From an uncultured Gammaproteobacteria bacterium (GTDB lineage Bacteria; Patescibacteriota; Microgenomatia; UBA8517), in assembly GCA_964617045.1 (NCBI GenBank), contig CAZTVZ010000002.1:12095-76094 (forward strand): a DNA stretch of 64,000 nt, in the 5' to 3' direction. The notes under the pieces are model-generated. The model had not been told where the DNA came from, did not search any database, and saw only the letters and a program-made list of their open reading frames with translations. Every line of letters starts with the position of its first letter. The first letter of the stretch is position 1. Positions 1 through 64,000 of the stretch are shown piece after piece. The position numbers and the translations under genes were made by a program.

Positions 1-1065
1 GAAAAGGAATTAAATCTGAGGCTGAATAAAAACGTCGGTGAATGGGATTGGGATTTACTTGCCAAATTCGACGAAAGCTTTTTATCTACAGTGGGTTTTT
101 CAAGTGAGGAGCTGGATGAAGTTTTTGATATAGACATAAACCCTGAGATATTTGATCTCAAAAAAGAACTTCAGAAATTGAGTATTACTAAAATCGAAGC
201 TCAAAAAGGAGATATCTATCAGCTTGGGCCTCACAAAATAATGGTCGGTGACTCAACCATCGAAAGCGACATACTAAAACTTATGGACGGTGAAAAAGCT
301 GACATGTGTTTCACTGATGAGCCATATTTAATTTCATACTTAACCGGCAAAACAAAACATGGAAAAGCAACAACTGGGTTCGGTGCAAAGAGAGATAGAA
401 GATATCTGGAAACGGAATCATTACCGGATAATTTCATGGATTTGTGGATGGATAATGTGGCTAAGGTGCAAAAGGAAGATTTTAGCATTATTTCTTTCGA
501 GAATTGGAAAAACCTCCCAAAGATGTGGGAGGCAATATCCAAGTACTGGAAGATCAGAAATTTAATAATTTGGCACCTACCCAATAGAATGCAGGGATTT
601 GCAGCAAAGTATAAATTTTTTAACAAATATGATATAGCTCTCTTGGGAACTAATTCATCAGATAAGTCTGATCTCAACTTAGAGCCTGAAGAGGAACTTT
701 TGCAAAATGAGTATCAAACGGCTTTGTATGCAACAAGTGGAAAACCCACCTGGGAAAAATACGAAAAAGGCAAAAAGTATTGTCCTACTGATTTTGTTGA
801 ATATAAAGCTGCAGATGAAAAAAGTTCTGGGCAAGGGATAATCTTCGGAACCAAGCCCGTAGAGATACTTTTGCCTTATCTCAAAGTCCTTACAAAAAGA
901 AACGATTTAGTAATTGAGCCTTTCTGCGGAAGTGGTAGCACCATGGTCAGTTGCGAAAAACTCAAAAGACGTTGCTATTCTATGGAAAAAAGCCCTGTTT
1001 ACGCTATGGTTGCAATTCACAGATGGGAGAAATTGACTGGACAGAAAGCTGTAAAAATAAAATGA
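1..1065 (+). CDS. phage-type DNA N6/N4 methyltransferase, 5'-partial (frame open to nt 1; upstream part likely ParB-like N domain)
   Basis: No stop codon in frame from nt 1. Beta-class motif order: TDEPY (DPPY-like motif IV) upstream of C-terminal EPFCGSGST (AdoMet motif I). Linker EWDWDLL...GFSSEEL is typical of ParB-MTase fusions. Stop TGA overlaps next gene ATG (ATGA). Confidence 0.65.
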   Translation, partial: EKELNLRLNKNVGEWDWDLLAKFDESFLSTVGFSSEELDEVFDIDINPEIFDLKKELQKLSITKIEAQKGDIYQLGPHKIMVGDSTIESDILKLMDGEKADMCFTDEPYLISYLTGKTKHGKATTGFGAKRDRRYLETESLPDNFMDLWMDNVAKVQKEDFSIISFENWKNLPKMWEAISKYWKIRNLIIWHLPNRMQGFAAKYKFFNKYDIALLGTNSSDKSDLNLEPEEELLQNEYQTALYATSGKPTWEKYEKGKKYCPTDFVEYKAADEKSSGQGIIFGTKPVEILLPYLKVLTKRNDLVIEPFCGSGSTMVSCEKLKRRCYSMEKSPVYAMVAIHRWEKLTGQKAVKIK

Positions 1066-1493
1066 CAAACTCAATTATAAAAAGACAATCAGCCCTGAAA
1101 AAAGATTTATTGGAAAAACTAAAGGAAACGCCCGTAGTTGAAGTTGCTTGCAGAAAAATCGGGATAGCTAGAGCCACATATTACAGATGGAGAATGAATG
1201 ATGAGAAGTTTGCAAAAGAAGCGGAGTTGGCCCTAGAAGCCGGGTCAGCATTAGTAAACGACATGGCGGAGAGCCAACTTCTAACGGCCATCAAGGATCA
1301 AAATATGACGGCTATCATTTATTGGTTAAATCATCACCATCCTGCATACGCCACTAAAATTGAGGTAACGGCGAATTTAAAAAATCAAAACGAAACATTA
1401 ACTCCTGAACAGGAGGCGTTGGTGACAAAAGCCTTACAGTTGGCTTCACTAATTCCGGCAGTAGAAAAGGAAGAAAAGGAGGGACAAAAATGA
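1062..1493 (+). CDS. phage terminase small subunit (HTH-containing)
   Basis: HTH segment VACRKIGIARATYYRWRMNDEKF. Position immediately upstream of and overlapping TerL. ORF-track start 951 lies inside the methylase; ATG at 1062 preferred. Confidence 0.5.
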   Translation: MTNSIIKRQSALKKDLLEKLKETPVVEVACRKIGIARATYYRWRMNDEKFAKEAELALEAGSALVNDMAESQLLTAIKDQNMTAIIYWLNHHHPAYATKIEVTANLKNQNETLTPEQEALVTKALQLASLIPAVEKEEKEGQK

Positions 1494-3004
1494 CTTATTT
1501 TCCACAGCTCGGCAAAGAAGAATTGGACAAGATCAGGAAAGACAGAAAAATAAGACGTGCTCTGGCAAGGAAGAGTCATTATTGGTTCTTCTCACTTTAC
1601 CTTCCTCACTACATTACGTGCGAATTTGCGCCGTTTCACCACGAGATATTCAAACTAACCGAAGAAGATGTCGAGTTTGCCGTTCTTGTCGCATTCCGCG
1701 GATCGGCAAAATCAACTTTAGTCACCCTCTCGTATGTGATTTGGGCAATCACTGGAATTCAGCAAAAGAAGTTTGTGTTAATCGTCAGTCAAACTCAAGC
1801 ACAGGCAAAACTGCACTTGGAAAATATAAAACGGGAACTTGAGAACAATGACCTACTAAAAGCTGATATAGGTCCATTTGAATCACCGAAAGATGAGTGG
1901 GGGTCAAATTCGATTGTAATTCCAAAGTTTGGAGCAAGAATTGCAGCAGTTTCTACCGAGCAAAGCATCCGTGGAGTCAGACATGGTCAATACAGACCAG
2001 ACCTCATTATTTGCGACGACATTGAGGATATTAACAGCGTTAAAACCAAAGAGGGGCGGGACAGAACCAACACCTGGTTTAATGCTGAAATTGTTCCGGT
2101 AGGTGACAAAGGTACAAAAACATTGGTAATCGGAAATCTTCTCCATGAAGACAGTTTGATAATGAGATTCAAAAAATCTATCTATGAGGGAAGATTATCG
2201 GGAGAATTTTTTGAATATCCGCTTCTTGATGACAGCAAAAATATTCTGTGGCCAGCCAAATACCCAACAATGGAAGATGTTGAAAAACTAAAGAAAACAT
2301 TTTTGCAGGAATCAGCTTTCTATCGGGAATATTTACTTAAAATAATTTCAGATGAGGACAGAATTGTTAAACGTGAGTGGATTAAATATTATGATGATCT
2401 CCCTTCTCCGGACGCAGATGATTTTGAATTTGCAGGTGTAGGAATCGATCTTGCCATCTCTGAAAGAGAATCGGCAGATTATACAGCCATGGTGTCCGCG
2501 TATATGTTCAGTCGTGATGAAAATCTGCGTGTATATATTCTTCCTAATCCCATAAACAAAAGAATGGATTTTCCGACAACAGTTAATATTGCAATTTCAC
2601 TTTCAAAAACGGTTGTGCATGGAGAACAGACAAAATTATTTATTGAGGAGGTTGGCTACCAAAAGGCTTTTATTGATTACCTGAGTAGCAAAAACATTCC
2701 CGTTGAGGGAGTTCAAGTCCATGGGCAGGATAAAAGAACACGTCTTGCCCTCGTAACTCACATAATTCAGCAGGGGAAAGTTTGGTTTCCAAGGCACGGT
2801 GCCGAAGAATTGATTAACCAACTGACTGGATTTGGAATCGAAAGACATGATGATTTAGCTGATGCATTTTCATTGTTACTTCTTAAAATACTTGAGGAGG
2901 CCAGTAAACCAGGGTTCCAATTTTGTATTGTCGATTGTTCACGACCGTATATAGACAATTTGTTCCGCGAGTTTCATGGAGATGATCCAGATGATTGGGA
3001 CTAG
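1490..3004 (+). CDS. phage terminase large subunit (ATPase + nuclease)
   Basis: Walker A-like AFRGSAKST, Walker B ICDDIED, C-terminal nuclease-like region GVGIDLAISERESADYTAMV. 504 aa. ATGA overlap with TerS. Confidence 0.8.
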   Translation: MTYFPQLGKEELDKIRKDRKIRRALARKSHYWFFSLYLPHYITCEFAPFHHEIFKLTEEDVEFAVLVAFRGSAKSTLVTLSYVIWAITGIQQKKFVLIVSQTQAQAKLHLENIKRELENNDLLKADIGPFESPKDEWGSNSIVIPKFGARIAAVSTEQSIRGVRHGQYRPDLIICDDIEDINSVKTKEGRDRTNTWFNAEIVPVGDKGTKTLVIGNLLHEDSLIMRFKKSIYEGRLSGEFFEYPLLDDSKNILWPAKYPTMEDVEKLKKTFLQESAFYREYLLKIISDEDRIVKREWIKYYDDLPSPDADDFEFAGVGIDLAISERESADYTAMVSAYMFSRDENLRVYILPNPINKRMDFPTTVNIAISLSKTVVHGEQTKLFIEEVGYQKAFIDYLSSKNIPVEGVQVHGQDKRTRLALVTHIIQQGKVWFPRHGAEELINQLTGFGIERHDDLADAFSLLLLKILEEASKPGFQFCIVDCSRPYIDNLFREFHGDDPDDWD

Positions 3005-3009
3005 TTACT

Positions 3010-3225
3010 TCAAAAGAGGTCGGAGATATCAGTCTTCAGCACTTTAGAAATTTTTGAGAGAAGTTTGAGGGATGGGGATTTCCTGCCCTGTTCGATATGC
3101 CCCATATGAGTTCTACTAATGTCTAGCTTGCTAGCCAGCCCCTCTTGAGACAGGTCAAGAGATTTTCTAAGCCTTTGGATTTTCTTCCCGAGTCTTTCTT
3201 TAGTTTGTTTAGTACTTCTGATCAT
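3010..3225 (-). CDS. XRE-family HTH transcriptional regulator (Cro/CI-like)
   Basis: LRKSLDLSQEGLASKLDISRTHMGHIEQGRKSPSLKLLSKISKVL matches HTH_3 pattern. 71 aa. Confidence 0.8.
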   Translation of the reverse strand: MIRSTKQTKERLGKKIQRLRKSLDLSQEGLASKLDISRTHMGHIEQGRKSPSLKLLSKISKVLKTDISDLF

Positions 3226-3260
3226 AAGCTATTATTGATAGCTATTAGGTCTCAATCTAC
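3226..3260. promoter_or_regulatory. operator-like palindromes between divergent XRE gene and downstream gene
   Basis: AGCTATTA repeated twice; ATAGCTAT is a perfect palindrome. Located directly upstream of the XRE start in the divergent intergenic region. Confidence 0.3.
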
Positions 3261-3356
3261 TAGCCATAAGCGAGCATATAGCCTCAACTTATGCTTGACT
3301 TTGAGGCAATTTACATGCATCATTCAGGTAATAGGAAAGAAAGGGGGTGAAATTTA

Positions 3357-3905
3357 ATGAAGAAACAATGTAAAGCTTGTAAATCAGAAATTGACGCAAA
3401 AGCCACTAAATGTCCGAAGTGTGGGGCTGACCAGAGAAATTGGTTTAGAAAACACCCTATTTTGACCGTTATTTTGGCACTTATTCTAATAGGAATGATT
3501 GGAGGTGCTGCCGGAGGCGATAAAAGTAGTTCCTCACAGTCAGAAAATAAACAACAGACAAAGGAGACTACTCAACCATCGCAAGAGGTTATTGTTGTCG
3601 CAGCACAAACCTTAGTTGGAGAATATGATAAAAATAAGCTTTCGGCACAAGATAAATATACAGGTAAACTAGTTCAAACAACCGGATATATAGTCAATAT
3701 CAGCAACGATATTACCGGAAGTTATTATCTATCTTTGAAACCAAACAACGATCAATATTACTTTGGTACCACAATTGCTTGCTATTTTGACAATAAGGAC
3801 GATCTAACATCCCTTGAGAAAGATCAAAAAGTAACAGTAAAAGGGAAAATGCAAGACATGACCTTGGGAATAGTAAATATTAAGGATTGTGAATTGGTTA
3901 AATAA
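3357..3905 (+). CDS. zinc-ribbon membrane protein with extracytoplasmic domain (phage accessory, function unknown)
   Basis: N-terminal CKACKSE...CPKCG zinc ribbon, one TM helix (ILTVILALILIGMIGGAAGG), Ser/Gln-rich linker, C-terminal beta-rich domain. Divergent from XRE. Confidence 0.5.
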   Translation: MKKQCKACKSEIDAKATKCPKCGADQRNWFRKHPILTVILALILIGMIGGAAGGDKSSSSQSENKQQTKETTQPSQEVIVVAAQTLVGEYDKNKLSAQDKYTGKLVQTTGYIVNISNDITGSYYLSLKPNNDQYYFGTTIACYFDNKDDLTSLEKDQKVTVKGKMQDMTLGIVNIKDCELVK

Positions 3906-4023
3906 AACGCTTTAGCCTTGGTAAAACAGTGACCGACCAGGGCTAGAGTTGTTTTAGGTGGTTTTTCTAAATCTTCAGATTGCGTCTGGACTTCACCCAC
4001 ACCTGCGGTACTCTCCCTTTAGG

Positions 4024-5337
4024 ATGCAAATAAGTCAGAACCAGGAACAAGAAATAATACCAATTGAGTATTGCCTTTATGCGAGAAAATCTTCCGAAAG
4101 TGACGAAAGGCAGGCAATGTCGATCGATTCACAGATAAAGGAAATGACTGATCTGGCAAAGAAAGAAAACCTAATAATTAGTGAGGTCAGACAAGAAAGT
4201 CATTCGGCCAAAGAGTCGGGACAAAGACCTGTGTTTGTACAACTTTTAAATGATCTGAGAAATGGAATTTTTGACGGAATTTTGACATGGGCTCCGGATA
4301 GGCTTTCCAGAAATGCCGGAGACTTGGGGATGTTGGTTGATTTAATGGATCAAGGAAAACTTCTAAAAATTAGAACTTTTTCCCAAACGTTTTCCAACAC
4401 ACCAAATGAGAAGTTCCTCCTCATGATTCTTTGTTCTCAAGCAAAGCTTGAAAATGATCAAAAGGGAGTGAATGTTAAACGGGGAATTCGGCATAAATGT
4501 GAGATGGGCTGGAGACCGGGAATGGCTCCAATCGGATATTACAACAGGGCATTTAATGGAGTTAAAGATATTGTTGTTGATCCGGATAGAGGCCATTTAA
4601 TAACTGAAATGTTTGAAAAAGCGATTAACGGAGAACATGGTAGATCGATTAAAAAGTGGGCAGATAAGGCGGGACTTAATAATCGGTCAGGAAAACCAAT
4701 TTATCTATCACAAATATACAGAATGCTTAAAGATACTTTCTATTATGGAGAATTTGAATATCCTGTTAACAGCGGAATTTGGTACAAAGGCTCCTACCCA
4801 CACTTGGTTACTAAAGAAATGTTTTTAAAGGTTCAAAAACTCAGAATGAGCATCCCGCCAAAAGCCAAATGGCGCAGTAAAAATATCTTATTCAGAGGAC
4901 TATTTAAATGTGCCAGTTGCCAAGCAGGAGTAACCTGTGAAGAGTCTTTCAGAGAAAGATTACACGGAGAGCCCAGGAGACACGTCTACTATCACTGTGG
5001 AAGAATCAGGGATCCAAATTGCAAAGAACCATTCGTGTCAGAAGAAAAATTAATTAGCTCATTAAATAAATACATCAGCTTTATGGCAAATAATCATCCT
5101 CAAACTGTTAGGTTGTCTCAAAAGATTAAAATTGGAATGGAAGCATATAACAATATTCGAGAAGAAGCCCTGATCCAACAGAATATCAATCCCAAAGGCA
5201 AGGCCCTGTCTTTTAACGAGTATGCCCAACACATTTTGAGGAACGGAACAAACGAGGAGAAAAAGGAAATGGCCATGGCTTTTGATAAACAACTCTATCT
5301 TCACAACAGAGAAGTCTGCGGGGCGCCGATCAAATAA
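4024..5337 (+). CDS. large serine recombinase (integrase)
   Basis: N-terminal resolvase motifs YARKSSESDERQAMSIDSQ (catalytic Ser) and DRLSRN. Large C-terminal recombinase domain with Cys-rich zinc ribbon (CASCQAG...HCGR). ORF-track start 3958; ATG at 4024 preferred. Confidence 0.85.
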   Translation: MQISQNQEQEIIPIEYCLYARKSSESDERQAMSIDSQIKEMTDLAKKENLIISEVRQESHSAKESGQRPVFVQLLNDLRNGIFDGILTWAPDRLSRNAGDLGMLVDLMDQGKLLKIRTFSQTFSNTPNEKFLLMILCSQAKLENDQKGVNVKRGIRHKCEMGWRPGMAPIGYYNRAFNGVKDIVVDPDRGHLITEMFEKAINGEHGRSIKKWADKAGLNNRSGKPIYLSQIYRMLKDTFYYGEFEYPVNSGIWYKGSYPHLVTKEMFLKVQKLRMSIPPKAKWRSKNILFRGLFKCASCQAGVTCEESFRERLHGEPRRHVYYHCGRIRDPNCKEPFVSEEKLISSLNKYISFMANNHPQTVRLSQKIKIGMEAYNNIREEALIQQNINPKGKALSFNEYAQHILRNGTNEEKKEMAMAFDKQLYLHNREVCGAPIK

Positions 5338-5338
5338 A

Positions 5339-5857
5339 TCAGGGCATAAAGAAGTAGCCATACTCATCAAACGGAAAATGTCCCGAAGGTCGGTTAAGAA
5401 GAATATCCGCTATTTGCCAGGCATCCATATTTTCGGAAATCCTGTATTCGGCGTTCGTATCAATGGTACGGTTTTTATCAACTACAATTGCTTTATCACT
5501 CGGAGTAACGTCTTTCGTATGCTCCAATGCATATCGAAGTGATTTTTCATCTCTAACAAAACCATAATAGGCAAGATTTCCCACAAGTGCATCTAAAGTA
5601 ACATTAGTATTTATTCTTAGATTGATGTTTCCGTCGACCCCCGGTCTTGATCTTGTTTCGGATGCTTCCTGGGGAGTCATATGGAGCCTTTCAATAAAAT
5701 AGTCCTCAACCTTTTTTGGAGAGCTCCAGCCCCTTCCAGGAGCTTTAACATTCTCCATGTTAGGCTTTTTTTCAGACAGGAAAAAGGCTGAAACTCCAAG
5801 AACTAAAAGAACTCCAACAATAATCAAATACCTGTTTTTGAGAAGCTTTTTAGCCAT
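5339..5857 (-). CDS. MltG/YceG-like endolytic transglycosylase, N-terminal fragment (truncated; ends just before the catalytic EGYLFPDTY-type motif)
   Basis: N-terminal TM anchor, YceG-like pattern (NAEYRISENMDAWQIADILL). Protein stops at ...FDEYGYFFMP, 1 nt from the recombinase stop codon. 172 aa versus about 350 expected. Confidence 0.45.
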   Translation of the reverse strand: MAKKLLKNRYLIIVGVLLVLGVSAFFLSEKKPNMENVKAPGRGWSSPKKVEDYFIERLHMTPQEASETRSRPGVDGNINLRINTNVTLDALVGNLAYYGFVRDEKSLRYALEHTKDVTPSDKAIVVDKNRTIDTNAEYRISENMDAWQIADILLNRPSGHFPFDEYGYFFMP

Positions 5858-6093
5858 ATCCAGTCAATTATATCTCATAAACTCAAACAAAGTAGAGATT
5901 CGAACGGAGGTTTTTCGAGGGTAAACGATGGTTATAGTCCTCCTCTTTCAAAATAGCACTTTAGACGGAAAATACGGGCTATTCGAGAGAGTCGGGTCAC
6001 TGAGGCTGCACACGCTTGCTGCCAGAAAGTGATTCTCACTCCAGCCTCAGGGTCCAGGTATTATTTTGTCAGTTTACACCAACATTTGCTTTA

Positions 6094-6129
6094 GAACAAA
6101 AAGATTCCACCCAATACTTGGGTGGAATC
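6094..6129 (-). terminator. rho-independent terminator downstream of hsp20
   Basis: Perfect 10-bp stem GATTCCACCC/GGGTGGAATC with 7-nt loop, followed on the minus strand by TTTTTGTTC. Confidence 0.6.
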
Positions 6130-6153
6130 TTAATTGAGTGTCTAAATTGACAC

Positions 6154-6582
6154 TTACTCACCAAGTGTTTTAACTTGGATTTTTTTCGGTTGCGCTTTTG
6201 GAGACTTCGCAAAGGCGATTGTCATTACTCCATGTTTATACGTAGCCTCTGGATCTTTAGTAGTATCTACATCCCCAGGAATAGCTACTCGATAGGAAAA
6301 TGATTGACTTGCCTTTCGGTAGTATTTCTTTTTCTTATCCTCTTCCTCTTCTTTTTTCTCTCCTCGAACCCAAACATATCCGTCCTGGAATGTCACATCC
6401 ACATTTTTAGGATCAATACCGGGAACGGCTGCTTCCACATAGACGTTATTTTCGTCTTCATAGATCGAAAGACCGCTTTGGGTTGAAGGGGAAGTTAACC
6501 ACTCCTCGTCTTCATCCCAAAAGTCTGGAAGAGAAAGGCTTGGAAAAGATAAAAGCCTTCTTGGAATTAGACTATTTGTCAT
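6154..6582 (-). CDS. Hsp20/alpha-crystallin family small heat shock protein
   Basis: Alpha-crystallin domain (VYVEAAVPGIDPKNVDVTFQDGYVWVRGEK...GVMTIAFAK). GGAGG 8 nt upstream of ATG at 6582. ORF track uses GTG at 6591. Confidence 0.85.
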   Translation of the reverse strand: MTNSLIPRRLLSFPSLSLPDFWDEDEEWLTSPSTQSGLSIYEDENNVYVEAAVPGIDPKNVDVTFQDGYVWVRGEKKEEEEDKKKKYYRKASQSFSYRVAIPGDVDTTKDPEATYKHGVMTIAFAKSPKAQPKKIQVKTLGE

Positions 6583-6606
6583 TTTTCTCACCTCCTTTCA
6601 TGTATA

Positions 6607-6633
6607 TTAGCAGTCTAATAAATGGAGTGCCAA
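6607..6633. promoter_or_regulatory. CIRCE-like inverted repeat (candidate HrcA-type operator) in hsp20 promoter
   Basis: On the hsp20 strand: TTGGCACTC-N9-GACTGCTAA versus CIRCE consensus TTAGCACTC-N9-GAGTGCTAA (1 mismatch per half). Flanked by -35 TTGACA; -10-like TAGACT lies within the right half. Confidence 0.6.
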
Positions 6634-6774
6634 TTTGTCAAGAGGGTTTTTAATTTGAGGTAGAAATAGTCCTGAATAACAAGGGTACGGTCCGAGACTT
6701 CTTAAAATAAGATGACACTTAGCAAACAGAATCGGGCTTTTTTAGAGCTTAGGGTCGCTTGGTGTCCAGTCTTG

Positions 6775-6845
6775 CTGCGGGTCAGGGATTCGAACCCCAA
6801 TAGGCAGATCCAGAATCTGCAGTCCTACCGTTAGACGAACCCGCA
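6775..6845 (-). tRNA. tRNA-Gln (anticodon CUG)
   Basis: Cloverleaf folded by hand: acceptor TGCGGGT/ACCCGCA with U1:A72 and G73 (bacterial Gln identity), D-arm GTCT-AACGGTA-GGAC, anticodon stem GCAGA/TCTGC, loop TTCTGGA, T-arm TGGGG-TTCGAAT-CCCTG. No encoded CCA. Confidence 0.75.
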
Positions 6846-6890
6846 TTATATCTTCAGTGTGATTTTATCAAATTGCGAAAGAAAATGGTT

Positions 6891-6927
6891 GCGGGGGATT
6901 GTTTTTTTTGGAAAAACTTTCCCCCGC
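6891..6927 (-). terminator. long GC-clamped hairpin between small ORF and tRNA-Gln (terminator-like)
   Basis: GCGGGGGA...TCCCCCGC outer stem with internal T8/A5 pairing. Confidence 0.35.
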
Positions 6928-6967
6928 TTTGGCTGGTACATTTGGCTGTCAACCCGTTTTACAGCTT

Positions 6968-7207
6968 TTAGCTGTTAAGTATTTTTAACGCTTTGTCAGT
7001 AAAACTGACTCGGTTATTCTTATCAATTTGAATAATTTCATATCGTATTAATGGCTTTGCATCACAAGCGGTAGGTGAGGCAGTGCCTTTAAAATTGGGA
7101 TTCTTGTTCATCATATTGACCAAGTTTCTGGCCATCTCCATGGAAATGCCGTTTATGTGTAAACTTGTGAGCTCTTCCTCGAGAGCTTTCCAATTATATA
7201 TAGTCAT
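6968..7207 (-). CDS. hypothetical small protein (79 aa)
   Basis: ORF only; no recognisable motif. Confidence 0.3.
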   Translation of the reverse strand: MTIYNWKALEEELTSLHINGISMEMARNLVNMMNKNPNFKGTASPTACDAKPLIRYEIIQIDKNNRVSFTDKALKILNS

Positions 7208-7374
7208 GTTTGTTTCTCTCCTTAGGACTAATGAGACAACGCAGGTGTTGTCTTTTATGTTGAACAGCCTTTATGTGCCAATGTGCCACCTATAAAAAGG
7301 TTATAGGTTCTTGTAGTATACAATTAGCCTCAAAAATTGTCAAAACTAGCCTGAGAAAGTATACTTTTAGGGGT

Positions 7375-8121
7375 ATGAATACGCTTGTTGCCGGTTTTTT
7401 AGGAGTAGTTCAGGGATTAACCGAATTCCTGCCTGTTTCCTCTTCGGGACACCTGGTTCTTTTTCAGAAACTGATTCCTAGTTTTTCTCAACCGGGGCTT
7501 ACTTTTGATGTTATTCTTCACTTCGGAACGCTTTTTGCCGTTCTTTTCTATTTCAGAAAAGATCTTTTAAAAATTAAATTCAGATACCTTTGGTTTTTAG
7601 GTATCGGTACGATACCTGCACTTCTTGTTGGTGTATTTGCCAGAGATTGGATAGAAGGAATGTTTGATAGTGGGAGTACCCTTTGGTTAGAATTTTTGGT
7701 TTCGGCACTGGTCAACTATTTGATATGGAAAATTATTCCCAAAGAGGGAGAGGTTAATACCAGAAACTCTTTTGTTACCGGTATTGCACAGGCAATTGCA
7801 ATCATACCCGCAATCAGCAGGTCTGGTGCAACAATATTTGCAGGACTTGTGCAGGGGGTTAAACCACAGGAGGCAGTAAAATATTCTTTTCTTCTTTCCG
7901 TACCAGCGATACTTGGGGCAAATATTCTTGAACTATTTTCTCTATCCTCTCAGGGTGTGGGTACGATAAACATTTTTGACTATTCCATAGGTTTTCTTGC
8001 GGCTTTCATCTCGGGTTTTTTCGCCATAAAACTTGTCTCAAAACTACTTCTCAATAGAAAATTCCTTTTCTTTGCCATTTACTGTGTAGTCGTTGCGGGA
8101 GTTGCTCTACTTGTTGATTAA
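7375..8121 (+). CDS. uppP: undecaprenyl-diphosphate phosphatase (UppP/BacA)
   Basis: Hallmark N-terminus MNTLVAGFLGVVQGLTEFLPVSSSGHL and SRSGATI motif. Multi-TM. AGGGG RBS before ATG at 7375. Confidence 0.9.
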   Translation: MNTLVAGFLGVVQGLTEFLPVSSSGHLVLFQKLIPSFSQPGLTFDVILHFGTLFAVLFYFRKDLLKIKFRYLWFLGIGTIPALLVGVFARDWIEGMFDSGSTLWLEFLVSALVNYLIWKIIPKEGEVNTRNSFVTGIAQAIAIIPAISRSGATIFAGLVQGVKPQEAVKYSFLLSVPAILGANILELFSLSSQGVGTINIFDYSIGFLAAFISGFFAIKLVSKLLLNRKFLFFAIYCVVVAGVALLVD

Positions 8122-8478
8122 AGGCAGAATCTTCGGAAGAAAAATAAACAGTCCAACAACGACAGAAAGAAGAGCTGACACAAATACAGCCGCGGCGGCC
8201 ACGTCTTTTGCTACTTTTGCTCTAGGTCTTCTTTTTGGTGATACTAAATCGGTTATTGCTTCCAGTGACGTGTTGATAAATTCGAGTATCAATACGAATG
8301 CAATCGTAAATGCCAATATTATCCACTCGGTGCTATTGATATTAAAGACAAATCCAAAAATTACGGCGAGAATCGCAAAACCCAAGTGAATTCTGATATT
8401 GGGTTCGTTTTTTATTGCTTCCACTATACCGTCCATAGCGTATCCGAAACTTGCAGTGGTGGAATGACGCTTGCTCAT
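8107..8478 (-). CDS. dgkA: diacylglycerol kinase family protein (DgkA-like; undecaprenol kinase in Gram-positive-type envelopes)
   Basis: Small 3-TM protein. N-terminus MSKRHSTTASFGYAMDGIVEAIKNEPNIRIH and EFINTSLE match the DgkA pattern. ORF-track start 8496. Confidence 0.75.
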   Translation of the reverse strand: MSKRHSTTASFGYAMDGIVEAIKNEPNIRIHLGFAILAVIFGFVFNINSTEWIILAFTIAFVLILEFINTSLEAITDLVSPKRRPRAKVAKDVAAAAVFVSALLSVVVGLFIFLPKILPLINK

Positions 8479-8516
8479 ATACTTAAAGTATAGCAAAGGT
8501 TATGTTAGGATGAATT

Positions 8517-9200
8517 ATGGCAATTATTAATAGAAGAAAAATACCAAGATTTCTAATTGTCGCACCTGTCTTATTTGTACTTTCTCTTCTTTTGTTGTCT
8601 TTGACAACAAACAGATCCTTGACGGTCAATACTGGTTGTGGCAAATGTGAAGTAAAAGAAATAATAGATCCTGATGCAAAATTGGGTCAATATAATGGCC
8701 AAGCGGTAAATATACCCAAATTATCTTTTAAGTCTACGAGCAACTATGTATTAGGTGCCAATAGCGAGAAAAAATGGATTGAAGTTGATTTGTCGGATCA
8801 AAAATTGAGAGCTTGGGACGGAGACAGTTTGTATTTAGAATCTCTGGTTTCTACGGGACTTCCTTGGTGGCCTACACCCCAAGGAGAATTCCGTATCTGG
8901 GCAAAAGTGCGTGCTACCAAAATGGAGGGTGGATCTGGTAAATATTATTACAATCTTCCCAATGTTCCGTATGTTATGTTTATGGAAAACGAAAAGGTTC
9001 CCGGTTGGAGGGGATACGGCCTTCATGGGACATATTGGCATAATGATTTCGGAAAAGTGCACTCCCACGGTTGTGTGAATTTACCGACCGATATTGCCGA
9101 AAAACTTTACTATTGGACGACACCCGAATTAAATGCCGGAAAAGGCTGGATATTTTCTGACGACAATAATCCCGGAACAAGAATAGTAATTCATGAATAA
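8517..9200 (+). CDS. L,D-transpeptidase (YkuD domain)
   Basis: Catalytic region YGLHGTYWHNDFGKVHSHGCVNL. N-terminal TM anchor. Confidence 0.85.
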   Translation: MAIINRRKIPRFLIVAPVLFVLSLLLLSLTTNRSLTVNTGCGKCEVKEIIDPDAKLGQYNGQAVNIPKLSFKSTSNYVLGANSEKKWIEVDLSDQKLRAWDGDSLYLESLVSTGLPWWPTPQGEFRIWAKVRATKMEGGSGKYYYNLPNVPYVMFMENEKVPGWRGYGLHGTYWHNDFGKVHSHGCVNLPTDIAEKLYYWTTPELNAGKGWIFSDDNNPGTRIVIHE

Positions 9201-9669
9201 TTTGATTTTCTCTTCGGAGAACCTGTTTATCACATTTCTGGCAAGTATTCTTATCTGGCTGATGTTTGCAGCCCTTCTTTTCGTGTGGGTTAAAAATAAA
9301 AGGGTAAGAAAAGATACCGCGATTAGGGCATTTTTGTCAGCACTGATAGCGTGGAGTGTTGCCGAAATAATAAAAATGATTATCAGTGTTCCGAGGCCGT
9401 ACGAAATAACCGGATACAGTCCTCTTACCGCGACAGTTCCGGGAACTAATTCATTTCCTTCAACACATTCGGCAGTTGCTGCCGCACTTGCAACAAGTTT
9501 GTTTCTGAGGGAGAAGTCGATAGGGATATATTTTGTAATGGGTGCGGTGGGGGTTGCTGTAGGGAGAATCCTTTCCAACGTTCATTATATTTTTGATGTT
9601 ATTGTCGGAATATGGATTGGAATTGTGGTTGGATTTGTGTCTTCAAAGGTAGGGATAAAAAGAAAATGA
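9193..9669 (+). CDS. PAP2-family membrane phosphatase (possible undecaprenyl-PP / lipid phosphatase)
   Basis: PAP2 motifs SFPSTHS and SNVHYIFDVIVG. 4-5 TM helices. Confidence 0.7.
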   Translation: MNNLIFSSENLFITFLASILIWLMFAALLFVWVKNKRVRKDTAIRAFLSALIAWSVAEIIKMIISVPRPYEITGYSPLTATVPGTNSFPSTHSAVAAALATSLFLREKSIGIYFVMGAVGVAVGRILSNVHYIFDVIVGIWIGIVVGFVSSKVGIKRK

Positions 9670-9672
9670 CAC

Positions 9673-9706
9673 TTGACTATTAGCAGTTAAAATAATAGAC
9701 TGCTAA
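9673..9706 (+). promoter_or_regulatory. lon promoter with embedded CIRCE-like inverted repeat
   Basis: -35 TTGACT, 17-nt spacer, -10-like TAGACT. IR TTAGCAGTT-N9-GACTGCTAA (9680-9706) ends 7 nt before the lon ATG. Same architecture as upstream of hsp20. Confidence 0.6.
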
Positions 9707-9713
9707 GATACAA

Positions 9714-12071
9714 ATGGAGAAATCAATATTAGCATTCCGACGTGTTCCGATTGTTGCAGTCAGAGGATCTGTTATCTTTCCACATACCGATACTCTTCTT
9801 TCTTTCGGGCGACCGAAATCCATAACAGCAGTAAATACTGCTTTTCAGGAAGATAGAGTTGTTGCGATATTTTCGCAAAAAGATCCCAGAACTTCCGATC
9901 CATCCGAAGACGATCTGTACCCGATAGGAACAATAGCAACAATAACCCAAATGATGTCCACGGACGGAGAGATCCATGCTCTTGTGAGAGGTCAGGCCAG
10001 GATAAAACTGGTTGAGGTTTTGGCCAAAGAACCGTATTTAATCGGAAAAGTATCTGAAATAAAAGAACAAGGATTAAATACCATTGAAGTCAAAGCGCTT
10101 TCTTCACAACTTCAAGAAATGTTCAAAAAAGCTGTTAATTTGGGAAAACAAGCCGAGATAATGACCGTAATGAAATTGATATCCGGACAAGTCGAACCCA
10201 TTGAACTTGTGGATCAGGTAGCTTCTTTATTGGATATTAAAACAACCGATAAACAAAAACTTTTGGAGATGCTCTCAGTTAAAGAAAGAATGGAAAAGGT
10301 GCTTAGTTATTTGGCAAAAGAAGTAAATGTATTGGATTTGGAAAAAACAATATCTTCCAAGACCCAAAAGAGATTTGAAGATCAAATGAGAAAAGCGATG
10401 CTTAGGGAAAAGAAAAGAACCATTGAGGCGGAATTGGGAGAAGAAGAAAGCGAACTTCCCGAAGAAGAAAGTAACGAATACAAAACAAAGATCAGAAATG
10501 CCAAGATGCCCAAAGCGGTAAGAGAAAAAGCAGAAAAAGAATTAAAGAGATTGTCTCAGATGTCTCCCCACAATCCCGAGACCGCATATATAAGAAATTA
10601 TTTGGACTGGCTTTGTGATGTTCCCTGGTCGGAAGTAACTCCCAATAATGTGTCGATTAAAAAAGCAGCCAAGGTTTTGGAAGATCGACATTACGGAATG
10701 AAAAAAGCAAAAGAAAGAATATTGGAATTTTTGGCGGTTATGAAACTCAAAAAAGAATCGAAAGAAGCACAACCCACGATACTTTGTTTCATGGGTCCAC
10801 CCGGGGTAGGAAAAACATCAATCGGAAAATCTATTGCGGAGTCCCTAAACAGAAAATTCGTTAGAATATCTTTAGGAGGCATCAGGGACGAAGCGGAGAT
10901 AAGGGGACACCGAAGAACTTACGTCGGTGCTCTTCCCGGAAGAATCATTCAGGGAATGAAAACTGCGGGTGTAGTAAATCCTGTTTTTATGCTCGACGAA
11001 ATAGACAAAATCGGAGTAGATTTCAGAGGTGATCCAAGTTCTGCACTGTTGGAAGCATTGGATCCGGAACAAAACAAAGAATTCTCCGATCACTATTTGG
11101 AAGTTCCTTACGACCTATCTCAAGCTATGTTTATCGCAACGGGAAACATGATGGATGGAATTCCCCATGCATTAAGAGACAGAATGGAAGTAATTACTTT
11201 TCCGGGATATACAGAGGACGAGAAATTACATATTGCGAAAGATTTCCTTTGGCCGAAACAATTAAGACTTCATGGACTTGAAAAAGAAAAATTAAATCTT
11301 ACCGACAAAGCAATGAGAGAGATAATTTCCAGATACACCAGGGAGTCGGGTGTCAGAGAATTGGAAAGAAACCTTGCGTCGATCTGTCGAAAAGTTGCCA
11401 AATTTATTGCTGAAGGAAAAAGATTCGAGAAGAAAATTGATTTGAAAGACGTACCAAAATTATTGGGACCACAAAAATTTACTTCGCAAATTGCCGAGAA
11501 GAAAGATGAAGTAGGAATGTCTACCGGTCTTGCGGTAACCCAGGTCGGAGGGGAAATATTGTTTATTGAAGTTGCCTTAATGCCCGGAAAAGGAAAATTA
11601 ACCCTTACAGGAAAACTTGGAGATGTTATGAAAGAGTCGGCAATGGCCGCATATACATGGGTTAAGGCACATTACAAAGAGTTGGGATTAAAACCGGATT
11701 TTGCCCAGACAATGGATGTCCATTTACACGTTCCGGAAGGTGCGGTGCCTAAAGACGGTCCATCGGCAGGGGTAACGCTCGCCACGGCACTTGTATCCGC
11801 ATTAACGGGTATACCCGTAAAGAGAAACGTCGGAATGACCGGAGAAATTACTCTTAGAGGAAGAGTTCTTGAGATAGGAGGGGTAAAAGAAAAGGTTATA
11901 GCAGGCCACAGGGCAGGACTTAAGACAATCGTGCTTCCCAAAGACAATCAAAAAGATATGGAAGATGTTCCGGAAGCCGTCAAAAAAGATATTAAATTCG
12001 TGTTTGCCTCCAGACTAAACGAAGTATTGGAAGTAGCACTAAAAAAATGGCCCGTTAAAACCTCGAATTAA
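9714..12071 (+). CDS. lon: ATP-dependent Lon protease
   Basis: Lon N domain, AAA+ Walker A GPPGVGKTS, C-terminal Ser-Lys protease domain (PKDGPSAGVT). 785 aa. Confidence 0.95.
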   Translation: MEKSILAFRRVPIVAVRGSVIFPHTDTLLSFGRPKSITAVNTAFQEDRVVAIFSQKDPRTSDPSEDDLYPIGTIATITQMMSTDGEIHALVRGQARIKLVEVLAKEPYLIGKVSEIKEQGLNTIEVKALSSQLQEMFKKAVNLGKQAEIMTVMKLISGQVEPIELVDQVASLLDIKTTDKQKLLEMLSVKERMEKVLSYLAKEVNVLDLEKTISSKTQKRFEDQMRKAMLREKKRTIEAELGEEESELPEEESNEYKTKIRNAKMPKAVREKAEKELKRLSQMSPHNPETAYIRNYLDWLCDVPWSEVTPNNVSIKKAAKVLEDRHYGMKKAKERILEFLAVMKLKKESKEAQPTILCFMGPPGVGKTSIGKSIAESLNRKFVRISLGGIRDEAEIRGHRRTYVGALPGRIIQGMKTAGVVNPVFMLDEIDKIGVDFRGDPSSALLEALDPEQNKEFSDHYLEVPYDLSQAMFIATGNMMDGIPHALRDRMEVITFPGYTEDEKLHIAKDFLWPKQLRLHGLEKEKLNLTDKAMREIISRYTRESGVRELERNLASICRKVAKFIAEGKRFEKKIDLKDVPKLLGPQKFTSQIAEKKDEVGMSTGLAVTQVGGEILFIEVALMPGKGKLTLTGKLGDVMKESAMAAYTWVKAHYKELGLKPDFAQTMDVHLHVPEGAVPKDGPSAGVTLATALVSALTGIPVKRNVGMTGEITLRGRVLEIGGVKEKVIAGHRAGLKTIVLPKDNQKDMEDVPEAVKKDIKFVFASRLNEVLEVALKKWPVKTSN

Positions 12072-12109
12072 CACACCCCAATCTGCTACCATATATTAAA
12101 TGACGGGAG

Positions 12110-12862
12110 GTGATTACTATGGAAAATAAATCAAGTATTCTTAATCCGGTTGTCTTTATCATATTCATTTTGGTTGCGATTTTCTTTTCTCCTTTGAAAA
12201 ATATCGACTGGGGAAATCTGAAAGTGGGAGATAGGGAAACAATAACCGTTACCGGTTCTGCGAAGACTCAGCAGAAATCTCAAATTGCTACTTTTACCGC
12301 CGGAGTTAATGTATATAGCGACAATAAAGAAGCCGCAATAAACGAGGCTAATGGAAAAATAAACGACATTACATCTAAGGCAAAAGAATTCGGAATAGAC
12401 GATAAAGATATTCAAACCCAAAACATGAGTGTTTACCAAACACAAGACTCTTATTGGGAAGACGGAAGACAAAAATATAGACCCGGACAATGGAGTGTTA
12501 ATAACGACGTTACAATTACTCTAAGAAGCGTTGAGAGAGCGGGGGAACTATACAATGTTCTTTCCTCGACCGGAGCGACAAATATTTACGGACCGAACTA
12601 TCAATCCGATGATCAAAAAGAATTGGAAGCAGGTCTTATAGAACAAGCAATTAAAGATGCAACGGAAAAAGCCAATGCTATGGCCAATGTCGGAGGAAGA
12701 AAATTGGGTAAGATTATTACTATTCAAGAAGGTGACACAACAGGTGGAATTGAAAATCCGGTTTTCTTTGCCAGAATGGATGCGGGCGGAGGAGGAGCAG
12801 CTCCCGAACCGGGATCCCAAACAATTAGTAAGCAGGTTACCGTTACATTTGAGCTTAAATAA
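12110..12862 (+). CDS. SIMPL/DUF541 family periplasmic protein
   Basis: N-terminal TM, then SIMPL-like pattern (ITVTGSAKTQQ...VNVYSDNKEAA...QTQNMSVYQTQ). Confidence 0.65.
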   Translation: MITMENKSSILNPVVFIIFILVAIFFSPLKNIDWGNLKVGDRETITVTGSAKTQQKSQIATFTAGVNVYSDNKEAAINEANGKINDITSKAKEFGIDDKDIQTQNMSVYQTQDSYWEDGRQKYRPGQWSVNNDVTITLRSVERAGELYNVLSSTGATNIYGPNYQSDDQKELEAGLIEQAIKDATEKANAMANVGGRKLGKIITIQEGDTTGGIENPVFFARMDAGGGGAAPEPGSQTISKQVTVTFELK

Positions 12863-12880
12863 GCCCAAATAGCCTTAATT

Positions 12881-12889
12881 TGATATAAT
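12881..12889 (+). promoter_or_regulatory. extended -10 promoter element (TGaTATAAT) upstream of tRNA-Glu
   Basis: TGATATAAT lies 17 nt upstream of the tRNA 5' end. Confidence 0.3.
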
Positions 12890-12906
12890 ATGGGGCAAGT
12901 AATAAT

Positions 12907-12979
12907 TGGCCCCATCGTCTAGTGGACTAGGACGGCAGGTTCTCATCCTGCAAACCTGGATTCGAATTCCAGTGGGGTC
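12907..12979 (+). tRNA. tRNA-Glu (anticodon CUC)
   Basis: Acceptor GGCCCCA/TGGGGTC. D-arm TCGTCTAGTGGACTAGGAC closely resembles bacterial tRNA-Glu. Anticodon stem GCAGG/CCTGC with loop TTCTCAT. T-arm CTGGA-TTCGAAT-TCCAG. 73 nt, no encoded CCA. Confidence 0.8.
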
Positions 12980-13871
12980 ACTTGATCTTCGTTCGAGTGT
13001 AACTGTCCAAATATTCACCTTTATTAACGGAAGCTGTCCCAATTTTGTTGAAGTAGCTTTCAATAATTGGTCTGAATTTTTCCTGTATATATCCTTCAGA
13101 ATAGGAACAGCCAATTACGAATGGTTTTATTCCAAGATCGTTCACTCGTTGTGTAAACTTAATCAGCTCCTTTTCGAGCTCTTGTTCATTTCCTTTGTAA
13201 AGGTAGCTTCCGTCCACTTCATAACCATTTGATATAAAATAATCTGCATCGATTGTGAGGATGATCTCTTTACTGGTGTTTTGAAATGATTCTATTTGCG
13301 AGAGAACTCTTCTGTGGAAGGCAATCTCCCTGATGTCTTTTCCTGCGGGTTTTTCAAGATACCATTCACCGGTTTTTTTATCGATATAAAACGTTTGGTC
13401 TGGTTGTCCGAAACCGAAATATTTTTTGTCGGGAGGGGTATTCCAAAATTTATATATTCTTACATTGTCTATTGAGGCTTCGGGTAGTACCCAGTAATAT
13501 TCGTCAATTACTCCTTCCATATCGTTTTCGGATATCATTGAGTTTACCCAGTTATAAATGTCCTCTGTTCCTTGAGTAATGTGTTCGTTTGTATTAATTG
13601 CATCCGAATGCCAATCAATGTTTATTAATATTTTATTGGTCTTACCTATCTTTCCGTCCTCGTGCAATTTTTCGTAAAAATCCAGTATTTGATTATGGTG
13701 TTCAAAACTATCATAAAAGCTACCGGAGAATATTTGAGTAATATTGTTGTCAAATGTTGTTTTCTCTTTTACGCTTTCAAAATATCCGTTAATCTCCGGA
13801 TAAAAAAACAGAAAGAACATTCCAATTATTGTTGCGAAGGAAAGAAGAATCAATTTTCCGAATCTATTCAC
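12978..13871 (-). CDS. hypothetical membrane-anchored protein (possible UPF0489-like DWHSD motif)
   Basis: N-terminal TM. ILINIDWHSDA motif. No confident family assignment. Confidence 0.45.
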   Translation of the reverse strand: MNRFGKLILLSFATIIGMFFLFFYPEINGYFESVKEKTTFDNNITQIFSGSFYDSFEHHNQILDFYEKLHEDGKIGKTNKILINIDWHSDAINTNEHITQGTEDIYNWVNSMISENDMEGVIDEYYWVLPEASIDNVRIYKFWNTPPDKKYFGFGQPDQTFYIDKKTGEWYLEKPAGKDIREIAFHRRVLSQIESFQNTSKEIILTIDADYFISNGYEVDGSYLYKGNEQELEKELIKFTQRVNDLGIKPFVIGCSYSEGYIQEKFRPIIESYFNKIGTASVNKGEYLDSYTRTKIK

Positions 13872-13892
13872 GACAACATTATACTAGAAGCA

Positions 13893-16800
13893 TTATCTTA
13901 ATCCGAAAAACTTTAGAATTTTTTCAAATATAGTTTCTTTTTTGGGAGGCTCCTGAATAGCGGGCATCTTATATTCAGGGGTTACGGAAGGAGTGATTAA
14001 AGGAGACTGTTCCGTATCAGGTTTGTTTGTGGTTATTTTCTGAGCAACTTGATTAACGGTATTTCTGATATTGTTGGTGAGAATTGAATACCTGCTTCCG
14101 GATTTGATGGATACTTCATTGGACCACGCACCGCTTGCACATCTATTGTAAGGAATTAACTTAAAGAAATATTTTATGTTGGGATTAAGTTTAGACACAA
14201 TAACGGATTTATCTCCGTATCTTGCAACGGATATTCCTCCGTGGATATATTTGCCCGATTGAACACCATAGACCAAATGGTAATCGGTTACCGGTTGCCA
14301 TGAATCGTTGAAATATATTTTAATTTTGTCTCCACCCAAAGATTCGACTTTCCAGATATACGGTGCACTTCCCGGTGCCGATTCACCGCAACTTCCTCCA
14401 CTTGAAGATGAACCTCCACTACTGCTGCCACCGGAATTGTTATTGTTGTCTCCCGAATCGGTGTTAAGAGAGATCATCATGTCCGGGTCATACACTTCGG
14501 CTTCTTCGGTTGTTGCATATGAATGAAATACAAGTTTAATGTATTCCAAGATTGGTGTTGAACCTTTGGTCATGGTAATCCTGAACCTTAATTGATCGCC
14601 GGCGGTCGGAAAGAATACCGTTTCACCGTACACAATCTCTTCCCAAGTTGTTCCTCCATCGTTAGAGATGGCATAGCTGGTCAAATCGTCCAAGGAATAT
14701 GCGCTTCCCGTACTTACGGATCCGATAATGCTTTCAAGTCTGAAGTAGTTGGCTGCCGCCATTCCGTAGGGAAGAGGTGGGATAATGATTACAGTGTTTT
14801 CTTCTTCGTACGATCTTGTTATTTCGACTTTGGATACACCAACTGCCTGAGAACCTATCCATATGGTGTCGTCGCTTTCTATATAGTATCCGAATCCGTT
14901 ACCTGTTCTGTATAGTGCGTCCGGAAGAGAGAAGTCATACGATACATCGTCAATGGTATCGGTATAAGTGCTGTTGTAATTAAACACTCTTATATGGCCT
15001 TCTCTGGTTGCAAAGATTATTTCGCTTCCGATTGGATCGTCACCTTCATGCCAATACATCTTTTGGATATGTTCATTACCGATATTGGCAATGGAGACCA
15101 TTAGGGCAAAAACATCATCATCCGTTGCTACCGTATCTTTAGTATCAAGTGTCCAGATACCAGCATCTCCACCGAACCAATAAATATTATTTTCGTCTTC
15201 GACTATGGAAAATGCTGCAGCTGTGTCGATAGAACCGGAAGTTGTTTTGTAACAAGTATCGTCCGATTTGTCGCCTGATGTTACACCCAAATCACAGATA
15301 TATGTTCCGTTAACATAACTATTTAATACAAGCGTGTTCCTGTCCGCATCGAAATATGTTCCAACGATATCGTTGTATCCGTCTTCCGCAACATCACCTC
15401 TGATGCCATCGCTTTGCCCCCAATAAGTAATGGTGTCGTCCTCAATGTCGAAGGTGTTTTTGGTGTCGATTCTTGCAATATAGTAACTACCCAAATCTTC
15501 GGCCTGCTCACCGTTGTTCAAGTTAACAAACAAGGCGGTTGTTGCCTGGGTGTTGTCGACGGCGAATACGGAAAAACCTCGATTGTATAGTTCAGCCGTT
15601 TCACTTGGGTAAGTTGTCCCGTCGATTACATTGAAATTGGTTTTACTGTTGTATGCAATATATGTATCGTCTCCAATATCGGACATTGTTCCCTTGGTGT
15701 CATATAAAATTGTTGTTCCGGATTGATAGTAGGAGATAAACAACATTCTGTTTGATCCCGCCATAAACTCCGTTACTTGGGTTACTCTTGAGTCGTGAAT
15801 CGAAGGATATAAAGTGTATGCATTGGTGTTTTTGTCCAAATACATTATGTCTCCTCTGTCCGTACCGATCCAGAGAAATCCAGAATCTATTGCGGGAGAA
15901 ACCGACACTTCTGCCTTACCAAAATCGTATCCGAAGAGGAAGTAATCCTTTTCGAATAGTGCTTGATAGTCAAAATCCAAAGTTGGTTTCAAATGCAGTT
16001 TTCCGTTTCCCCATACTCCGCTTGAAGCAAGTTGGTCTTGAAGAACGTGAGATCTGAAATCAATTTCTGCGGACACGGCAGTGACCGAAAGTCCGTCCGG
16101 TTGGTCAATTACTTCGAATGATTCTTCCACATTGGAGTGGGGGTTTCCTATAATCGGATCTGTCGTTAATCCGGCAGCATCGGTTGCCTGTAGTTCAATC
16201 GTGTGTGTTCCCGTATTTAAACCCGACAGACTGATTTCAAATTCTTCCATTGGAGAATCGAATGTTGAATTGTCTACAGTAACCCACTCCCCACCATCTA
16301 TACGATATTTCAAATTGGCGATGTTTGATGCCGTATCTCCCTCGTTTAATAATGTGTAATCTCTGACAAATCCTTTAATTGATACGTCTCTGTAAATTGT
16401 CGGATTGGGTGCAATTGTGTAAACAAAGATGTCCGGTGCCGTTTGGTCTGTTGCTTCAACAACGAACCTGTAGCTTGGGACTATGTCGGGCCTACTGTAG
16501 CCATATTCACCAAAATCAAGATTGTAGACATGGGTGTTTCCTCTGTCGTCCGTTGCTTTTACAAACATTACGTAAGTTCCGTCCGAAAGTTCGGGAAGAG
16601 TAACGGTTGCGGTTTCGCTGGTTTCATCCCAGGCAAGATCGTCAGGTGTAATAGATATCCATTCATTTACATATGCGGGAACGTTATATTCCGCAGATAC
16701 GATTGTTGATGCGTCCTGAAATCCCAATACTATGGAAGGAGTATTGTCTGTAACTCTGGATGCATTTGCGGGACCGGTAATTGTAATTGCGGGAGGAGCA

Positions 16801-19187
16801 TAGTCTCCGGGGGTGGAGTAAAACCTTATATCGTCAATTATTCCTTCCATTCCCTCTCCAATTATCAAGTCTCCTGAAGAAGAGGGGAGAGTATAGAAAG
16901 AACTAAACACTTCATTTACCGCCGGGTTGTCGTTTATCTTTGTCGAAACCATTTTGTTAACAGCGTCGTAAGATATTTCGACGTAATTCCAATCGTTATA
17001 AGTCAGATCGGCATTACCCGAATCATACTGAGTGTCCACCGAATAACCCATGCTGTTTTGGGCGGTAAAAGTGGAATAAATATGTCCCGTCTCCCTCATT
17101 GTTACCTGCCAAGAATTGAGACCGGTTTCGTTATATCTTTTACTGATTATTGTTCTTGACGTGTCGTTGTTGGCTGAAGATGGTCTGATCCAAAAAGAAA
17201 GTCTAAAACTTTCGTCCGCACCGGAAAAATCAAGAAGAGAACTTGCGTCGGTCAAAGTGAAAGAAGAAGAGTATTGATTAAAGATCAGAGATCTTCCCGA
17301 TACCCCGACCTCGTACGAAATTAATCCGTTGGAAATATATTCGTCTCCGTTCGGCCAAGTTTTTACCGGTAAACTTCCGGATGTATCTCCGGGGCTGTTT
17401 GGTTGATCCATAGGAAGCCATGCAACTATGTCTCCATCGGCATTTCTTAATATACTGAACCTTCCGTATCTATCGCTTCTTGTGGAAATTGGAGTACCGG
17501 AATTGTCCGTGGCACGAAACTCATACATGTAGGCTGTTTCGTCTGACAAGCCGGTTGCGGTACAAATAAAATCTTCACTTGTCGAGTTAAAACTCCCGTC
17601 GGAAGCGGTACAGGAAGACCATTCGTTGGGAGATGAAGCATTAAACAAACGAAAATCAACGGAGGCAATATCGCTGGTAAAAGATGCATTTCCGGTTATT
17701 TGATATGAATCTGCTTGGGTAACGGCACCTTTGGTTGCAAATGTGATAACAGGACCGGCGCTTATTGTATCCGGAAGCGTGTAGTTGCTGTATATTTTTA
17801 CCTCGTCCAGGTATCCGGTGTATCTATCGTTCCAGTCGTTAATCTGAAATGCTCCGGTCGATGCAGGTAAGGATTCTCCGTAAAGGGTAGACTCAACTGT
17901 TGGATTATTGTTTACCTTAATTGCGATTGTGCTTTCGGCTGCTTGTTTGTATGCAAATTGAACATGGTTCCATTCCCCAAAAGTGAGAACGGAATTGGTA
18001 TTATCTAGTCCCACAAATCTTTCGTTTATTTCGAGTGCCTCGTTAACTACATTAACAATTGCGTATGCATGGCGGCTTCCGTCCATTGCAATTTGCCAAG
18101 TAAATCCGTCTCCTGCGGTGTTTTGCTTTCCCATGATAAAGTACTTACCAAGCGAACCTCCGATTATTGGTTTTATCCAAAAATCTACAGTGAATTCTTT
18201 TGAGGCACCGTTATACGACAGGTTTCCGTCACCATCCGTATAAATTATTTTTGATGCTCCCTCACGAACGAAGTTGATTGCATTTCCGCTATATCCCCAA
18301 GATACTTGTCTGGGTGGATAATTTGCTTCCGCGTTTGTAGAAATTGTCGAGTAAGTGACTGCACCCTCGGTATCTATGGGTGAAGATATGTCTTCAAACT
18401 TGAACCAGCTTTGAAGAGTCGGCCCGACAACGGGAGTATTTGTTACTTCGTAAATAATGTAACTGCTGGGGATGGTTACATTGCTGTCTCCATCCGTGCC
18501 TCTGATTTCGAAAGAATATGCGGTTTCGTCATCAAGTCCGGTAATTGTACAAGTAAAGGGTTCGTCTTCCCCTTCCATGTCGTCAACGATTTGATCAAAA
18601 ACTCCGTCGTCGGCAGTACAATTGTGCCATCCTCCTTCGGTTTCGTCGTTGGTATCTCTGTATTGGATACTGTTTGTAATTTGATTATCGTAAGCGACTC
18701 CGGTTATTAATACTTGTCCCCCCGAAGAAGTTCCAGAATAAGAGTTCAGCGTAATTGTCGGTCCGAAATTAACATCTATTTCGTATGTTGTATAAAAACC
18801 CGGTTGAGTAGTATTTCCATTGTCATCCCATGCCATAAATTCATAAGTAACTTGTGGCAAATCAGTGGAGGTAAATAATTCAAATACTTCTTCGGTTTCG
18901 TCGTAATCGCCGTCATAAGCCGAAAGACCTGTTGGTGGAAGAAATTCTATATCCCCTTGATTGCGAAATTTAACGCCGGACACAATATCTTCAATGTCTG
19001 TTGCCGTACCGTAAAGAGAAATCATTCCGTCCGAAGTTTCATGAGAATTTATCACTATTGTAGGAGCTGCTTCATCGGCAATAATTGATTTAACAAAATT
19101 GAAGTTTTTTATTAGGTAGAGGGAGATAACAAGAAGGACTAAAATCCCGAGCTTATAGAGCAGTTTTAAATTTTTCAGCAAATTCAT
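13893..19187 (-). CDS. giant secreted/surface protein (1764 aa) with LamG/concanavalin-like and FN3-like domains
   Basis: N-terminal signal anchor. Two LamG-like modules (e.g. FTVDFWIKP...WNHVQFAY...LDEVKIYS). Gly/Ser linker GGSSSGGSSSSGG. C-terminal FN3-like module (YFFKLIPYNRCASGAWS). Confidence 0.85.
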   Translation of the reverse strand: MNLLKNLKLLYKLGILVLLVISLYLIKNFNFVKSIIADEAAPTIVINSHETSDGMISLYGTATDIEDIVSGVKFRNQGDIEFLPPTGLSAYDGDYDETEEVFELFTSTDLPQVTYEFMAWDDNGNTTQPGFYTTYEIDVNFGPTITLNSYSGTSSGGQVLITGVAYDNQITNSIQYRDTNDETEGGWHNCTADDGVFDQIVDDMEGEDEPFTCTITGLDDETAYSFEIRGTDGDSNVTIPSSYIIYEVTNTPVVGPTLQSWFKFEDISSPIDTEGAVTYSTISTNAEANYPPRQVSWGYSGNAINFVREGASKIIYTDGDGNLSYNGASKEFTVDFWIKPIIGGSLGKYFIMGKQNTAGDGFTWQIAMDGSRHAYAIVNVVNEALEINERFVGLDNTNSVLTFGEWNHVQFAYKQAAESTIAIKVNNNPTVESTLYGESLPASTGAFQINDWNDRYTGYLDEVKIYSNYTLPDTISAGPVITFATKGAVTQADSYQITGNASFTSDIASVDFRLFNASSPNEWSSCTASDGSFNSTSEDFICTATGLSDETAYMYEFRATDNSGTPISTRSDRYGRFSILRNADGDIVAWLPMDQPNSPGDTSGSLPVKTWPNGDEYISNGLISYEVGVSGRSLIFNQYSSSFTLTDASSLLDFSGADESFRLSFWIRPSSANNDTSRTIISKRYNETGLNSWQVTMRETGHIYSTFTAQNSMGYSVDTQYDSGNADLTYNDWNYVEISYDAVNKMVSTKINDNPAVNEVFSSFYTLPSSSGDLIIGEGMEGIIDDIRFYSTPGDYAPPAITITGPANASRVTDNTPSIVLGFQDASTIVSAEYNVPAYVNEWISITPDDLAWDETSETATVTLPELSDGTYVMFVKATDDRGNTHVYNLDFGEYGYSRPDIVPSYRFVVEATDQTAPDIFVYTIAPNPTIYRDVSIKGFVRDYTLLNEGDTASNIANLKYRIDGGEWVTVDNSTFDSPMEEFEISLSGLNTGTHTIELQATDAAGLTTDPIIGNPHSNVEESFEVIDQPDGLSVTAVSAEIDFRSHVLQDQLASSGVWGNGKLHLKPTLDFDYQALFEKDYFLFGYDFGKAEVSVSPAIDSGFLWIGTDRGDIMYLDKNTNAYTLYPSIHDSRVTQVTEFMAGSNRMLFISYYQSGTTILYDTKGTMSDIGDDTYIAYNSKTNFNVIDGTTYPSETAELYNRGFSVFAVDNTQATTALFVNLNNGEQAEDLGSYYIARIDTKNTFDIEDDTITYWGQSDGIRGDVAEDGYNDIVGTYFDADRNTLVLNSYVNGTYICDLGVTSGDKSDDTCYKTTSGSIDTAAAFSIVEDENNIYWFGGDAGIWTLDTKDTVATDDDVFALMVSIANIGNEHIQKMYWHEGDDPIGSEIIFATREGHIRVFNYNSTYTDTIDDVSYDFSLPDALYRTGNGFGYYIESDDTIWIGSQAVGVSKVEITRSYEEENTVIIIPPLPYGMAAANYFRLESIIGSVSTGSAYSLDDLTSYAISNDGGTTWEEIVYGETVFFPTAGDQLRFRITMTKGSTPILEYIKLVFHSYATTEEAEVYDPDMMISLNTDSGDNNNNSGGSSSGGSSSSGGSCGESAPGSAPYIWKVESLGGDKIKIYFNDSWQPVTDYHLVYGVQSGKYIHGGISVARYGDKSVIVSKLNPNIKYFFKLIPYNRCASGAWSNEVSIKSGSRYSILTNNIRNTVNQVAQKITTNKPDTEQSPLITPSVTPEYKMPAIQEPPKKETIFEKILKFFGLR

Positions 19188-19379
19188 CGCAAATTATTTT
19201 TTTGGACACATATTCATAATGTATCATTTAGCTTCGAAAGGCAACCCCCGTTTTTTTTGTTATCGGAGAAGTGCCAAAATGACTTAGAAATCTCTGCCTG
19301 ATGATGCATTCTGAGTTACTTGACAGGGGTGAAAATGGAGACTAAAATCTCTCTCTGTAAGGTTAAATTTAGGTTATTT

Positions 19380-19405
19380 CCCTCGTTACGGGGGGATTTT
19401 TTTTG
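19380..19405 (+). terminator. intrinsic-terminator-like hairpin + U-run in greA leader (possible attenuator)
   Basis: CCCTCG-TTAC-GGGGGG followed by T8, ending about 7 nt before the greA ATG. Confidence 0.4.
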
Positions 19406-19411
19406 ATCTAT

Positions 19412-19873
19412 ATGAACAAACTAGTACAAATGACAAAAGAGGGATTGGAAGCTCTAAAGACCGAGCTCAAAGATTTGGTTGAAGTTAAAAGACCTTCACT
19501 TGTGGAGAGGTTGTCTAATGCCAGATCTCAAGGTGATTTATCCGAAAACTCTGATTATGCCAATGCCAAGGAAGAGTTGGAATTTTTGGATGGAAGAATT
19601 GACGAAATCGGCGAAGTCCTCAAAAACGCCGTTGTTGTAAGCGGCAACGGAAAAAAGGACGGAGTCGGCGTGGGGACAAAAGTAACCGTTAAGGTAAACG
19701 GTTCGGAACATGTTTTTGAAATGGTTGGAGAATGGGAAGCCGATCCTGTAAATAAAAAGATATCTCCCGAATCTCCTTTGGGACAAGCTCTTTGTGGTAA
19801 AAAAGTCGGAGAAAAAGTTGAAGTTGAAGCTCCAGCCGGGACAATATCCTACGAGATAGTAAAAATCGATTAA
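19412..19873 (+). CDS. greA: transcription elongation factor GreA
   Basis: MTKEGLEALKTELKDL...RPSLVERLSNARSQGDLSENSDYANAKEE matches GreA N-terminal coiled coil. C-terminal FKBP-like domain. ORF track uses TTG at 19403. Confidence 0.9.
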   Translation: MNKLVQMTKEGLEALKTELKDLVEVKRPSLVERLSNARSQGDLSENSDYANAKEELEFLDGRIDEIGEVLKNAVVVSGNGKKDGVGVGTKVTVKVNGSEHVFEMVGEWEADPVNKKISPESPLGQALCGKKVGEKVEVEAPAGTISYEIVKID

Positions 19874-19919
19874 TCTTCAATCGTAATTTGTTTCCCTTTT
19901 TGCTAGAATAGCCTTAACT

Positions 19920-21476
19920 ATGTATTGGGCAGACAAACTGGCAAAAGAGATCGTTGAATCAGGTAAGCATCTTCCCTATTGGGTAGACGATATGAAGACC
20001 CCTTCCGGATACTCGCATATCGGTTCTTTGCGTGGTCCGATTATCCACTCGATGATTTATCGTGCACTTAAAGATCAAGGTAAAGAGGTAAAGTTTACTT
20101 TTATCTTTAACGATTTTGACTCCGCGGATGAACTTCCTCCGGAATTTAAGGAAGAATACAAAGAGTACATGGGATTTCCTCTTAAAAAAGTTCCTTCTCC
20201 GGATCCCAAATTTCAATCCATGGGAGATCTGTTGGCGGAGGATCTGAAAATTACTCTTCGTGAACTTGGGGTAGAAGGGGAATTTATTTCTTCTTGGGAA
20301 ATGTATCATCAAGGTAAGTTTGATGAGGTAATCAAGGAAGCTTTGGACAATTCGGAGAAGATTCAGGATATTTACCAGAAAGTATCTGGTTCGCAAAAGA
20401 AAGAAAAAGGTTGGCTGCCTTTACAAGTAATGTGCGAAAAATGCGGGAAACTCGGGACGACAAGGGTTTATGAATGGGACGGAAAAGAAGTTTCCTACAA
20501 ATGTGAACCTTCGATGGTTACATGGGCACAGGGCTGTGGACACGAAGGGAAAATTTCACCTTTTGGCGGTAACGGAAAATTGCCCTGGAAGGTGGATTGG
20601 GCAGCACATTGGAAAGTGGTTGGAATAACCATTGAAGGAGCGGGAAAAGATCATGGATCAGCAGGGGGGTCGTACGATATTGCTATGTCACTTTGTGATG
20701 AAGTATTCCACTACCCCAGACCATACAAGCTTCCATACGAATTCTTTTTGATTGGAGGAAAGAAAATGTCTTCTTCCAAAGGCTTGGGACTAAAATCTCA
20801 TGATGTAACAAAGTTGCTTCCTCCGAGTGTGGGAAGATTCCTTTTTTCCAGAACAGATCACAAAGAAGCAATTGATTTTGATCCGGTGGATACGATGACA
20901 ATACCCGATCTTTTTGACGAATACGACAGGTGTAGGGAAGCTTTCGTAACCGGATCCGATGAAGATTTGGGAAGAGCTTACGAATTGGCACAAGTTAATA
21001 GTGCAGACAAATCCAATTGTTATTTACCCAGATTTAGGGAAGTTGCTCAGGTTGTTCAAATGGGAAATATTGATATTGCAAAATACTTTGCGGATAAAAA
21101 GGGAAGTGAACTCAACGAAGAAGAACAAGAAATATTGGACGAAAGAATCAAATATTCCAGAGTATGGCTGGAAAAATATGCCCCGGAAGATGCCAAGTAT
21201 TCATTTAGGGAAAAATTGCCGGAGGTTAATCTTTCCGAAAAACAAAGAGAACTATTGGCAAAATTGTCATCGGAAGTATTCCATTCTAAAGCCCCCGAAG
21301 ATTTGGAAAAAACAATTTATGCAATCTCACAGGAAATGGACATTACTGCAAGAGATGCTTTCGGATCCATATATTCCGTTTTGCTTGGGAAGAATCATGG
21401 ACCAAAAGTTGCCTGGTTAATTTTTGGAATTGGGAAAGAAAAAGTGTCCGAAAGATTTGAGGAAGCTTCAAAATGA
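19920..21476 (+). CDS. lysK: lysine--tRNA ligase, class I (LysK-type)
   Basis: Class I motifs: HIGH-like GYSHIGSLRG and KMSKS-like KMSSSKG. Zinc-binding Cys cluster (CEKCGK...CEP...GCGH). 518 aa. Confidence 0.85.
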   Translation: MYWADKLAKEIVESGKHLPYWVDDMKTPSGYSHIGSLRGPIIHSMIYRALKDQGKEVKFTFIFNDFDSADELPPEFKEEYKEYMGFPLKKVPSPDPKFQSMGDLLAEDLKITLRELGVEGEFISSWEMYHQGKFDEVIKEALDNSEKIQDIYQKVSGSQKKEKGWLPLQVMCEKCGKLGTTRVYEWDGKEVSYKCEPSMVTWAQGCGHEGKISPFGGNGKLPWKVDWAAHWKVVGITIEGAGKDHGSAGGSYDIAMSLCDEVFHYPRPYKLPYEFFLIGGKKMSSSKGLGLKSHDVTKLLPPSVGRFLFSRTDHKEAIDFDPVDTMTIPDLFDEYDRCREAFVTGSDEDLGRAYELAQVNSADKSNCYLPRFREVAQVVQMGNIDIAKYFADKKGSELNEEEQEILDERIKYSRVWLEKYAPEDAKYSFREKLPEVNLSEKQRELLAKLSSEVFHSKAPEDLEKTIYAISQEMDITARDAFGSIYSVLLGKNHGPKVAWLIFGIGKEKVSERFEEASK

Positions 21477-22039
21477 TCAGTAGAGAAAGAGCACTGGAAA
21501 TACTTCACAATAATATGCAAAGCACAAATCTGCGCAGGCATTGTTATGCCGTGGAGGTTGTAATGAAAGCTCTTGCCAAACATTTTAAGGAAGATGGAGA
21601 TAAATGGGCGGTTGTTGGGCTTTTACATGATTCGGATTACGAGATTACGAAAGATAATCCGAAAGAGCACACATTAATTACCTTCAATTGGCTGAAAGAA
21701 ATTGGGGAGGACGATGAAGAAATATTATCTGCAATTTTGTCCCACAACTATGCGCATACGGGTAAGAATGAGCCGAAAAATAAATTGGAATGGTCATTGT
21801 ATACTTGCGACGAATTGACTGGGTTGATTGTTGCATGCGCACTTGTAAAACCGGACAAAAAACTGTCTTCCGTTACCGTGGATACGGTGATAAACAAATG
21901 GAACGAAAAATCGTTTGCCGCAGGTGTTGACAGAAAACAAATTGAATTGTGTGAAGACAAATTGGGAATAAAATTAAACGATTTTATCGGTATTGCCCTG
22001 AAAGCTATGCAGGAAATTGCTCCCGAATTGGGATTATAA
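21473..22039 (+). CDS. HD-domain phosphohydrolase
   Basis: H...HD motif (RRHCYAVE...LLHDSDYE) and downstream His/Asp. Confidence 0.7.
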   Translation: MISRERALEILHNNMQSTNLRRHCYAVEVVMKALAKHFKEDGDKWAVVGLLHDSDYEITKDNPKEHTLITFNWLKEIGEDDEEILSAILSHNYAHTGKNEPKNKLEWSLYTCDELTGLIVACALVKPDKKLSSVTVDTVINKWNEKSFAAGVDRKQIELCEDKLGIKLNDFIGIALKAMQEIAPELGL

Positions 22040-22046
22040 TAAATAA

Positions 22047-23285
22047 ATGTTGGACGCAAAATATATTTTAGAAAATTCAACCAAAGTGAAAGACGGAATT
22101 GCTGCGAAGCAGGTTGATCCAAAAATTGTCGATGAATTTATCTCTCTTTCCGAAGAAAGAAAATCAATGATCTCAAAAGTTGAAGAACTTAGATCTAAAA
22201 GGAACGAAATAGCAAAGTTGGGCCAGGCTTCAGAGGAGGGAAAAGAAATCAAAGAAGCTCTTAAAGATATCGAACCGAAATTGGCCGAGGTTGAAGAAAA
22301 ATACAAAAAAGTATTAAGAGAAATTCCCAATCTTCCCGCAGACGATGTAAAAGAAGGAAAAGATGAAAGAGAAAACGATATCGTCAGAAAATGGGGAGAA
22401 CCAAAATCTTTTTCTTTTACTCCAAAAGATCATGTTGAATTGGGAGAAAAATTGGGAATAATCGATATTGAAAGAGCGGCAAAAGTATCCGGAGCGAGGT
22501 TCGCATACTTAAAAGGAGACGGTGCTTTGCTTGAACTTGCACTGTATCAATATGCCGTGGATACTTTGACGAAAGAAGGATTTATCCCCGTAATTCCCCC
22601 TACCATGATCAAGACAGAATCAATGGAAGGAATGGGATATATGGAACACGGAGGGTCTGAAAATATGTATGTATTCGAAAAAGACGGACTTGTAATGGTG
22701 GGGACATCTGAACAATCGATAGGACCGATGCATAAAGGAGAAACAATTCCCCAAGACAAATTGCCCTTAAGGTATTTGGGCATTTCAAGCTGTTTCAGAA
22801 GAGAGACGGGAACTTCGGGAAAAGATATTAGGGGTATTTTAAGAGTCCATGAGTTTCATAAAGTGGAAATGTTCTCGTTTGTTAAACCCGAAGACAGTGA
22901 CGGTGAACATGAACTTTTTCTTTCGCTGGAAGAAAAATTATTACAAACGTTGAACATTCCGTATCAAGTGATAAAAATGTGCAGCGGTGACCTGGGGACT
23001 CCAGCTGCAAGAAAATATGATTTGGAAGCTTGGATTCCATCACAGGAGACTTATAGAGAATTAACTTCCACCTCAACAACAACAGATTACCAGGCAAGAA
23101 GATTGGGTATCAAATACCAGGACGGAATGAATACCGGATATGTACATACCGTTAACGGAACGGCTTTTGCAATCGGAAGAACTTTGATTGCCATATTGGA
23201 GAATTATCAAAACGAAGACGGATCCGTTGATGTGCCGGAAGTACTCAGAAAATACTTGGGCAAAGATAAACTATCTACTTCTTAA
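22047..23285 (+). CDS. serS: serine--tRNA ligase
   Basis: N-terminal coiled-coil arm. Class II motifs including FRRETGTSGKDIRGILRVHEFHKVE. 412 aa. Confidence 0.95.
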   Translation: MLDAKYILENSTKVKDGIAAKQVDPKIVDEFISLSEERKSMISKVEELRSKRNEIAKLGQASEEGKEIKEALKDIEPKLAEVEEKYKKVLREIPNLPADDVKEGKDERENDIVRKWGEPKSFSFTPKDHVELGEKLGIIDIERAAKVSGARFAYLKGDGALLELALYQYAVDTLTKEGFIPVIPPTMIKTESMEGMGYMEHGGSENMYVFEKDGLVMVGTSEQSIGPMHKGETIPQDKLPLRYLGISSCFRRETGTSGKDIRGILRVHEFHKVEMFSFVKPEDSDGEHELFLSLEEKLLQTLNIPYQVIKMCSGDLGTPAARKYDLEAWIPSQETYRELTSTSTTTDYQARRLGIKYQDGMNTGYVHTVNGTAFAIGRTLIAILENYQNEDGSVDVPEVLRKYLGKDKLSTS

Positions 23286-23954
23286 TTCTCTTATCGCTCC
23301 GTTGGCAATCCATTTTGCAGATTTCGAAGAAGGGTATTTATTCATTATTGTTTCGGATAGTTCGATCATCTCATTTTTGAGTTTCGGTCTGTTTTTTCCT
23401 ATTTGCCTGATTGCCCAATTGATTGCTTTTTTGACGAAATTTCTTTCGTCTGTTGCATGCTTAATTAAATATGGAAAGAATTTCTTGAAATCACCGTCTT
23501 TTAATTCTTTATTTTTGACTGCAAGAACTGCCATTAGTGCAAATCCGGCTCTTTTGTAATATTCCCCTTTTTTATTTGTCCACTCGATTGCTTTTTTGTG
23601 AGAGCAGGGGAGACTATACCAAATATTCATACATACTCCGTCGCAAATATCCCAACTATCGAATTCGCTTGCCCATTTGTCCATTTGATTTTCGGTTACC
23701 AATTCGGGTATGTCTATCATTCCGGCAAGATGTCTTGCTTCGTGAATATCGCTATCCCAGAGTTGAAGAGCAAGCTTGTGCAACTCGTTTTCTTTTCCCC
23801 GATATTCTTTTTTTATTGTTGCTGCGGTTTTTCTGAGATAAGGAATGGAAATACCCAAAAGATTGTTCCCTTTAATTCCGAATCTACTCATTCCTTCAAT
23901 GTTTTTTTCGTTTCTTTGTTTTTTTAATTCTGTAATTATGCTTTCGTAATTCAT
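23271..23954 (-). CDS. DNA alkylation repair protein (AlkD/AlkC-like HEAT-repeat glycosylase)
   Basis: About 227-aa helical repeat protein with aromatic-rich pattern (WDSD...W..EFDSWDICD) typical of the DNA_alkylation family. Confidence 0.6.
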   Translation of the reverse strand: MNYESIITELKKQRNEKNIEGMSRFGIKGNNLLGISIPYLRKTAATIKKEYRGKENELHKLALQLWDSDIHEARHLAGMIDIPELVTENQMDKWASEFDSWDICDGVCMNIWYSLPCSHKKAIEWTNKKGEYYKRAGFALMAVLAVKNKELKDGDFKKFFPYLIKHATDERNFVKKAINWAIRQIGKNRPKLKNEMIELSETIMNKYPSSKSAKWIANGAIRELRSR

Positions 23955-25114
23955 ATTCTTTTAAAATAAGTTTTACCCTTTAACTTTTCGGGCAATAGAC
24001 TCTTGTCGGAATATTTTTCGTACCCTTTACCGTAACCGATATCTTTCATTAGTTTTGTCGGCGCGTTTCGAATATTGAGAGGAACGGGTAAGTTTCCGTA
24101 TCGCTCCACATCTTTGAGAGCAGCCATATATGCGTCGTAAGATGATCTGTCTTTTTTGGCTAGAGACAGGTAGACAACACCGTGAGCAAGATTCTCGGCA
24201 CATTCGGGATATCCGATTATATGACACGCGTTGAATACTTCATTTGCAACAACAAGTGCAGTCGGTTGTGCCATGCCGATATCTTCGGATGCAAAAACAA
24301 CCATTCGGCGAGCAATGTATAAAGGATCTTGTCCTGCCAAAACCATTCTTGCCAAGTAATAAAGTGCCGCGTTTACATCTGATGCCCGCATTGATTTTAT
24401 AAATGCCGATATAACGTTGTAGAATTCTTCTCCTTGTTTGTCGAAAGTGTATTGCCTTCTTTGTAATGCTTGTTCAACCGTCTTAACGGTTAATATTTTA
24501 GAATTGGTTAAATTTTTGGCAATTTCGAGTACTGTGAGCGAAACCCTGGCATCACCGTTACTGGCCTCTATGAGAAAAGACATTGCGTCTTCGTTCATTT
24601 TTACCTTTAGCTTAAGGAGGCCTTTTTTGATTATCTTTTTCAGTTCTTTTTTCGTATGGCTGTTCATTATCAAAACCCTGGTTCGGGAGAGCAAAGGACC
24701 GATTACTTCGAAGGAGGGATTTTCCGTTGTTGCTCCGATTAATGTTATGTCTCCTTTTTCAACAAAGGGAAGCAATTTGTCCTGCTGCGCTTTGTTGAAA
24801 CGGTGTATCTCGTCAATCAGAACAACGGGGGGCTGGTCATTGTCCGGCTTCATAACTTTCTGAATTTCTTTCACCGATGCGGATACTGCCGAGAATTCAA
24901 AATACTCTCTTTTTAAAGTGTTTGCGATTATCCTTGCGAGTGTTGTTTTTCCAACACCGGGAGGTCCCCAAAAAACGAGAGATGGAAAGAATCCGGTTTT
25001 CTTGGCGTTAAGAAGAAGTTTTGTAACAATACCATTGTTTCCCACCAAATGTTCTTGCCCCACATAATCGTTAATGGTTTTTGGACGCAAGGTTTCTGCT
25101 AAAGGAACACTCAT
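23951..25114 (-). CDS. rarA: replication-associated recombination protein A (RarA/MgsA AAA+ ATPase)
   Basis: Walker A FWGPPGVGKTTLARIIA, Walker B VVLIDEIHRF, MgsA C-terminal helical domain. Confidence 0.9.
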   Translation of the reverse strand: MSVPLAETLRPKTINDYVGQEHLVGNNGIVTKLLLNAKKTGFFPSLVFWGPPGVGKTTLARIIANTLKREYFEFSAVSASVKEIQKVMKPDNDQPPVVLIDEIHRFNKAQQDKLLPFVEKGDITLIGATTENPSFEVIGPLLSRTRVLIMNSHTKKELKKIIKKGLLKLKVKMNEDAMSFLIEASNGDARVSLTVLEIAKNLTNSKILTVKTVEQALQRRQYTFDKQGEEFYNVISAFIKSMRASDVNAALYYLARMVLAGQDPLYIARRMVVFASEDIGMAQPTALVVANEVFNACHIIGYPECAENLAHGVVYLSLAKKDRSSYDAYMAALKDVERYGNLPVPLNIRNAPTKLMKDIGYGKGYEKYSDKSLLPEKLKGKTYFKRI

Positions 25115-25155
25115 TCGGTCATTTTATACCCAAAGAAAAACCGAAGTAAAGGAGA

Positions 25156-26334
25156 TTATTTATTGAATGATTGAAGTGCCTCTTTTTTAGCTATCAAATA
25201 AGCACCGGTTCCGACGAGTAACACGAAAAAGTTTACGACTCCTCCTATTACGGGAGGAACAATTACGACAGCATAAACAACAAGTCCGAGAAGATATGCA
25301 AGATATGGCGATTTGTTGGGCAGGATCTTTTTGCCCAAGGCATAAATTGTAAATATCTTGGCAACATAGAGCATTATCAAATACACAGGAAGGATTATGA
25401 AGGCAAGAGGAATTCCTATTACAGTTGCAAGCAGAATTATGAAAGCGAAAGGAGTCAAAAATACTGTTGCGAATCCAAGACCCATCGATTTCCAAAAATG
25501 TTTTGATACTGCTTCCGAAGATCCGTCCATGAACTTCTTGGACATTTTAATTATCAACATTCCGATAACAAGCAAAGATAATGTTCCCAGAATTCTTGCC
25601 CCCAAACTCATTCTCCCGAATTCTTCCCTGGTTTTCTCCCAATCCTTGTTGGCCTCTACTTTTACAGGCATGGGGTGTTCTATTACTTGACCTTTAACAA
25701 TTGCTGTTTGTGCGATTGTCGGTTTTACATCACTCCAATATTCGAATTTACCCAAGACATTGGCATTTTCGCCAAGCTTTATTTCACCCGCAACAACATC
25801 GAAATCTTTGGCCACTTTATTGTTCAAAATTACGTTACCGGCGGCAATATCGACGTTGTCGTTTATAGGTCCGTTAATTTCTATTGACCCTCCCGCGGCA
25901 ACAAAAGATCCGTTTATTACTGCATCTTCATCAATTATGATTTGTCCTCCGGCAACGGAAACATTTTTTCCGATTTTCCCTTTTATGTTTACTTGGCCTC
26001 CGATGATACGAAGATCTTCTTTTACTTCACCGGATATGGTAATTTCGCCTCCCGTAACCAAAAGATCGCCGTTTATTTTACCTGAAATATCAATTTTTCC
26101 TCCGGCAACATATGTATCTCCGGTTATTGTTCCTGCCAGATCTACTTGTTCTCCGTATGCGAAATAGGGATTGTGAATAATAATCGTTTTCTTATCAACC
26201 GAAAAATTCTTCATTTCCGGCAATTGTTCTTGGGCAAGCGCCCTTATCGGGAAGACAATAGAAAGAAGAAGAGACAATGCAAAAAATATTTTCTTCACAA
26301 TAATAATGATATTCTCACATATATTTTGAGTCAA
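25156..26334 (-). CDS. bactofilin-like (polymer-forming beta-helical repeat) protein fused to C-terminal multi-TM domain
   Basis: Signal-like N-terminus. About 180 aa of repeating G-x-[VI]-x-[VI]-x-G units (ISGKINGDLLVTGGEITISGEV...). Then 4-5 predicted TM helices. Confidence 0.5.
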   Translation of the reverse strand: MTQNICENIIIIVKKIFFALSLLLSIVFPIRALAQEQLPEMKNFSVDKKTIIIHNPYFAYGEQVDLAGTITGDTYVAGGKIDISGKINGDLLVTGGEITISGEVKEDLRIIGGQVNIKGKIGKNVSVAGGQIIIDEDAVINGSFVAAGGSIEINGPINDNVDIAAGNVILNNKVAKDFDVVAGEIKLGENANVLGKFEYWSDVKPTIAQTAIVKGQVIEHPMPVKVEANKDWEKTREEFGRMSLGARILGTLSLLVIGMLIIKMSKKFMDGSSEAVSKHFWKSMGLGFATVFLTPFAFIILLATVIGIPLAFIILPVYLIMLYVAKIFTIYALGKKILPNKSPYLAYLLGLVVYAVVIVPPVIGGVVNFFVLLVGTGAYLIAKKEALQSFNK

Positions 26335-26371
26335 TATATTATATTTGCCTCATTCCTGATAAAATGTATGC

Positions 26372-29050
26372 GTGTTTAATATATTTTCAAGGCTTCTTGA
26401 TATTAATCAGAAAGAAGTCGACAGATTAACCAGAATAGTCGAAAAGATTAACGAATTCGAACCTAAAATTAAGAAGTTGAAAGATTCCGATTTTGCAAAA
26501 AAAACGGATGAGTTCAAAAAAAGATTCGAAAAAGGGGAAGATTTGAAAGATATCCTTCCCGAAGCATATGCACTCGTAAGAGAAGCTTCATGGAGAGTTC
26601 TCGGAATGCGGCACTATGATGTCCAGCTGATGGCCTCGGTTGCACTGTTCGAAGGAAAAGTTGCAGAACAGAAAACCGGAGAAGGAAAAACGTTAGCTGC
26701 GGTACCGGCATTATATCTTCGGGCAATTTCAGGAGAGGGTGTTCATTTGGTTACGGTAAACGATTATTTGGCCAGACGTGATGCGGGATGGAATGCACCT
26801 GTTTTTAACATGCTGGGTTTGTCAGTAGGATCAATCATTCAGGATACAAAATCATTTATTTACGATCCGGAATACACCGACACCTCGCACGGTGACGAGA
26901 GACTTGCCCACCTGAAACCTTGTGAGAGAAGAGAGGCTTATAAAGCAGATATTACATATGGAACCAACAATGAATTCGGATTCGACTACTTAAGAGACAA
27001 TATGGTTTCCTCCTTGGAAGAAATGGTCCAAAGAGGTCATTATTTTGCCATTGTTGACGAAGTTGATTCTATTCTTATTGATGAGGCAAGAACTCCTCTT
27101 ATCATTTCTGCACCGGATACCGAGCCTACCGAAAAATATTATAAATTTGCAGAGCTTGTAGGAAAACTCAATCCTGATACCGATTACAAAGTTGACGAAA
27201 AAGCCAAATCGGCAACTCTTACTGAACATGGGATTGCAAAAGTAGAAAAAATTTTAGGAGTTGAGAATCTTTACGAAAAAGATTTTGAATCGATACATCA
27301 TATAGAAAACGCTCTTCGTGCAAGAAGTCTTTACCTGAAAGACAAGGATTATGTTGTTAAGGATAATCAGGTTACCATCGTCGACGAATTTACCGGAAGA
27401 CTTATGTTGGGAAGAAGATGGAGTGACGGATTGCATCAGGCTGTTGAGGCCAAAGAAGGAGTATCCATCCAACAGGAGAGCAAAACACTTGCTACTATTT
27501 CTTTTCAAAATTATTTCAGAATGTACAAACATCTTTCCGGAATGACGGGAACAGCATCAACGGAAGCGGAAGAATTTAGGAAGATTTACAAACTCGATGT
27601 TGTCGTTATTCCCACGCACAGACAGATGGCCAGGAAAGACAATTCCGATTCGATTTTTAAAACACTCAGAGGAAAATACGGTGCAATTGTTGCCGATATC
27701 GAAAAGATGCATCATGATGGTCAACCGGTACTTGTTGGTACGACATCAATCGAAAAGAATGAAATTATCTCCGAATACCTAAAAAGAAGAAAAATTCCCC
27801 ATAAAGTTTTAAACGCCAAGAACCATGAAAGCGAAGCTTTGATTATTTCGGAAGCAGGAAAAGAGGGGGCAGTTACTGTTGCCACCAATATGGCGGGAAG
27901 AGGAGTAGATATCGTATTGGGCGGAGCAATGCCAGACAGACGGGAAGGTCAAAGTCAGGAAGATTATCAAAATTCAAAAGAATACAAAGAATGGAAAAAA
28001 ACCCATGACAGAATAATTGATTTGGGAGGACTTCATGTTATAGGAACGGAAAGACACGAATCCAGGAGAATTGATAATCAGTTAAGGGGAAGATCTGGAA
28101 GACAGGGTGACCCCGGTTCTTCCAGATTCTATTTATCCTTGGAAGACGATTTGATGAGAATATTCGGAGGAGAACAAATTGGTGCGGTTATGGATAGACT
28201 CCAACTTCCAGAGGATCAGCCTATTGAGAACTCTTTGGTCAGCAGAGCAATAGAACAAGCCCAGGTAAAAGTTGAAGGATTCCATTTCGATATAAGAAAA
28301 AGATTGGTGGAGTTTGATGATGTTGCCAATCAACAAAGAGAAATTGTTTACAAGCTAAGAAGAAGAATGCTTGAGTCCCCGGATGTAAAAGAAGAAATCT
28401 TGGAAAAACTAAAAGTTCAAGCCGAAAACATAGTAGAAACATCTTGGTATGAATATGAATCATCCCCGGATTTAGACAAAATAATGGGTAATTTGTTGGA
28501 AATTATTCCTTTTGATGAAAAATCTTCAAAAAGAGTAAGGGAAGAACTGGAAAAGAGAAATTCTAAGTCCGAAATGGTTGAATTGTTGAAAGGAGTGATT
28601 ACCGATGTACACACCGCAAGAGAAAAACAGCTTTCTCCTGAAATAATGAGACAGGTTGAGAAGTATGCATATTTGGGATCTATCGATAAACTATGGATAG
28701 ACCACTTGGATCAGATAGAAAATCTGAGAGAAGGAATAGGCCTCAGAGCTTACGGACAAAGAGATCCTTTGGTCGAATTTAAAAATGAAGCGTTCAATCT
28801 GTTTGAAGGTTTGGTTTCAAGAATTGACGAGGAACTTTCAAGAAGATTGTTTAGAATCAATGTCGGAATTCCAAGAAGTGAAATTCCCTTGGAACGAGCT
28901 GTCGAGAATGTGGACCGAAACGATTCAACAGGGCTATCGGAAAATAGAAAGACCGATAAGCCCAAAACAAGTACCATTGGTAGAAACGATCCGTGCTGGT
29001 GCGGTAGTGGAAAAAAGTGGAAAAAGTGTCACTATCCGCAAACCGGATAG
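26372..29050 (+). CDS. secA: preprotein translocase ATPase SecA
   Basis: DEAD-like motor motifs, preprotein cross-linking and helical scaffold regions. C-terminal zinc finger CWCGSGKKWKKCH. 892 aa. Confidence 0.95.
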   Translation: MFNIFSRLLDINQKEVDRLTRIVEKINEFEPKIKKLKDSDFAKKTDEFKKRFEKGEDLKDILPEAYALVREASWRVLGMRHYDVQLMASVALFEGKVAEQKTGEGKTLAAVPALYLRAISGEGVHLVTVNDYLARRDAGWNAPVFNMLGLSVGSIIQDTKSFIYDPEYTDTSHGDERLAHLKPCERREAYKADITYGTNNEFGFDYLRDNMVSSLEEMVQRGHYFAIVDEVDSILIDEARTPLIISAPDTEPTEKYYKFAELVGKLNPDTDYKVDEKAKSATLTEHGIAKVEKILGVENLYEKDFESIHHIENALRARSLYLKDKDYVVKDNQVTIVDEFTGRLMLGRRWSDGLHQAVEAKEGVSIQQESKTLATISFQNYFRMYKHLSGMTGTASTEAEEFRKIYKLDVVVIPTHRQMARKDNSDSIFKTLRGKYGAIVADIEKMHHDGQPVLVGTTSIEKNEIISEYLKRRKIPHKVLNAKNHESEALIISEAGKEGAVTVATNMAGRGVDIVLGGAMPDRREGQSQEDYQNSKEYKEWKKTHDRIIDLGGLHVIGTERHESRRIDNQLRGRSGRQGDPGSSRFYLSLEDDLMRIFGGEQIGAVMDRLQLPEDQPIENSLVSRAIEQAQVKVEGFHFDIRKRLVEFDDVANQQREIVYKLRRRMLESPDVKEEILEKLKVQAENIVETSWYEYESSPDLDKIMGNLLEIIPFDEKSSKRVREELEKRNSKSEMVELLKGVITDVHTAREKQLSPEIMRQVEKYAYLGSIDKLWIDHLDQIENLREGIGLRAYGQRDPLVEFKNEAFNLFEGLVSRIDEELSRRLFRINVGIPRSEIPLERAVENVDRNDSTGLSENRKTDKPKTSTIGRNDPCWCGSGKKWKKCHYPQTG

Positions 29051-29074
29051 AAATTAATATAATAAATCTGCCTA

Positions 29075-31690
29075 ATGAAAAAAATAATATTATTAATTCT
29101 ACTAATAGTATCGGTAGTATTCTCCGTTTTACACTTTGGGGGAATAATAAGTGCAGACGATCCGCCCGTAATCAGCGATATTACCATTGTTCCGGATCTG
29201 GATATTTCCAGGTTTCTTCCGTACAACATCACTGCTCAAATAACCAATTGGCCCACATCAAGCTCGGCGACAGTAAGGATTGAAAACATCAACGGAAATG
29301 GAAACACTTCGTGTTGGGATTATTACGCCGACGGGACATGCGGATCTTCACCAATTGAGTTAACGATGAATTATGACTCGGGAAGTCTTTGGGAATCCAT
29401 AAATGTTTATCCCGATTATATTTATCCGGAGATCTATTTTGCCCCATCAGCAATTACTTGGGCAAATGCTCCTTCCAATATTTCCGTTCGACGAGGGAGC
29501 TACCATATGCTTCATTTTCATAATCCGTTTACCATGACTGCGAATCAAAGCTTTTGGATTGAATTTAATTCCGTTCCGGTAAACACCTCAACCTCAGCCG
29601 ATATGCAGATATATCTAGTCGAGAAAAATCACGACATTACTTACTTTAATTCCGATTGGAGAAATAATGCCGGAGTAGAGCTTGTAGGAACTTTTCTCAG
29701 GACTGCCACTTTTCATCACACCCATTCGGCAAACTCTTCCCATCATTTGGTTACTTTATCGACCAATGCCGATAAAACAGTCGGAACAAAAAGTCTGGAC
29801 ATATCGGGGGATTTTTGGGTAGTAATCTATACCGATGCTCAACCGGCCAACAGATCTTGGAATTTGCGTTATCAAACAAGTAGCCTTTGTACCAATACCA
29901 ACAGGTGGTATGTGGGAAATATTTCTGGATGGACAACGACTTATCAAAACGGATGTCCGGATGTGCATATTCATACTGCAAGAAGGGGTACAAATGCCGA
30001 CAATGTTTCGGCAACTGTTATTGCCGGAGGATCTTCAACCACAGAAACATTTTCTTTTGAGCCATTACCGAATTTACCCCCAAATTCAACGAGCTTTATA
30101 ACACCTGCCGTAAACGGATCTTATGCAGGAGTTGTTCCGATTACCTGGGATCCCGCAAGCGACCCAAATGGAGACTCCCTTACGTATAATTTGTTTTTAT
30201 TAAATTCGGAAGGAGCTACCGTCAGTACTTTGGCAACAGGTACGTCTTCAACTTCGTATAATCTTTCAACCGTCGGAGTTGTGGCCAACGGAAATTATGG
30301 CCTTAAAGGAGAGGTTTGCGACGGAGTGAACCCTTGTGTCGAATTTCTGCTCGGAGGGATATTCACAGTTGATAATACCGATCCAATAAGAACAATTTCC
30401 TCGGTTGTCATATCAAGCAACAATTCGAACACTTCATATGCAAAAGCAGGAGATGAAGTAACAATTGCTTTTGTTGCAAGCGGATCAATGGATGCTCCGA
30501 CGGTCGAAGTTTACTCCGGTGGAATTTCAGTTGTCGATACAATAAGTGTGACGAACCCATCGGGAGAAAATTGGGAAGCAGCGTTTACAGTTGGTTCGAT
30601 TGATACGGATGGGACGGTCGAGTTTAATATTAGTTCCACCGAATTAGATCGTGATTATTCCGCAACGACAGATTCTTCGTTGGTGACGATTGACAACACC
30701 GCTCCCTCAAATCCGGCATATTCTCCGTCTGCGAATTATTATTCCTCTTCACAAAACGTAGCAATAACCTCATCCGGATCTAACCATATTAGATTTACGA
30801 CTGACGGAACTAGTCCGACTTGTTCTTCTGGTAACCTGTACTCAAGTCCGATTAATGTTCTTTCGTCGATAACCATAAAATCAGTTGGATGTGATACTGC
30901 TGGTAACATTTCCGGTGTATCCGAGGCAAGGTATGATATTGCCGTTCCTGCCCCGACTTGTTCGGGACAGAAGATTGAAACAACTCCGGATTTATTTGAA
31001 ATCAGAACAACAAAAGACAGTGCTCAAATATTCTTCACTCCAATTTCGGGAGTGAATAATTACCATCTTAGTTATTCGGCAAACAGCAATGCCGAAGAAC
31101 ATGGATTAGAAGAAGTTTTGGATTCGGAAGGTGTGCAAACTCTTAATGTAAAAAGTCTTGAACCTGGGACGAAATACTATTTTAAAATCAGAGGTCATAA
31201 CAATTGTTCAAGCAGTGATTGGTCCGAAATATTTGCCGTTTCAACTATCATAGAAGCAACCGGTGTTCAAAGGACAAGTGAGTATAGCGGTTTAAAAATA
31301 GATAACACCGAAATCAAGAAAAGTGGAGAAGGAGAAGAGAAAGAGGGCAAAAAACTGATTATCAAAGTTCTCAAAGACGGCCTTCCGCTTCCTAATACCA
31401 AGGTTGAGATACATACCAAACCGATGGTTGGTTTTACCAATGACGAAGGGGTAGTTACGTTTGAGAATGTGGAAGAAGGCGATCATACAATAAAGATAAT
31501 CCACGAAAATGGTGAAGACGAACAGCCTTTGGCAATTTCGGGTGATAAATCACAATACGATATTGTTGTTAATGTTTCCTTGCAACAAAAAGAAGAAAAA
31601 CCGATAAATTATCTGTATTACGTAATAGGGGTGTTGTTAATTCCAGTAATATTCTTTATTATTCTGAAAAGGAAAAAGAGAAATGGATAA
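29075..31690 (+). CDS. large cell-surface protein (871 aa): signal peptide, Ig/FN3-like modules, carboxypeptidase-regulatory-like domain, C-terminal TM anchor
   Basis: N-terminal signal peptide. FN3-like module (YYFKIRGHNNCSSSDWSEI). CarbopepD_reg-like KVLKDGLPLPNTKVEIHTK...GDHTIKI. C-terminal hydrophobic helix followed by KRKKRNG. Confidence 0.75.
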   Translation: MKKIILLILLIVSVVFSVLHFGGIISADDPPVISDITIVPDLDISRFLPYNITAQITNWPTSSSATVRIENINGNGNTSCWDYYADGTCGSSPIELTMNYDSGSLWESINVYPDYIYPEIYFAPSAITWANAPSNISVRRGSYHMLHFHNPFTMTANQSFWIEFNSVPVNTSTSADMQIYLVEKNHDITYFNSDWRNNAGVELVGTFLRTATFHHTHSANSSHHLVTLSTNADKTVGTKSLDISGDFWVVIYTDAQPANRSWNLRYQTSSLCTNTNRWYVGNISGWTTTYQNGCPDVHIHTARRGTNADNVSATVIAGGSSTTETFSFEPLPNLPPNSTSFITPAVNGSYAGVVPITWDPASDPNGDSLTYNLFLLNSEGATVSTLATGTSSTSYNLSTVGVVANGNYGLKGEVCDGVNPCVEFLLGGIFTVDNTDPIRTISSVVISSNNSNTSYAKAGDEVTIAFVASGSMDAPTVEVYSGGISVVDTISVTNPSGENWEAAFTVGSIDTDGTVEFNISSTELDRDYSATTDSSLVTIDNTAPSNPAYSPSANYYSSSQNVAITSSGSNHIRFTTDGTSPTCSSGNLYSSPINVLSSITIKSVGCDTAGNISGVSEARYDIAVPAPTCSGQKIETTPDLFEIRTTKDSAQIFFTPISGVNNYHLSYSANSNAEEHGLEEVLDSEGVQTLNVKSLEPGTKYYFKIRGHNNCSSSDWSEIFAVSTIIEATGVQRTSEYSGLKIDNTEIKKSGEGEEKEGKKLIIKVLKDGLPLPNTKVEIHTKPMVGFTNDEGVVTFENVEEGDHTIKIIHENGEDEQPLAISGDKSQYDIVVNVSLQQKEEKPINYLYYVIGVLLIPVIFFIILKRKKRNG

Positions 31691-32141
31691 AGAGAAAAAT
31701 ATATTATTTGGTATTCTCGTGGCGGCGGTTATTCTGACCGCAGGACTATTAATATATAACAGCAATAAAAAGATTGTTGATGGTCCAATATTGGAAGACG
31801 GAAAGGAGGTTGAAACAGTGGGAAATTTACAAATTGAAGATTTGGCAGTCGGTAACGGAGCTGAAGCCGTAAAAGGAAATATTATTACGGTAAATTACAA
31901 AGGGACACTTACCGACGGTACACAGTTTGACAGTTCATACGATAGAGGAGAACCTTTTTCATTTAATCTTGGTGCCGGTCAGGTAATCCAAGGATGGGAA
32001 GAAGGATTTGTCGGAATGAAAGTGGGAGGAAAAAGAAAATTAACTATTCCTCCTTCAATGGGGTACGGATCAAGAGACATGGGAGTAATTCCTCCCAATT
32101 CGACATTGATTTTCGAGGTAGAACTATTAAAAGTAGAATAA
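31683..32141 (+). CDS. FKBP-type peptidyl-prolyl cis-trans isomerase (membrane-anchored)
   Basis: FKBP core VNYKGTLTDGTQFDSSYDRGEPFSFNLGAGQVIQGWEEG...LIFEVELL. N-terminal TM. Confidence 0.85.
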   Translation: MDKEKNILFGILVAAVILTAGLLIYNSNKKIVDGPILEDGKEVETVGNLQIEDLAVGNGAEAVKGNIITVNYKGTLTDGTQFDSSYDRGEPFSFNLGAGQVIQGWEEGFVGMKVGGKRKLTIPPSMGYGSRDMGVIPPNSTLIFEVELLKVE

Positions 32142-32185
32142 GTTTGGTTTGAATTGGTTATCTCTCGGAGTTATACTATCCGACA

Positions 32186-32395
32186 ATGAAAGAAAAACTA
32201 ACAGCAAACGAAGCCAGGGTGGAACTTGTAAGAGAGTTGTATGGCAAAGGAGTAAAATCCGAAAATCTTTCTGAAGACACTTCTCCTTGGGTAAAAGTAT
32301 CATTGGAAGGTCTTGAAAGAGGAGAGCCTTTAAACGAGGATACATTGTCAAAAATAGATATTTCCCAAAACAATAAATCCGCTCCAATAAAATAA
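32186..32395 (+). CDS. hypothetical small acidic protein (69 aa)
   Basis: ORF only, in intergenic space before tgt. Confidence 0.3.
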   Translation: MKEKLTANEARVELVRELYGKGVKSENLSEDTSPWVKVSLEGLERGEPLNEDTLSKIDISQNNKSAPIK

Positions 32396-32398
32396 TCA

Positions 32399-33472
32399 AT
32401 GAAAAAGTATTTTAGATCACGGTCAGGCAATATTTCTATGCCCATGTTTTTTCCCGATGCAACAAGAGCAGTTATTAGAACACTGGATTCTCAAGATATT
32501 ATTAATTCCGGAACAAAAGGCGTACTGGTTAATACTTTTCATCTTTGGCAAGAGATCAATACGAACACACTAGAAAAGTCGAATGGAATCGGTAATTTCA
32601 TGAATTTTAAGGGAGGTATTATTTCCGATTCGGGAGGATTCCAGGTGATGTCCTTGATAAAAAGCGGAGAAATGAAAGGAAAAGTAACCGATGAGGGTGT
32701 TGTAATGTATCCTTCAAGGAACAAAAAAGTTGTTTTGACTCCGGAGAAATCAATTGCCTTTCAAATTAGTTTGGGTACAGACATGGTTGTTGTTTTAGAT
32801 GATTTTACGGATCCTGATTCTACCCATGATGAAGCAAAGATGTCCGTTGAACGAACAATCGAATGGGCAAAAAGATCGAAGAAAGAGTTTGAAAAATTAA
32901 CAAAAGGAAAAAAACAAAAACCGTATCTTCTGGGTGTTTCCCAGGGTGGTTATTATCAAGATTTGAGAAAATATTGCACCGAAGAGCTGGTAAAAATAGG
33001 ATTTGACGGTTTAGGATACGGAGGCTGGCCTCTTAATAAAGACGGATCTTTTGATTATGAATCGGCAAGGACAATTTCCGATAACTCCCCCGAAGATTAT
33101 TTATTATATGGATTGGGAATCGGCAAGCCCGAAGAAATAGTTGAGTTAACCAAGATGGGATATTCCATATTTGATTGTGTATTGCCAACAAGAGATGCTA
33201 GACATAAAAGACTTTATTTATATACAGCAAAATCGTACAAAGATATTACTCTTAAAGGAAAATTCTACACTTATTACACTCCGGATAGAAGTGCTTATAC
33301 AGATGATTTGAGTAGTATCTCCGAAGCTTGTGATTGTTTGTTGTGTAAAAATTACTCAAAAGCTTATTTAGCACATTTGTTTAAAAAAGAACCGATGTCT
33401 GCAATGCGTTTATCTACTATTCACAATCTCCGTTTTTATTCAATGTTAATGGAAAAATTGCAAAACAGTTGA
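32399..33472 (+). CDS. tgt: queuine tRNA-ribosyltransferase (tRNA-guanine transglycosylase)
   Basis: Catalytic DSGGFQV, zinc site CDCLLC...H, TIM-barrel pattern. 357 aa. Confidence 0.85.
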   Translation: MKKYFRSRSGNISMPMFFPDATRAVIRTLDSQDIINSGTKGVLVNTFHLWQEINTNTLEKSNGIGNFMNFKGGIISDSGGFQVMSLIKSGEMKGKVTDEGVVMYPSRNKKVVLTPEKSIAFQISLGTDMVVVLDDFTDPDSTHDEAKMSVERTIEWAKRSKKEFEKLTKGKKQKPYLLGVSQGGYYQDLRKYCTEELVKIGFDGLGYGGWPLNKDGSFDYESARTISDNSPEDYLLYGLGIGKPEEIVELTKMGYSIFDCVLPTRDARHKRLYLYTAKSYKDITLKGKFYTYYTPDRSAYTDDLSSISEACDCLLCKNYSKAYLAHLFKKEPMSAMRLSTIHNLRFYSMLMEKLQNS

Positions 33473-33507
33473 CAAACAAGATTTAAATAGTTAAACTGCG
33501 ACGCAAT

Positions 33508-34161
33508 ATGGAAGAAGACCAATCACAGCAAGTTCAAACACAAGAAGTATTGAATCCTGCACCCATGGATGAAACTCCAAGCGTCGGCTTTCCCACAATG
33601 CCTCCTCAAAGACAGAAGTCAGGCGGCGGAAAATTAATTTTTGTAATTCTCGGAATTCTAATTCTTATTGGTTTGGGAGTATTTCTATTTGCAAGAGGTG
33701 GATCTGAAGAAAATATTTCCATATCACCCACTCCCACCGACTTTATTGAAGAAACCCCCACCCCTGAGGAGTCTACAACACCGACACCAACAGCTACTTC
33801 AATCGATAAAACGGAAATAACGATTGAAATTAAAAACGGTACGGGAATTGCAGGAGAAGCGGCTTTTCTTCAAACCAAACTGAAGGCTTTGGGATATTCG
33901 GATATGAGTGCCGGAAATGCCGATTCTCAGAACGAAACGACAACGACAGTTACTTTCTCGAAAACAACTCCATCTACCGTTGTTGATGAAATTACAAAAG
34001 AATTGGAAACAATATATACGGAAGTGACCGCCAAAACCTCTTCTACTCAAAAATCAGAAGTAGTAATTATTACCGGACTCCGAAAAGGTGCAACACCAAA
34101 GCCGTCCGCAACCGCAACGCCAACGGCAACAAAAACCCCAACCCCTACTGTTAACGACTGA
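33508..34161 (+). CDS. LytR_C-domain membrane protein with Pro/Thr-rich linkers
   Basis: N-terminal TM. LytR C-terminal-like IEIKNGTGIAGEAAFLQTKLKALGY. PT-rich tails. Confidence 0.55.
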   Translation: MEEDQSQQVQTQEVLNPAPMDETPSVGFPTMPPQRQKSGGGKLIFVILGILILIGLGVFLFARGGSEENISISPTPTDFIEETPTPEESTTPTPTATSIDKTEITIEIKNGTGIAGEAAFLQTKLKALGYSDMSAGNADSQNETTTTVTFSKTTPSTVVDEITKELETIYTEVTAKTSSTQKSEVVIITGLRKGATPKPSATATPTATKTPTPTVND

Positions 34162-34183
34162 TTTCTTCATTATTATTGTCTGA

Positions 34184-34669
34184 TTGTGTAAAATAATAGT
34201 AATGCCTGATATATTCGCAAAGTTAACCAGTAGTTTGAATTTTGAAATTCCCTTGGGTTCCTTTTCTTTCAGGCCTGCTGTGTGGCAGGCAATTGCCATA
34301 GTTGGTCTTATTTTTCTGCTTATTGTTGTTCTGGCAAGTGTACGAAGACATCATGTTGATTGGTCTTTTAAAGGAGCAGGTTTTGGAATTTTTTTTGGAT
34401 TTCTTCTTGCACTGATACTGGAAGGATTTTTAATTATTGGAGGAAGAACAGTATTTACCGAGTTGATCGGATGGGAAAATGCACCAAAACCGATAATGGT
34501 CGCCTTGGACAGAGGAAGAGAAAAATTGGTTGAGGTGCTCGGTGTAACCGATGAAATACCGACTTCAAATGCAAAAGATAAAGATAGTGTTGACACGGTT
34601 ATCGATAAATACCAGACCTTAACCCCCGAGGAGGCGAAAAAAGTTCGGGGAATGATTTGCCCCAACTAA
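34184..34669 (+). CDS. hypothetical membrane protein (2 TM)
   Basis: ORF with two hydrophobic helices; no motif. Confidence 0.4.
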   Translation: MCKIIVMPDIFAKLTSSLNFEIPLGSFSFRPAVWQAIAIVGLIFLLIVVLASVRRHHVDWSFKGAGFGIFFGFLLALILEGFLIIGGRTVFTELIGWENAPKPIMVALDRGREKLVEVLGVTDEIPTSNAKDKDSVDTVIDKYQTLTPEEAKKVRGMICPN

Positions 34670-34687
34670 GCTGATATACTTCCAGGT

Positions 34688-35761
34688 ATGTATGACATAA
34701 AACAAAGAATTGAAGATTTGGCCGAAAAGTACGCCGAATTTCTGAATTCCGTTAACTTAGACGGTAAAAAAGAAAATTATGGAAAGTTGGAAGGCGAATC
34801 TACGGATCCGTCATTGTGGAATGATCAGGAAAAAGCGAAAAATACTCTTAGAAAATTTGCTGACCTGAAAAAAGAAATCGAAGAAATTGAATCACTCGGA
34901 GATGAAATCAACACTCTTAAAGAGCTCTGCACAATGGAAGATTTATCCGAAGAACTTGAAAAAGAAGTGCTGAAAGCAGAAAAAACATTTCAAAAACTAA
35001 CTTTAAGTTCGTTTTTGTCCGGAAAATATGACAAAAATAATGCAATAGTCTCGATTCATGCCGGCCAAGGTGGAACAGAAGCAATGGATTGGTCAAGTAT
35101 GCTTCTTAGGATGTATTTGAAATATTGCGAGAATAAGGGATGGGAAACATCTGTAATCGATATGACCAGTGGTGAAGAGGCGGGAATAAAAAGTGTTACT
35201 TTTAAAGTTGTCGGACACTATGCATATGGTTATATGAAAGGTGAAGCAGGAGCTCATAGGTTGGTAAGACAATCACCTTTTAACGCGGACAAATTAAGAC
35301 AAACATCTTTCTCCTTGGTGGAAGTTCTTCCAGAAATTGAAGATGTGGATTCAGATACTATCCTTAAAGAAGAAGATATTGAAGTTCAATTTTTTCATTC
35401 ATCTTCACAAGGTGGACAAAACGTACAAAAAGTTTCTACGGCGGTAAGATTAACCCACAAACCGACGGGAATTGTTGTTACCGCTCAAGCGGAAAGATTT
35501 CAGGAACAAAACAGGAAAAACGCAATGAACCTCCTGCGTGCCAAACTTTGGGCACTTGAACAAGAAAAAGCACTTGCCGAAAAACGTGCCATTAAAGGTG
35601 AATATCGCCCTGCCGGATGGGGGACTCAGATCAGATCATATGTATTACATCCTTATAAAATGGTTAAAGATTTGAGAACTGAAGTTGAAACATCAAATAC
35701 GGAGGCTGTTCTTGACGGAGATCTCGATATGTTCGTTGAAGCGGAATTGCAATTGAATTAA
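34688..35761 (+). CDS. prfB: peptide chain release factor 2 (encoded without programmed frameshift)
   Basis: GGQ motif (SSQGGQNVQKV), SPF tripeptide (RQSPFNAD) specific to RF2. Continuous 357-aa ORF. Confidence 0.9.
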   Translation: MYDIKQRIEDLAEKYAEFLNSVNLDGKKENYGKLEGESTDPSLWNDQEKAKNTLRKFADLKKEIEEIESLGDEINTLKELCTMEDLSEELEKEVLKAEKTFQKLTLSSFLSGKYDKNNAIVSIHAGQGGTEAMDWSSMLLRMYLKYCENKGWETSVIDMTSGEEAGIKSVTFKVVGHYAYGYMKGEAGAHRLVRQSPFNADKLRQTSFSLVEVLPEIEDVDSDTILKEEDIEVQFFHSSSQGGQNVQKVSTAVRLTHKPTGIVVTAQAERFQEQNRKNAMNLLRAKLWALEQEKALAEKRAIKGEYRPAGWGTQIRSYVLHPYKMVKDLRTEVETSNTEAVLDGDLDMFVEAELQLN

Positions 35762-35790
35762 TTCATTGCAAGGTGCTATATTAGTTTATT

Positions 35791-36264
35791 ATGGATAACA
35801 TGCCGGTAAGACCAATGATTCCACAATCTCCACAGCCCACTGTACGGCCAATAAAGAAGTTCGATATAAAAAGTAATGCCATGCTTATTGCAGGTGTATT
35901 TTTGGTTGTTGCCTTGGGTGTGGGATCCGGATATTTATTGGCAAGGCAGGGTGTTCTTGGAGGATCAACCTCCACAAAAAGTGAAAGTACCGGAAAAGTT
36001 GAATCAATGACCGAAGCAGGTATTGATGATGAATCGCAATTTCCTGATACGGCCGAGGGTACGCTTGAAGAGGGTGGAATTGCAGGGGAAGGTACCCACC
36101 ATCTTGTTAGAACCGGAGGATCTTCACAAACCGTTTATCTTACCTCTACCGTAATAAATATGGATAATTTTGCAGGAAAGAAGGTTAAGGTTTGGGGTCA
36201 AACAGTATCCGCCAAAAAAGCGGGTTGGTTAATGGATGTGGGAAAAATTAAAGTAACCGAATAA
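35791..36264 (+). CDS. hypothetical membrane-anchored protein
   Basis: Pro-rich N-terminus, one TM, Ser/Thr/Gly-rich ectodomain. Confidence 0.4.
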   Translation: MDNMPVRPMIPQSPQPTVRPIKKFDIKSNAMLIAGVFLVVALGVGSGYLLARQGVLGGSTSTKSESTGKVESMTEAGIDDESQFPDTAEGTLEEGGIAGEGTHHLVRTGGSSQTVYLTSTVINMDNFAGKKVKVWGQTVSAKKAGWLMDVGKIKVTE

Positions 36265-36314
36265 TCTTCAAAAGCTTTATTTAAATCTTTTCATTTGATA
36301 CCCTTATTACAGCA

Positions 36315-37049
36315 ATGATTAAGTTTAAAAATGTATCAAAATCCTTCGGCAGCATTAAAGCATTGGAAGATGTTTCTTTTGAAGTAGACAAAGGAGAGTT
36401 TGTTTTTTTGACAGGCCCTTCCGGTGCTGGTAAAACAACACTTTTAAGACTTCTTTTGAGAGAGATGAAAGCGGACAAGGGAAAGATAGAGTTTGACGAT
36501 GTCGATATCACAACCTTACCCGACGAATATATTCCCCAATTTAGACAAAAAATCGGGGTTGTTTTTCAAGATTTCAAAATCCTTGAAGAAAGAACCGTAA
36601 GAGAGAATGTTGAAGTTGCGCTGGCCGTACTTGGAGTTCCGGAAGATCATTGGAAGGCAAGAGTTGATCAGGTTTTGAAACTTGTCGGTCTTTATGACAG
36701 ATCTGAACTATTTCCCAGGCAACTATCCGGTGGTGAAATTCAAAGAACTTCGATTGCAAGAGCTTTGGTTGTAAATCCAAAAATTATTCTTGCGGACGAA
36801 CCTACCGGTAATTTGGATTGGGAAACTGCGGACGGGCTCTTGGATTTGATGGAGAAAATAAACAAAGAAGGAAAAACAATAATTATGGCCACCCACAATC
36901 ATATGGTTTTGGAAAAGTATAAAAAGAGAAATATTAAAATTAAAGACGGAAAGATAGTCAGTAAAGAAAAAGTATCGGAAGAAAAACCCCATTCGACCGA
37001 AGAGCACAAAGAAGATAAAATGAAAGTTGAGGAAGAAAAAAATGAGTAA
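36315..37049 (+). CDS. ftsE: cell division ATP-binding protein FtsE (with Lys/Glu-rich C-terminal tail)
   Basis: ABC ATPase motifs GPSGAGKTT, LSGGEIQR, ILADEPTGNLD. Immediately followed by ftsX. Confidence 0.9.
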   Translation: MIKFKNVSKSFGSIKALEDVSFEVDKGEFVFLTGPSGAGKTTLLRLLLREMKADKGKIEFDDVDITTLPDEYIPQFRQKIGVVFQDFKILEERTVRENVEVALAVLGVPEDHWKARVDQVLKLVGLYDRSELFPRQLSGGEIQRTSIARALVVNPKIILADEPTGNLDWETADGLLDLMEKINKEGKTIIMATHNHMVLEKYKKRNIKIKDGKIVSKEKVSEEKPHSTEEHKEDKMKVEEEKNE

Positions 37050-37959
37050 TATTCATTTCAAAACGGCAACGGATTCCATAAGAAGATCTCCTTTCCAGGC
37101 ATTATCAGCAATTGTTGTTTTAACCCTCACTTTCTTTGTTGCAACAATGATGGCCGTTGTTGTTTATTCGACGTCCAATCTTATTAAATATTTCGAAACA
37201 AGACCTCAAATTATTGCTTTTCTCAAATCCGATTCAAACCCAGAGCAAATAGCAGATTTGCAAAACAGACTTGGACAGAACGAAAAATTAAAAGATGTTA
37301 AGTATGTATCCAAAGAAGAAGCACTATCTATATATAAAAGTGCGACATCGGATAACCCTCTTCTGGGAGAGCTTGTGAGCCCTTCAATATTTCCTGCCTC
37401 TTTGGAATTTTCGTTGGAAAATCTATCGTATGCAGAGGAGGTTATTAATTCTGTAAAGGAAGAACAAATTGTCGACCAGGTTGGTTTCACTGCCAGTTTG
37501 GGAGGGGAATCAACTCTAAACGATGTTGTCTCCAGATTGAGAACAATATCCTATTATGTCCGTATCGGTGGGGCGGTACTTGTCGCCATGTTGGCAGCAG
37601 TTTCATTCCTGGTTCTTGTTGTAATAATCGGCATGAGAATGGCTTCGAGAAAGGGAGAAATGGAAATATTGGATTTGATAGGTGCGACGCCTGCGTTTAT
37701 TCGTAGCCCGATTGTATTGGAAGCAACGATATATGCCCTGACTGGTGTATTTATAGGTTGGGTCACTTCTTTTCTTTTTTGGCTATACCTTACCCCGAAT
37801 GTAATTCGCTATTTCGGGGAGATTCCGGTTTTACCAGTGGGTACTCTGGATTTCTTCCTCCTCTTCCTCATTATTTTGGGGGGAGAACTGTTGATTGGAT
37901 TTCTCCTCACGTTATTTGGTAGCTTGCTTGCTATATCACGAGCACGCAAAACCAAATGA
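37042..37959 (+). CDS. ftsX: cell division permease FtsX
   Basis: 4-TM topology with large first extracytoplasmic loop. ATG overlaps ftsE stop. ORF-track start 37027. Confidence 0.85.
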   Translation: MSNIHFKTATDSIRRSPFQALSAIVVLTLTFFVATMMAVVVYSTSNLIKYFETRPQIIAFLKSDSNPEQIADLQNRLGQNEKLKDVKYVSKEEALSIYKSATSDNPLLGELVSPSIFPASLEFSLENLSYAEEVINSVKEEQIVDQVGFTASLGGESTLNDVVSRLRTISYYVRIGGAVLVAMLAAVSFLVLVVIIGMRMASRKGEMEILDLIGATPAFIRSPIVLEATIYALTGVFIGWVTSFLFWLYLTPNVIRYFGEIPVLPVGTLDFFLLFLIILGGELLIGFLLTLFGSLLAISRARKTK

Positions 37960-39116
37960 AAAGAATATTATTAATTTTCCTCTTATTAATTATCGTTACA
38001 CTTCTGAATCTATTCGGATCGAAGATAAGAGCCCAATCATGTACCGATATTAGTGATTTAAACGAAAGAATTTCCTGTTTGGAGGGGGAAGTATCCAAGC
38101 TGAAAAACCAGGGTGCAACATTGGCTAATCAAGTTGCACAATTTGATACGCAAATTCGCCTAACCCAATTGAAAATATCTCAAACCGAAGAAAAAATATC
38201 CCTTCTTGGAGGAAGAATTGATCAACTTGAAGGATCTCTGGACGCACTAACAAATGCTTTTTCATCTCGAGCAGTTGAAACATACAAAATGTCGAGACTT
38301 GGGGACCCCGCTTATATTATTATCTCGGCACCAAATCTCAACGAAGCAATGTCAAGATTCCATTACCTTCAAAGAATCCAAGAATCAGATCAAGATTTGC
38401 TCCAAAGATTAACTTCCGCACAAAACACTTATAAAAACGAAAAAGTGGATCAAGAGGAATTACAGGAACAATTACAGAAACAAAAAGCAGAGTTGGATTC
38501 CCAGAGAAGAGCTAAAAACACTCTCCTTGCCGAAACAAAAAACAGTGAATCCAAATATCAATCCCTTCTTAATCAGGCAAAAGCTCAGCTTGCGGCTATG
38601 CGCAGATTCGTTACGACTCAAGGAGGAGCAACAATACTTTCCAATCAAACCAAGTGCGACAGTTGGGGATGCTATTACAACCAAAGAGATGCCGAATGGG
38701 GCAATCTTGGATTGGGAGGGTCTTCGTATTCCGTTGCGGGATATGGATGTTTGGTTAGTTCCGTTTCAATGATTGCCAGTCATTACGGGAAAAACATTAA
38801 ACCAGGAAATATTGCAGTAATCGGTGAAGCATTTGTCCCCGGTACGGGTTACCTATATCACAGTTTCTCTGTAAATGGTGTAAAAGTGAGCATCTCTTCG
38901 GCTTCAAGGGACAACTTGGACAGCTATCTTAATTCCGGACAACCGGTAATTGCGGGCCTTTATTCGGGACCGGACCATTTTATTGTCATTCTTCGCAAAG
39001 ACGGAAATAATTACATAATGCATGATCCGTTTTTGGAAAATGGAGGAAACAGAAATCTTTCGGATAAATATAGCGTATCCGACATAAGCAGTTTAAGACT
39101 TGTATCCTTCAACTAG
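37956..39116 (+). CDS. coiled-coil protein with C-terminal C39-like (papain-fold) cysteine peptidase domain; candidate FtsEX-associated PG hydrolase (PcsB/EnvC analog)
   Basis: Signal peptide, about 200-aa heptad-rich coiled coil. C-terminal GYGCLVSSVSMIASHYG (Cys) and DHFIVIL...IMHDP (His) match the Peptidase_C39_2 pattern. Gene overlaps ftsX stop. Confidence 0.65.
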   Translation: MKRILLIFLLLIIVTLLNLFGSKIRAQSCTDISDLNERISCLEGEVSKLKNQGATLANQVAQFDTQIRLTQLKISQTEEKISLLGGRIDQLEGSLDALTNAFSSRAVETYKMSRLGDPAYIIISAPNLNEAMSRFHYLQRIQESDQDLLQRLTSAQNTYKNEKVDQEELQEQLQKQKAELDSQRRAKNTLLAETKNSESKYQSLLNQAKAQLAAMRRFVTTQGGATILSNQTKCDSWGCYYNQRDAEWGNLGLGGSSYSVAGYGCLVSSVSMIASHYGKNIKPGNIAVIGEAFVPGTGYLYHSFSVNGVKVSISSASRDNLDSYLNSGQPVIAGLYSGPDHFIVILRKDGNNYIMHDPFLENGGNRNLSDKYSVSDISSLRLVSFN

Positions 39117-39955
39117 TGTCAAAAAAGATTTGGACGATATTATTATTTGCCATTTTGTTTTTTGCTTCTGCCTCAACAACAAAAGCACAAGTTCTTATCA
39201 ACGAATTTAGCTCTTATGATTCTCCCGGTGATTGGGTAGAACTATATGCAATCGAAACAACGGATATATCGGGATGGCATTTAAGAGACACTTCGGCAAC
39301 AAACGATAAAATAATCCCTGAAGGAACAATGTTAAATGCAGGAAGCTTTTATATTATCGAATACAGTAATTATCTGGATAAATCAGGTGATGTGATTTAC
39401 CTTAAAAAAGCCGACAACTCTACTGTTGTGGATTCCATTCCCTATGGAGATGAGGGTGGAGTATGTGCTCCGGGTTCGGGAGAATCTGTCGGAAGATATC
39501 CCGATGGGGGAAACACTATCGAAAGAATGAGTAGTCAAACCAAAGGAACTGCAAATTCATCAGTATTCAATGTATGTCCGACTCCAACCCCGACTCCCAC
39601 TCCGACTCCAACACCCACCCCAACCTCGACTTCAACTTCTACGCCAACAGCAGTAACAACAGTTTCTGCGACTAAAACGCCTTCTCCGACAAAAACTCCT
39701 ACTCCAACAAAAAAAATAAGTCCTACCGAAACAAAGGAACTGGACAATACAATTGCTGTTTTGAGAGATGTTAGTCCGACACCGACGGAAGATGAGGAGC
39801 CTGTTGTTTTGGGGGTAAGTAAAAGAAAAATTCCACCATCCGCATACGTTTTGATGGGTTTGGGAGGGTTAATGGTTCTTGGGGGAACTCTTGTGCTAAT
39901 CAAAAAAGTAAAGGAAAATAAATATAACGGAAATGAAAATTCTCACATTCTTTAA
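39116..39955 (+). CDS. lamin-tail-domain (LTD) surface protein with Pro-Thr repeat stalk and C-terminal TM anchor
   Basis: LTD pattern VLINEFSSYDSPGDWVELY...ISGWHL...YIIEY. (PT)n stalk. C-terminal hydrophobic helix. Confidence 0.7.
   Translation: MSKKIWTILLFAILFFASASTTKAQVLINEFSSYDSPGDWVELYAIETTDISGWHLRDTSATNDKIIPEGTMLNAGSFYIIEYSNYLDKSGDVIYLKKADNSTVVDSIPYGDEGGVCAPGSGESVGRYPDGGNTIERMSSQTKGTANSSVFNVCPTPTPTPTPTPTPTPTSTSTSTPTAVTTVSATKTPSPTKTPTPTKKISPTETKELDNTIAVLRDVSPTPTEDEEPVVLGVSKRKIPPSAYVLMGLGGLMVLGGTLVLIKKVKENKYNGNENSHIL
39578..39652 (+). repeat. Pro-Thr (PT)n coding microsatellite-like repeat within LTD gene
   Basis: Tandem CCGACTCCAACC-type units encoding PTPTPTPTPTPTPTST. Confidence 0.6.
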
Positions 39956-40349
39956 ATATTGGCTTCCTCCATTTTTATGGTCTTTATTGATTTTTAAATT
40001 CTCTTCAAGAATGCTACCTTCCACTTCCGATTTTTATTGGAACGATTTTATTGTCAAAAAGTCGGCACACATTGTGATGTATGCAACATATGCAATGCTA
40101 ATTTTTAGAGCATTCAAAGGGAGCGGCTTAGATAAAAAACGTTCAATTGTTTTGGCTTTTGTCATTTCTTTGGCATATGCATTTTCGGACGAATTCCATC
40201 AATCCTTTGTACCCGGAAGAACGGCGCGCATTTATGATTTGGTTTTTGATACAATTGGTGCGTCGGTTTCGCTTTTTACCATATGGAAATTATCACCAAA
40301 AACGCCGAGGATACTAAAGAACTTGGCAGAAAAATTGGATCTTCTATAA
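39933..40349 (+). CDS. VanZ-family membrane protein
   Basis: VanZ-like pattern (KSAHIVMYATYAMLIFRAF...FSDEFHQSFVPGR...DLVFDTIGA). Confidence 0.7.
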   Translation: MKILTFFKYWLPPFLWSLLIFKFSSRMLPSTSDFYWNDFIVKKSAHIVMYATYAMLIFRAFKGSGLDKKRSIVLAFVISLAYAFSDEFHQSFVPGRTARIYDLVFDTIGASVSLFTIWKLSPKTPRILKNLAEKLDLL

Positions 40350-40705
40350 AGGGGGGAGAAATATTCGCACTTTCCGGAAACTTGGGTGCCGGAAAAACTA
40401 CCTTCATGCAGGGATTTGCTGAAGGATTGGGATACTTGGGAAGGCTTACATCCCCAACTTTTATTTTAATGAGACAGTACTCCTTGCACGAAAAAACTCT
40501 TTTTCATTTGGATTTGTACCGTTTTGAGAAAAACATAAAAGACGAAATAGATAATCTTGGAGTGACCGATTTGTGGGGAAGAAAAGAAAACATTATGGTT
40601 ATCGAGTGGGCGGAGAAAATTAAAGAGTATTTACCAGAAAAGACAAAATGGATTAATTTTGAGATAATTGGTGACACGGAAAGGAAAATTACATATGAAG
40701 GGTAA
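40283..40705 (+). CDS. tsaE: tRNA t6A37 biosynthesis ATPase TsaE (YjeE)
   Basis: P-loop GNLGAGKTTFMQGFAEGLG and downstream SPTF, characteristic of TsaE. Confidence 0.85.
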   Translation: MEIITKNAEDTKELGRKIGSSIKGGEIFALSGNLGAGKTTFMQGFAEGLGYLGRLTSPTFILMRQYSLHEKTLFHLDLYRFEKNIKDEIDNLGVTDLWGRKENIMVIEWAEKIKEYLPEKTKWINFEIIGDTERKITYEG

Positions 40706-41684
40706 AATATTGGTTACCGGAGGTGCCGGGTACATTGGATCCTTTATGGTGAGGGCTTTGAAAAAAGCAGGTTTCACTCCGGTTATTGCCGACAATCTTT
40801 CTTCAGGTCATAAAGAAGCGGTTAAAGATTTTAAGTTTTATCAGATAGATATTGCGGAAGAACCAAATAAACTGGAGGAAATATTCAAAAAGGAAAAATT
40901 CCTAGGTGTTGTGAATATGGCGAGTTATATACAAATGGGTGAATCTTTCAGAAACCCGGCAAAATATTTCGATAATAACTTGAGAATTGCAATTAATGTA
41001 TTAAATATGATGGCCAAATATAATGTGCCTTATTTTATTTTTTCTTCTTCGGCTGGAGTGTATGGGAATCCAGAAAGGACACCTATTCGTGAAGACGACA
41101 GAAAAAATCCTCTTAATCCTTACGGAGAAACCAAATACCAGATTGAACGAATGCTTCAATGGTATGACACTGCATACGGTATGAAATTTGTTGCTTTAAG
41201 GTATTTTAATGCCGCAGGGGGAGCCATGGACGGATCCATTGGAGAAGACCATCCTGACGAAAGCCATTTGATACCTATTGCCTTGAAGTGTGCAATGGAA
41301 GACAGAGAATTTACCATTTTCGGTAAAGATTATAAAACCAAAGATGGGACATGCGAAAGAGATTATGTTCATGTACTGGATTTGTCAGAAGCACATGTTC
41401 TTGCACTCAAGTATTTGATTAAAGGAGGAAAAAGCGAATACGTGAATTGTGCCGTAGGTAAAGGATATTCCAACAACCAGATTGTAAAAGAAATCGAAAA
41501 AGTATTGGGTAAAAAGATGGCCGTAAAATACGGAGAAAGAAGAGCCGGAGATGCGGATAAACTATATGCTGCAAACTCAAAGATCAAAAAAATACTCGGA
41601 TGGAAACCCAAGTATGGACTCAATGAAATAATTTCTAGTGCCCACAAATGGCACAGCATGCATCCCAAAGGATATTTAAAATGA
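40695..41684 (+). CDS. galE: UDP-glucose 4-epimerase
   Basis: Rossmann TGGAGYIGS, catalytic YGETKYQIE (YxxxK), SDR extended family. ORF-track start 40668. Confidence 0.85.
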   Translation: MKGKILVTGGAGYIGSFMVRALKKAGFTPVIADNLSSGHKEAVKDFKFYQIDIAEEPNKLEEIFKKEKFLGVVNMASYIQMGESFRNPAKYFDNNLRIAINVLNMMAKYNVPYFIFSSSAGVYGNPERTPIREDDRKNPLNPYGETKYQIERMLQWYDTAYGMKFVALRYFNAAGGAMDGSIGEDHPDESHLIPIALKCAMEDREFTIFGKDYKTKDGTCERDYVHVLDLSEAHVLALKYLIKGGKSEYVNCAVGKGYSNNQIVKEIEKVLGKKMAVKYGERRAGDADKLYAANSKIKKILGWKPKYGLNEIISSAHKWHSMHPKGYLK

Positions 41685-41980
41685 AACTCTATATAGATAC
41701 TTCAAACAGGGAAAATACGGTTGTTGAGATAGACGGAGAAAGAACCGAATCGGGTGGGGGGAATAAATCGCAAAGACTCCTGTCTTTGATAAAAGAAGCA
41801 ATGGATAAAAAACAAATTGATTTTTCCGATTTTTCCGAGATTGAAGTAAATACAGGACCTGGTTCTTTTACGGGTTTAAAAGTGGGTGTTGCGGTTGCTC
41901 AAACACTTGGATGGGCATTGGGAATTCCTGTTAACGGAAAAGATCTGAGGAAGGGCGGATCAATAGACATAAATTATTAA
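41681..41980 (+). CDS. tsaB: minimal TsaB (YeaZ) N-terminal-domain-only protein (about 99 aa)
   Basis: MKLYIDTS...VVEIDGE...GPGSFTGLKVGVAVAQTLGWALGIPV matches the TsaB N-terminal ASKHA half; C-terminal half absent. ATGA overlap with galE. Confidence 0.6.
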   Translation: MKLYIDTSNRENTVVEIDGERTESGGGNKSQRLLSLIKEAMDKKQIDFSDFSEIEVNTGPGSFTGLKVGVAVAQTLGWALGIPVNGKDLRKGGSIDINY

Positions 41981-42675
41981 TGGGTTTTTGGGATTCCCGG
42001 ACTCTTGTGCCCTCTATTACTTCCTGGAATGTTGATTGGAGAAAATGGGTAAAGGATGCAGACGAACTTGGTATTAAATCATTGGCAATCTTTCTTACCG
42101 GGATAGACAAATCGGAAAGACCCGAGCTTTATAAACTTCTTGATGAGAGCAATGTAGAAAATATTCCTTTTGTTCACCTCAAAAGCGACATGGATTTGTG
42201 GGAGTTGGATTACTTTGTGGAAAAGTGGGGAACCAAGGCTTTCAATATTCACACTGAGAAAGAATATAGACAGGAAAACGATATATCCAAATACAAGAAT
42301 ATAATCTATGTCGAAAATGTTCATTTGAAACTTGACGAAGAAGAGGTGAAAAGATGGGGAGGCTTGTGTATAGATGTAAATCATATCGAAGAAGCAAAAT
42401 ACATCTATAAAGATATCCATGAACATAACCTTGAGGTAATGAAGAAATACAAAGTCGGTTGTAATCATTTATCACCCCTCAAGGCTGATATTGCTACCGA
42501 TCTGGAATTCAAAAATACTCACCTTGTCGAAAACCTGTCGGAATTTGATTATCTGGACAATTATGAATCGAGATTCTTCGGGCCAATAATGGCTTTGGAG
42601 GTACGCAACCCCTTGAAGGAACAATTACCCATGTTGAAATACGTAGTAGAATTACTTGATGGCAAAGAAAAGTAA
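41980..42675 (+). CDS. hypothetical protein (231 aa)
   Basis: ORF with ATGA-type overlaps to neighbours; no recognisable motif. Confidence 0.4.
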   Translation: MGFWDSRTLVPSITSWNVDWRKWVKDADELGIKSLAIFLTGIDKSERPELYKLLDESNVENIPFVHLKSDMDLWELDYFVEKWGTKAFNIHTEKEYRQENDISKYKNIIYVENVHLKLDEEEVKRWGGLCIDVNHIEEAKYIYKDIHEHNLEVMKKYKVGCNHLSPLKADIATDLEFKNTHLVENLSEFDYLDNYESRFFGPIMALEVRNPLKEQLPMLKYVVELLDGKEK

Positions 42676-43270
42676 AATCAACTGGACCAAAACACTTGGC
42701 CTTATCGGAGACATTCTCATATTAATCGGACTTGTTGCCATAGTCCTTACCTTCAGGGAAGCCGCACAAAAAGAAGTAAGCTATACGGTTCGAAAAACAT
42801 TCAATATTCCTTATAAGGAAAAAGATCTAACTCCGGGGAATAAAGACTTTTGGATTGTAATTCCCAAAATTGGTGCTTCATCAAGGGTAATTGCCGACGT
42901 TAGTCCTTCAAACGAGGAAGAATATTTGAGTGCCCTAAGAAGGGGAGTTGCTCACGCTAAAGGTTCGACTTATCCGGGAGATTTTGGTAATACATATATC
43001 TTTGCCCACTCAACGGATACTTTTTATAATGTAGGACAATACAATGCTGTTTTCTTTTTACTCGGCAAGTTGAATAAAGGAGACAATATAGAAATTTACT
43101 ATAAGGAGAAGAAATATGATTATATTGTTAATGAAGTTAAGGTTGTTGACGCTGCCGATGTTAAATACCTCGGCAAGCTTGGAGAATGGAATACTTTAAC
43201 CTTGCAAACATGTTATCCTCCGGGAACCACATTAAAACGTCTTGTAGTAGTTGCTGATCAAAAGATTTGA
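42656..43270 (+). CDS. sortase (transpeptidase)
   Basis: N-terminal TM. Catalytic His region YIFAHST and TLxTC motif LTLQTCYP. Confidence 0.8.
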   Translation: MMAKKSKINWTKTLGLIGDILILIGLVAIVLTFREAAQKEVSYTVRKTFNIPYKEKDLTPGNKDFWIVIPKIGASSRVIADVSPSNEEEYLSALRRGVAHAKGSTYPGDFGNTYIFAHSTDTFYNVGQYNAVFFLLGKLNKGDNIEIYYKEKKYDYIVNEVKVVDAADVKYLGKLGEWNTLTLQTCYPPGTTLKRLVVVADQKI

Positions 43271-43316
43271 CAACACCTATAACCGGGTGTATAACATCAA
43301 AGTACCTAAAGAAAAG

Positions 43317-46300
43317 ATGAGTCGAAATAAAGCAAACAGACTGTTCTCATTCCTCGCCCTCTTTTCTATTGTCTTCAACAATATCCTCACACCACTTTCA
43401 GTTTATGCAGAAGATGTTCAAGAAAATCCACAACAACAAGAAGATGTTCTTGTTGAACCAGCTCCTTCAACCGAAGAAACACAAGATCAAGTTGAGATAA
43501 CTCCAACCGAAACAATTATTCCGACGCCAACTGTTGAAGAATCGATTATTACTACACCAGAAGCAACTCCGGAAGTAAGTGGGGAAACAAACGAAGCAGC
43601 ACAACCGCAAGCTCCTCCTGTAACGGATACTCCTACCCCTACTCCTTCAGTTGAGATAGTAGCTCCACAAGGTGACGAAAAATTGCAGGTAAATATTGTT
43701 GAAGATGTTCAAGCTGTATCAATCGATTTTATGGATATTCAATACAATCCGGACGGAACAGCCTCAATTAAAACAGATAAATTGGATTATGCACCAACAG
43801 ATGTTGTTGTAATAACAGGTACCGGATTCGATGTTTTAACGGAATATGACCTTCTTATTACGGGTACTAATGATTTTAATTACACCACCAAAGTAACAGC
43901 AAGTGATAAAGGAGAAATTCTTTATTCCTATCAATTAGATGGAACTTATCGACCTGAATATAAAGTTGAAATTAAATCAGGAGATGTGGTTATTGCGGAA
44001 GCAACATTTACTGATGCTGATACAAGTTTGAATACACCTGATGATGTCGATGGGAATATCTCTATTTCAGGAGGTGACCATAATTGGTCTAACTCTTCAG
44101 ACGCACGAACATCAAACAATGATAGAGCGTACGTACTGATAACCAGTTCAAGTAACATATCAAATTACTTAAGAGCCACAGATTTTGATTTTTCGATACC
44201 GAATGATGCTTTGATCAACGGAATAACTGTTGTTATTGAAAGAAGTGAAGGTGGGCAAAATCCATCAAAAATTAGGGATTACTCGGTTCGTCTTGTGAAA
44301 AATGATAATGTTGTTGGGGACAACAAGGCAAAAACCGGTATTGATTGGCCGCTTAGCGATGGTACTGAAAACTACGGTGGTGTGGGTGATTTGTGGGGTG
44401 AATCATGGACTGCGAACGAAATTAACAGTAACAAATTTGGTGTCGCACTTTCAGTGGGAAGAAACAGTGGTGGTGATGAATACGCCAGGGTAGATGCAAT
44501 TTCAATATCAGTGAATTATTCTTTGTCCAGCGAACAAAAGGAATACTGGTGTCATTGTGCTGCAAGTGGTGTTTGCAATACCCTTCATCTTCCGATGTCG
44601 GCGTTAATAAGTGCTGGTCATGTAGATGCCAATGGAAATCCTCTTCACGCTGGCGATTATGCTGGACAATGTATTCAAAAAGGTACGATTGTTGTAAAGA
44701 AGGTAACTAATCCTAACACCGATACCACAACGATGTTCAGTTTTAGTGGTAACGCTGGCGGAATGATGGGTAATGGTGAACAGATCAATTGGGGACAACA
44801 AAATCCCGGAAGTTATACCATGACGGAAGATGATCCTTCTGCTTTGGGTTACGAACTTGAATCAATTTCTTGTAATGATGGGGCTTCGCAAACACCATCT
44901 ACATGGGATTTAAATAGTAGAACGGTTTATCTTAACCTCGATTCTGGAGAGAATCTTGAATGTACGTTTACAAACAAAAAATTACCTGTGACCTTTTCGA
45001 TTAACAAATACATTGATCAGGATGGTGATTTGGAAAATACGACAGGAGACAGATCCGATGGTGTGGGATGGACTTTCCAAATATACAAAGAAGGAGCAGC
45101 TCCTCAATTGATGGCAACCGGAACAACCGATTCTACTGGAAATATATCTATGCCTCCCTTCTATCCCGAATCAGGGAAAACATATAGAGTTGTTGAGCAA
45201 TCTCAATCCGGATATTCATTTGTATCCGCCAAGTGTGGTATAGCTGCTACACCAAGGGGGCAAATTGGAACGGACTCGGTTGACTCAATCTCTGTAAATC
45301 CTGGAGAGAACATTGTTTGCGATTTTTACAACAAACCTGCAACGGGAGTTTTGAAAATCACGAAAGATTCAAGGCCGAACGATACACAAGACTTTTTGTT
45401 CACAATTAGGGATTCTCAAGGAAATATTGTGGGAAATGCGGAATTGGATGATTGGTCAGGATCAAGTAGGCCTGACAACAAATCATTTACGCTTAATGCA
45501 GGAACATATTACATAACGGAAACGGTTGAAGGTGGTTCTCCCGATTGGAAACTGACCGATGCCGTATGTACTACAGACACAGGATCTTTGGGTAATTATG
45601 GTTTTACTCCAGACGGAAGGTTTAGTGCAGAAGTTCTTCCGGGACAAAACATGAATTGTACTTTTATTAACACCAAGTATGGTGGGGTATACGGCGAGAA
45701 ATTTAACGATAAAAACGGAAACAATATCGATGATTCTGGAGAAGAAGATTTGAGAGGATGGAGAATATATGTTGATCTTAATGAAAACGGTAAATACGAT
45801 TCTGGTGAACCGACCGATGTAACAGATAGTGGTGGGGACTATTCAATCGGTGGACTTCTTCCTGGAGAATACAGTATTTGTGAAGTTCAACAAAGTGGAT
45901 GGTATAGTTCACTTCCCAATAACGCTCTTTGTCAAAAAACGACCATTCATTCCGACGGAGGAGATTGGGATGAGGTCAGCTTTGGAAACCACGGTATTGT
46001 AACAATTAAAGCTTACAAGATTGTGTGTCCGATGGAAGCATTTCTTCCGAATTGGGGTTATGGACCGTATGGATCTATCGACGGTGGAACAGCCGATTGG
46101 TTTCTCTCTCATCACACCGGTTGTTATTACCAAGACAATTGGGAATTCCAGTGGGGATACGGCGGAAGAGGTGGAGTATCGTCAGTGCCGGGTGACTATA
46201 TTGGATACGCTCCAAAAACGGGAGATGATTATGATGAATGGAAGAATTTTAATACCGCAACAAACAACCACTATGGAAGCCAATATTCAGCCAAAGCATA

Positions 46301-47483
46301 TATTAGTGATCTTAAAGGATCCTCCAGTCTTTGGGTGAGAGAAGTTCTTCCTTCAGACGAATGGTTGCCTTTCAGCGATGATACAACCTGGCCGAGAGAC
46401 AATGATGTAAGTGCGGAGATGTATTGTTCCGGAGATATCCTGAATTACGATAACTATGATGAGATTAACAACCCTCTTTATGGGGAATCCTATTACTGTA
46501 TCGCTTTCAATACCTTAAACAAAGGAAAGATTACCGGAGTGAAATGGGAAGATGTTGACGGAGATATGCATTATGAACGAGGAGAAAATACGATAGCGGG
46601 CTGGAATATTACCGCCACAGATTCTCAAGGTCATTCGTATTCAGCAAGCACCAATGCAAGCGGTGAGTACGAATTTGACAACTTGATGCCCGGCGAATAC
46701 ACGATATGTGAAGAAAATCAAAGAGGTTATATTCAAACATATCCTTCGGAACAGTCTTGCCATACAGTAACTGTAATAGGGGGAAGAACTGAAAGCGGTA
46801 ATAATTTTGGAAATATGCCGGTTGATTTGAATCTTGCGATCGAGAAGACAAATATTCTCAATACCTCCAATGCTACCGTCGATTATACAATCAAGGTAAC
46901 AAACACCGGGAACATGAACTTTAACTCTTATGAAATCCATGATGCTCTCCCCGGAGGGTTTACTTATCTTGCAGGGAGTTCGTATTTGAATGACAACCCG
47001 ATAGACGATCCGGTATTCAATAGCGGTGAAGCAATGTGGTCAATTGAGGAAGGTTTAGAAATTGGAGAAACAGCTATCCTTACATATAGAGCAACTTTTG
47101 ATTCGGGTCTTCCTGCAGGATTCTATACCAACTTTGCCTATGCGGTTGGAGTATTCTACTACCCTTGGGATAATCCGGAACCTTCAGTATTTGAAAGGGC
47201 AATGATTGTTGATGACTCTGACGATTATACCCACGAAGAGCCGATTATCATTCGGGTATCGGATACCGCGACAACCGAAATTGTTGATTCTCAAGTCGAA
47301 CTTCTTTCATCTGTAAGCTATGGAGGAAAATTGACAGGACAAGTATTGGGAGCATCAACGGACGTCCTTCCCGCGACAGGATCGGAAACTTGGGTTATAA
47401 TGCTCGCAACCGCTTTTGTGGTAGTAGGATTTGTAACAAAAGGAGCAGCAATAATGATAGAGAGGAAAAGAAAAAATGAATAA
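43317..47483 (+). CDS. giant LPxTG-anchored surface protein (about 1389 aa) with SdrD-B/CnaB-like and DUF11-like repeats
   Basis: Signal peptide. Acidic Pro/Thr-rich region. Ca-binding-like DxNxDxSGE repeats. DUF11-like module. C-terminal sorting signal LPATG + hydrophobic helix + KRKKNE. ORF-track start 43251 (TTG) overlaps the sortase. Confidence 0.85.
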   Translation: MSRNKANRLFSFLALFSIVFNNILTPLSVYAEDVQENPQQQEDVLVEPAPSTEETQDQVEITPTETIIPTPTVEESIITTPEATPEVSGETNEAAQPQAPPVTDTPTPTPSVEIVAPQGDEKLQVNIVEDVQAVSIDFMDIQYNPDGTASIKTDKLDYAPTDVVVITGTGFDVLTEYDLLITGTNDFNYTTKVTASDKGEILYSYQLDGTYRPEYKVEIKSGDVVIAEATFTDADTSLNTPDDVDGNISISGGDHNWSNSSDARTSNNDRAYVLITSSSNISNYLRATDFDFSIPNDALINGITVVIERSEGGQNPSKIRDYSVRLVKNDNVVGDNKAKTGIDWPLSDGTENYGGVGDLWGESWTANEINSNKFGVALSVGRNSGGDEYARVDAISISVNYSLSSEQKEYWCHCAASGVCNTLHLPMSALISAGHVDANGNPLHAGDYAGQCIQKGTIVVKKVTNPNTDTTTMFSFSGNAGGMMGNGEQINWGQQNPGSYTMTEDDPSALGYELESISCNDGASQTPSTWDLNSRTVYLNLDSGENLECTFTNKKLPVTFSINKYIDQDGDLENTTGDRSDGVGWTFQIYKEGAAPQLMATGTTDSTGNISMPPFYPESGKTYRVVEQSQSGYSFVSAKCGIAATPRGQIGTDSVDSISVNPGENIVCDFYNKPATGVLKITKDSRPNDTQDFLFTIRDSQGNIVGNAELDDWSGSSRPDNKSFTLNAGTYYITETVEGGSPDWKLTDAVCTTDTGSLGNYGFTPDGRFSAEVLPGQNMNCTFINTKYGGVYGEKFNDKNGNNIDDSGEEDLRGWRIYVDLNENGKYDSGEPTDVTDSGGDYSIGGLLPGEYSICEVQQSGWYSSLPNNALCQKTTIHSDGGDWDEVSFGNHGIVTIKAYKIVCPMEAFLPNWGYGPYGSIDGGTADWFLSHHTGCYYQDNWEFQWGYGGRGGVSSVPGDYIGYAPKTGDDYDEWKNFNTATNNHYGSQYSAKAYISDLKGSSSLWVREVLPSDEWLPFSDDTTWPRDNDVSAEMYCSGDILNYDNYDEINNPLYGESYYCIAFNTLNKGKITGVKWEDVDGDMHYERGENTIAGWNITATDSQGHSYSASTNASGEYEFDNLMPGEYTICEENQRGYIQTYPSEQSCHTVTVIGGRTESGNNFGNMPVDLNLAIEKTNILNTSNATVDYTIKVTNTGNMNFNSYEIHDALPGGFTYLAGSSYLNDNPIDDPVFNSGEAMWSIEEGLEIGETAILTYRATFDSGLPAGFYTNFAYAVGVFYYPWDNPEPSVFERAMIVDDSDDYTHEEPIIIRVSDTATTEIVDSQVELLSSVSYGGKLTGQVLGASTDVLPATGSETWVIMLATAFVVVGFVTKGAAIMIERKRKNE

Positions 47484-48405
47484 ATTAATCACCGGATTTT
47501 TGTTGTCTTTGATAGGGCTATTTTTTGCGGGATCTGCTTATGCACAAATGTCTCCAAAGGTTGCAATAACTCAACTTCCCGAATATACCAAAACAAATTC
47601 ATTGAAATTGCAGTATTCGGCTATTTCATCTAATCCTGCGGACATAACGGCGCAGTTCTACTACAGGAAAGATGGTAATTCATATGTACCTTTTGGAGGA
47701 GTGTTCACTGGTTCCAATGGGGTAATTCAAACAACCGATATGCAAATTAACGATCAAGCAAAATATTATTTCAAGGTAGTTTTGAATTCCGGGCAAGAGT
47801 CCGAAACATGGACAACTTACGATGTATCTGCACCCGGAGAACCAGGCGGATTTTCCAAAGAAAGACTTGGACCGACAACATACAGAATTAAATGGCACAC
47901 ACCAAACAGCGACGATTTTTCCCAGGTTATTATCTATCGGGGAGAAAAGATTGATATTGAAGCCAACAGTGGAGCCGAAGTTGCCAGGGTCGGAGGAACA
48001 AAAGACACCGATTATGAATGGGTAGACAACGGAGTTGATCCGACAAAAGATTATTACTACGTTGTTAGAGCAGTAGACAAAGCGGGCAATACATCTTCTT
48101 TGATTGGAGATGCTGAACTCGCGGCAGTGCTAGGAATATCCACCACCGGAACAATTTCACAGTCTTCAGGAAGTGTTCCCGAAGGATCGGTTGTAACATT
48201 GCCGAAAGAAGAACCGGAAGGACAAGTATTGGAAGAATCGACAGAGGTGGTTGAAGAAGAAATAATAAATATGGACAAAGAACTCGAGAACGGTATTGCC
48301 AAGACGGTTGTTAAAAGAATTACATCCAGCTGGATTCTTACGGCAGCAATCGTAGTCGCGTTTGTAGCAGGATTTACTTCCTACTTTATCTCCAAAAGAA
48401 AATAA
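47476..48405 (+). CDS. FN3-like domain membrane protein (signal peptide + C-terminal TM)
   Basis: Signal peptide, FN3-like module (YRIKWHTPNSDDFSQVIIYRG), C-terminal TM. Confidence 0.5.
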   Translation: MNKLITGFLLSLIGLFFAGSAYAQMSPKVAITQLPEYTKTNSLKLQYSAISSNPADITAQFYYRKDGNSYVPFGGVFTGSNGVIQTTDMQINDQAKYYFKVVLNSGQESETWTTYDVSAPGEPGGFSKERLGPTTYRIKWHTPNSDDFSQVIIYRGEKIDIEANSGAEVARVGGTKDTDYEWVDNGVDPTKDYYYVVRAVDKAGNTSSLIGDAELAAVLGISTTGTISQSSGSVPEGSVVTLPKEEPEGQVLEESTEVVEEEIINMDKELENGIAKTVVKRITSSWILTAAIVVAFVAGFTSYFISKRK

Positions 48406-48447
48406 AGCTTACTTGATAAAAATAGCCTCGCGGATTAAGATTAAGTA

Positions 48448-49398
48448 ATGAAATTTGCCCATAAAATTGCCCATCTTTTTTGGCCGAGAGAATCAAACAA
48501 TCACAAAGCCAAGTTGCTTCATAATTCTAGCCTTGCTGTTATTGCAGTATGTTTAATAATATTTCAGGGAATACTTACTTATCTTCCACGTATCGCCCCC
48601 GATGTTCTTGGATATGCATCAAATATCTCACCAGAAGAAGTAATAAGGCTTACCAATGAAAAAAGAGCTCAGAATGGACTTTCTCCGTTGACTGCCAATG
48701 CGACATTGTCACAGGCGGCTCAGGCAAAAGGATTGCATATGTTGGAACACGATTATTGGGCCCATTTTTCTCCTGATGGCGTAAGCCCTTGGACATTTTT
48801 TGCCAATTTTGGTTACAGCTATAAATATGCCGGAGAAAATCTTGCTCGTGATTTCCGGGATCCTTCCTCCGCTGTAGAAGCTTGGATGAATTCGCAAGCC
48901 CACAAAGACAATATGCTTTCTCCAAAGTATAAAGAAATAGGTATAGCGGTTGTGGAAGGTGACTTGGCCGGAGTCGATACTACTATAATAGTACAGTTTT
49001 TCGGAACTCAGGCTGCCGACACAATTCCCGTTCAGCCTATTGCCCAAATCACACCGGTGGTCACGGTAGCTCCCGAGATATCACCTATAATTAGTGTGGA
49101 AACACCGACACCCACTCAAGCTGAAGCACCGACGTTAACTGTTACACCCACACCTTCATTTATCGAGATATCCCCGTCTCCTCAGGTGCAGGCAAAAGTC
49201 TTGGTATCACCGTTTAATGCATCAAAAACTTTATCCATTGCTATTGTGGCAATATTATTGGGCGTTCTCGTTATTGACGGTGTCGTGACTTCAAGAAAAA
49301 GAATTGCCAGAATTGGAGGAAGAACTTTTGCACATGTATCTTTCCTGGGAATGATTTTGGTGATAATAATTATACTTAGAGCGGGGAGGGTAATATGA
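48448..49398 (+). CDS. CAP/SCP/PR1-like domain protein (YkwD-like) with C-terminal TM
   Basis: CAP motifs (NEKRAQNGLSPL, HDYWAHFSP, GENLAR, HKDNMLSPKYKEIGIA). Confidence 0.75.
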   Translation: MKFAHKIAHLFWPRESNNHKAKLLHNSSLAVIAVCLIIFQGILTYLPRIAPDVLGYASNISPEEVIRLTNEKRAQNGLSPLTANATLSQAAQAKGLHMLEHDYWAHFSPDGVSPWTFFANFGYSYKYAGENLARDFRDPSSAVEAWMNSQAHKDNMLSPKYKEIGIAVVEGDLAGVDTTIIVQFFGTQAADTIPVQPIAQITPVVTVAPEISPIISVETPTPTQAEAPTLTVTPTPSFIEISPSPQVQAKVLVSPFNASKTLSIAIVAILLGVLVIDGVVTSRKRIARIGGRTFAHVSFLGMILVIIIILRAGRVI

Positions 49399-49652
49399 AA
49401 AACATTGCAAAACATTTACCTCACTATTTTCCTTTAATGGGAATTCTTGCGGCTGCAGTAATCGGCTTTATATATCTTCCTCAGGACAGATTTTGGCAAA
49501 TTGCAATTACCGTTGCCATGTCGGTTTCGTATGTTGTTTGGGGTATTGTTCACCACCATCTTTACAAGGATTTTAAACTAAATATTCTCATTGAATACCT
49601 GGTTGTGGCATTTCTGGGTATGATATTGGTATTCTCACTCCTCATAAAATAA
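49395..49652 (+). CDS. hypothetical small membrane protein (85 aa)
   Basis: Two hydrophobic helices; overlaps upstream stop. Confidence 0.35.
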   Translation: MKNIAKHLPHYFPLMGILAAAVIGFIYLPQDRFWQIAITVAMSVSYVVWGIVHHHLYKDFKLNILIEYLVVAFLGMILVFSLLIK

Positions 49653-49706
49653 TTCCTAAAAATTGGTCATTTTGGATGATTTTAGCCTCGAAAGAGAGTA
49701 TAATCG

Positions 49707-50213
49707 TTGGGTATGAAAGAAAAACATCAGGATTTTATCTCGCCCACAAAAGGGCCTCTTTCCAAAGAAGAGGTTATCTCCGATATTGCCAAATTTATTG
49801 AATCAGGCCCCAATGAAAAATACCATATTGTATTGGGTACCGATTCTCAAGCTCACAACGATGACGGTGAGGACCATATTAATTTCGTAACCGCCCTTAT
49901 TGTTCATAGGGAAGGGAAAGGTGCTAAATACTACTGGAGGAAACAGGTCATTAAAGAAAAACCAATATTGAGAAAAAAGATTTGGACTGAAACAACAATA
50001 TCTCTTCTGACAGCTCAAGAATTAGTTCCGGAACTAAATGAAGCAATTACGGCAGTGAAGTTTGATTTTGAGATTCATATCGATGTTGGACCTTTGGGAA
50101 AAACAAGGGAAATGATCAAAGAAGTTGTTGGAATGATTAACGGAAACGGATTTGTGGCGAAAACAAAACCGGAAAGTTGGGGTGCTTCTTCTGTTGCCGA
50201 CAAGCACACTTAA
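49707..50213 (+). CDS. DUF458/YkuK-like RNase H-fold protein
   Basis: YHIVLGTDSQ and overall about 170-aa architecture resemble YkuK family. Confidence 0.45.
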   Translation: MGMKEKHQDFISPTKGPLSKEEVISDIAKFIESGPNEKYHIVLGTDSQAHNDDGEDHINFVTALIVHREGKGAKYYWRKQVIKEKPILRKKIWTETTISLLTAQELVPELNEAITAVKFDFEIHIDVGPLGKTREMIKEVVGMINGNGFVAKTKPESWGASSVADKHT

Positions 50214-50267
50214 CAGCCAGTTGAAATTAGTTATTTGATTTGATATGTTTAAGCATACAATTATAGT

Positions 50268-50984
50268 ATGAAAGGCGTTGTCTTAGCAGGCGGTTTAGGA
50301 TCAAGGTTATACCCTTTAACTTACGCTACCAATAAACATTTACTCCCCGTTTACGATCAGCCTATGGTATATTATCCGATCCAGACATTGGTAGGTGCAG
50401 GAATTCACGAAATAATGGTTGTTACCGGTGGTCCTCATGCAGGAGATTTTATAAATGTTTTGAAAAACGGAGATAAATTTGGAGTTTCTCATTTGGAATA
50501 TGCATTCCAAGAAGGTGAAGGAGGAATTGCAGATGCGCTTAGATTGGCAAAAAGTTTTTCGGATGGTGAACCGATTTGTGTTATTTTAGGAGACAATTGT
50601 ACGGATGCCGACATATCCGAATCTGTGCAGAACTTCAAATCGGGTGCAACAATATTCTTAAAAGAAGTTCCAGATCCTCAAAGATTCGGATGTCCCGAAA
50701 TGGACGACAAGGGTAATATTATAAACATAATAGAGAAACCCAAGAATCCTCCAACAAATTATGCTGTAACCGGATTATATTTTTACGACAAGGATGTTTT
50801 TGACAAGATTGAATCAATTAAGCCTTCAGACAGAGGAGAGCTAGAAATTACGGACATAAACAATTTATATCTCAAAGAAGGAAAGCTTAATTGGAGTTTG
50901 TTGAAAGGGTACTGGCGTGATGCCGGTACATTTGCTACACTATTCGAGGCCAATAAGTATTGGGCAGATAAGAAGGAGGCGTAA
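50268..50984 (+). CDS. rfbA: glucose-1-phosphate thymidylyl/nucleotidyl-transferase (short RmlA-like)
   Basis: MKGVVLAGGLGSRLYPLTYATNKHLLPVYDQPMVYYPIQTL signature. Confidence 0.8.
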   Translation: MKGVVLAGGLGSRLYPLTYATNKHLLPVYDQPMVYYPIQTLVGAGIHEIMVVTGGPHAGDFINVLKNGDKFGVSHLEYAFQEGEGGIADALRLAKSFSDGEPICVILGDNCTDADISESVQNFKSGATIFLKEVPDPQRFGCPEMDDKGNIINIIEKPKNPPTNYAVTGLYFYDKDVFDKIESIKPSDRGELEITDINNLYLKEGKLNWSLLKGYWRDAGTFATLFEANKYWADKKEA

Positions 50985-50994
50985 GAGAAACGAA

Positions 50995-52011
50995 ATGAAT
51001 TTATTAGTATGTGGAGGTGCCGGTTTTATAGGATCGAACTTTATTAGAGTGTTTCTTGAAGAACACCCTCAGGATAAGGTTGTCAATTTGGATAAATTAA
51101 CCTATGCCGGCAATTTGGAAAACTTGAAGGATGTTGAAAACAATCCAAATTATAAATTTGTTCAAGGAGATATCACCGACCTCGAGAGATTAAATGAAGT
51201 AATCAAAGAAAACTCAATCACCCATATTATTAATTTTGCGGCAGAGACACACGTTGATAGGTCAATTCATGGTGGATGTAAAGATTTTGTCTTAACAAAC
51301 ACATTGGGAGTGCAAATGATTCTCGATGCAGCCAAATTTAACAACATCGAAAAAATGGTTAACGTATCAACAGACGAAGTATATGGCGCACTTGAACTGG
51401 ACGAAGACAGAAAATTCACTGAAAAAACTCCCATTTGGCCAAATATGCCCTATGCAGCAGCAAAAGCAGGCGGAGATTTAATGTGTAATGCCTATTGGGT
51501 AACACACAAAGTTCCTGTAATTGTCACACACTGTTCAAATAATTATGGACCTTATCAATATCCGGAAAAATTAATTCCATTCTTTATTTTTAAAGCAATG
51601 GCTGGAGAAAAGTTGCCGGTGTACGGGGACGGATTGAATGTGCGTGATTGGATTTATGTAACAGATCATGCAAAAGCCTTAATTCTTCTTTTGGAGAAAG
51701 GTGTTCCCGGTGAGGTATATAATATTGGTTCTGATAATGAAAGAAATAATTTGGAAGTAACCAAAATGATACTTAAACATCTTGGTAAGCCTGAAGATGC
51801 ATTTGAGTATGTACAAGATAGACCTGGCCACGACAGAAGATATGCAATTGACGCTTCTAAGATAATGGCTTTAGGATGGAAACCGGAATATCCTCTTGAG
51901 AAATTTGAAGAAGGGTTAAGGAAGACCATTGATTGGTATTTGGAAAACAAAGACTGGGTTGACCATTTGAGAGAAAAAGCCAAAGAAGCAAACGCCCATA
52001 TTAAAAAATAA
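50995..52011 (+). CDS. rfbB: dTDP-glucose 4,6-dehydratase
   Basis: GGAGFIGSN Rossmann, catalytic YAAAKAGGD (YxxxK), STDEVYG. ATG at 50995; ORF-track start 50917 overlaps rfbA. Confidence 0.9.
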   Translation: MNLLVCGGAGFIGSNFIRVFLEEHPQDKVVNLDKLTYAGNLENLKDVENNPNYKFVQGDITDLERLNEVIKENSITHIINFAAETHVDRSIHGGCKDFVLTNTLGVQMILDAAKFNNIEKMVNVSTDEVYGALELDEDRKFTEKTPIWPNMPYAAAKAGGDLMCNAYWVTHKVPVIVTHCSNNYGPYQYPEKLIPFFIFKAMAGEKLPVYGDGLNVRDWIYVTDHAKALILLLEKGVPGEVYNIGSDNERNNLEVTKMILKHLGKPEDAFEYVQDRPGHDRRYAIDASKIMALGWKPEYPLEKFEEGLRKTIDWYLENKDWVDHLREKAKEANAHIKK

Positions 52012-52433
52012 TGGCACCAAAATTTAATCCAATTGATGTTCAGGTTGCTGATGCTCCGAATTTCACCATGAACGTTCTCGAAATTGTAAAGAAAATTCCC
52101 GAAGGGACATCTTTTGAAGTAAAACGTTTGTATTGGTTAACAAATGTTAAAAACGAAAAGATGTCCGGGAAACATGCACACACCGATGAAGATGAAATAT
52201 TTGTAGTCTTGCAGGGCAGTGCAGAATTAACCTTGGATGACGGAACGGGGGAAGAACAGGTAATGATGAACACTGGCCAAATGATATGGGTTCCTAGGTT
52301 GATTTGGCACGGATTTACCAAACTATCCGACGATTCGATAGTGCTTGCGTTATCAAGCACTCTTTACGATCCAGATAGAAAAGGCTATGTGAACGATAAA
52401 GAACAATTTATCCAATTAGCAACGAACAAATGA
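52011..52433 (+). CDS. FdtA/QdtA-like dTDP-4-keto-6-deoxyhexose 3,4-ketoisomerase (WxcM C-terminal-like cupin)
   Basis: About 140-aa cupin. Pattern KRLYWL...GKHAHTDEDEIFVVLQGS...LDDG...VWHGF...DSIVLALSS parallels FdtA (RVYYIFD...RGFHAHKKLEQVLVCLNGS...LDDG...VWHEM...DCVMMVLAS) as recalled from memory. Confidence 0.7.
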   Translation: MAPKFNPIDVQVADAPNFTMNVLEIVKKIPEGTSFEVKRLYWLTNVKNEKMSGKHAHTDEDEIFVVLQGSAELTLDDGTGEEQVMMNTGQMIWVPRLIWHGFTKLSDDSIVLALSSTLYDPDRKGYVNDKEQFIQLATNK

Positions 52434-53344
52434 GTGAAAGACTTCTTGTAACAGGTGCATCCGGTTTGGTGGGATCGAGATTCGTAGAACTGAAATCTCC
52501 TGATTGTGAAGTGTTGCCTACGGACATTAATACTTTCGATATTACGGATCGTGCCTCAGTGGAAAAATTTATTTTGGAAAATAAACCAACAGCGATAATC
52601 CATTTTGCCGGATATACGGATGTAGAAGGGGCTGAAAAAGAAAGAGGGCAAGAATCCGGCCCTGCATGGGAAGTAAACGTTTTAGGAACCAGAAATATTG
52701 CAGAAACGGCAGCAAAAAATGGGGTGTACATGATTCATATTTCGACCGATTTTGTGTTCAAAGGATCCGAGGATGATAAAGGACCCCATTCGGAAGATAA
52801 ACCTTTACCCGCCGACAATAATGGAATCGGTTGGTATGGCTGGACCAAAAAATTAGCCGAAGACGAGGTTCGGAAAGCCCATCCCAATGCATCCATTGCC
52901 AGGATAAGTTATCCGTTTAGAGCAAATTTTGAAGGTAAAAAAGATTTTGCCAGAAGTATTCTTTCTTTGTACGAAGGGGGAACACTATATCCTCTTTTCT
53001 CCGACCAATATCTAACACCGGCATTTATCGACGATATCGCCAAAGCATTAAATATATTGGTCAATAAAAAATTGCCCGGCACATTTCATCTGGTTTGTAC
53101 GGGAGTGACAACACCATTTGAATTTGGGAATTATCTATTGGAGAAAGCAAAAGGAGTAAAAGATGCTGTAAAACCTGGTTCTCTGAAAGAATTTATGAGT
53201 GTTCCGGGAAGGACGCCAAAACCTATGTATGGGGGACTTTTAAATGAAAAAACAGAAAGTATTTTGGGAATGAAATTTTTAACGTGGAAAGAAGCAATTG
53301 ACGAGCTCGTAAGGCAAATTAACTCTTCAAAAGATCAGGCCTAA
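52430..53344 (+). CDS. RmlD-like NAD(P)H-dependent dTDP-ketosugar reductase
   Basis: VTGASGLVGS Rossmann. RmlD substrate-binding-type SDR with YGWTKKLAE (YxxxK). Confidence 0.7.
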   Translation: MSERLLVTGASGLVGSRFVELKSPDCEVLPTDINTFDITDRASVEKFILENKPTAIIHFAGYTDVEGAEKERGQESGPAWEVNVLGTRNIAETAAKNGVYMIHISTDFVFKGSEDDKGPHSEDKPLPADNNGIGWYGWTKKLAEDEVRKAHPNASIARISYPFRANFEGKKDFARSILSLYEGGTLYPLFSDQYLTPAFIDDIAKALNILVNKKLPGTFHLVCTGVTTPFEFGNYLLEKAKGVKDAVKPGSLKEFMSVPGRTPKPMYGGLLNEKTESILGMKFLTWKEAIDELVRQINSSKDQA

Positions 53345-53990
53345 CTTTCATTGTTTTTTCTCGAGATTTCTCCTTTTTCCATTTTTCAATTTCACCATGA
53401 TTACCTCCCAGTAGTATTTCGGGAACTTTCCATCCTTTAAAACTTTCCGGCCTTGTGTATTGGGGGTATTCGAGTAGCCCGTCCGAAAATGATTCGTTTA
53501 TCGTTGCTTCTTCTTTTTTGAGAACTCCCGGGATTAGTCTGGCGACAGAATCGGCAATCAGCATTGCAGGCAACTCTCCACCCGTAAGAACAAAATCACC
53601 GATAGAAATTTCCTCGTCTACCAAATGATCGTGGATTCTTTCGTCAAATCCCTCAAAATGCCCCGCAAGGATTATTAAGTGTTTCAGTTTGGAATATTCC
53701 CTGGCTTTTTCTTGGGTATATTTATTTCCTCTTGGAGTTGTTATTACAACTTTGCATCCCGGAGTTTTAATTTCTTCCAGAATTTTATAAACCGGTTCTA
53801 CCATAATTATCATTCCTGCCCCTCCACTATACGGTCGGTCATCAACCGTTCTTCTTTCCCCAAGACCGTACTTTCTCAAATCATGAATGTTAAGCTCTAG
53901 AAGACCTTTTTCCTGGGCACGTTTAACAATAGATTCACTAAAGGGCCCCTCAAACATATTTGGAAATAATGTGACAATATCTATCCTCAT
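53319..53990 (-). CDS. trmD: tRNA (guanine37-N1)-methyltransferase
   Basis: MRIDIVTLFPNMFEGPF N-terminus and SPOUT knot motifs. Confidence 0.9.
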   Translation of the reverse strand: MRIDIVTLFPNMFEGPFSESIVKRAQEKGLLELNIHDLRKYGLGERRTVDDRPYSGGAGMIIMVEPVYKILEEIKTPGCKVVITTPRGNKYTQEKAREYSKLKHLIILAGHFEGFDERIHDHLVDEEISIGDFVLTGGELPAMLIADSVARLIPGVLKKEEATINESFSDGLLEYPQYTRPESFKGWKVPEILLGGNHGEIEKWKKEKSREKTMKVRPDLLKS

Positions 53991-54020
53991 GGTTGTATTT
54001 TACCAGCCTGGAGTGATAAA

Positions 54021-55175
54021 GTGAAAACAATGAATAAAGTCGTAATAATAATGCCCACCTATAACGAGAAGGGTAATATTACAAAAATGATCGATACCCT
54101 CTTCAAAGAGGAATTCCCCAAGATATCCGAAGCTGAAATGCATCTTCTTGTAGTTGACGATAATTCTCCTGATGGAACCGGGGAAGTTGTTAAAGAAAAA
54201 ATGAAATCGCATAAAAACCTGCATCTTTTAACCGGAGAAAAACAGGGTTTGGGTTGGGCTTACATTAGAGGTATGAAACATGCAATGAAAGAATTGTCAG
54301 CCGATGCCGTAATGGAAATGGATGCGGATTTCCAGCATCCTCCGCGATTTGTCAAACCAATGGTTGAAGCTTATCTGAATGGAGCTGACTATTGTATTGG
54401 AAGCAGATATATTAAAGGTGGTTCGGTACCCAAAGAATGGGCGTTTTCCAGAAAGGCTATCTCATTTTTGGGAAATCTTTTTATAAGACTGGTTCTTCTT
54501 AAACCAGGGCTTCACGATTTGACGACAGGTTTTAGATTAACAAAAGTTGAGGGGGTACTCGATAAAATTGAACTCGATAACCTTATGGAACCGAAAAGAT
54601 TTGCTTACAAGGTTGATCTTCTTTATCAGAGTATCAAAAATTCCAAGAAAGTAGTTGAGGTTCCGCTCGAATTTGCTCCAAGACTTGAAGAGGCATCAAA
54701 GTTTAATCCCAAAGAAATGATATCTACTTTCAAAGTTGCGATTATTTTGGGGATTAAAGACAAGATGAAAATAATTAAATTCGGTACGGTTGGTTTTATT
54801 GGATTCATGGTTAATTTTATTTTAATCAGAGTTTTCAGGTCGTTTGGGTTACCGGAGATGGTTGTTTGGTTTTTGGCAACAGAGGCTGCAATAGTAAACA
54901 ATTTTGTGTTCAATAATATATGGACTTTTAAGGAAGCTCAGATATCGGGAATTGGTAAATGGTTGCAGAAGTTTTTGCAGTTCAATCTTACTTCCGCCGG
55001 AGCATTGGCAATTCAAACCGTTTTCGGATCTTTGGGGGTAAAATGGTTTGGAGCACAATATGACTGGTTAATACTCGCAGTAGTGGTTGTCTTTATGGTC
55101 CTTCCTTACAATTACACGATGTACAATCTTGTTATTTGGAAGACTTGGAAAAACCCTTTTTCTAAAAAAAAGTAA
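54021..55175 (+). CDS. GT2 polyprenyl-phosphate glycosyltransferase (Dpm1/GtrB-like) fused to GtrA-like membrane domain
   Basis: GT2 motifs (IIMPTYNE, VVDDNSPDGT, DADFQHPP). C-terminal 4-TM GtrA-like region. Confidence 0.8.
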   Translation: MKTMNKVVIIMPTYNEKGNITKMIDTLFKEEFPKISEAEMHLLVVDDNSPDGTGEVVKEKMKSHKNLHLLTGEKQGLGWAYIRGMKHAMKELSADAVMEMDADFQHPPRFVKPMVEAYLNGADYCIGSRYIKGGSVPKEWAFSRKAISFLGNLFIRLVLLKPGLHDLTTGFRLTKVEGVLDKIELDNLMEPKRFAYKVDLLYQSIKNSKKVVEVPLEFAPRLEEASKFNPKEMISTFKVAIILGIKDKMKIIKFGTVGFIGFMVNFILIRVFRSFGLPEMVVWFLATEAAIVNNFVFNNIWTFKEAQISGIGKWLQKFLQFNLTSAGALAIQTVFGSLGVKWFGAQYDWLILAVVVVFMVLPYNYTMYNLVIWKTWKNPFSKKK

Positions 55176-55219
55176 TCTGAGAGCTTTTGAGAGAACTGCC
55201 TTTGCTATAATATTCCGAA

Positions 55220-56092
55220 ATGGCCGAAAAATTGACTAACCCCGAGCAGAGGGAAAGAGACTTCAATAAAATGCTCGTTGCCGAATATTTGAAATACGGT
55301 TCTGTCGACGAAGTCTATCGAAGACACGATTACAATCTCCCCATATCTTATCCCGGATATCAGAGACTTTTGGACAGATGGGGGATAGTCAAATCAGCCG
55401 GTCCAAACAGTACTCTTTCGGAAGCTATTACTTTCATGACAATGCTTTCGGATCACAAAATGCCCCTGGAAACTGTTTACAGGAAACTACCCCCGAGCTT
55501 TAAAACATCTATGGCAACCATGCATAGAATTCTTCACAACATTAAAGAGGGTGCAACAAGAAGGTTTGGAACCGCAGTTGTTGTTACAAGAGAGGGTGAA
55601 GATGAAAAAATGCTTGTCGGAGAAGATATTTCAACTCCGAGATTGGAATACGGAAAACCTTATGGCTCAGTGTCTTTACCTATGACATTTTCAAAGATGA
55701 GTGAAACTCCCAAGGAATCGGTAAAAAGAGTATTGCAGCAGGAAGTGTTTACAAAAGAAACAATTGAAAATGTATTTCCGGAAAATATTATCCCAAACGA
55801 TATTAAACCATTTATGTATTTTGACATTGCCGACATCAATGTCGCCGTATTTCATTTGGTATTGCCTAAGAAAACGTTAGTTAAGAATTTTAGTAGTTTC
55901 AAATTGCACGACTATCGTTTTGCCGATATTTCAGAATTTATGGGAAGTGAAAGAAAAGCGCATGTCAGATCAGGTATGAGAGATATCGCAGAAGGGTACA
56001 AAAAATTTATTGAAGGCTCAACTGTAGAGGCGAAAGTATCAAATCTTAACGTGAGGTTGTCTCAATTGGCTCCGGAATACTTACATTATTAG
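55220..56092 (+). CDS. hypothetical protein (290 aa)
   Basis: ORF only. Confidence 0.4.
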   Translation: MAEKLTNPEQRERDFNKMLVAEYLKYGSVDEVYRRHDYNLPISYPGYQRLLDRWGIVKSAGPNSTLSEAITFMTMLSDHKMPLETVYRKLPPSFKTSMATMHRILHNIKEGATRRFGTAVVVTREGEDEKMLVGEDISTPRLEYGKPYGSVSLPMTFSKMSETPKESVKRVLQQEVFTKETIENVFPENIIPNDIKPFMYFDIADINVAVFHLVLPKKTLVKNFSSFKLHDYRFADISEFMGSERKAHVRSGMRDIAEGYKKFIEGSTVEAKVSNLNVRLSQLAPEYLHY

Positions 56093-56264
56093 ATTTGTTT
56101 TCAAAAATTACTCCATGTTGTTCTGCTAATTCCACAACGTTCACAGGTTTGGTTACGGTTCGAATATCCGCTTTGCAATTCTCGCATATACCTCTTGGAG
56201 GAAGGGAGATCTCTCCACATCCGTTACAAACACTACCTTCCAGGCGAAGAAGCGAATGTTTCAT
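56046..56264 (-). CDS. small zinc-ribbon protein
   Basis: CNGCGE...CENCK four-Cys ribbon. Convergent with and overlapping the previous gene's 3' end. Confidence 0.4.
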   Translation of the reverse strand: MKHSLLRLEGSVCNGCGEISLPPRGICENCKADIRTVTKPVNVVELAEQHGVIFENKSNNVSIPEPIETTSR

Positions 56265-56384
56265 TCTCCAAAATCTAGGAACTTCCATCTTAAATGAGAT
56301 TATAAGCGGTTAAATCTATCAAACACTATCAACTTGGTGTATGCACTTGTGGAAGAATAGCTTCAAATTTGCTAGACTTCAGAT

Positions 56385-57095
56385 ATGGCTAAGTACCTAA
56401 TAGATAAACTGTCGGTTTTCTTTCCCGCCTACAACGAAGAAATTAATATAAGAAGTACCGTTACAAAAGCCGTAAACGTTTTGAATAAAACCGCTAAAAC
56501 TTGGGAAATTATTATTGTTAACGACGGATCGAAAGACAAGACGGGTGAAATATCAGACTCTATGGCCAAAAAAGACAAGAGAATAAGGGTAATTCACCAC
56601 AACCCCAACAGGGGGTACGGAGCAGCCTTAAAAAGCGGTTTATATGGTTCCAGATATCCTTGGATTGTGTTTACAGACTCTGACGGACAGTTTGATTTTG
56701 CTCAACTTCCAAACTTTATTAACACACAAAAAGAAACAGGAGCAGATCTTGTAATCGGATACTATCTTGAAAGAAAAGTACCCTTCAACAGGAAACTAAA
56801 TACTTTTTTGTGGCAAACGGTTGTAAATATTCTTTTTGGACTACATGTAAAAGATATTGATTGCGGATTTAAATTAATCAGTAAAAAGGTGTTGGACAAG
56901 ATTCCAAAACTTGAATCCGAAAGAGGAGCTTTTATTTCCAGCGAGTTTTTAATAAAGGCCAAAAAGATGAAATTTAAGATTGTGGAAATTGGCGCAAAAC
57001 ATTTTCCGGCCAAAAAACCGGGTACGGGTGCCCATCTGAATGTAATAATCAAAAGCTTCATTGATCTTTTCAGATTATGGAAAAAATTAAGGTAA
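56385..57095 (+). CDS. GT2 polyprenyl-phosphate glycosyltransferase (Dpm1/ArnC-like)
   Basis: LSVFFPAYNEE, IIVNDGSKDKT, TDSDGQFD motifs. Confidence 0.85.
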   Translation: MAKYLIDKLSVFFPAYNEEINIRSTVTKAVNVLNKTAKTWEIIIVNDGSKDKTGEISDSMAKKDKRIRVIHHNPNRGYGAALKSGLYGSRYPWIVFTDSDGQFDFAQLPNFINTQKETGADLVIGYYLERKVPFNRKLNTFLWQTVVNILFGLHVKDIDCGFKLISKKVLDKIPKLESERGAFISSEFLIKAKKMKFKIVEIGAKHFPAKKPGTGAHLNVIIKSFIDLFRLWKKLR

Positions 57096-58588
57096 AGATT
57101 AGGGGTTTTTTAAAAAACAACACAAAAGAAATAATCGTCGTTGGTATTATTCTTCTTTTGGCTGCATTCTTGAGGTTATATCGTATTTCCGAATATATGC
57201 AATTTATGGGCGACGAAGGCAGGGATATGATTGTTGTCAGAAATCTCCTTGTAAACAAAGACCTTATCCTTATAGGGCCGGGCACATCGGTGGGCAATAT
57301 GTACTTGGGGCCATTATACTATTATCTTATTGCACCGGCACTTCTTCTGTTCGATTTTGAACCGGTTGGGCCGGCAATAATGGTTGCGCTATTGGGGGTT
57401 GGAACTGTGCTTTTAACATACTTACTTACCAAAAAGTGGTTTGGTATTAGAGCTGGTGTTATTGCGGCTTTTTTCAGTGCAATATCGTATCTCTTTATCA
57501 AATACTCGATATTTTCCTGGAATCCGAACGTTCTTCCTTTTTTCTCGATTCTTTCGGTGTTTCTGCTAAGTGAAATAAAAGAAAAGAAAAGTTGGCTGAT
57601 TATTCCATCGCTTGCTTCTTTTGCTTTTGTTCTGCAGTCCCATTACATGGGGATATTTTTATTTCCGGTTCTTCTGACTATATGGATTTATAAACTCAAA
57701 AACGACAAAGCTGTTAAAAGATACCTTGTAAATACTTTATTGGGGGTATTGTTGTTCTTACTCTTGATGTCACCGCTTCTTATTTTCGACCTGAGACACG
57801 GAATGATGAATTACAACGCGCTTATGGTTTATCTTAATGGGCTTGGAGGTTCCAGGACTTATTCAACGGTTACTTTATTCGATAGGGTTTTATCCAATTT
57901 TCGGTTTATGGTCGGAGAAGTTGTTGGTTCAAAGTTTGACACAATTATTACCGGCGGTTATTCGTTCCTCCTTGTGATAGGAATGATTTACCTTTCTTTC
58001 TATCACAAAAACAAATACGCAGTGTTGACGACAATAATTTGGTTTGTTATTGCGGTGTTGGGGCTAACTATCTACGGTGGAAGAATAATATCCCACTACT
58101 ATGGTTATGCCTTTGCAGTTATTCCGATAATCGTAGGTGCTGTTGTGGGCGATTTAATGAAAAGAAAATATTTGGGTATTATCTTCGCTTTTCTTCTAAT
58201 GTCCCCGGTTATTTATTTTGCTGTGATTAATTCCAATTTAAATTGGAAACCAAATCGGCTCGTACAAAAAGCCGAAGCGGTTGCGGATAAAATAATTGAG
58301 GAATCCGAAGGAAAAGAGTTAAACCTTGCGGTATTGTCCAATTTTAATTATGAAGATGGATACCAATATTTTGTTGAGAAGAAAGGATACGTTGCAAAAG
58401 ACATTGATCCTTCGAAATTCAACGAGACTGTAACGGATCAGCTGTTTGTTGTTTGTGAGCTGGAGGAAGAAAATTGCAAACCTACAAGCAATCCCAATAC
58501 TCAAATTGCCAATTTCGGCTGGAGTAAAATTGTCGGTAAATGGCAAATTGAAAACGTTATTTTATATAAATTAACCCATATACAATGA
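57077..58588 (+). CDS. GT-C fold membrane glycosyltransferase (ArnT/PMT-like), paralog 1
   Basis: About 11-13 TM. First-loop acidic motif MGDEGRD and conserved LIGPGTSVGNMYLGPLYYYL shared with paralogs 2-3. Confidence 0.65.
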   Translation: MEKIKVKIRGFLKNNTKEIIVVGIILLLAAFLRLYRISEYMQFMGDEGRDMIVVRNLLVNKDLILIGPGTSVGNMYLGPLYYYLIAPALLLFDFEPVGPAIMVALLGVGTVLLTYLLTKKWFGIRAGVIAAFFSAISYLFIKYSIFSWNPNVLPFFSILSVFLLSEIKEKKSWLIIPSLASFAFVLQSHYMGIFLFPVLLTIWIYKLKNDKAVKRYLVNTLLGVLLFLLLMSPLLIFDLRHGMMNYNALMVYLNGLGGSRTYSTVTLFDRVLSNFRFMVGEVVGSKFDTIITGGYSFLLVIGMIYLSFYHKNKYAVLTTIIWFVIAVLGLTIYGGRIISHYYGYAFAVIPIIVGAVVGDLMKRKYLGIIFAFLLMSPVIYFAVINSNLNWKPNRLVQKAEAVADKIIEESEGKELNLAVLSNFNYEDGYQYFVEKKGYVAKDIDPSKFNETVTDQLFVVCELEEENCKPTSNPNTQIANFGWSKIVGKWQIENVILYKLTHIQ

Positions 58589-60063
58589 AAAAACTGTTTA
58601 CACCGCTTAATATGCTTCTTTTTTCTATTTTGGTTATTGCTCTGGTTTTAAGGATTAATCACACGGAAAGAATTCTCGGTTTTTGGTATGACCAAGGAAG
58701 AGATGCTCAAGTAGTTTGGGATTTTATACACAAAGGAAAGTTTTTCTTGATTGGACCTACAACCGGTATTGAAGGTATTTTTAGAGGCCCCTGGTACTAT
58801 TGGCTAATTACACCCTTTTATTTTTTGTCCAAAGGAAACCCTGTTCTTCCGGCAATGTTTCTTGCCTCAACAACCGTTTTGGGAATATATTTTCTTTATA
58901 AAATCGGTGAAAGATTGGGAGGAGTAAAAACAGGGATATTTGCATCGGTACTTGCCACGTTGTCTTTCTACCTTGTTTCGGCATCAAGATGGTTAAGTAA
59001 TCCCACACCGATGTTCCTCATCAGCACTTTAACGGTTTGGTTTTTGCTAAGGTTTATTGACGGGAAGAAGTTTTCTCTTATTTGGGTGGGTCTATTAACG
59101 GGACTTGCAATTCAGTTCGGTTCGGCAGCTGAGGTTTTTTATATCCCTTCAATTTTTATTCTTTTACTTATTTACAAAAAGAAAATTAAAAATATTGGCA
59201 AATTGATACTACCGGCGATGATGTTTGTTCTCATTTTTATTCCACAGCTGTGGTTCAATTTCCGACACGATGGTGTATTTTTGGCGGCATTAAATAAATT
59301 TTTGGTTGAAGAGCAAAGTTTTAAATTATCTTTTTGGCAAATGATACAGGTAAGATTTCCTTTTTATCTCGACATGATTTCCTCAAAATTCTGGTTAAAC
59401 GATGTTAAGGCGTTTACTCCGTTTGTCGGTGCCGTAATTGCGGCAATGATTATGTATTGGAAAGAAATGTGGAAGAAAGACGAATTTAAGATTATTTTTA
59501 TTTTTACACTGACACCTTTTTTGGGAATGCTGTTTTTCCAAGGAAACCACGGAAATGTATATGAATATTATTTTTCGGGTTACTTTTATCTTTGGATTCT
59601 CCTTTTTGCTTATTGTTTGATAATGCTTGCGAGAAGTTTTGTCGGAAAGATTGTATTAATTGTTTTTATGGGGATATTCCTTTTCAAAAACATTCCTTTG
59701 TCTTATGGAATGGCTTTTAGAATGGGAGATGATGGAACCTCCGCAATATACTTGAGCAATCAAAAAAAGATAATCGATTGGATATACGATGATGCTACAG
59801 ATCAACCTTTTAATATCGATGTTTATGTTCCCCCTGTAATACCGCATGCATACAACTATCTCTTTGAATGGTATGGTGGGACTGTTAAGGAGAGACAGCC
59901 GAATAAAGAATTGGTGGATACTTTGTACACGATATATGAACTTGATATTCCCCATCCCGAAAGACTTGATGTTTGGTTAAAACGTCAGGATACGATAGGC
60001 AAGGTTGTTGACGAATACAGATATGGAGGAATAACCGTACAAAAAAGGATTAGAATCCAATGA
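58585..60063 (+). CDS. GT-C fold membrane glycosyltransferase, paralog 2
   Basis: YDQGRD and LIGPTTGIEGIFRGPWYYWL; ATGA overlap with paralog 1. Confidence 0.65.
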   Translation: MKKLFTPLNMLLFSILVIALVLRINHTERILGFWYDQGRDAQVVWDFIHKGKFFLIGPTTGIEGIFRGPWYYWLITPFYFLSKGNPVLPAMFLASTTVLGIYFLYKIGERLGGVKTGIFASVLATLSFYLVSASRWLSNPTPMFLISTLTVWFLLRFIDGKKFSLIWVGLLTGLAIQFGSAAEVFYIPSIFILLLIYKKKIKNIGKLILPAMMFVLIFIPQLWFNFRHDGVFLAALNKFLVEEQSFKLSFWQMIQVRFPFYLDMISSKFWLNDVKAFTPFVGAVIAAMIMYWKEMWKKDEFKIIFIFTLTPFLGMLFFQGNHGNVYEYYFSGYFYLWILLFAYCLIMLARSFVGKIVLIVFMGIFLFKNIPLSYGMAFRMGDDGTSAIYLSNQKKIIDWIYDDATDQPFNIDVYVPPVIPHAYNYLFEWYGGTVKERQPNKELVDTLYTIYELDIPHPERLDVWLKRQDTIGKVVDEYRYGGITVQKRIRIQ

Positions 60064-61541
60064 TTAATAAAATACTTAAAAGCCCGCTGTTTTATTTGAT
60101 CTTGATAGTTATCATTGCAACAGGATTGAGATTGTTCAGACTTTCCGATTATTTTTACTATGCACACGATAACGATTTGGCCGCATGGATGGTGAAGGAC
60201 ATTGTAAAAAATGGACACCTTAGATTAATCGGACAGGAGACCTCAACGGCAGGAATATTTATTGGTCCATTTTTTTACTATCTTATGATTCCGTTCTTTT
60301 TACTTACTAATCTCGATCCGATTGGAATTACTTATTCTGGAATTATTCTTGGTATCGTAACGACACTCAGTTTCTTTTATGTATTTTACTCAACTCACAA
60401 CAAAAAAGTTGCTTTTATTGCAACCATTATCTATGCAACATCGCAATATTTGGTTTTCAACGACAAGGAGATTGTTCCTACGATGTTTGTTTATCTTTGG
60501 ACTGTTTGGTATTACTTCGCTATAAAAAAGCTATTGGATGGAAAAAAGATTGGTTATATTGTTTCGGGTATACTAATCAGTTTTATTTGGCATATAAATT
60601 TTGCTCTTGTGCTTCTTCTTCCTTTAATCCCCGTTGCAATCCTAATGTCAGGAAAGAAATTGAATTATAGATATATTCTTTATGGATTATTGGCAATTAT
60701 TCCCATGTCCATTCCGTTATTACTGTTTGAATTTAGACATGGATTCATGCAGATAAACGCTTTAATTACCTCGCTTACAACAACTCAAAGCCAAGTATTC
60801 ACGCTTTCGGAAAGATTCAATAGAGTATTGGAGTTATCCGGGAAAAACTTAAAAAGCCTTCTTCTCCCGGGAATATTCGAAGGGGCAAGTATGTATGCAA
60901 CGATAGTTGGGGTTATAGTACTTTTCCTGGCAATATATAAAAAAATAATGGATAAAAAAACCGGAATATTAATTTTCTCCTGGATACTTTTATATATGCT
61001 TTTCTTTACTTTTTATTCAAAGATATTATCTGAATATTATTTAAACGGAATGATTGTTGCCTGGATTGTTGTTTTTTCTATTCTTATCGGAAGACTTTTT
61101 GAAATGAATAACAAGACAAAAATTTTGGGTGCTCTTTTAATGTTTATGGTTGTTGAATCAAACTTGGAGGCAATATATTTGATGCCAATAAATAAAAGCG
61201 GATATTTACACAGAAAAGAAATTGTCAGATTAATAGACGAGGACAGGCAAAAACAGGATTATCCTTGTGTATCGGTTTCTTATATCACTGAGGTCGGCAA
61301 TGATTTGGGATATCGATTCTTTTTTTATCTGAGAGATATGCATGTCGGTAAACCGGCCGGTGGTGCACCCGTTTATTCAATTGTTTATCCTTTATCAATG
61401 GTAGACAAAGTAGACTTGGAGGTCGGTGCTTTGGGTCTCATTTATCCTGACTATAAAAAATACAGTAAAGCCGAAATCGAAAAAGTGTGTTCAGGTGAAA
61501 ATCCCAACTTATTTGAGCCGATGTTCGGGTATACTGAATAG
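60060..61541 (+). CDS. GT-C fold membrane glycosyltransferase, paralog 3
   Basis: HDNDLAAW and LIGQETSTAGIFIGPFFYYL; overlap with paralog 2. Confidence 0.65.
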   Translation: MINKILKSPLFYLILIVIIATGLRLFRLSDYFYYAHDNDLAAWMVKDIVKNGHLRLIGQETSTAGIFIGPFFYYLMIPFFLLTNLDPIGITYSGIILGIVTTLSFFYVFYSTHNKKVAFIATIIYATSQYLVFNDKEIVPTMFVYLWTVWYYFAIKKLLDGKKIGYIVSGILISFIWHINFALVLLLPLIPVAILMSGKKLNYRYILYGLLAIIPMSIPLLLFEFRHGFMQINALITSLTTTQSQVFTLSERFNRVLELSGKNLKSLLLPGIFEGASMYATIVGVIVLFLAIYKKIMDKKTGILIFSWILLYMLFFTFYSKILSEYYLNGMIVAWIVVFSILIGRLFEMNNKTKILGALLMFMVVESNLEAIYLMPINKSGYLHRKEIVRLIDEDRQKQDYPCVSVSYITEVGNDLGYRFFFYLRDMHVGKPAGGAPVYSIVYPLSMVDKVDLEVGALGLIYPDYKKYSKAEIEKVCSGENPNLFEPMFGYTE

Positions 61542-61545
61542 ACAT

Positions 61546-62298
61546 ATGTTTTTAACCGTAATTATTCCTTGTTATAACGAATCAGCCAATCTGAAAAGAG
61601 GGGTTTTGAGAGATGTTTATAAATATCTCTCCGGAAAGATGTTTTCTTGGGAGGTACTTGTTTCGGACGACGGATCGACCGACGACAGCAAGGATGTAAT
61701 CAAAAAAGAAATTGCAAAACTGCGAGGTTTTAAACTTCTTGAAAATCCACACGGAGGAAAACCGTCGGCCCTTCTCTATGGAATCCGTGCTGCGAAAGGG
61801 GATTATATATTGTTTACAGACATGGACCAATCAACACCAATCACGGAATTGGAAAAGTTAATTCCTTTTGTTAAAGATAACGATGTGGTAATCGGTTCGA
61901 GAGGAATGAAGAGGGAAAATTTTCCTCTTTACAGAAAAATGGGTGCGGCGGTGTTTATGAGCATCAGAAGAGCTCTTATTCTTCCCGAAATAAAAGATAC
62001 GCAATGCGGATTTAAATTGTTTGAAGCAAATGCTCTTAAAAAAGCATTTCCAAAGTTGGAGTTTTTTCAAAAGAATGAAAAAGTTGTCGGATGGAAGGTT
62101 ACTTCGTTTGATGTCGAATTATTGCAAATCTTGAAAATGATGCGCAAGAAAATAAAAGAAATTACCGTTACCTGGATCGACGAAGACACAAGTAGTAGTA
62201 AAGGTGGAGGATTATCGAGATATGTTAAAGAATCCAAAGAAATGCTTTTACAAATATTGAGGGTAAAAATTAACGAACTCCGCGGCGTATACAAATGA
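61546..62298 (+). CDS. GT2 polyprenyl-phosphate glycosyltransferase (Dpm1-like)
   Basis: VIIPCYNESANL, LVSDDGSTDDS, TDMDQST. ATG at 61546 preferred over ORF-track start 61426, which lies inside the upstream gene. Confidence 0.8.
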   Translation: MFLTVIIPCYNESANLKRGVLRDVYKYLSGKMFSWEVLVSDDGSTDDSKDVIKKEIAKLRGFKLLENPHGGKPSALLYGIRAAKGDYILFTDMDQSTPITELEKLIPFVKDNDVVIGSRGMKRENFPLYRKMGAAVFMSIRRALILPEIKDTQCGFKLFEANALKKAFPKLEFFQKNEKVVGWKVTSFDVELLQILKMMRKKIKEITVTWIDEDTSSSKGGGLSRYVKESKEMLLQILRVKINELRGVYK

Positions 62299-63818
62299 AA
62301 CAATTTTTGAAAGACAAAAAGGCAATGCTTATTCTTGGTGTTTTGTTAGTGTTGGGAATTATTTTCAGGTTTGTAAATTTGACACAGGTTCCGGTATTTG
62401 CCGATGAAGCGATATATTTAAGATGGGCTCAAATAATGAGAGCCGAAGAGACATTGAGATTTCTTCCGCTTTCCGATGGAAAACAACCCCTCTATATGTG
62501 GACAGTCATTCCCTTTTTTAAATTTATTTCCGATCCTCTTGTTGCAGGAAGAATTCTTTCTATTCTTACGGGGCTTGCAACGGGAATTTTTATATATCTT
62601 TCTTCCCGTCTTCTTTTTGAAAACAAAAAAGTTGCAATATTAGCATTTGCCATTTCGATGTTGTCACCATTTTTAATATTCTTCAACAAACTTGCTCTTG
62701 TTGATTCAATGCTAGCAATGTTTGGGGTAATGACTTTTTTCTTTACTTTACTTACGGCAAAAACAAGAAGGAATGATTGGGCGATAGTTGCAGGTGCATG
62801 TTTAGGTGCCGCATATCTCACCAAATCACCGGCATTGTTTTTTGCTTTAGGAATCCCTTTTTCTCTTCTTCTGTTTTCTTATAAAGGAAAAGGGTTTAAG
62901 GGAATATTAAATGCAATATTTTTGATTGCCTTGATTGAAATAATCGGTTACGCAATTAGTAATATATTAAGACTTGGCCCAAATTTTCATTTAATCAAAA
63001 TGAGAAATATGGATTATGTTTATCCGATTAACCACATACTCGAAAGTCCGTTTTCTCCTTTTGTTTCTCATTTTAAAGCATCATTCGAATATCTATGGAT
63101 AATGGGACCGTCTGCGTTATTAGGTTTATTCTTTTTGGGGATCTTCACAAATCTCAGAAAATATTGGAGGGAAATAATCTTCACTTTGGCATTTATTGCA
63201 ATTCCACTTATAGCCAACAGTGAATATGCAAAGGTATATACGGCAAGATATATGTTGTACATGGTGCCTTTTATCGCCCTATTGGCGGGAAATGCAATCG
63301 ACTATAAAAACAAAGTATTAAATGTGGTAGTAAATATTTTGATTATTTTATTTATTGGTCATAGTATGTTTATCAATTTGGAAACAATATATGCTGTCGA
63401 AAAAGTGAATCTTCCGAGGGGAGAAAGATCTGGTTATTTTGAAGAATGGACTGCCGGATACGGGATTAAAGAAATATCGGAATTTCTTAAAGAAGAACGT
63501 AAGGATAATCCAAATAAAAAGATAGTAGTCGGAACTGAAGGATATTTTGGAACCCTACCCGACGGACTTCAAATGTATATGAGTGATACTCCTGAAGTAA
63601 TCGTAATCGGTGTCGGATTAGGGATTGATAGAATTCCGAATCCTCTTTTAGAATCATTCAAAAGTGGAAATAGTACTTATCTTGTTGTTAATAATTCCAG
63701 ATTGTTGGGTAACCCGGAGAAGATGGGAATGGAAATTGTGGCGGCTTATCCAAAACAAGTCAGACCTGACGGATCAAGAGAGTCATTGTATCTGCTTAAA
63801 GTGAAAGGAATTAGATAA
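62295..63818 (+). CDS. GT-C fold membrane glycosyltransferase (ArnT/PMT_2-like, DE motif), paralog 4
   Basis: VFADEAIYLRWAQ first-loop motif typical of ArnT/GT39/GT83. Multi-TM. Confidence 0.7.
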   Translation: MKQFLKDKKAMLILGVLLVLGIIFRFVNLTQVPVFADEAIYLRWAQIMRAEETLRFLPLSDGKQPLYMWTVIPFFKFISDPLVAGRILSILTGLATGIFIYLSSRLLFENKKVAILAFAISMLSPFLIFFNKLALVDSMLAMFGVMTFFFTLLTAKTRRNDWAIVAGACLGAAYLTKSPALFFALGIPFSLLLFSYKGKGFKGILNAIFLIALIEIIGYAISNILRLGPNFHLIKMRNMDYVYPINHILESPFSPFVSHFKASFEYLWIMGPSALLGLFFLGIFTNLRKYWREIIFTLAFIAIPLIANSEYAKVYTARYMLYMVPFIALLAGNAIDYKNKVLNVVVNILIILFIGHSMFINLETIYAVEKVNLPRGERSGYFEEWTAGYGIKEISEFLKEERKDNPNKKIVVGTEGYFGTLPDGLQMYMSDTPEVIVIGVGLGIDRIPNPLLESFKSGNSTYLVVNNSRLLGNPEKMGMEIVAAYPKQVRPDGSRESLYLLKVKGIR

Positions 63819-64000
63819 TGGCTAATGCTCCCGGGGATAACCTGGATCCTACCGACGAGATTAATTTATCAACCGTTAAAGAAAGGGCGGTCAAAGGTGT
63901 TGTTGTCTTAACCGGTAGAACATTTTTTCTTAGTATTATTTCGCTTGTTGCCACCGGTCTTCTTACAGTATTTTTGGATCCTAGCGAATTCGGTATTTTT
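63818..64000 (+). CDS. polysaccharide/oligosaccharide flippase-like membrane protein (Wzx/MOP-type), 3'-partial
   Basis: N-terminus followed by first TM helices; runs off the window end. Assignment from position and TM pattern only. Confidence 0.4.
   Translation, partial: MANAPGDNLDPTDEINLSTVKERAVKGVVVLTGRTFFLSIISLVATGLLTVFLDPSEFGIF

Follow-up and report, generated by a model that had tools for sequence, protein, structure and literature searches.

The 64,000-nucleotide stretch of DNA analysed here (hereafter the window) ends in a block of nine co-directional genes on the plus strand, spanning about 10 kb, which is probably a multi-component transmembrane glycosylation cluster using lipid-linked single sugars. 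The block comprises three GT2 genes, four GT-C genes, the gene of a conserved 290-amino-acid protein and a partial Wzx-type gene. All open reading frames that an earlier sequence-only reading had placed here are present on the plus strand, with the GT2 genes starting at 54021, 56385 and 61546. The features of the region are as follows:

50268-53344, plus strand: RmlA-like, RmlB, FdtA-like cupin and RmlD-like, syntenic dTDP-6-deoxyhexose genes
54021-55175, plus strand: GT2a, DPMS-type polyprenyl-phosphate synthase, probably for mannose; GT-A domain and four-helix membrane domain
55220-56092, plus strand: hyp290, conserved soluble protein of 290 amino acids, optional cluster member
56385-57095, plus strand: GT2b, predicted polyprenyl-phosphate sugar synthase without TM helices; proposed donor-maker for GTC1
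57077-58588, plus strand: GTC1, GT-C fold (model), invariant first-loop motif GDEGRD
58585-60063, plus strand: GTC2, GT-C paralogue, first-loop motif YDQGRDA
60060-61541, plus strand: GTC3, GT-C paralogue, first-loop motif HDxDL, optional member
61546-62298, plus strand: GT2c, polyprenyl-phosphate-type GT2 (the third of the block), TM helices absent; partner of GTC4
62295-63818, plus strand: GTC4, PMT/ArnT-type GT-C transferase with a DE motif
63818-64000, plus strand: Wzx-type (Polysacc_synt) membrane protein, N-terminal 61 codons, cut by the window end; candidate flippase

From 56385 to the end of the window, successive genes overlap or nearly abut. Overlaps of 4 nt (ATGA) join GTC1 to GTC2, GTC2 to GTC3 and GT2c to GTC4, a 1-nt overlap (TAATG) joins GTC4 to the Wzx-type gene, GT2b and GTC1 overlap by 19 nt, and 4 nt separate GTC3 from GT2c. 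The start of GT2c at 61546 was favoured over a GTG at 61426, because its orthologues are 245-249 amino acids long.

All three GT2 proteins match PF00535 in Pfam (E-values of 8.7e-27, 3.4e-31 and 2.1e-27 for GT2a, GT2b and GT2c, respectively). GT2a also matches PF04138 GtrA_DPMS_TM (2.9e-16) and aligns full-length with the DPMS of P. furiosus (PfDPMS, PDB 5mlz; E 3.7e-43) over 362 residues (6-367), including the four-helix membrane domain, which its two hydrophobic regions (approximately residues 251-275 and 343-372) fit. The domain fused to this GT2, earlier called GtrA-like, is indeed a membrane domain, but is more precisely named a DPMS membrane domain; in PfDPMS it is dispensable for catalysis and is not known to flip lipid (PMC5526996). 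The two proteins have in common the GT-A domain, the interface region and the four TM helices (PDB 5mlz, PMC5526996), a DAD(L/F)QH metal motif (DADFQHPP in GT2a, 89-DADLQH-94 in PfDPMS) and the Arg/Arg/Ser lipid-phosphate site, since the alignment retains in GT2a equivalents of all three Dol-P phosphate ligands, R117, R131 and S135 (PMC5526996). The product of GT2a, which shows a mean identity of 61% to 57 orthologues, is on its sequence most likely a polyprenyl-phosphate mannose. As the host of GT2a, unlike that of PfDPMS, is bacterial, its lipid carrier is presumably a bacterial polyprenyl phosphate, either undecaprenyl phosphate or another one.

The three best structural matches of the GT2b model (pLDDT 90.5) were all three solved polyprenyl-phosphate GT2 synthases, namely DPMS, ArnC and GtrB, and an NCBIfam PpgS match spans its whole domain. 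The best PDB match of GT2c was PfDPMS (E 1.3e-13), with the equivalents of R117 and R131 present, S135 replaced by Ala and a metal motif of DMDQ instead of DxDxQ. The likeness of GT2a to DPMS and of the GT2b model to DPMS, ArnC and GtrB argues against these GT2s being polysaccharide synthases devoid of polyprenyl-phosphate specificity. No TM segment was predicted by hydropathy in GT2c. A TM-less variant of PfDPMS was still membrane-bound and active (PMC5526996), and TM-less GT2b and GT2c are therefore plausible.

Among the GT-C proteins, GTC1 and GTC2 match PMT_2 in Pfam (34.4 bits, against a cut-off of 26.1, and 42.6 bits), and GTC4 matches both PF02366 PMT (51.1 bits) and PF13231 PMT_2 (50.5 bits). 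The sequence of GTC3 itself has no Pfam match; most of its orthologues contain PF13231 (PMT_2), and it is homologous to GTC1 (E 4e-21) and GTC2 (E 2e-18) by blastp and to the GTC1 family by profile-profile comparison (probability 100, E 2.4e-39). The 21 best structural matches of the GTC1 model (pLDDT 88.6) were all GT-C transferases, the closest including Pmt4, ALG12 and ArnT, followed by Pmt2, STT3B and others. These matches, together with the Pfam hits of GTC1, GTC2 and GTC4, indicate that the proteins of about 500 amino acids are GT-C transferases and not transporters. GTC1-3 showed no sequence similarity to solved GT-Cs (the family profile reached only E 0.74 against the PDB), and their assignment thus rests on weak Pfam matches and the predicted fold.

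The four GT-Cs had been described as paralogues. GTC1-3 are old paralogues, 23-25% identical (GTC2 to GTC1: 23% over 457 amino acids, E 9e-24, blastp), but GTC4 is a barely detectable relative (blastp E 0.02-0.12). The LIGPxTS-type motif said to be shared by the first three is exact only in GTC1 (LIGPGTSVGNMYLGPLYYYL), with LIGPTTGIEGIFRGPWYYWL in GTC2 and LIGQETSTAGIFIGPFFYYL in GTC3. Similarly, the DxGRD first loop ascribed to all three is present in GTC1 (DEGRD) and GTC2 (DQGRD, within a YDQGRDA motif conserved in 60 orthologues), but GTC3 has HDNDL, the HDxDL pattern of which is invariant among its orthologues. The DE motif reported for GTC4 (FADEAIY) was found, and at least 90% of 60 orthologues retain it; 'F.DEAIY.RW' and 'DGKQPL.MW' are conserved across these 60. 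In all four GT-Cs a conserved acidic motif directly follows TM1, and the N-termini are rich in lysine and arginine, which by the positive-inside rule places loop 1 outside. The C-terminal domain of GTC1 contains an invariant Cys pair.

The window derives from an uncultured, ultrasmall bacterium of the Microgenomates/Woesebacteria type, in the Patescibacteria lineage. Comparative genomics, proposed earlier as a check on the array, showed that genomes of Woesebacteria and Collierbacteria repeat the order GT2a–GT2b–GTC1–(GTC2–GTC3)–GT2c–GTC4–Wzx, often with dTDP-sugar genes immediately upstream; gene order is kept in 80 loci, which belong to these two groups and to other Microgenomates. Presence was counted over 50 fully covered loci: the core of GT2b, GTC1, GT2c and GTC4 was found in 43, GT2c in 49, GTC4 in 46, GTC2 in 44 and GTC3 in 25, and a Wzx-type gene follows GTC4 in 28. 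The minimal form, GT2a-GT2b-GTC1-GT2c-GTC4-Wzx, occurs in L081 and L084. In distantly related genomes with the same order, GTC1 shares about 41% identity with the window copy, and as this order recurs in dozens of such genomes, the array is more than a chance arrangement. Fusion proteins of GT2b and GTC1 were found in at least seven representative protein clusters, one of them on eight contigs within the same gene cluster, which ties the GT2b synthase to the GTC1 transferase. The clusters of relatives also contain genes that are missing in the window (a 385-amino-acid membrane protein, a DHH phosphoesterase and PTPS_related GT-C-like proteins), so that the set of the window may be incomplete or reduced.

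The product of hyp290, a gene that 22-24 of the 80 related loci have at the same place, between GT2a and GT2b, had no match in Pfam, NCBIfam or the PDB, even in a search with a 23-sequence profile, and no TM segment by hydropathy. The Wzx-like gene previously noticed at the window end is confirmed by its 61 codons: they share 74% identity (E 1e-23) with the N-terminus of a 494-amino-acid Wzx-type protein (PF01943 and PF13440) that occupies the corresponding syntenic position in a relative (L003:17674-19158). No small dedicated GtrA flippase is present, and our guess is that the Wzx-type protein flips the lipid-linked sugars. Upstream, RmlB exceeds its NCBIfam equivalog cut-off (455 versus 365 bits), the RmlA-like and RmlD-like proteins fall below theirs, and the cupin matches PF05523 FdtA (E 6.6e-24). 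Rml genes precede the cluster in many relatives and in L085/L086 are directly contiguous and co-directional with GT2a; the dTDP-6-deoxyhexose genes are the probable sugar supply of the cluster.

The interpretation that GT2 enzymes load the lipid and GT-C enzymes transfer the sugar is supported by the family assignments, the DPMS-like GT2a and the GT2b and GTC1 models. Homology and models strongly support a first step in which the three GT2s would load polyprenyl phosphate with sugar from a nucleotide-sugar donor at the cytoplasmic face, with GT2b and GT2c, devoid of TM helices, presumably held at the membrane by amphipathic helices. The lipid-linked sugars would then be flipped to the outer face, the protein encoded from 63818 being the obvious candidate. 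To judge from their fold and motifs, the four GT-Cs, each with its acidic motif in the predicted first extracytoplasmic loop, would finally pass the sugar to acceptors outside the membrane. GT2b would feed GTC1, as their genes overlap and are fused in relatives, and is probably also the donor-maker for GTC2 and GTC3, whereas GT2c appears to be paired with GTC4. We lean towards a wall-associated glycopolymer containing 6-deoxyhexose from the adjoining dTDP-sugar genes as the acceptor, with Ser/Thr/Pro-rich surface proteins as second choice. Genes for acceptor synthesis (priming transferase, rhamnosyltransferase, ABC exporter, LCP ligase) were not seen within the window, which weakens the reading as a decorated rhamnan.

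The GT-Cs might instead assemble a glycan on the outer side of the membrane, adding sugars one after another from polyprenyl-phosphate donors, and so make a lipoglycan or wall glycan that is a core component of the Microgenomates envelope. In mycobacteria, PimE, MptA/B/C and Emb/Aft build lipomannan and arabinan in this way, and the set of PimE, MptA-C, Emb, Aft and PpgS/Rv3779 combines many GT-C paralogues with a small number of lipid-phosphate sugar donors; like GT2b, PpgS is a short GT2 without TM segments. In favour of this reading, several GT-C orthogroups that are not redundant have stayed together since before the split of Woesebacteria and Collierbacteria, the block of relatives holds further GT-C-like genes (PTPS_related and extra PMT_2), cytoplasmic polymer-synthesis genes are absent from the cluster, and the cluster occupies about 1% of genomes smaller than 1 Mb. 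We nevertheless consider this reading unlikely: many genomes do without GTC2 and GTC3, down to the minimal form, the nearest structural matches (Pmt4, ALG12, ArnT) are single-transfer and not polymerising enzymes, and the small C-terminal domain of GTC1 has no obvious carbohydrate-binding module. The mycobacterial GT-Cs belong to other families, their genes mostly lie dispersed, and they are known to polymerise.

The terminal Wzx-type gene and the adjoining nucleotide-sugar genes would also suit ordinary cytoplasmic GT2s (GT2b and GT2c) extending an undecaprenyl-pyrophosphate repeat unit for export by Wzx, with the large membrane proteins as polymerase- or ligase-type partners. The GT2 family is very broad, and GT2b and GT2c show further matches to PgaC, TuaG and chondroitin synthase, over the N-terminal ~100 residues of these proteins. 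Over the whole GT2b domain, however, DPMS, ArnC and GtrB rank above all polymer-acting GT2s by sequence and structure, relatives have GT2b and GTC1 directly joined in one protein, the predicted fold of GTC1 is an ArnT/PMT/STT3-type GT-C without a Wzy or WaaL match, and neither the window nor the annotated related loci showed a priming phosphoglycosyl transferase, which makes this scheme highly improbable. Least credible of all is an ArnC/ArnT-like modification of membrane lipids, for example for surface charge change or cationic peptide resistance. The structural matches do include ArnC and ArnT, and source annotations name the GT-Cs 'ArnT family' or '4-amino-4-deoxy-L-arabinose transferase-like', but such names are automatic family labels and not tests. 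Structurally ArnT is no closer to GTC1 than PMT, ALG12 or AglB, ArnA/B/D-type genes were not found in the 64-kb window, and a sortase and an LPATG surface protein speak for an envelope that has one membrane, anchors proteins to the wall and lacks lipid A.

Transfer of lipid-linked single sugars by the cluster, the reading that we prefer, has several known counterparts. Protein O-glycosylation is represented by Ppm1/Pmt O-mannosylation in Actinobacteria and by DPMS/PMT in eukaryotes and archaea. The window resembles such systems in its DPMS-like GT2a, in GTC4 with its PMT-type DE motif and PF02366, and in its surface proteins with Ser/Thr/Pro-rich linkers; it differs in that GTC4 is coupled genetically to GT2c and not to GT2a. 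In streptococci, GtrB/PgtC2 and the Pgf operon likewise combine a lipid-phosphate sugar synthase with a GT-C glycosylating Ser/Thr-rich extracytoplasmic regions, and Pgf has two GT-Cs in a single operon, but PgtC2 and PgfM are YfhO-family GT-Cs and not PMT_2 (PMC12041528).

The sequence-only reading had called the arrangement not a standard described operon, which was overstated, as GT-A/GT-C systems exist in S. mutans, L. lactis and S. pyogenes (PMC11754754, PMC8035078). One rhamnan locus of S. mutans contains two GT-A/GT-C pairs, SccN/SccM and SccP/SccQ, in which two undecaprenyl-phosphate-sugar GT-As lie beside two GT-Cs, linked to rhamnose polysaccharide genes; every synthase has its own GT-C, and there too the identity of the flippase is uncertain (PMC11754754). 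In contrast, the window, of the Patescibacteria lineage, has three synthases and four GT-Cs, one synthase (GT2b) probably serves three old paralogues, the PMT_2-type GT-Cs lack detectable sequence similarity to solved enzymes, and no rhamnan backbone genes were seen near the cluster. GacI/GacJ/GacK/GacL of S. pyogenes similarly combine a TM-less, anchor-less GT-A, a candidate Wzx-type flippase and a GT-C beside dTDP-rhamnose-dependent polysaccharide genes (PMC8035078), but form one module where the window has multiple; a GacJ-like small partner is not evident in the window, and the 385-amino-acid membrane protein of its relatives is unrelated and on the opposite strand. L. lactis has three GT-A/GT-C pairs in its genome (CsdAB, CsdCD and CsdEF), which act on different acceptors (rhamnan, pellicle and lipoteichoic acid) with one common flippase, CflA (PMC8035078); these pairs are dispersed and the flippase is of the small GtrA type, whereas the modules of the window are concatenated in an operon-like block.

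The mechanism is established for SccN/M and SccP/Q (PMC11754754), for GacI/J/K/L and CsdA-F (PMC8035078) and for GtrB/PgtC2 and Pgf (PMC12041528). Although this mechanism is well known, the multi-GT2/GT-C cluster itself is apparently undescribed, and it is a conserved, lineage-wide cluster, not peculiar to one genome.

By homology and structural models, the stretch from 54021 to 64000 appears to encode three lipid-phosphate sugar synthases (the GT2 enzymes GT2a, GT2b and GT2c) and four GT-C membrane transferases (GTC1 to GTC4), with GT2b tied to GTC1. Every long ORF in this region lies on the forward strand, in the following order:

54021-55175, forward strand: GT2a, 384 aa
55220-56092, forward strand: hyp290, a protein of unknown function, 290 aa
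56385-57095, forward strand: GT2b, 236 aa
57077-58588, forward strand: GTC1, 503 aa
58585-60063, forward strand: GTC2, 492 aa
60060-61541, forward strand: GTC3, 493 aa
61546-62298, forward strand: GT2c, 250 aa
62295-63818, forward strand: GTC4, 507 aa
63818 to the window end, forward strand: open ORF with a Wzx-type start, 61 codons

From GT2b to the window end, neighbouring genes overlap by 1 to 19 nt or stand 4 nt apart, as expected of co-translated genes. A promoter and terminator scan of positions 53300 to 64000 gave counts at or below the shuffled expectation and was thus uninformative on operon limits. The start of GT2c was placed at ATG 61546, because its orthologues are 245-249 aa long and the 290-aa form starting at GTG 61426, which was rejected, would overlap GTC3 by 116 nt. 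The soluble and conserved hyp290, with RVLQQEVF among its invariant residues, is found between GT2a and GT2b in about one quarter of the related loci. It had no match in Pfam, NCBIfam or PDB, profile search included, and may contain a degenerate box resembling that of Nudix proteins. At 56046-56288 the reverse strand has an 80-aa ORF for a zinc ribbon of the ChsH2/DUF35 type (PF12172); it looks like a truncated copy of the 136-aa zinc-ribbon and OB-fold protein that occupies this position in 15 related loci.

All three GT2 enzymes matched PF00535 strongly, and GT2a also matched PF04138 (GtrA/DPMS transmembrane domain). They have the GT-A fold and the DxD(x)Q metal motif of the DPMS/GtrB/ArnC class, which was defined as DADLQH in the Pyrococcus furiosus dolichyl-phosphate mannose synthase (PfDPMS) and as DADLQD in GtrB (PMC5526996). 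The motif reads DADFQH in GT2a, DSDGQF in GT2b and DMDQ in GT2c, the Gln of the latter standing one position earlier. Their closest whole-domain relatives are lipid-phosphate glycosyltransferases and not polymer-acting GT2 enzymes. Residues 6-367 of GT2a align with PfDPMS (PDB 5mlz, E 3.7e-43) over both the catalytic and the membrane domain. DADFQH is the counterpart of PfDPMS 89-DADLQH-94. Once the numbering of the PDB chain is corrected by its offset of 22 residues, GT2a also keeps the equivalents of Arg117, Arg131 and Ser135, which hold dolichyl phosphate in the PfDPMS crystal structure (PMC5526996).

No membrane helix was predicted in GT2b or GT2c. This is no obstacle to the assignment, since a PfDPMS variant without its membrane domain is still membrane-located and active (PMC5526996) and GT-A synthases lacking transmembrane helices, such as GacI, are known (PMC8035078). 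The whole-domain NCBIfam matches of GT2b were all to lipid-phosphate transferases (Dol-P hexose transferase, ArnC, PpgS and AglJ), far below the equivalog cut-off, which none of its matches reached; those to PgaC, TuaG and similar enzymes were confined to the first ~100 residues. GT2b was modelled with 35 sequences (pLDDT 90.5); of possible counterparts of the lipid-phosphate residues, no more than conserved basic residues in the vicinity (R130, R136, K137) could be placed. The best PDB match of GT2c was again PfDPMS (5mlz, E 1.3e-13), of which it keeps both Arg equivalents, with Ala at the Ser135 position. The sequence-only reading had assigned these enzymes to the class that loads sugars onto polyprenyl phosphate, and the full-length alignment of GT2a and the whole-domain matches of GT2b and GT2c bear this out.

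Among the membrane transferases, the PMT_2 gathering score was passed by GTC1 (34.4 versus 26.1), GTC2 (42.6) and GTC4 (50.5), and the PMT score by GTC4 (51.1); GTC3 itself had no Pfam match, PF13231 being carried by most of its orthologues. GTC1, GTC2 and GTC3 share 23-25% identity along >420 residues, with E-values of 1e-18 to 1e-23, and the similarity of GTC4 to them is marginal (E 0.02-0.12). Profile-profile comparison joined the GTC1 and GTC3 families with probability 100 (E 2.4e-39), GDEGRD being aligned with HDxDL. Sequence searches of the PDB with GTC1 and GTC4 yielded nothing useful, so that recourse was had to fold comparison. The 42-sequence GTC1 family profile reached Pmt2 at best (E 0.74) and no solved GT-C enzyme by sequence; these are therefore remote families. 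A multi-helix membrane domain with a fold like that of solved GT-C enzymes is predicted, the GTC1 model (42 sequences) reaching a pLDDT of 88.6 and a pTM of 0.90.

Conservation across the GT-C orthologues is strongest just past the first membrane helix, where the following motifs were found:

GTC1: FLGDEGRD ... GPGTS.GNMYLGPLYYY
GTC2: YDQGRDA
GTC3: HDxDL
GTC4: F.DEAIY.RW ... DGKQPL.MW

The acidic segments GDEGRD, YDQGRDA, HDxDL and F.DEAIY vary little or not at all among 37-70 orthologues each, and it is at this place, after the first membrane helix, that the catalytic acidic residues of GT-C enzymes sit (PMC8035078, PMC11127046). The sequence-only description of the first three transferases as paralogues sharing an extended motif and a DxGRD-type loop was right in substance, but the motifs are exact in GTC1 only and GTC3 carries HDNDL instead of DxGRD. 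As the N-termini of all four proteins are rich in Lys and Arg, the positive-inside rule predicts that the loop following the first helix is extracytoplasmic. An invariant Cys pair in the C-terminal alpha/beta domain of GTC1 would fit an extracytoplasmic location of that domain.

Direct genomic evidence for the pairing of a synthase with a transferase came from a survey of the best 150 of the GTC1-family representatives. A GT2b-type domain stands ahead of the GT-C domain in seven proteins of 708-741 aa (P0370, P0381, P0423, P0431, P0447, P0459 and the degenerate P0393) and in one truncated protein (P0362). The GT2 part is 40-54% identical to GT2b of the window in seven of the eight (E 2e-34 to 6e-80), that of P0393 being only 24% identical and devoid of the DxD motif, and in all eight the GT-C part shares 31-40% identity with GTC1. 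DxDGQ is complete in five of the seven full-length fusions, DCGFK in six and DEGRD in all. The P0381 fusion was found on eight contigs from independent samples, within the same conserved cluster: a CAP protein, RmlA-D, an epimerase, GT2a, a 386-aa protein on the opposite strand, the fusion, GT2c, GTC4, two PTPS_related proteins and then Wzx. In the related loci L085 and L086 the fusion occupies positions 8001-10187. The occurrence of such single-chain proteins in relatives is strong genomic evidence that the donor of GTC1 would be made by GT2b, and the fusion fits the predicted topology, in which a cytoplasmic GT2 domain is followed by a first helix with its N-terminus inside. No described precedent for GT-A/GT-C fusions was found in a weak search of the literature.

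Homologues of GTC1 number more than 3300 in a 90%-clustered database, where they come from Woesebacteria/Patescibacteria and bear the source names 'GT39' or 'ArnT family'; a search of 1.84 billion proteins retrieved 1116 representative clusters with E <= 1e-30. When one genome per species was scanned, relatives turned up in at least 508 genomes, and the named genomes among the relatives listed belong to Woesebacteria, Collierbacteria, Microgenomates or 'Patescibacteria group'. Contigs with the Woesebacteria-type cluster are often titled 'uncultured Gammaproteobacteria' (L009, L011-L013, L015, L017 and others), and single cluster-bearing records are labelled Hodarchaeales archaeon, Alphaproteobacteria or Bdellovibrionales (the records concerned include P0111, L055 and L070). 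These labels are probably due to placeholder names or mis-binned contigs and not to a true presence of the cluster outside Patescibacteria.

The ORFs of the 80 best related loci were typed with the proteins of the window, which revealed the recurring order [RmlA RmlB RmlC/D] – TrmD (opposite strand) – GT2a – (hyp290) – GT2b – GTC1 – GTC2 – (GTC3) – GT2c – GTC4 – Wzx. Presence was counted in those 50 loci that extended for 10 kb to either side. GTC1 was present in all 50, GT2c in 49, GT2b in 47, GT2a and GTC4 in 46 each, GTC2 in 44 and GTC3 in 25; GT2b, GTC1, GT2c and GTC4 occurred together in 43 loci and all seven genes in 20. In 45 of 47 loci GT2b and GTC1 overlap or abut (gap <=10 nt); the median overlap is 19 nt. 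A minimal form, GT2a-GT2b-GTC1-GT2c-GTC4-Wzx, is found in Collierbacteria (L081, L084). Orthologues are ~60% identical for GT2a and GT2b and 40-45% for the GT-C proteins; the better conservation of the synthases would suit a pattern of invariant donors and evolving acceptor sites.

Further genes are usually carried by the cluster of relatives, so the one in the window is a compact version. The additional genes, observed in loci from L001 to L084, were (example sites: L010 11443-12441; L074 940-2097, reverse strand; L012 7290-8999; L063 19622-21295):

before GT2b, opposite strand: 385-aa eight-helix membrane protein, 69 loci
between GTC1 and GTC2, overlapping the stop of the former and the start of the latter: cytoplasmic DHH/DHHA1 phosphoesterase, 56 loci
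before Wzx: PTPS_related GT-C-like protein, 43 loci
after Wzx: 557-aa membrane protein, 21 loci

By tblastn, the DHH phosphoesterase and the 385-aa, 569-aa and 557-aa membrane proteins were absent from the 64-kb window.

Upstream of the array, the window contains genes for dTDP-sugar synthesis and for surface proteins:

39116-39955, forward strand: LTD-domain protein, with a Ser/Thr/Pro-rich linker before a C-terminal membrane anchor
40668-41684: GalE, further upstream
42656-43270, forward strand: sortase
directly after the sortase (42656-47483, forward strand, for both): 1410-aa SpaA/SdrD-B/DUF11 surface protein
48448-49398, forward strand: CAP-domain protein, with a Ser/Thr/Pro-rich linker before a C-terminal membrane anchor
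50268-50984: RmlA-like nucleotidyltransferase, below cut-off
upstream of the array: RmlB, passing the equivalog cut-off
52011-52433, forward strand: FdtA/WxcM-type cupin (PF05523, E 6.6e-24), in the place of RmlC, between RmlB and the RmlD-like reductase
52430-53344: RmlD-like reductase
upstream of the array, opposite strand: TrmD

Since the cupin is of the FdtA/WxcM type and not RmlC, the source genome may make a dTDP-6-deoxyhexose other than L-rhamnose; in relatives a true RmlC (PF00908) stands here. The link of the cluster to dTDP-sugars is strengthened by the P0381 locus, in which GT2a directly adjoins the rml genes and is read in the same direction. At the end of the 1410-aa protein, LPATG is followed by a hydrophobic segment and a basic tail; the protein is therefore a wall-anchored adhesin or pilin-like substrate. 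The sortase and its LPATG substrate, together with neighbouring features, indicate a single-membrane, wall-anchoring envelope. An ArnT (GT83) system for lipid A aminoarabinose was rejected on account of this envelope type and because no ArnA/B/D-type UDP-Ara4N genes were found among the scanned ORFs of the 64-kb window. The secreted LTD protein, the linker of which contains 60% Ser/Thr in a 30-residue stretch, and the CAP protein, the gene of which precedes the cluster in distant relatives too (L001, L085), are possible targets of O-glycosylation. At a greater distance, a terminase large-subunit-like gene (PF17289, 1490-3004, forward strand), a large serine recombinase gene (3958-5337, forward strand) and a tRNA-Gln gene (6774-6845, reverse strand) are found near one another and may be the remains or the edge of an integrated phage. 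A 1764-aa secreted protein (13893-19187, reverse strand) contains a domain like the lectin-like N-terminal receptor-binding domain of clostridial neurotoxins, along with Ig-like and fibronectin type III repeats.

Wzx flippases (PF01943) are 12-14-helix proteins of the MOP superfamily; the 61 residues of the Wzx fragment match the N-terminus of a syntenic 494-aa protein (PF01943/PF13440) at 74% identity. A lipid-phosphate sugar synthase, a candidate flippase and a GT-C enzyme, the components by which three-component transmembrane glycosylation systems are defined (PMC8035078, PMC11127046), are adjacent and co-directional, in an order kept in relatives, in line with the surface glycosylation system proposed from the sequence alone. 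In such a system GT2a would make polyprenyl-phosphate mannose, and the Wzx-type protein would flip the lipid-linked sugars, as proposed for GacK (PMC8035078). GT2c would supply GTC4, and the GT2b product may be transferred by GTC2 and GTC3 to other positions or acceptors.

The candidate acceptors are circumstantial, being suggested by the neighbouring dTDP-sugar genes, the LPATG adhesin and the Ser/Thr/Pro-rich surface proteins. We lean towards decoration of a wall glycopolymer containing the 6-deoxyhexose encoded nearby and rank protein O-glycosylation second. Stepwise building of the glycan outside the membrane, as in mycobacteria, is a live alternative. A bolder version, which we consider improbable, is that a GT2 enzyme without transmembrane helices makes a polyprenyl-phosphate rhamnose-type donor from the dTDP-6-deoxyhexose of the rml genes, and that the GT-C enzymes and fusions build the principal wall glycopolymer of Microgenomates wholly on the outer side of the membrane. 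No characterised example of such a donor is known to us. If true, a rhamnose-type wall polymer would be made here by a route unlike the cytoplasmic one of streptococci, and there would be a first handle on the envelope chemistry of an uncultured Microgenomates lineage.

In its logic the array follows the multi-component transmembrane glycosylation systems (reviews: PMC8035078, PMC11127046). Among worked examples, the SCC locus of S. mutans, with two synthase/GT-C pairs (PMC11754754), comes nearest; GacI-L is a precedent for the combination of a Wzx flippase and a synthase lacking transmembrane helices, Csd for several pairs that serve different acceptors, and Pgf and GtrB/PgtC2 for protein acceptors (PMC12041528). 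Particular to the array are the number of modules concatenated in one block, the presumed use of a single synthase by a set of ancient GT-C paralogues, with GTC2 and GTC3 sharing the GT2b product, the presence of a DPMS-type enzyme alongside the modules, the synthase-transferase fusions in relatives and the conservation across a class of ultrasmall bacteria. A description of the cluster was not found in the literature on GT-C, ArnT, GT39/GT83, PMT_2 or mannosyltransferases of CPR, Patescibacteria or Woesebacteria, which is weak evidence given the incomplete coverage. As the mechanism itself is textbook, the value of the array is that of a lead and not of a surprise.

Next to nothing has been established about the envelope chemistry of Patescibacteria (CPR), and a recent perspective on them does not mention glycans. 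Patescibacteria live attached to other cells, and their surface is therefore central to their biology. The array takes up ~10 kb in genomes of less than 1 Mb, Woesebacteria and Collierbacteria share its gene order and dTDP-sugar genes often adjoin it. It is therefore a strong candidate for a surface-glycan pathway at the core of their physiology and supplies concrete enzymes for testing. Genomic evidence for the pairing of a synthase with a GT-C enzyme is rarely as direct as in the natural GT2b::GTC1 fusions, which could serve as compact model proteins for the hand-over of lipid-linked sugars across the membrane.
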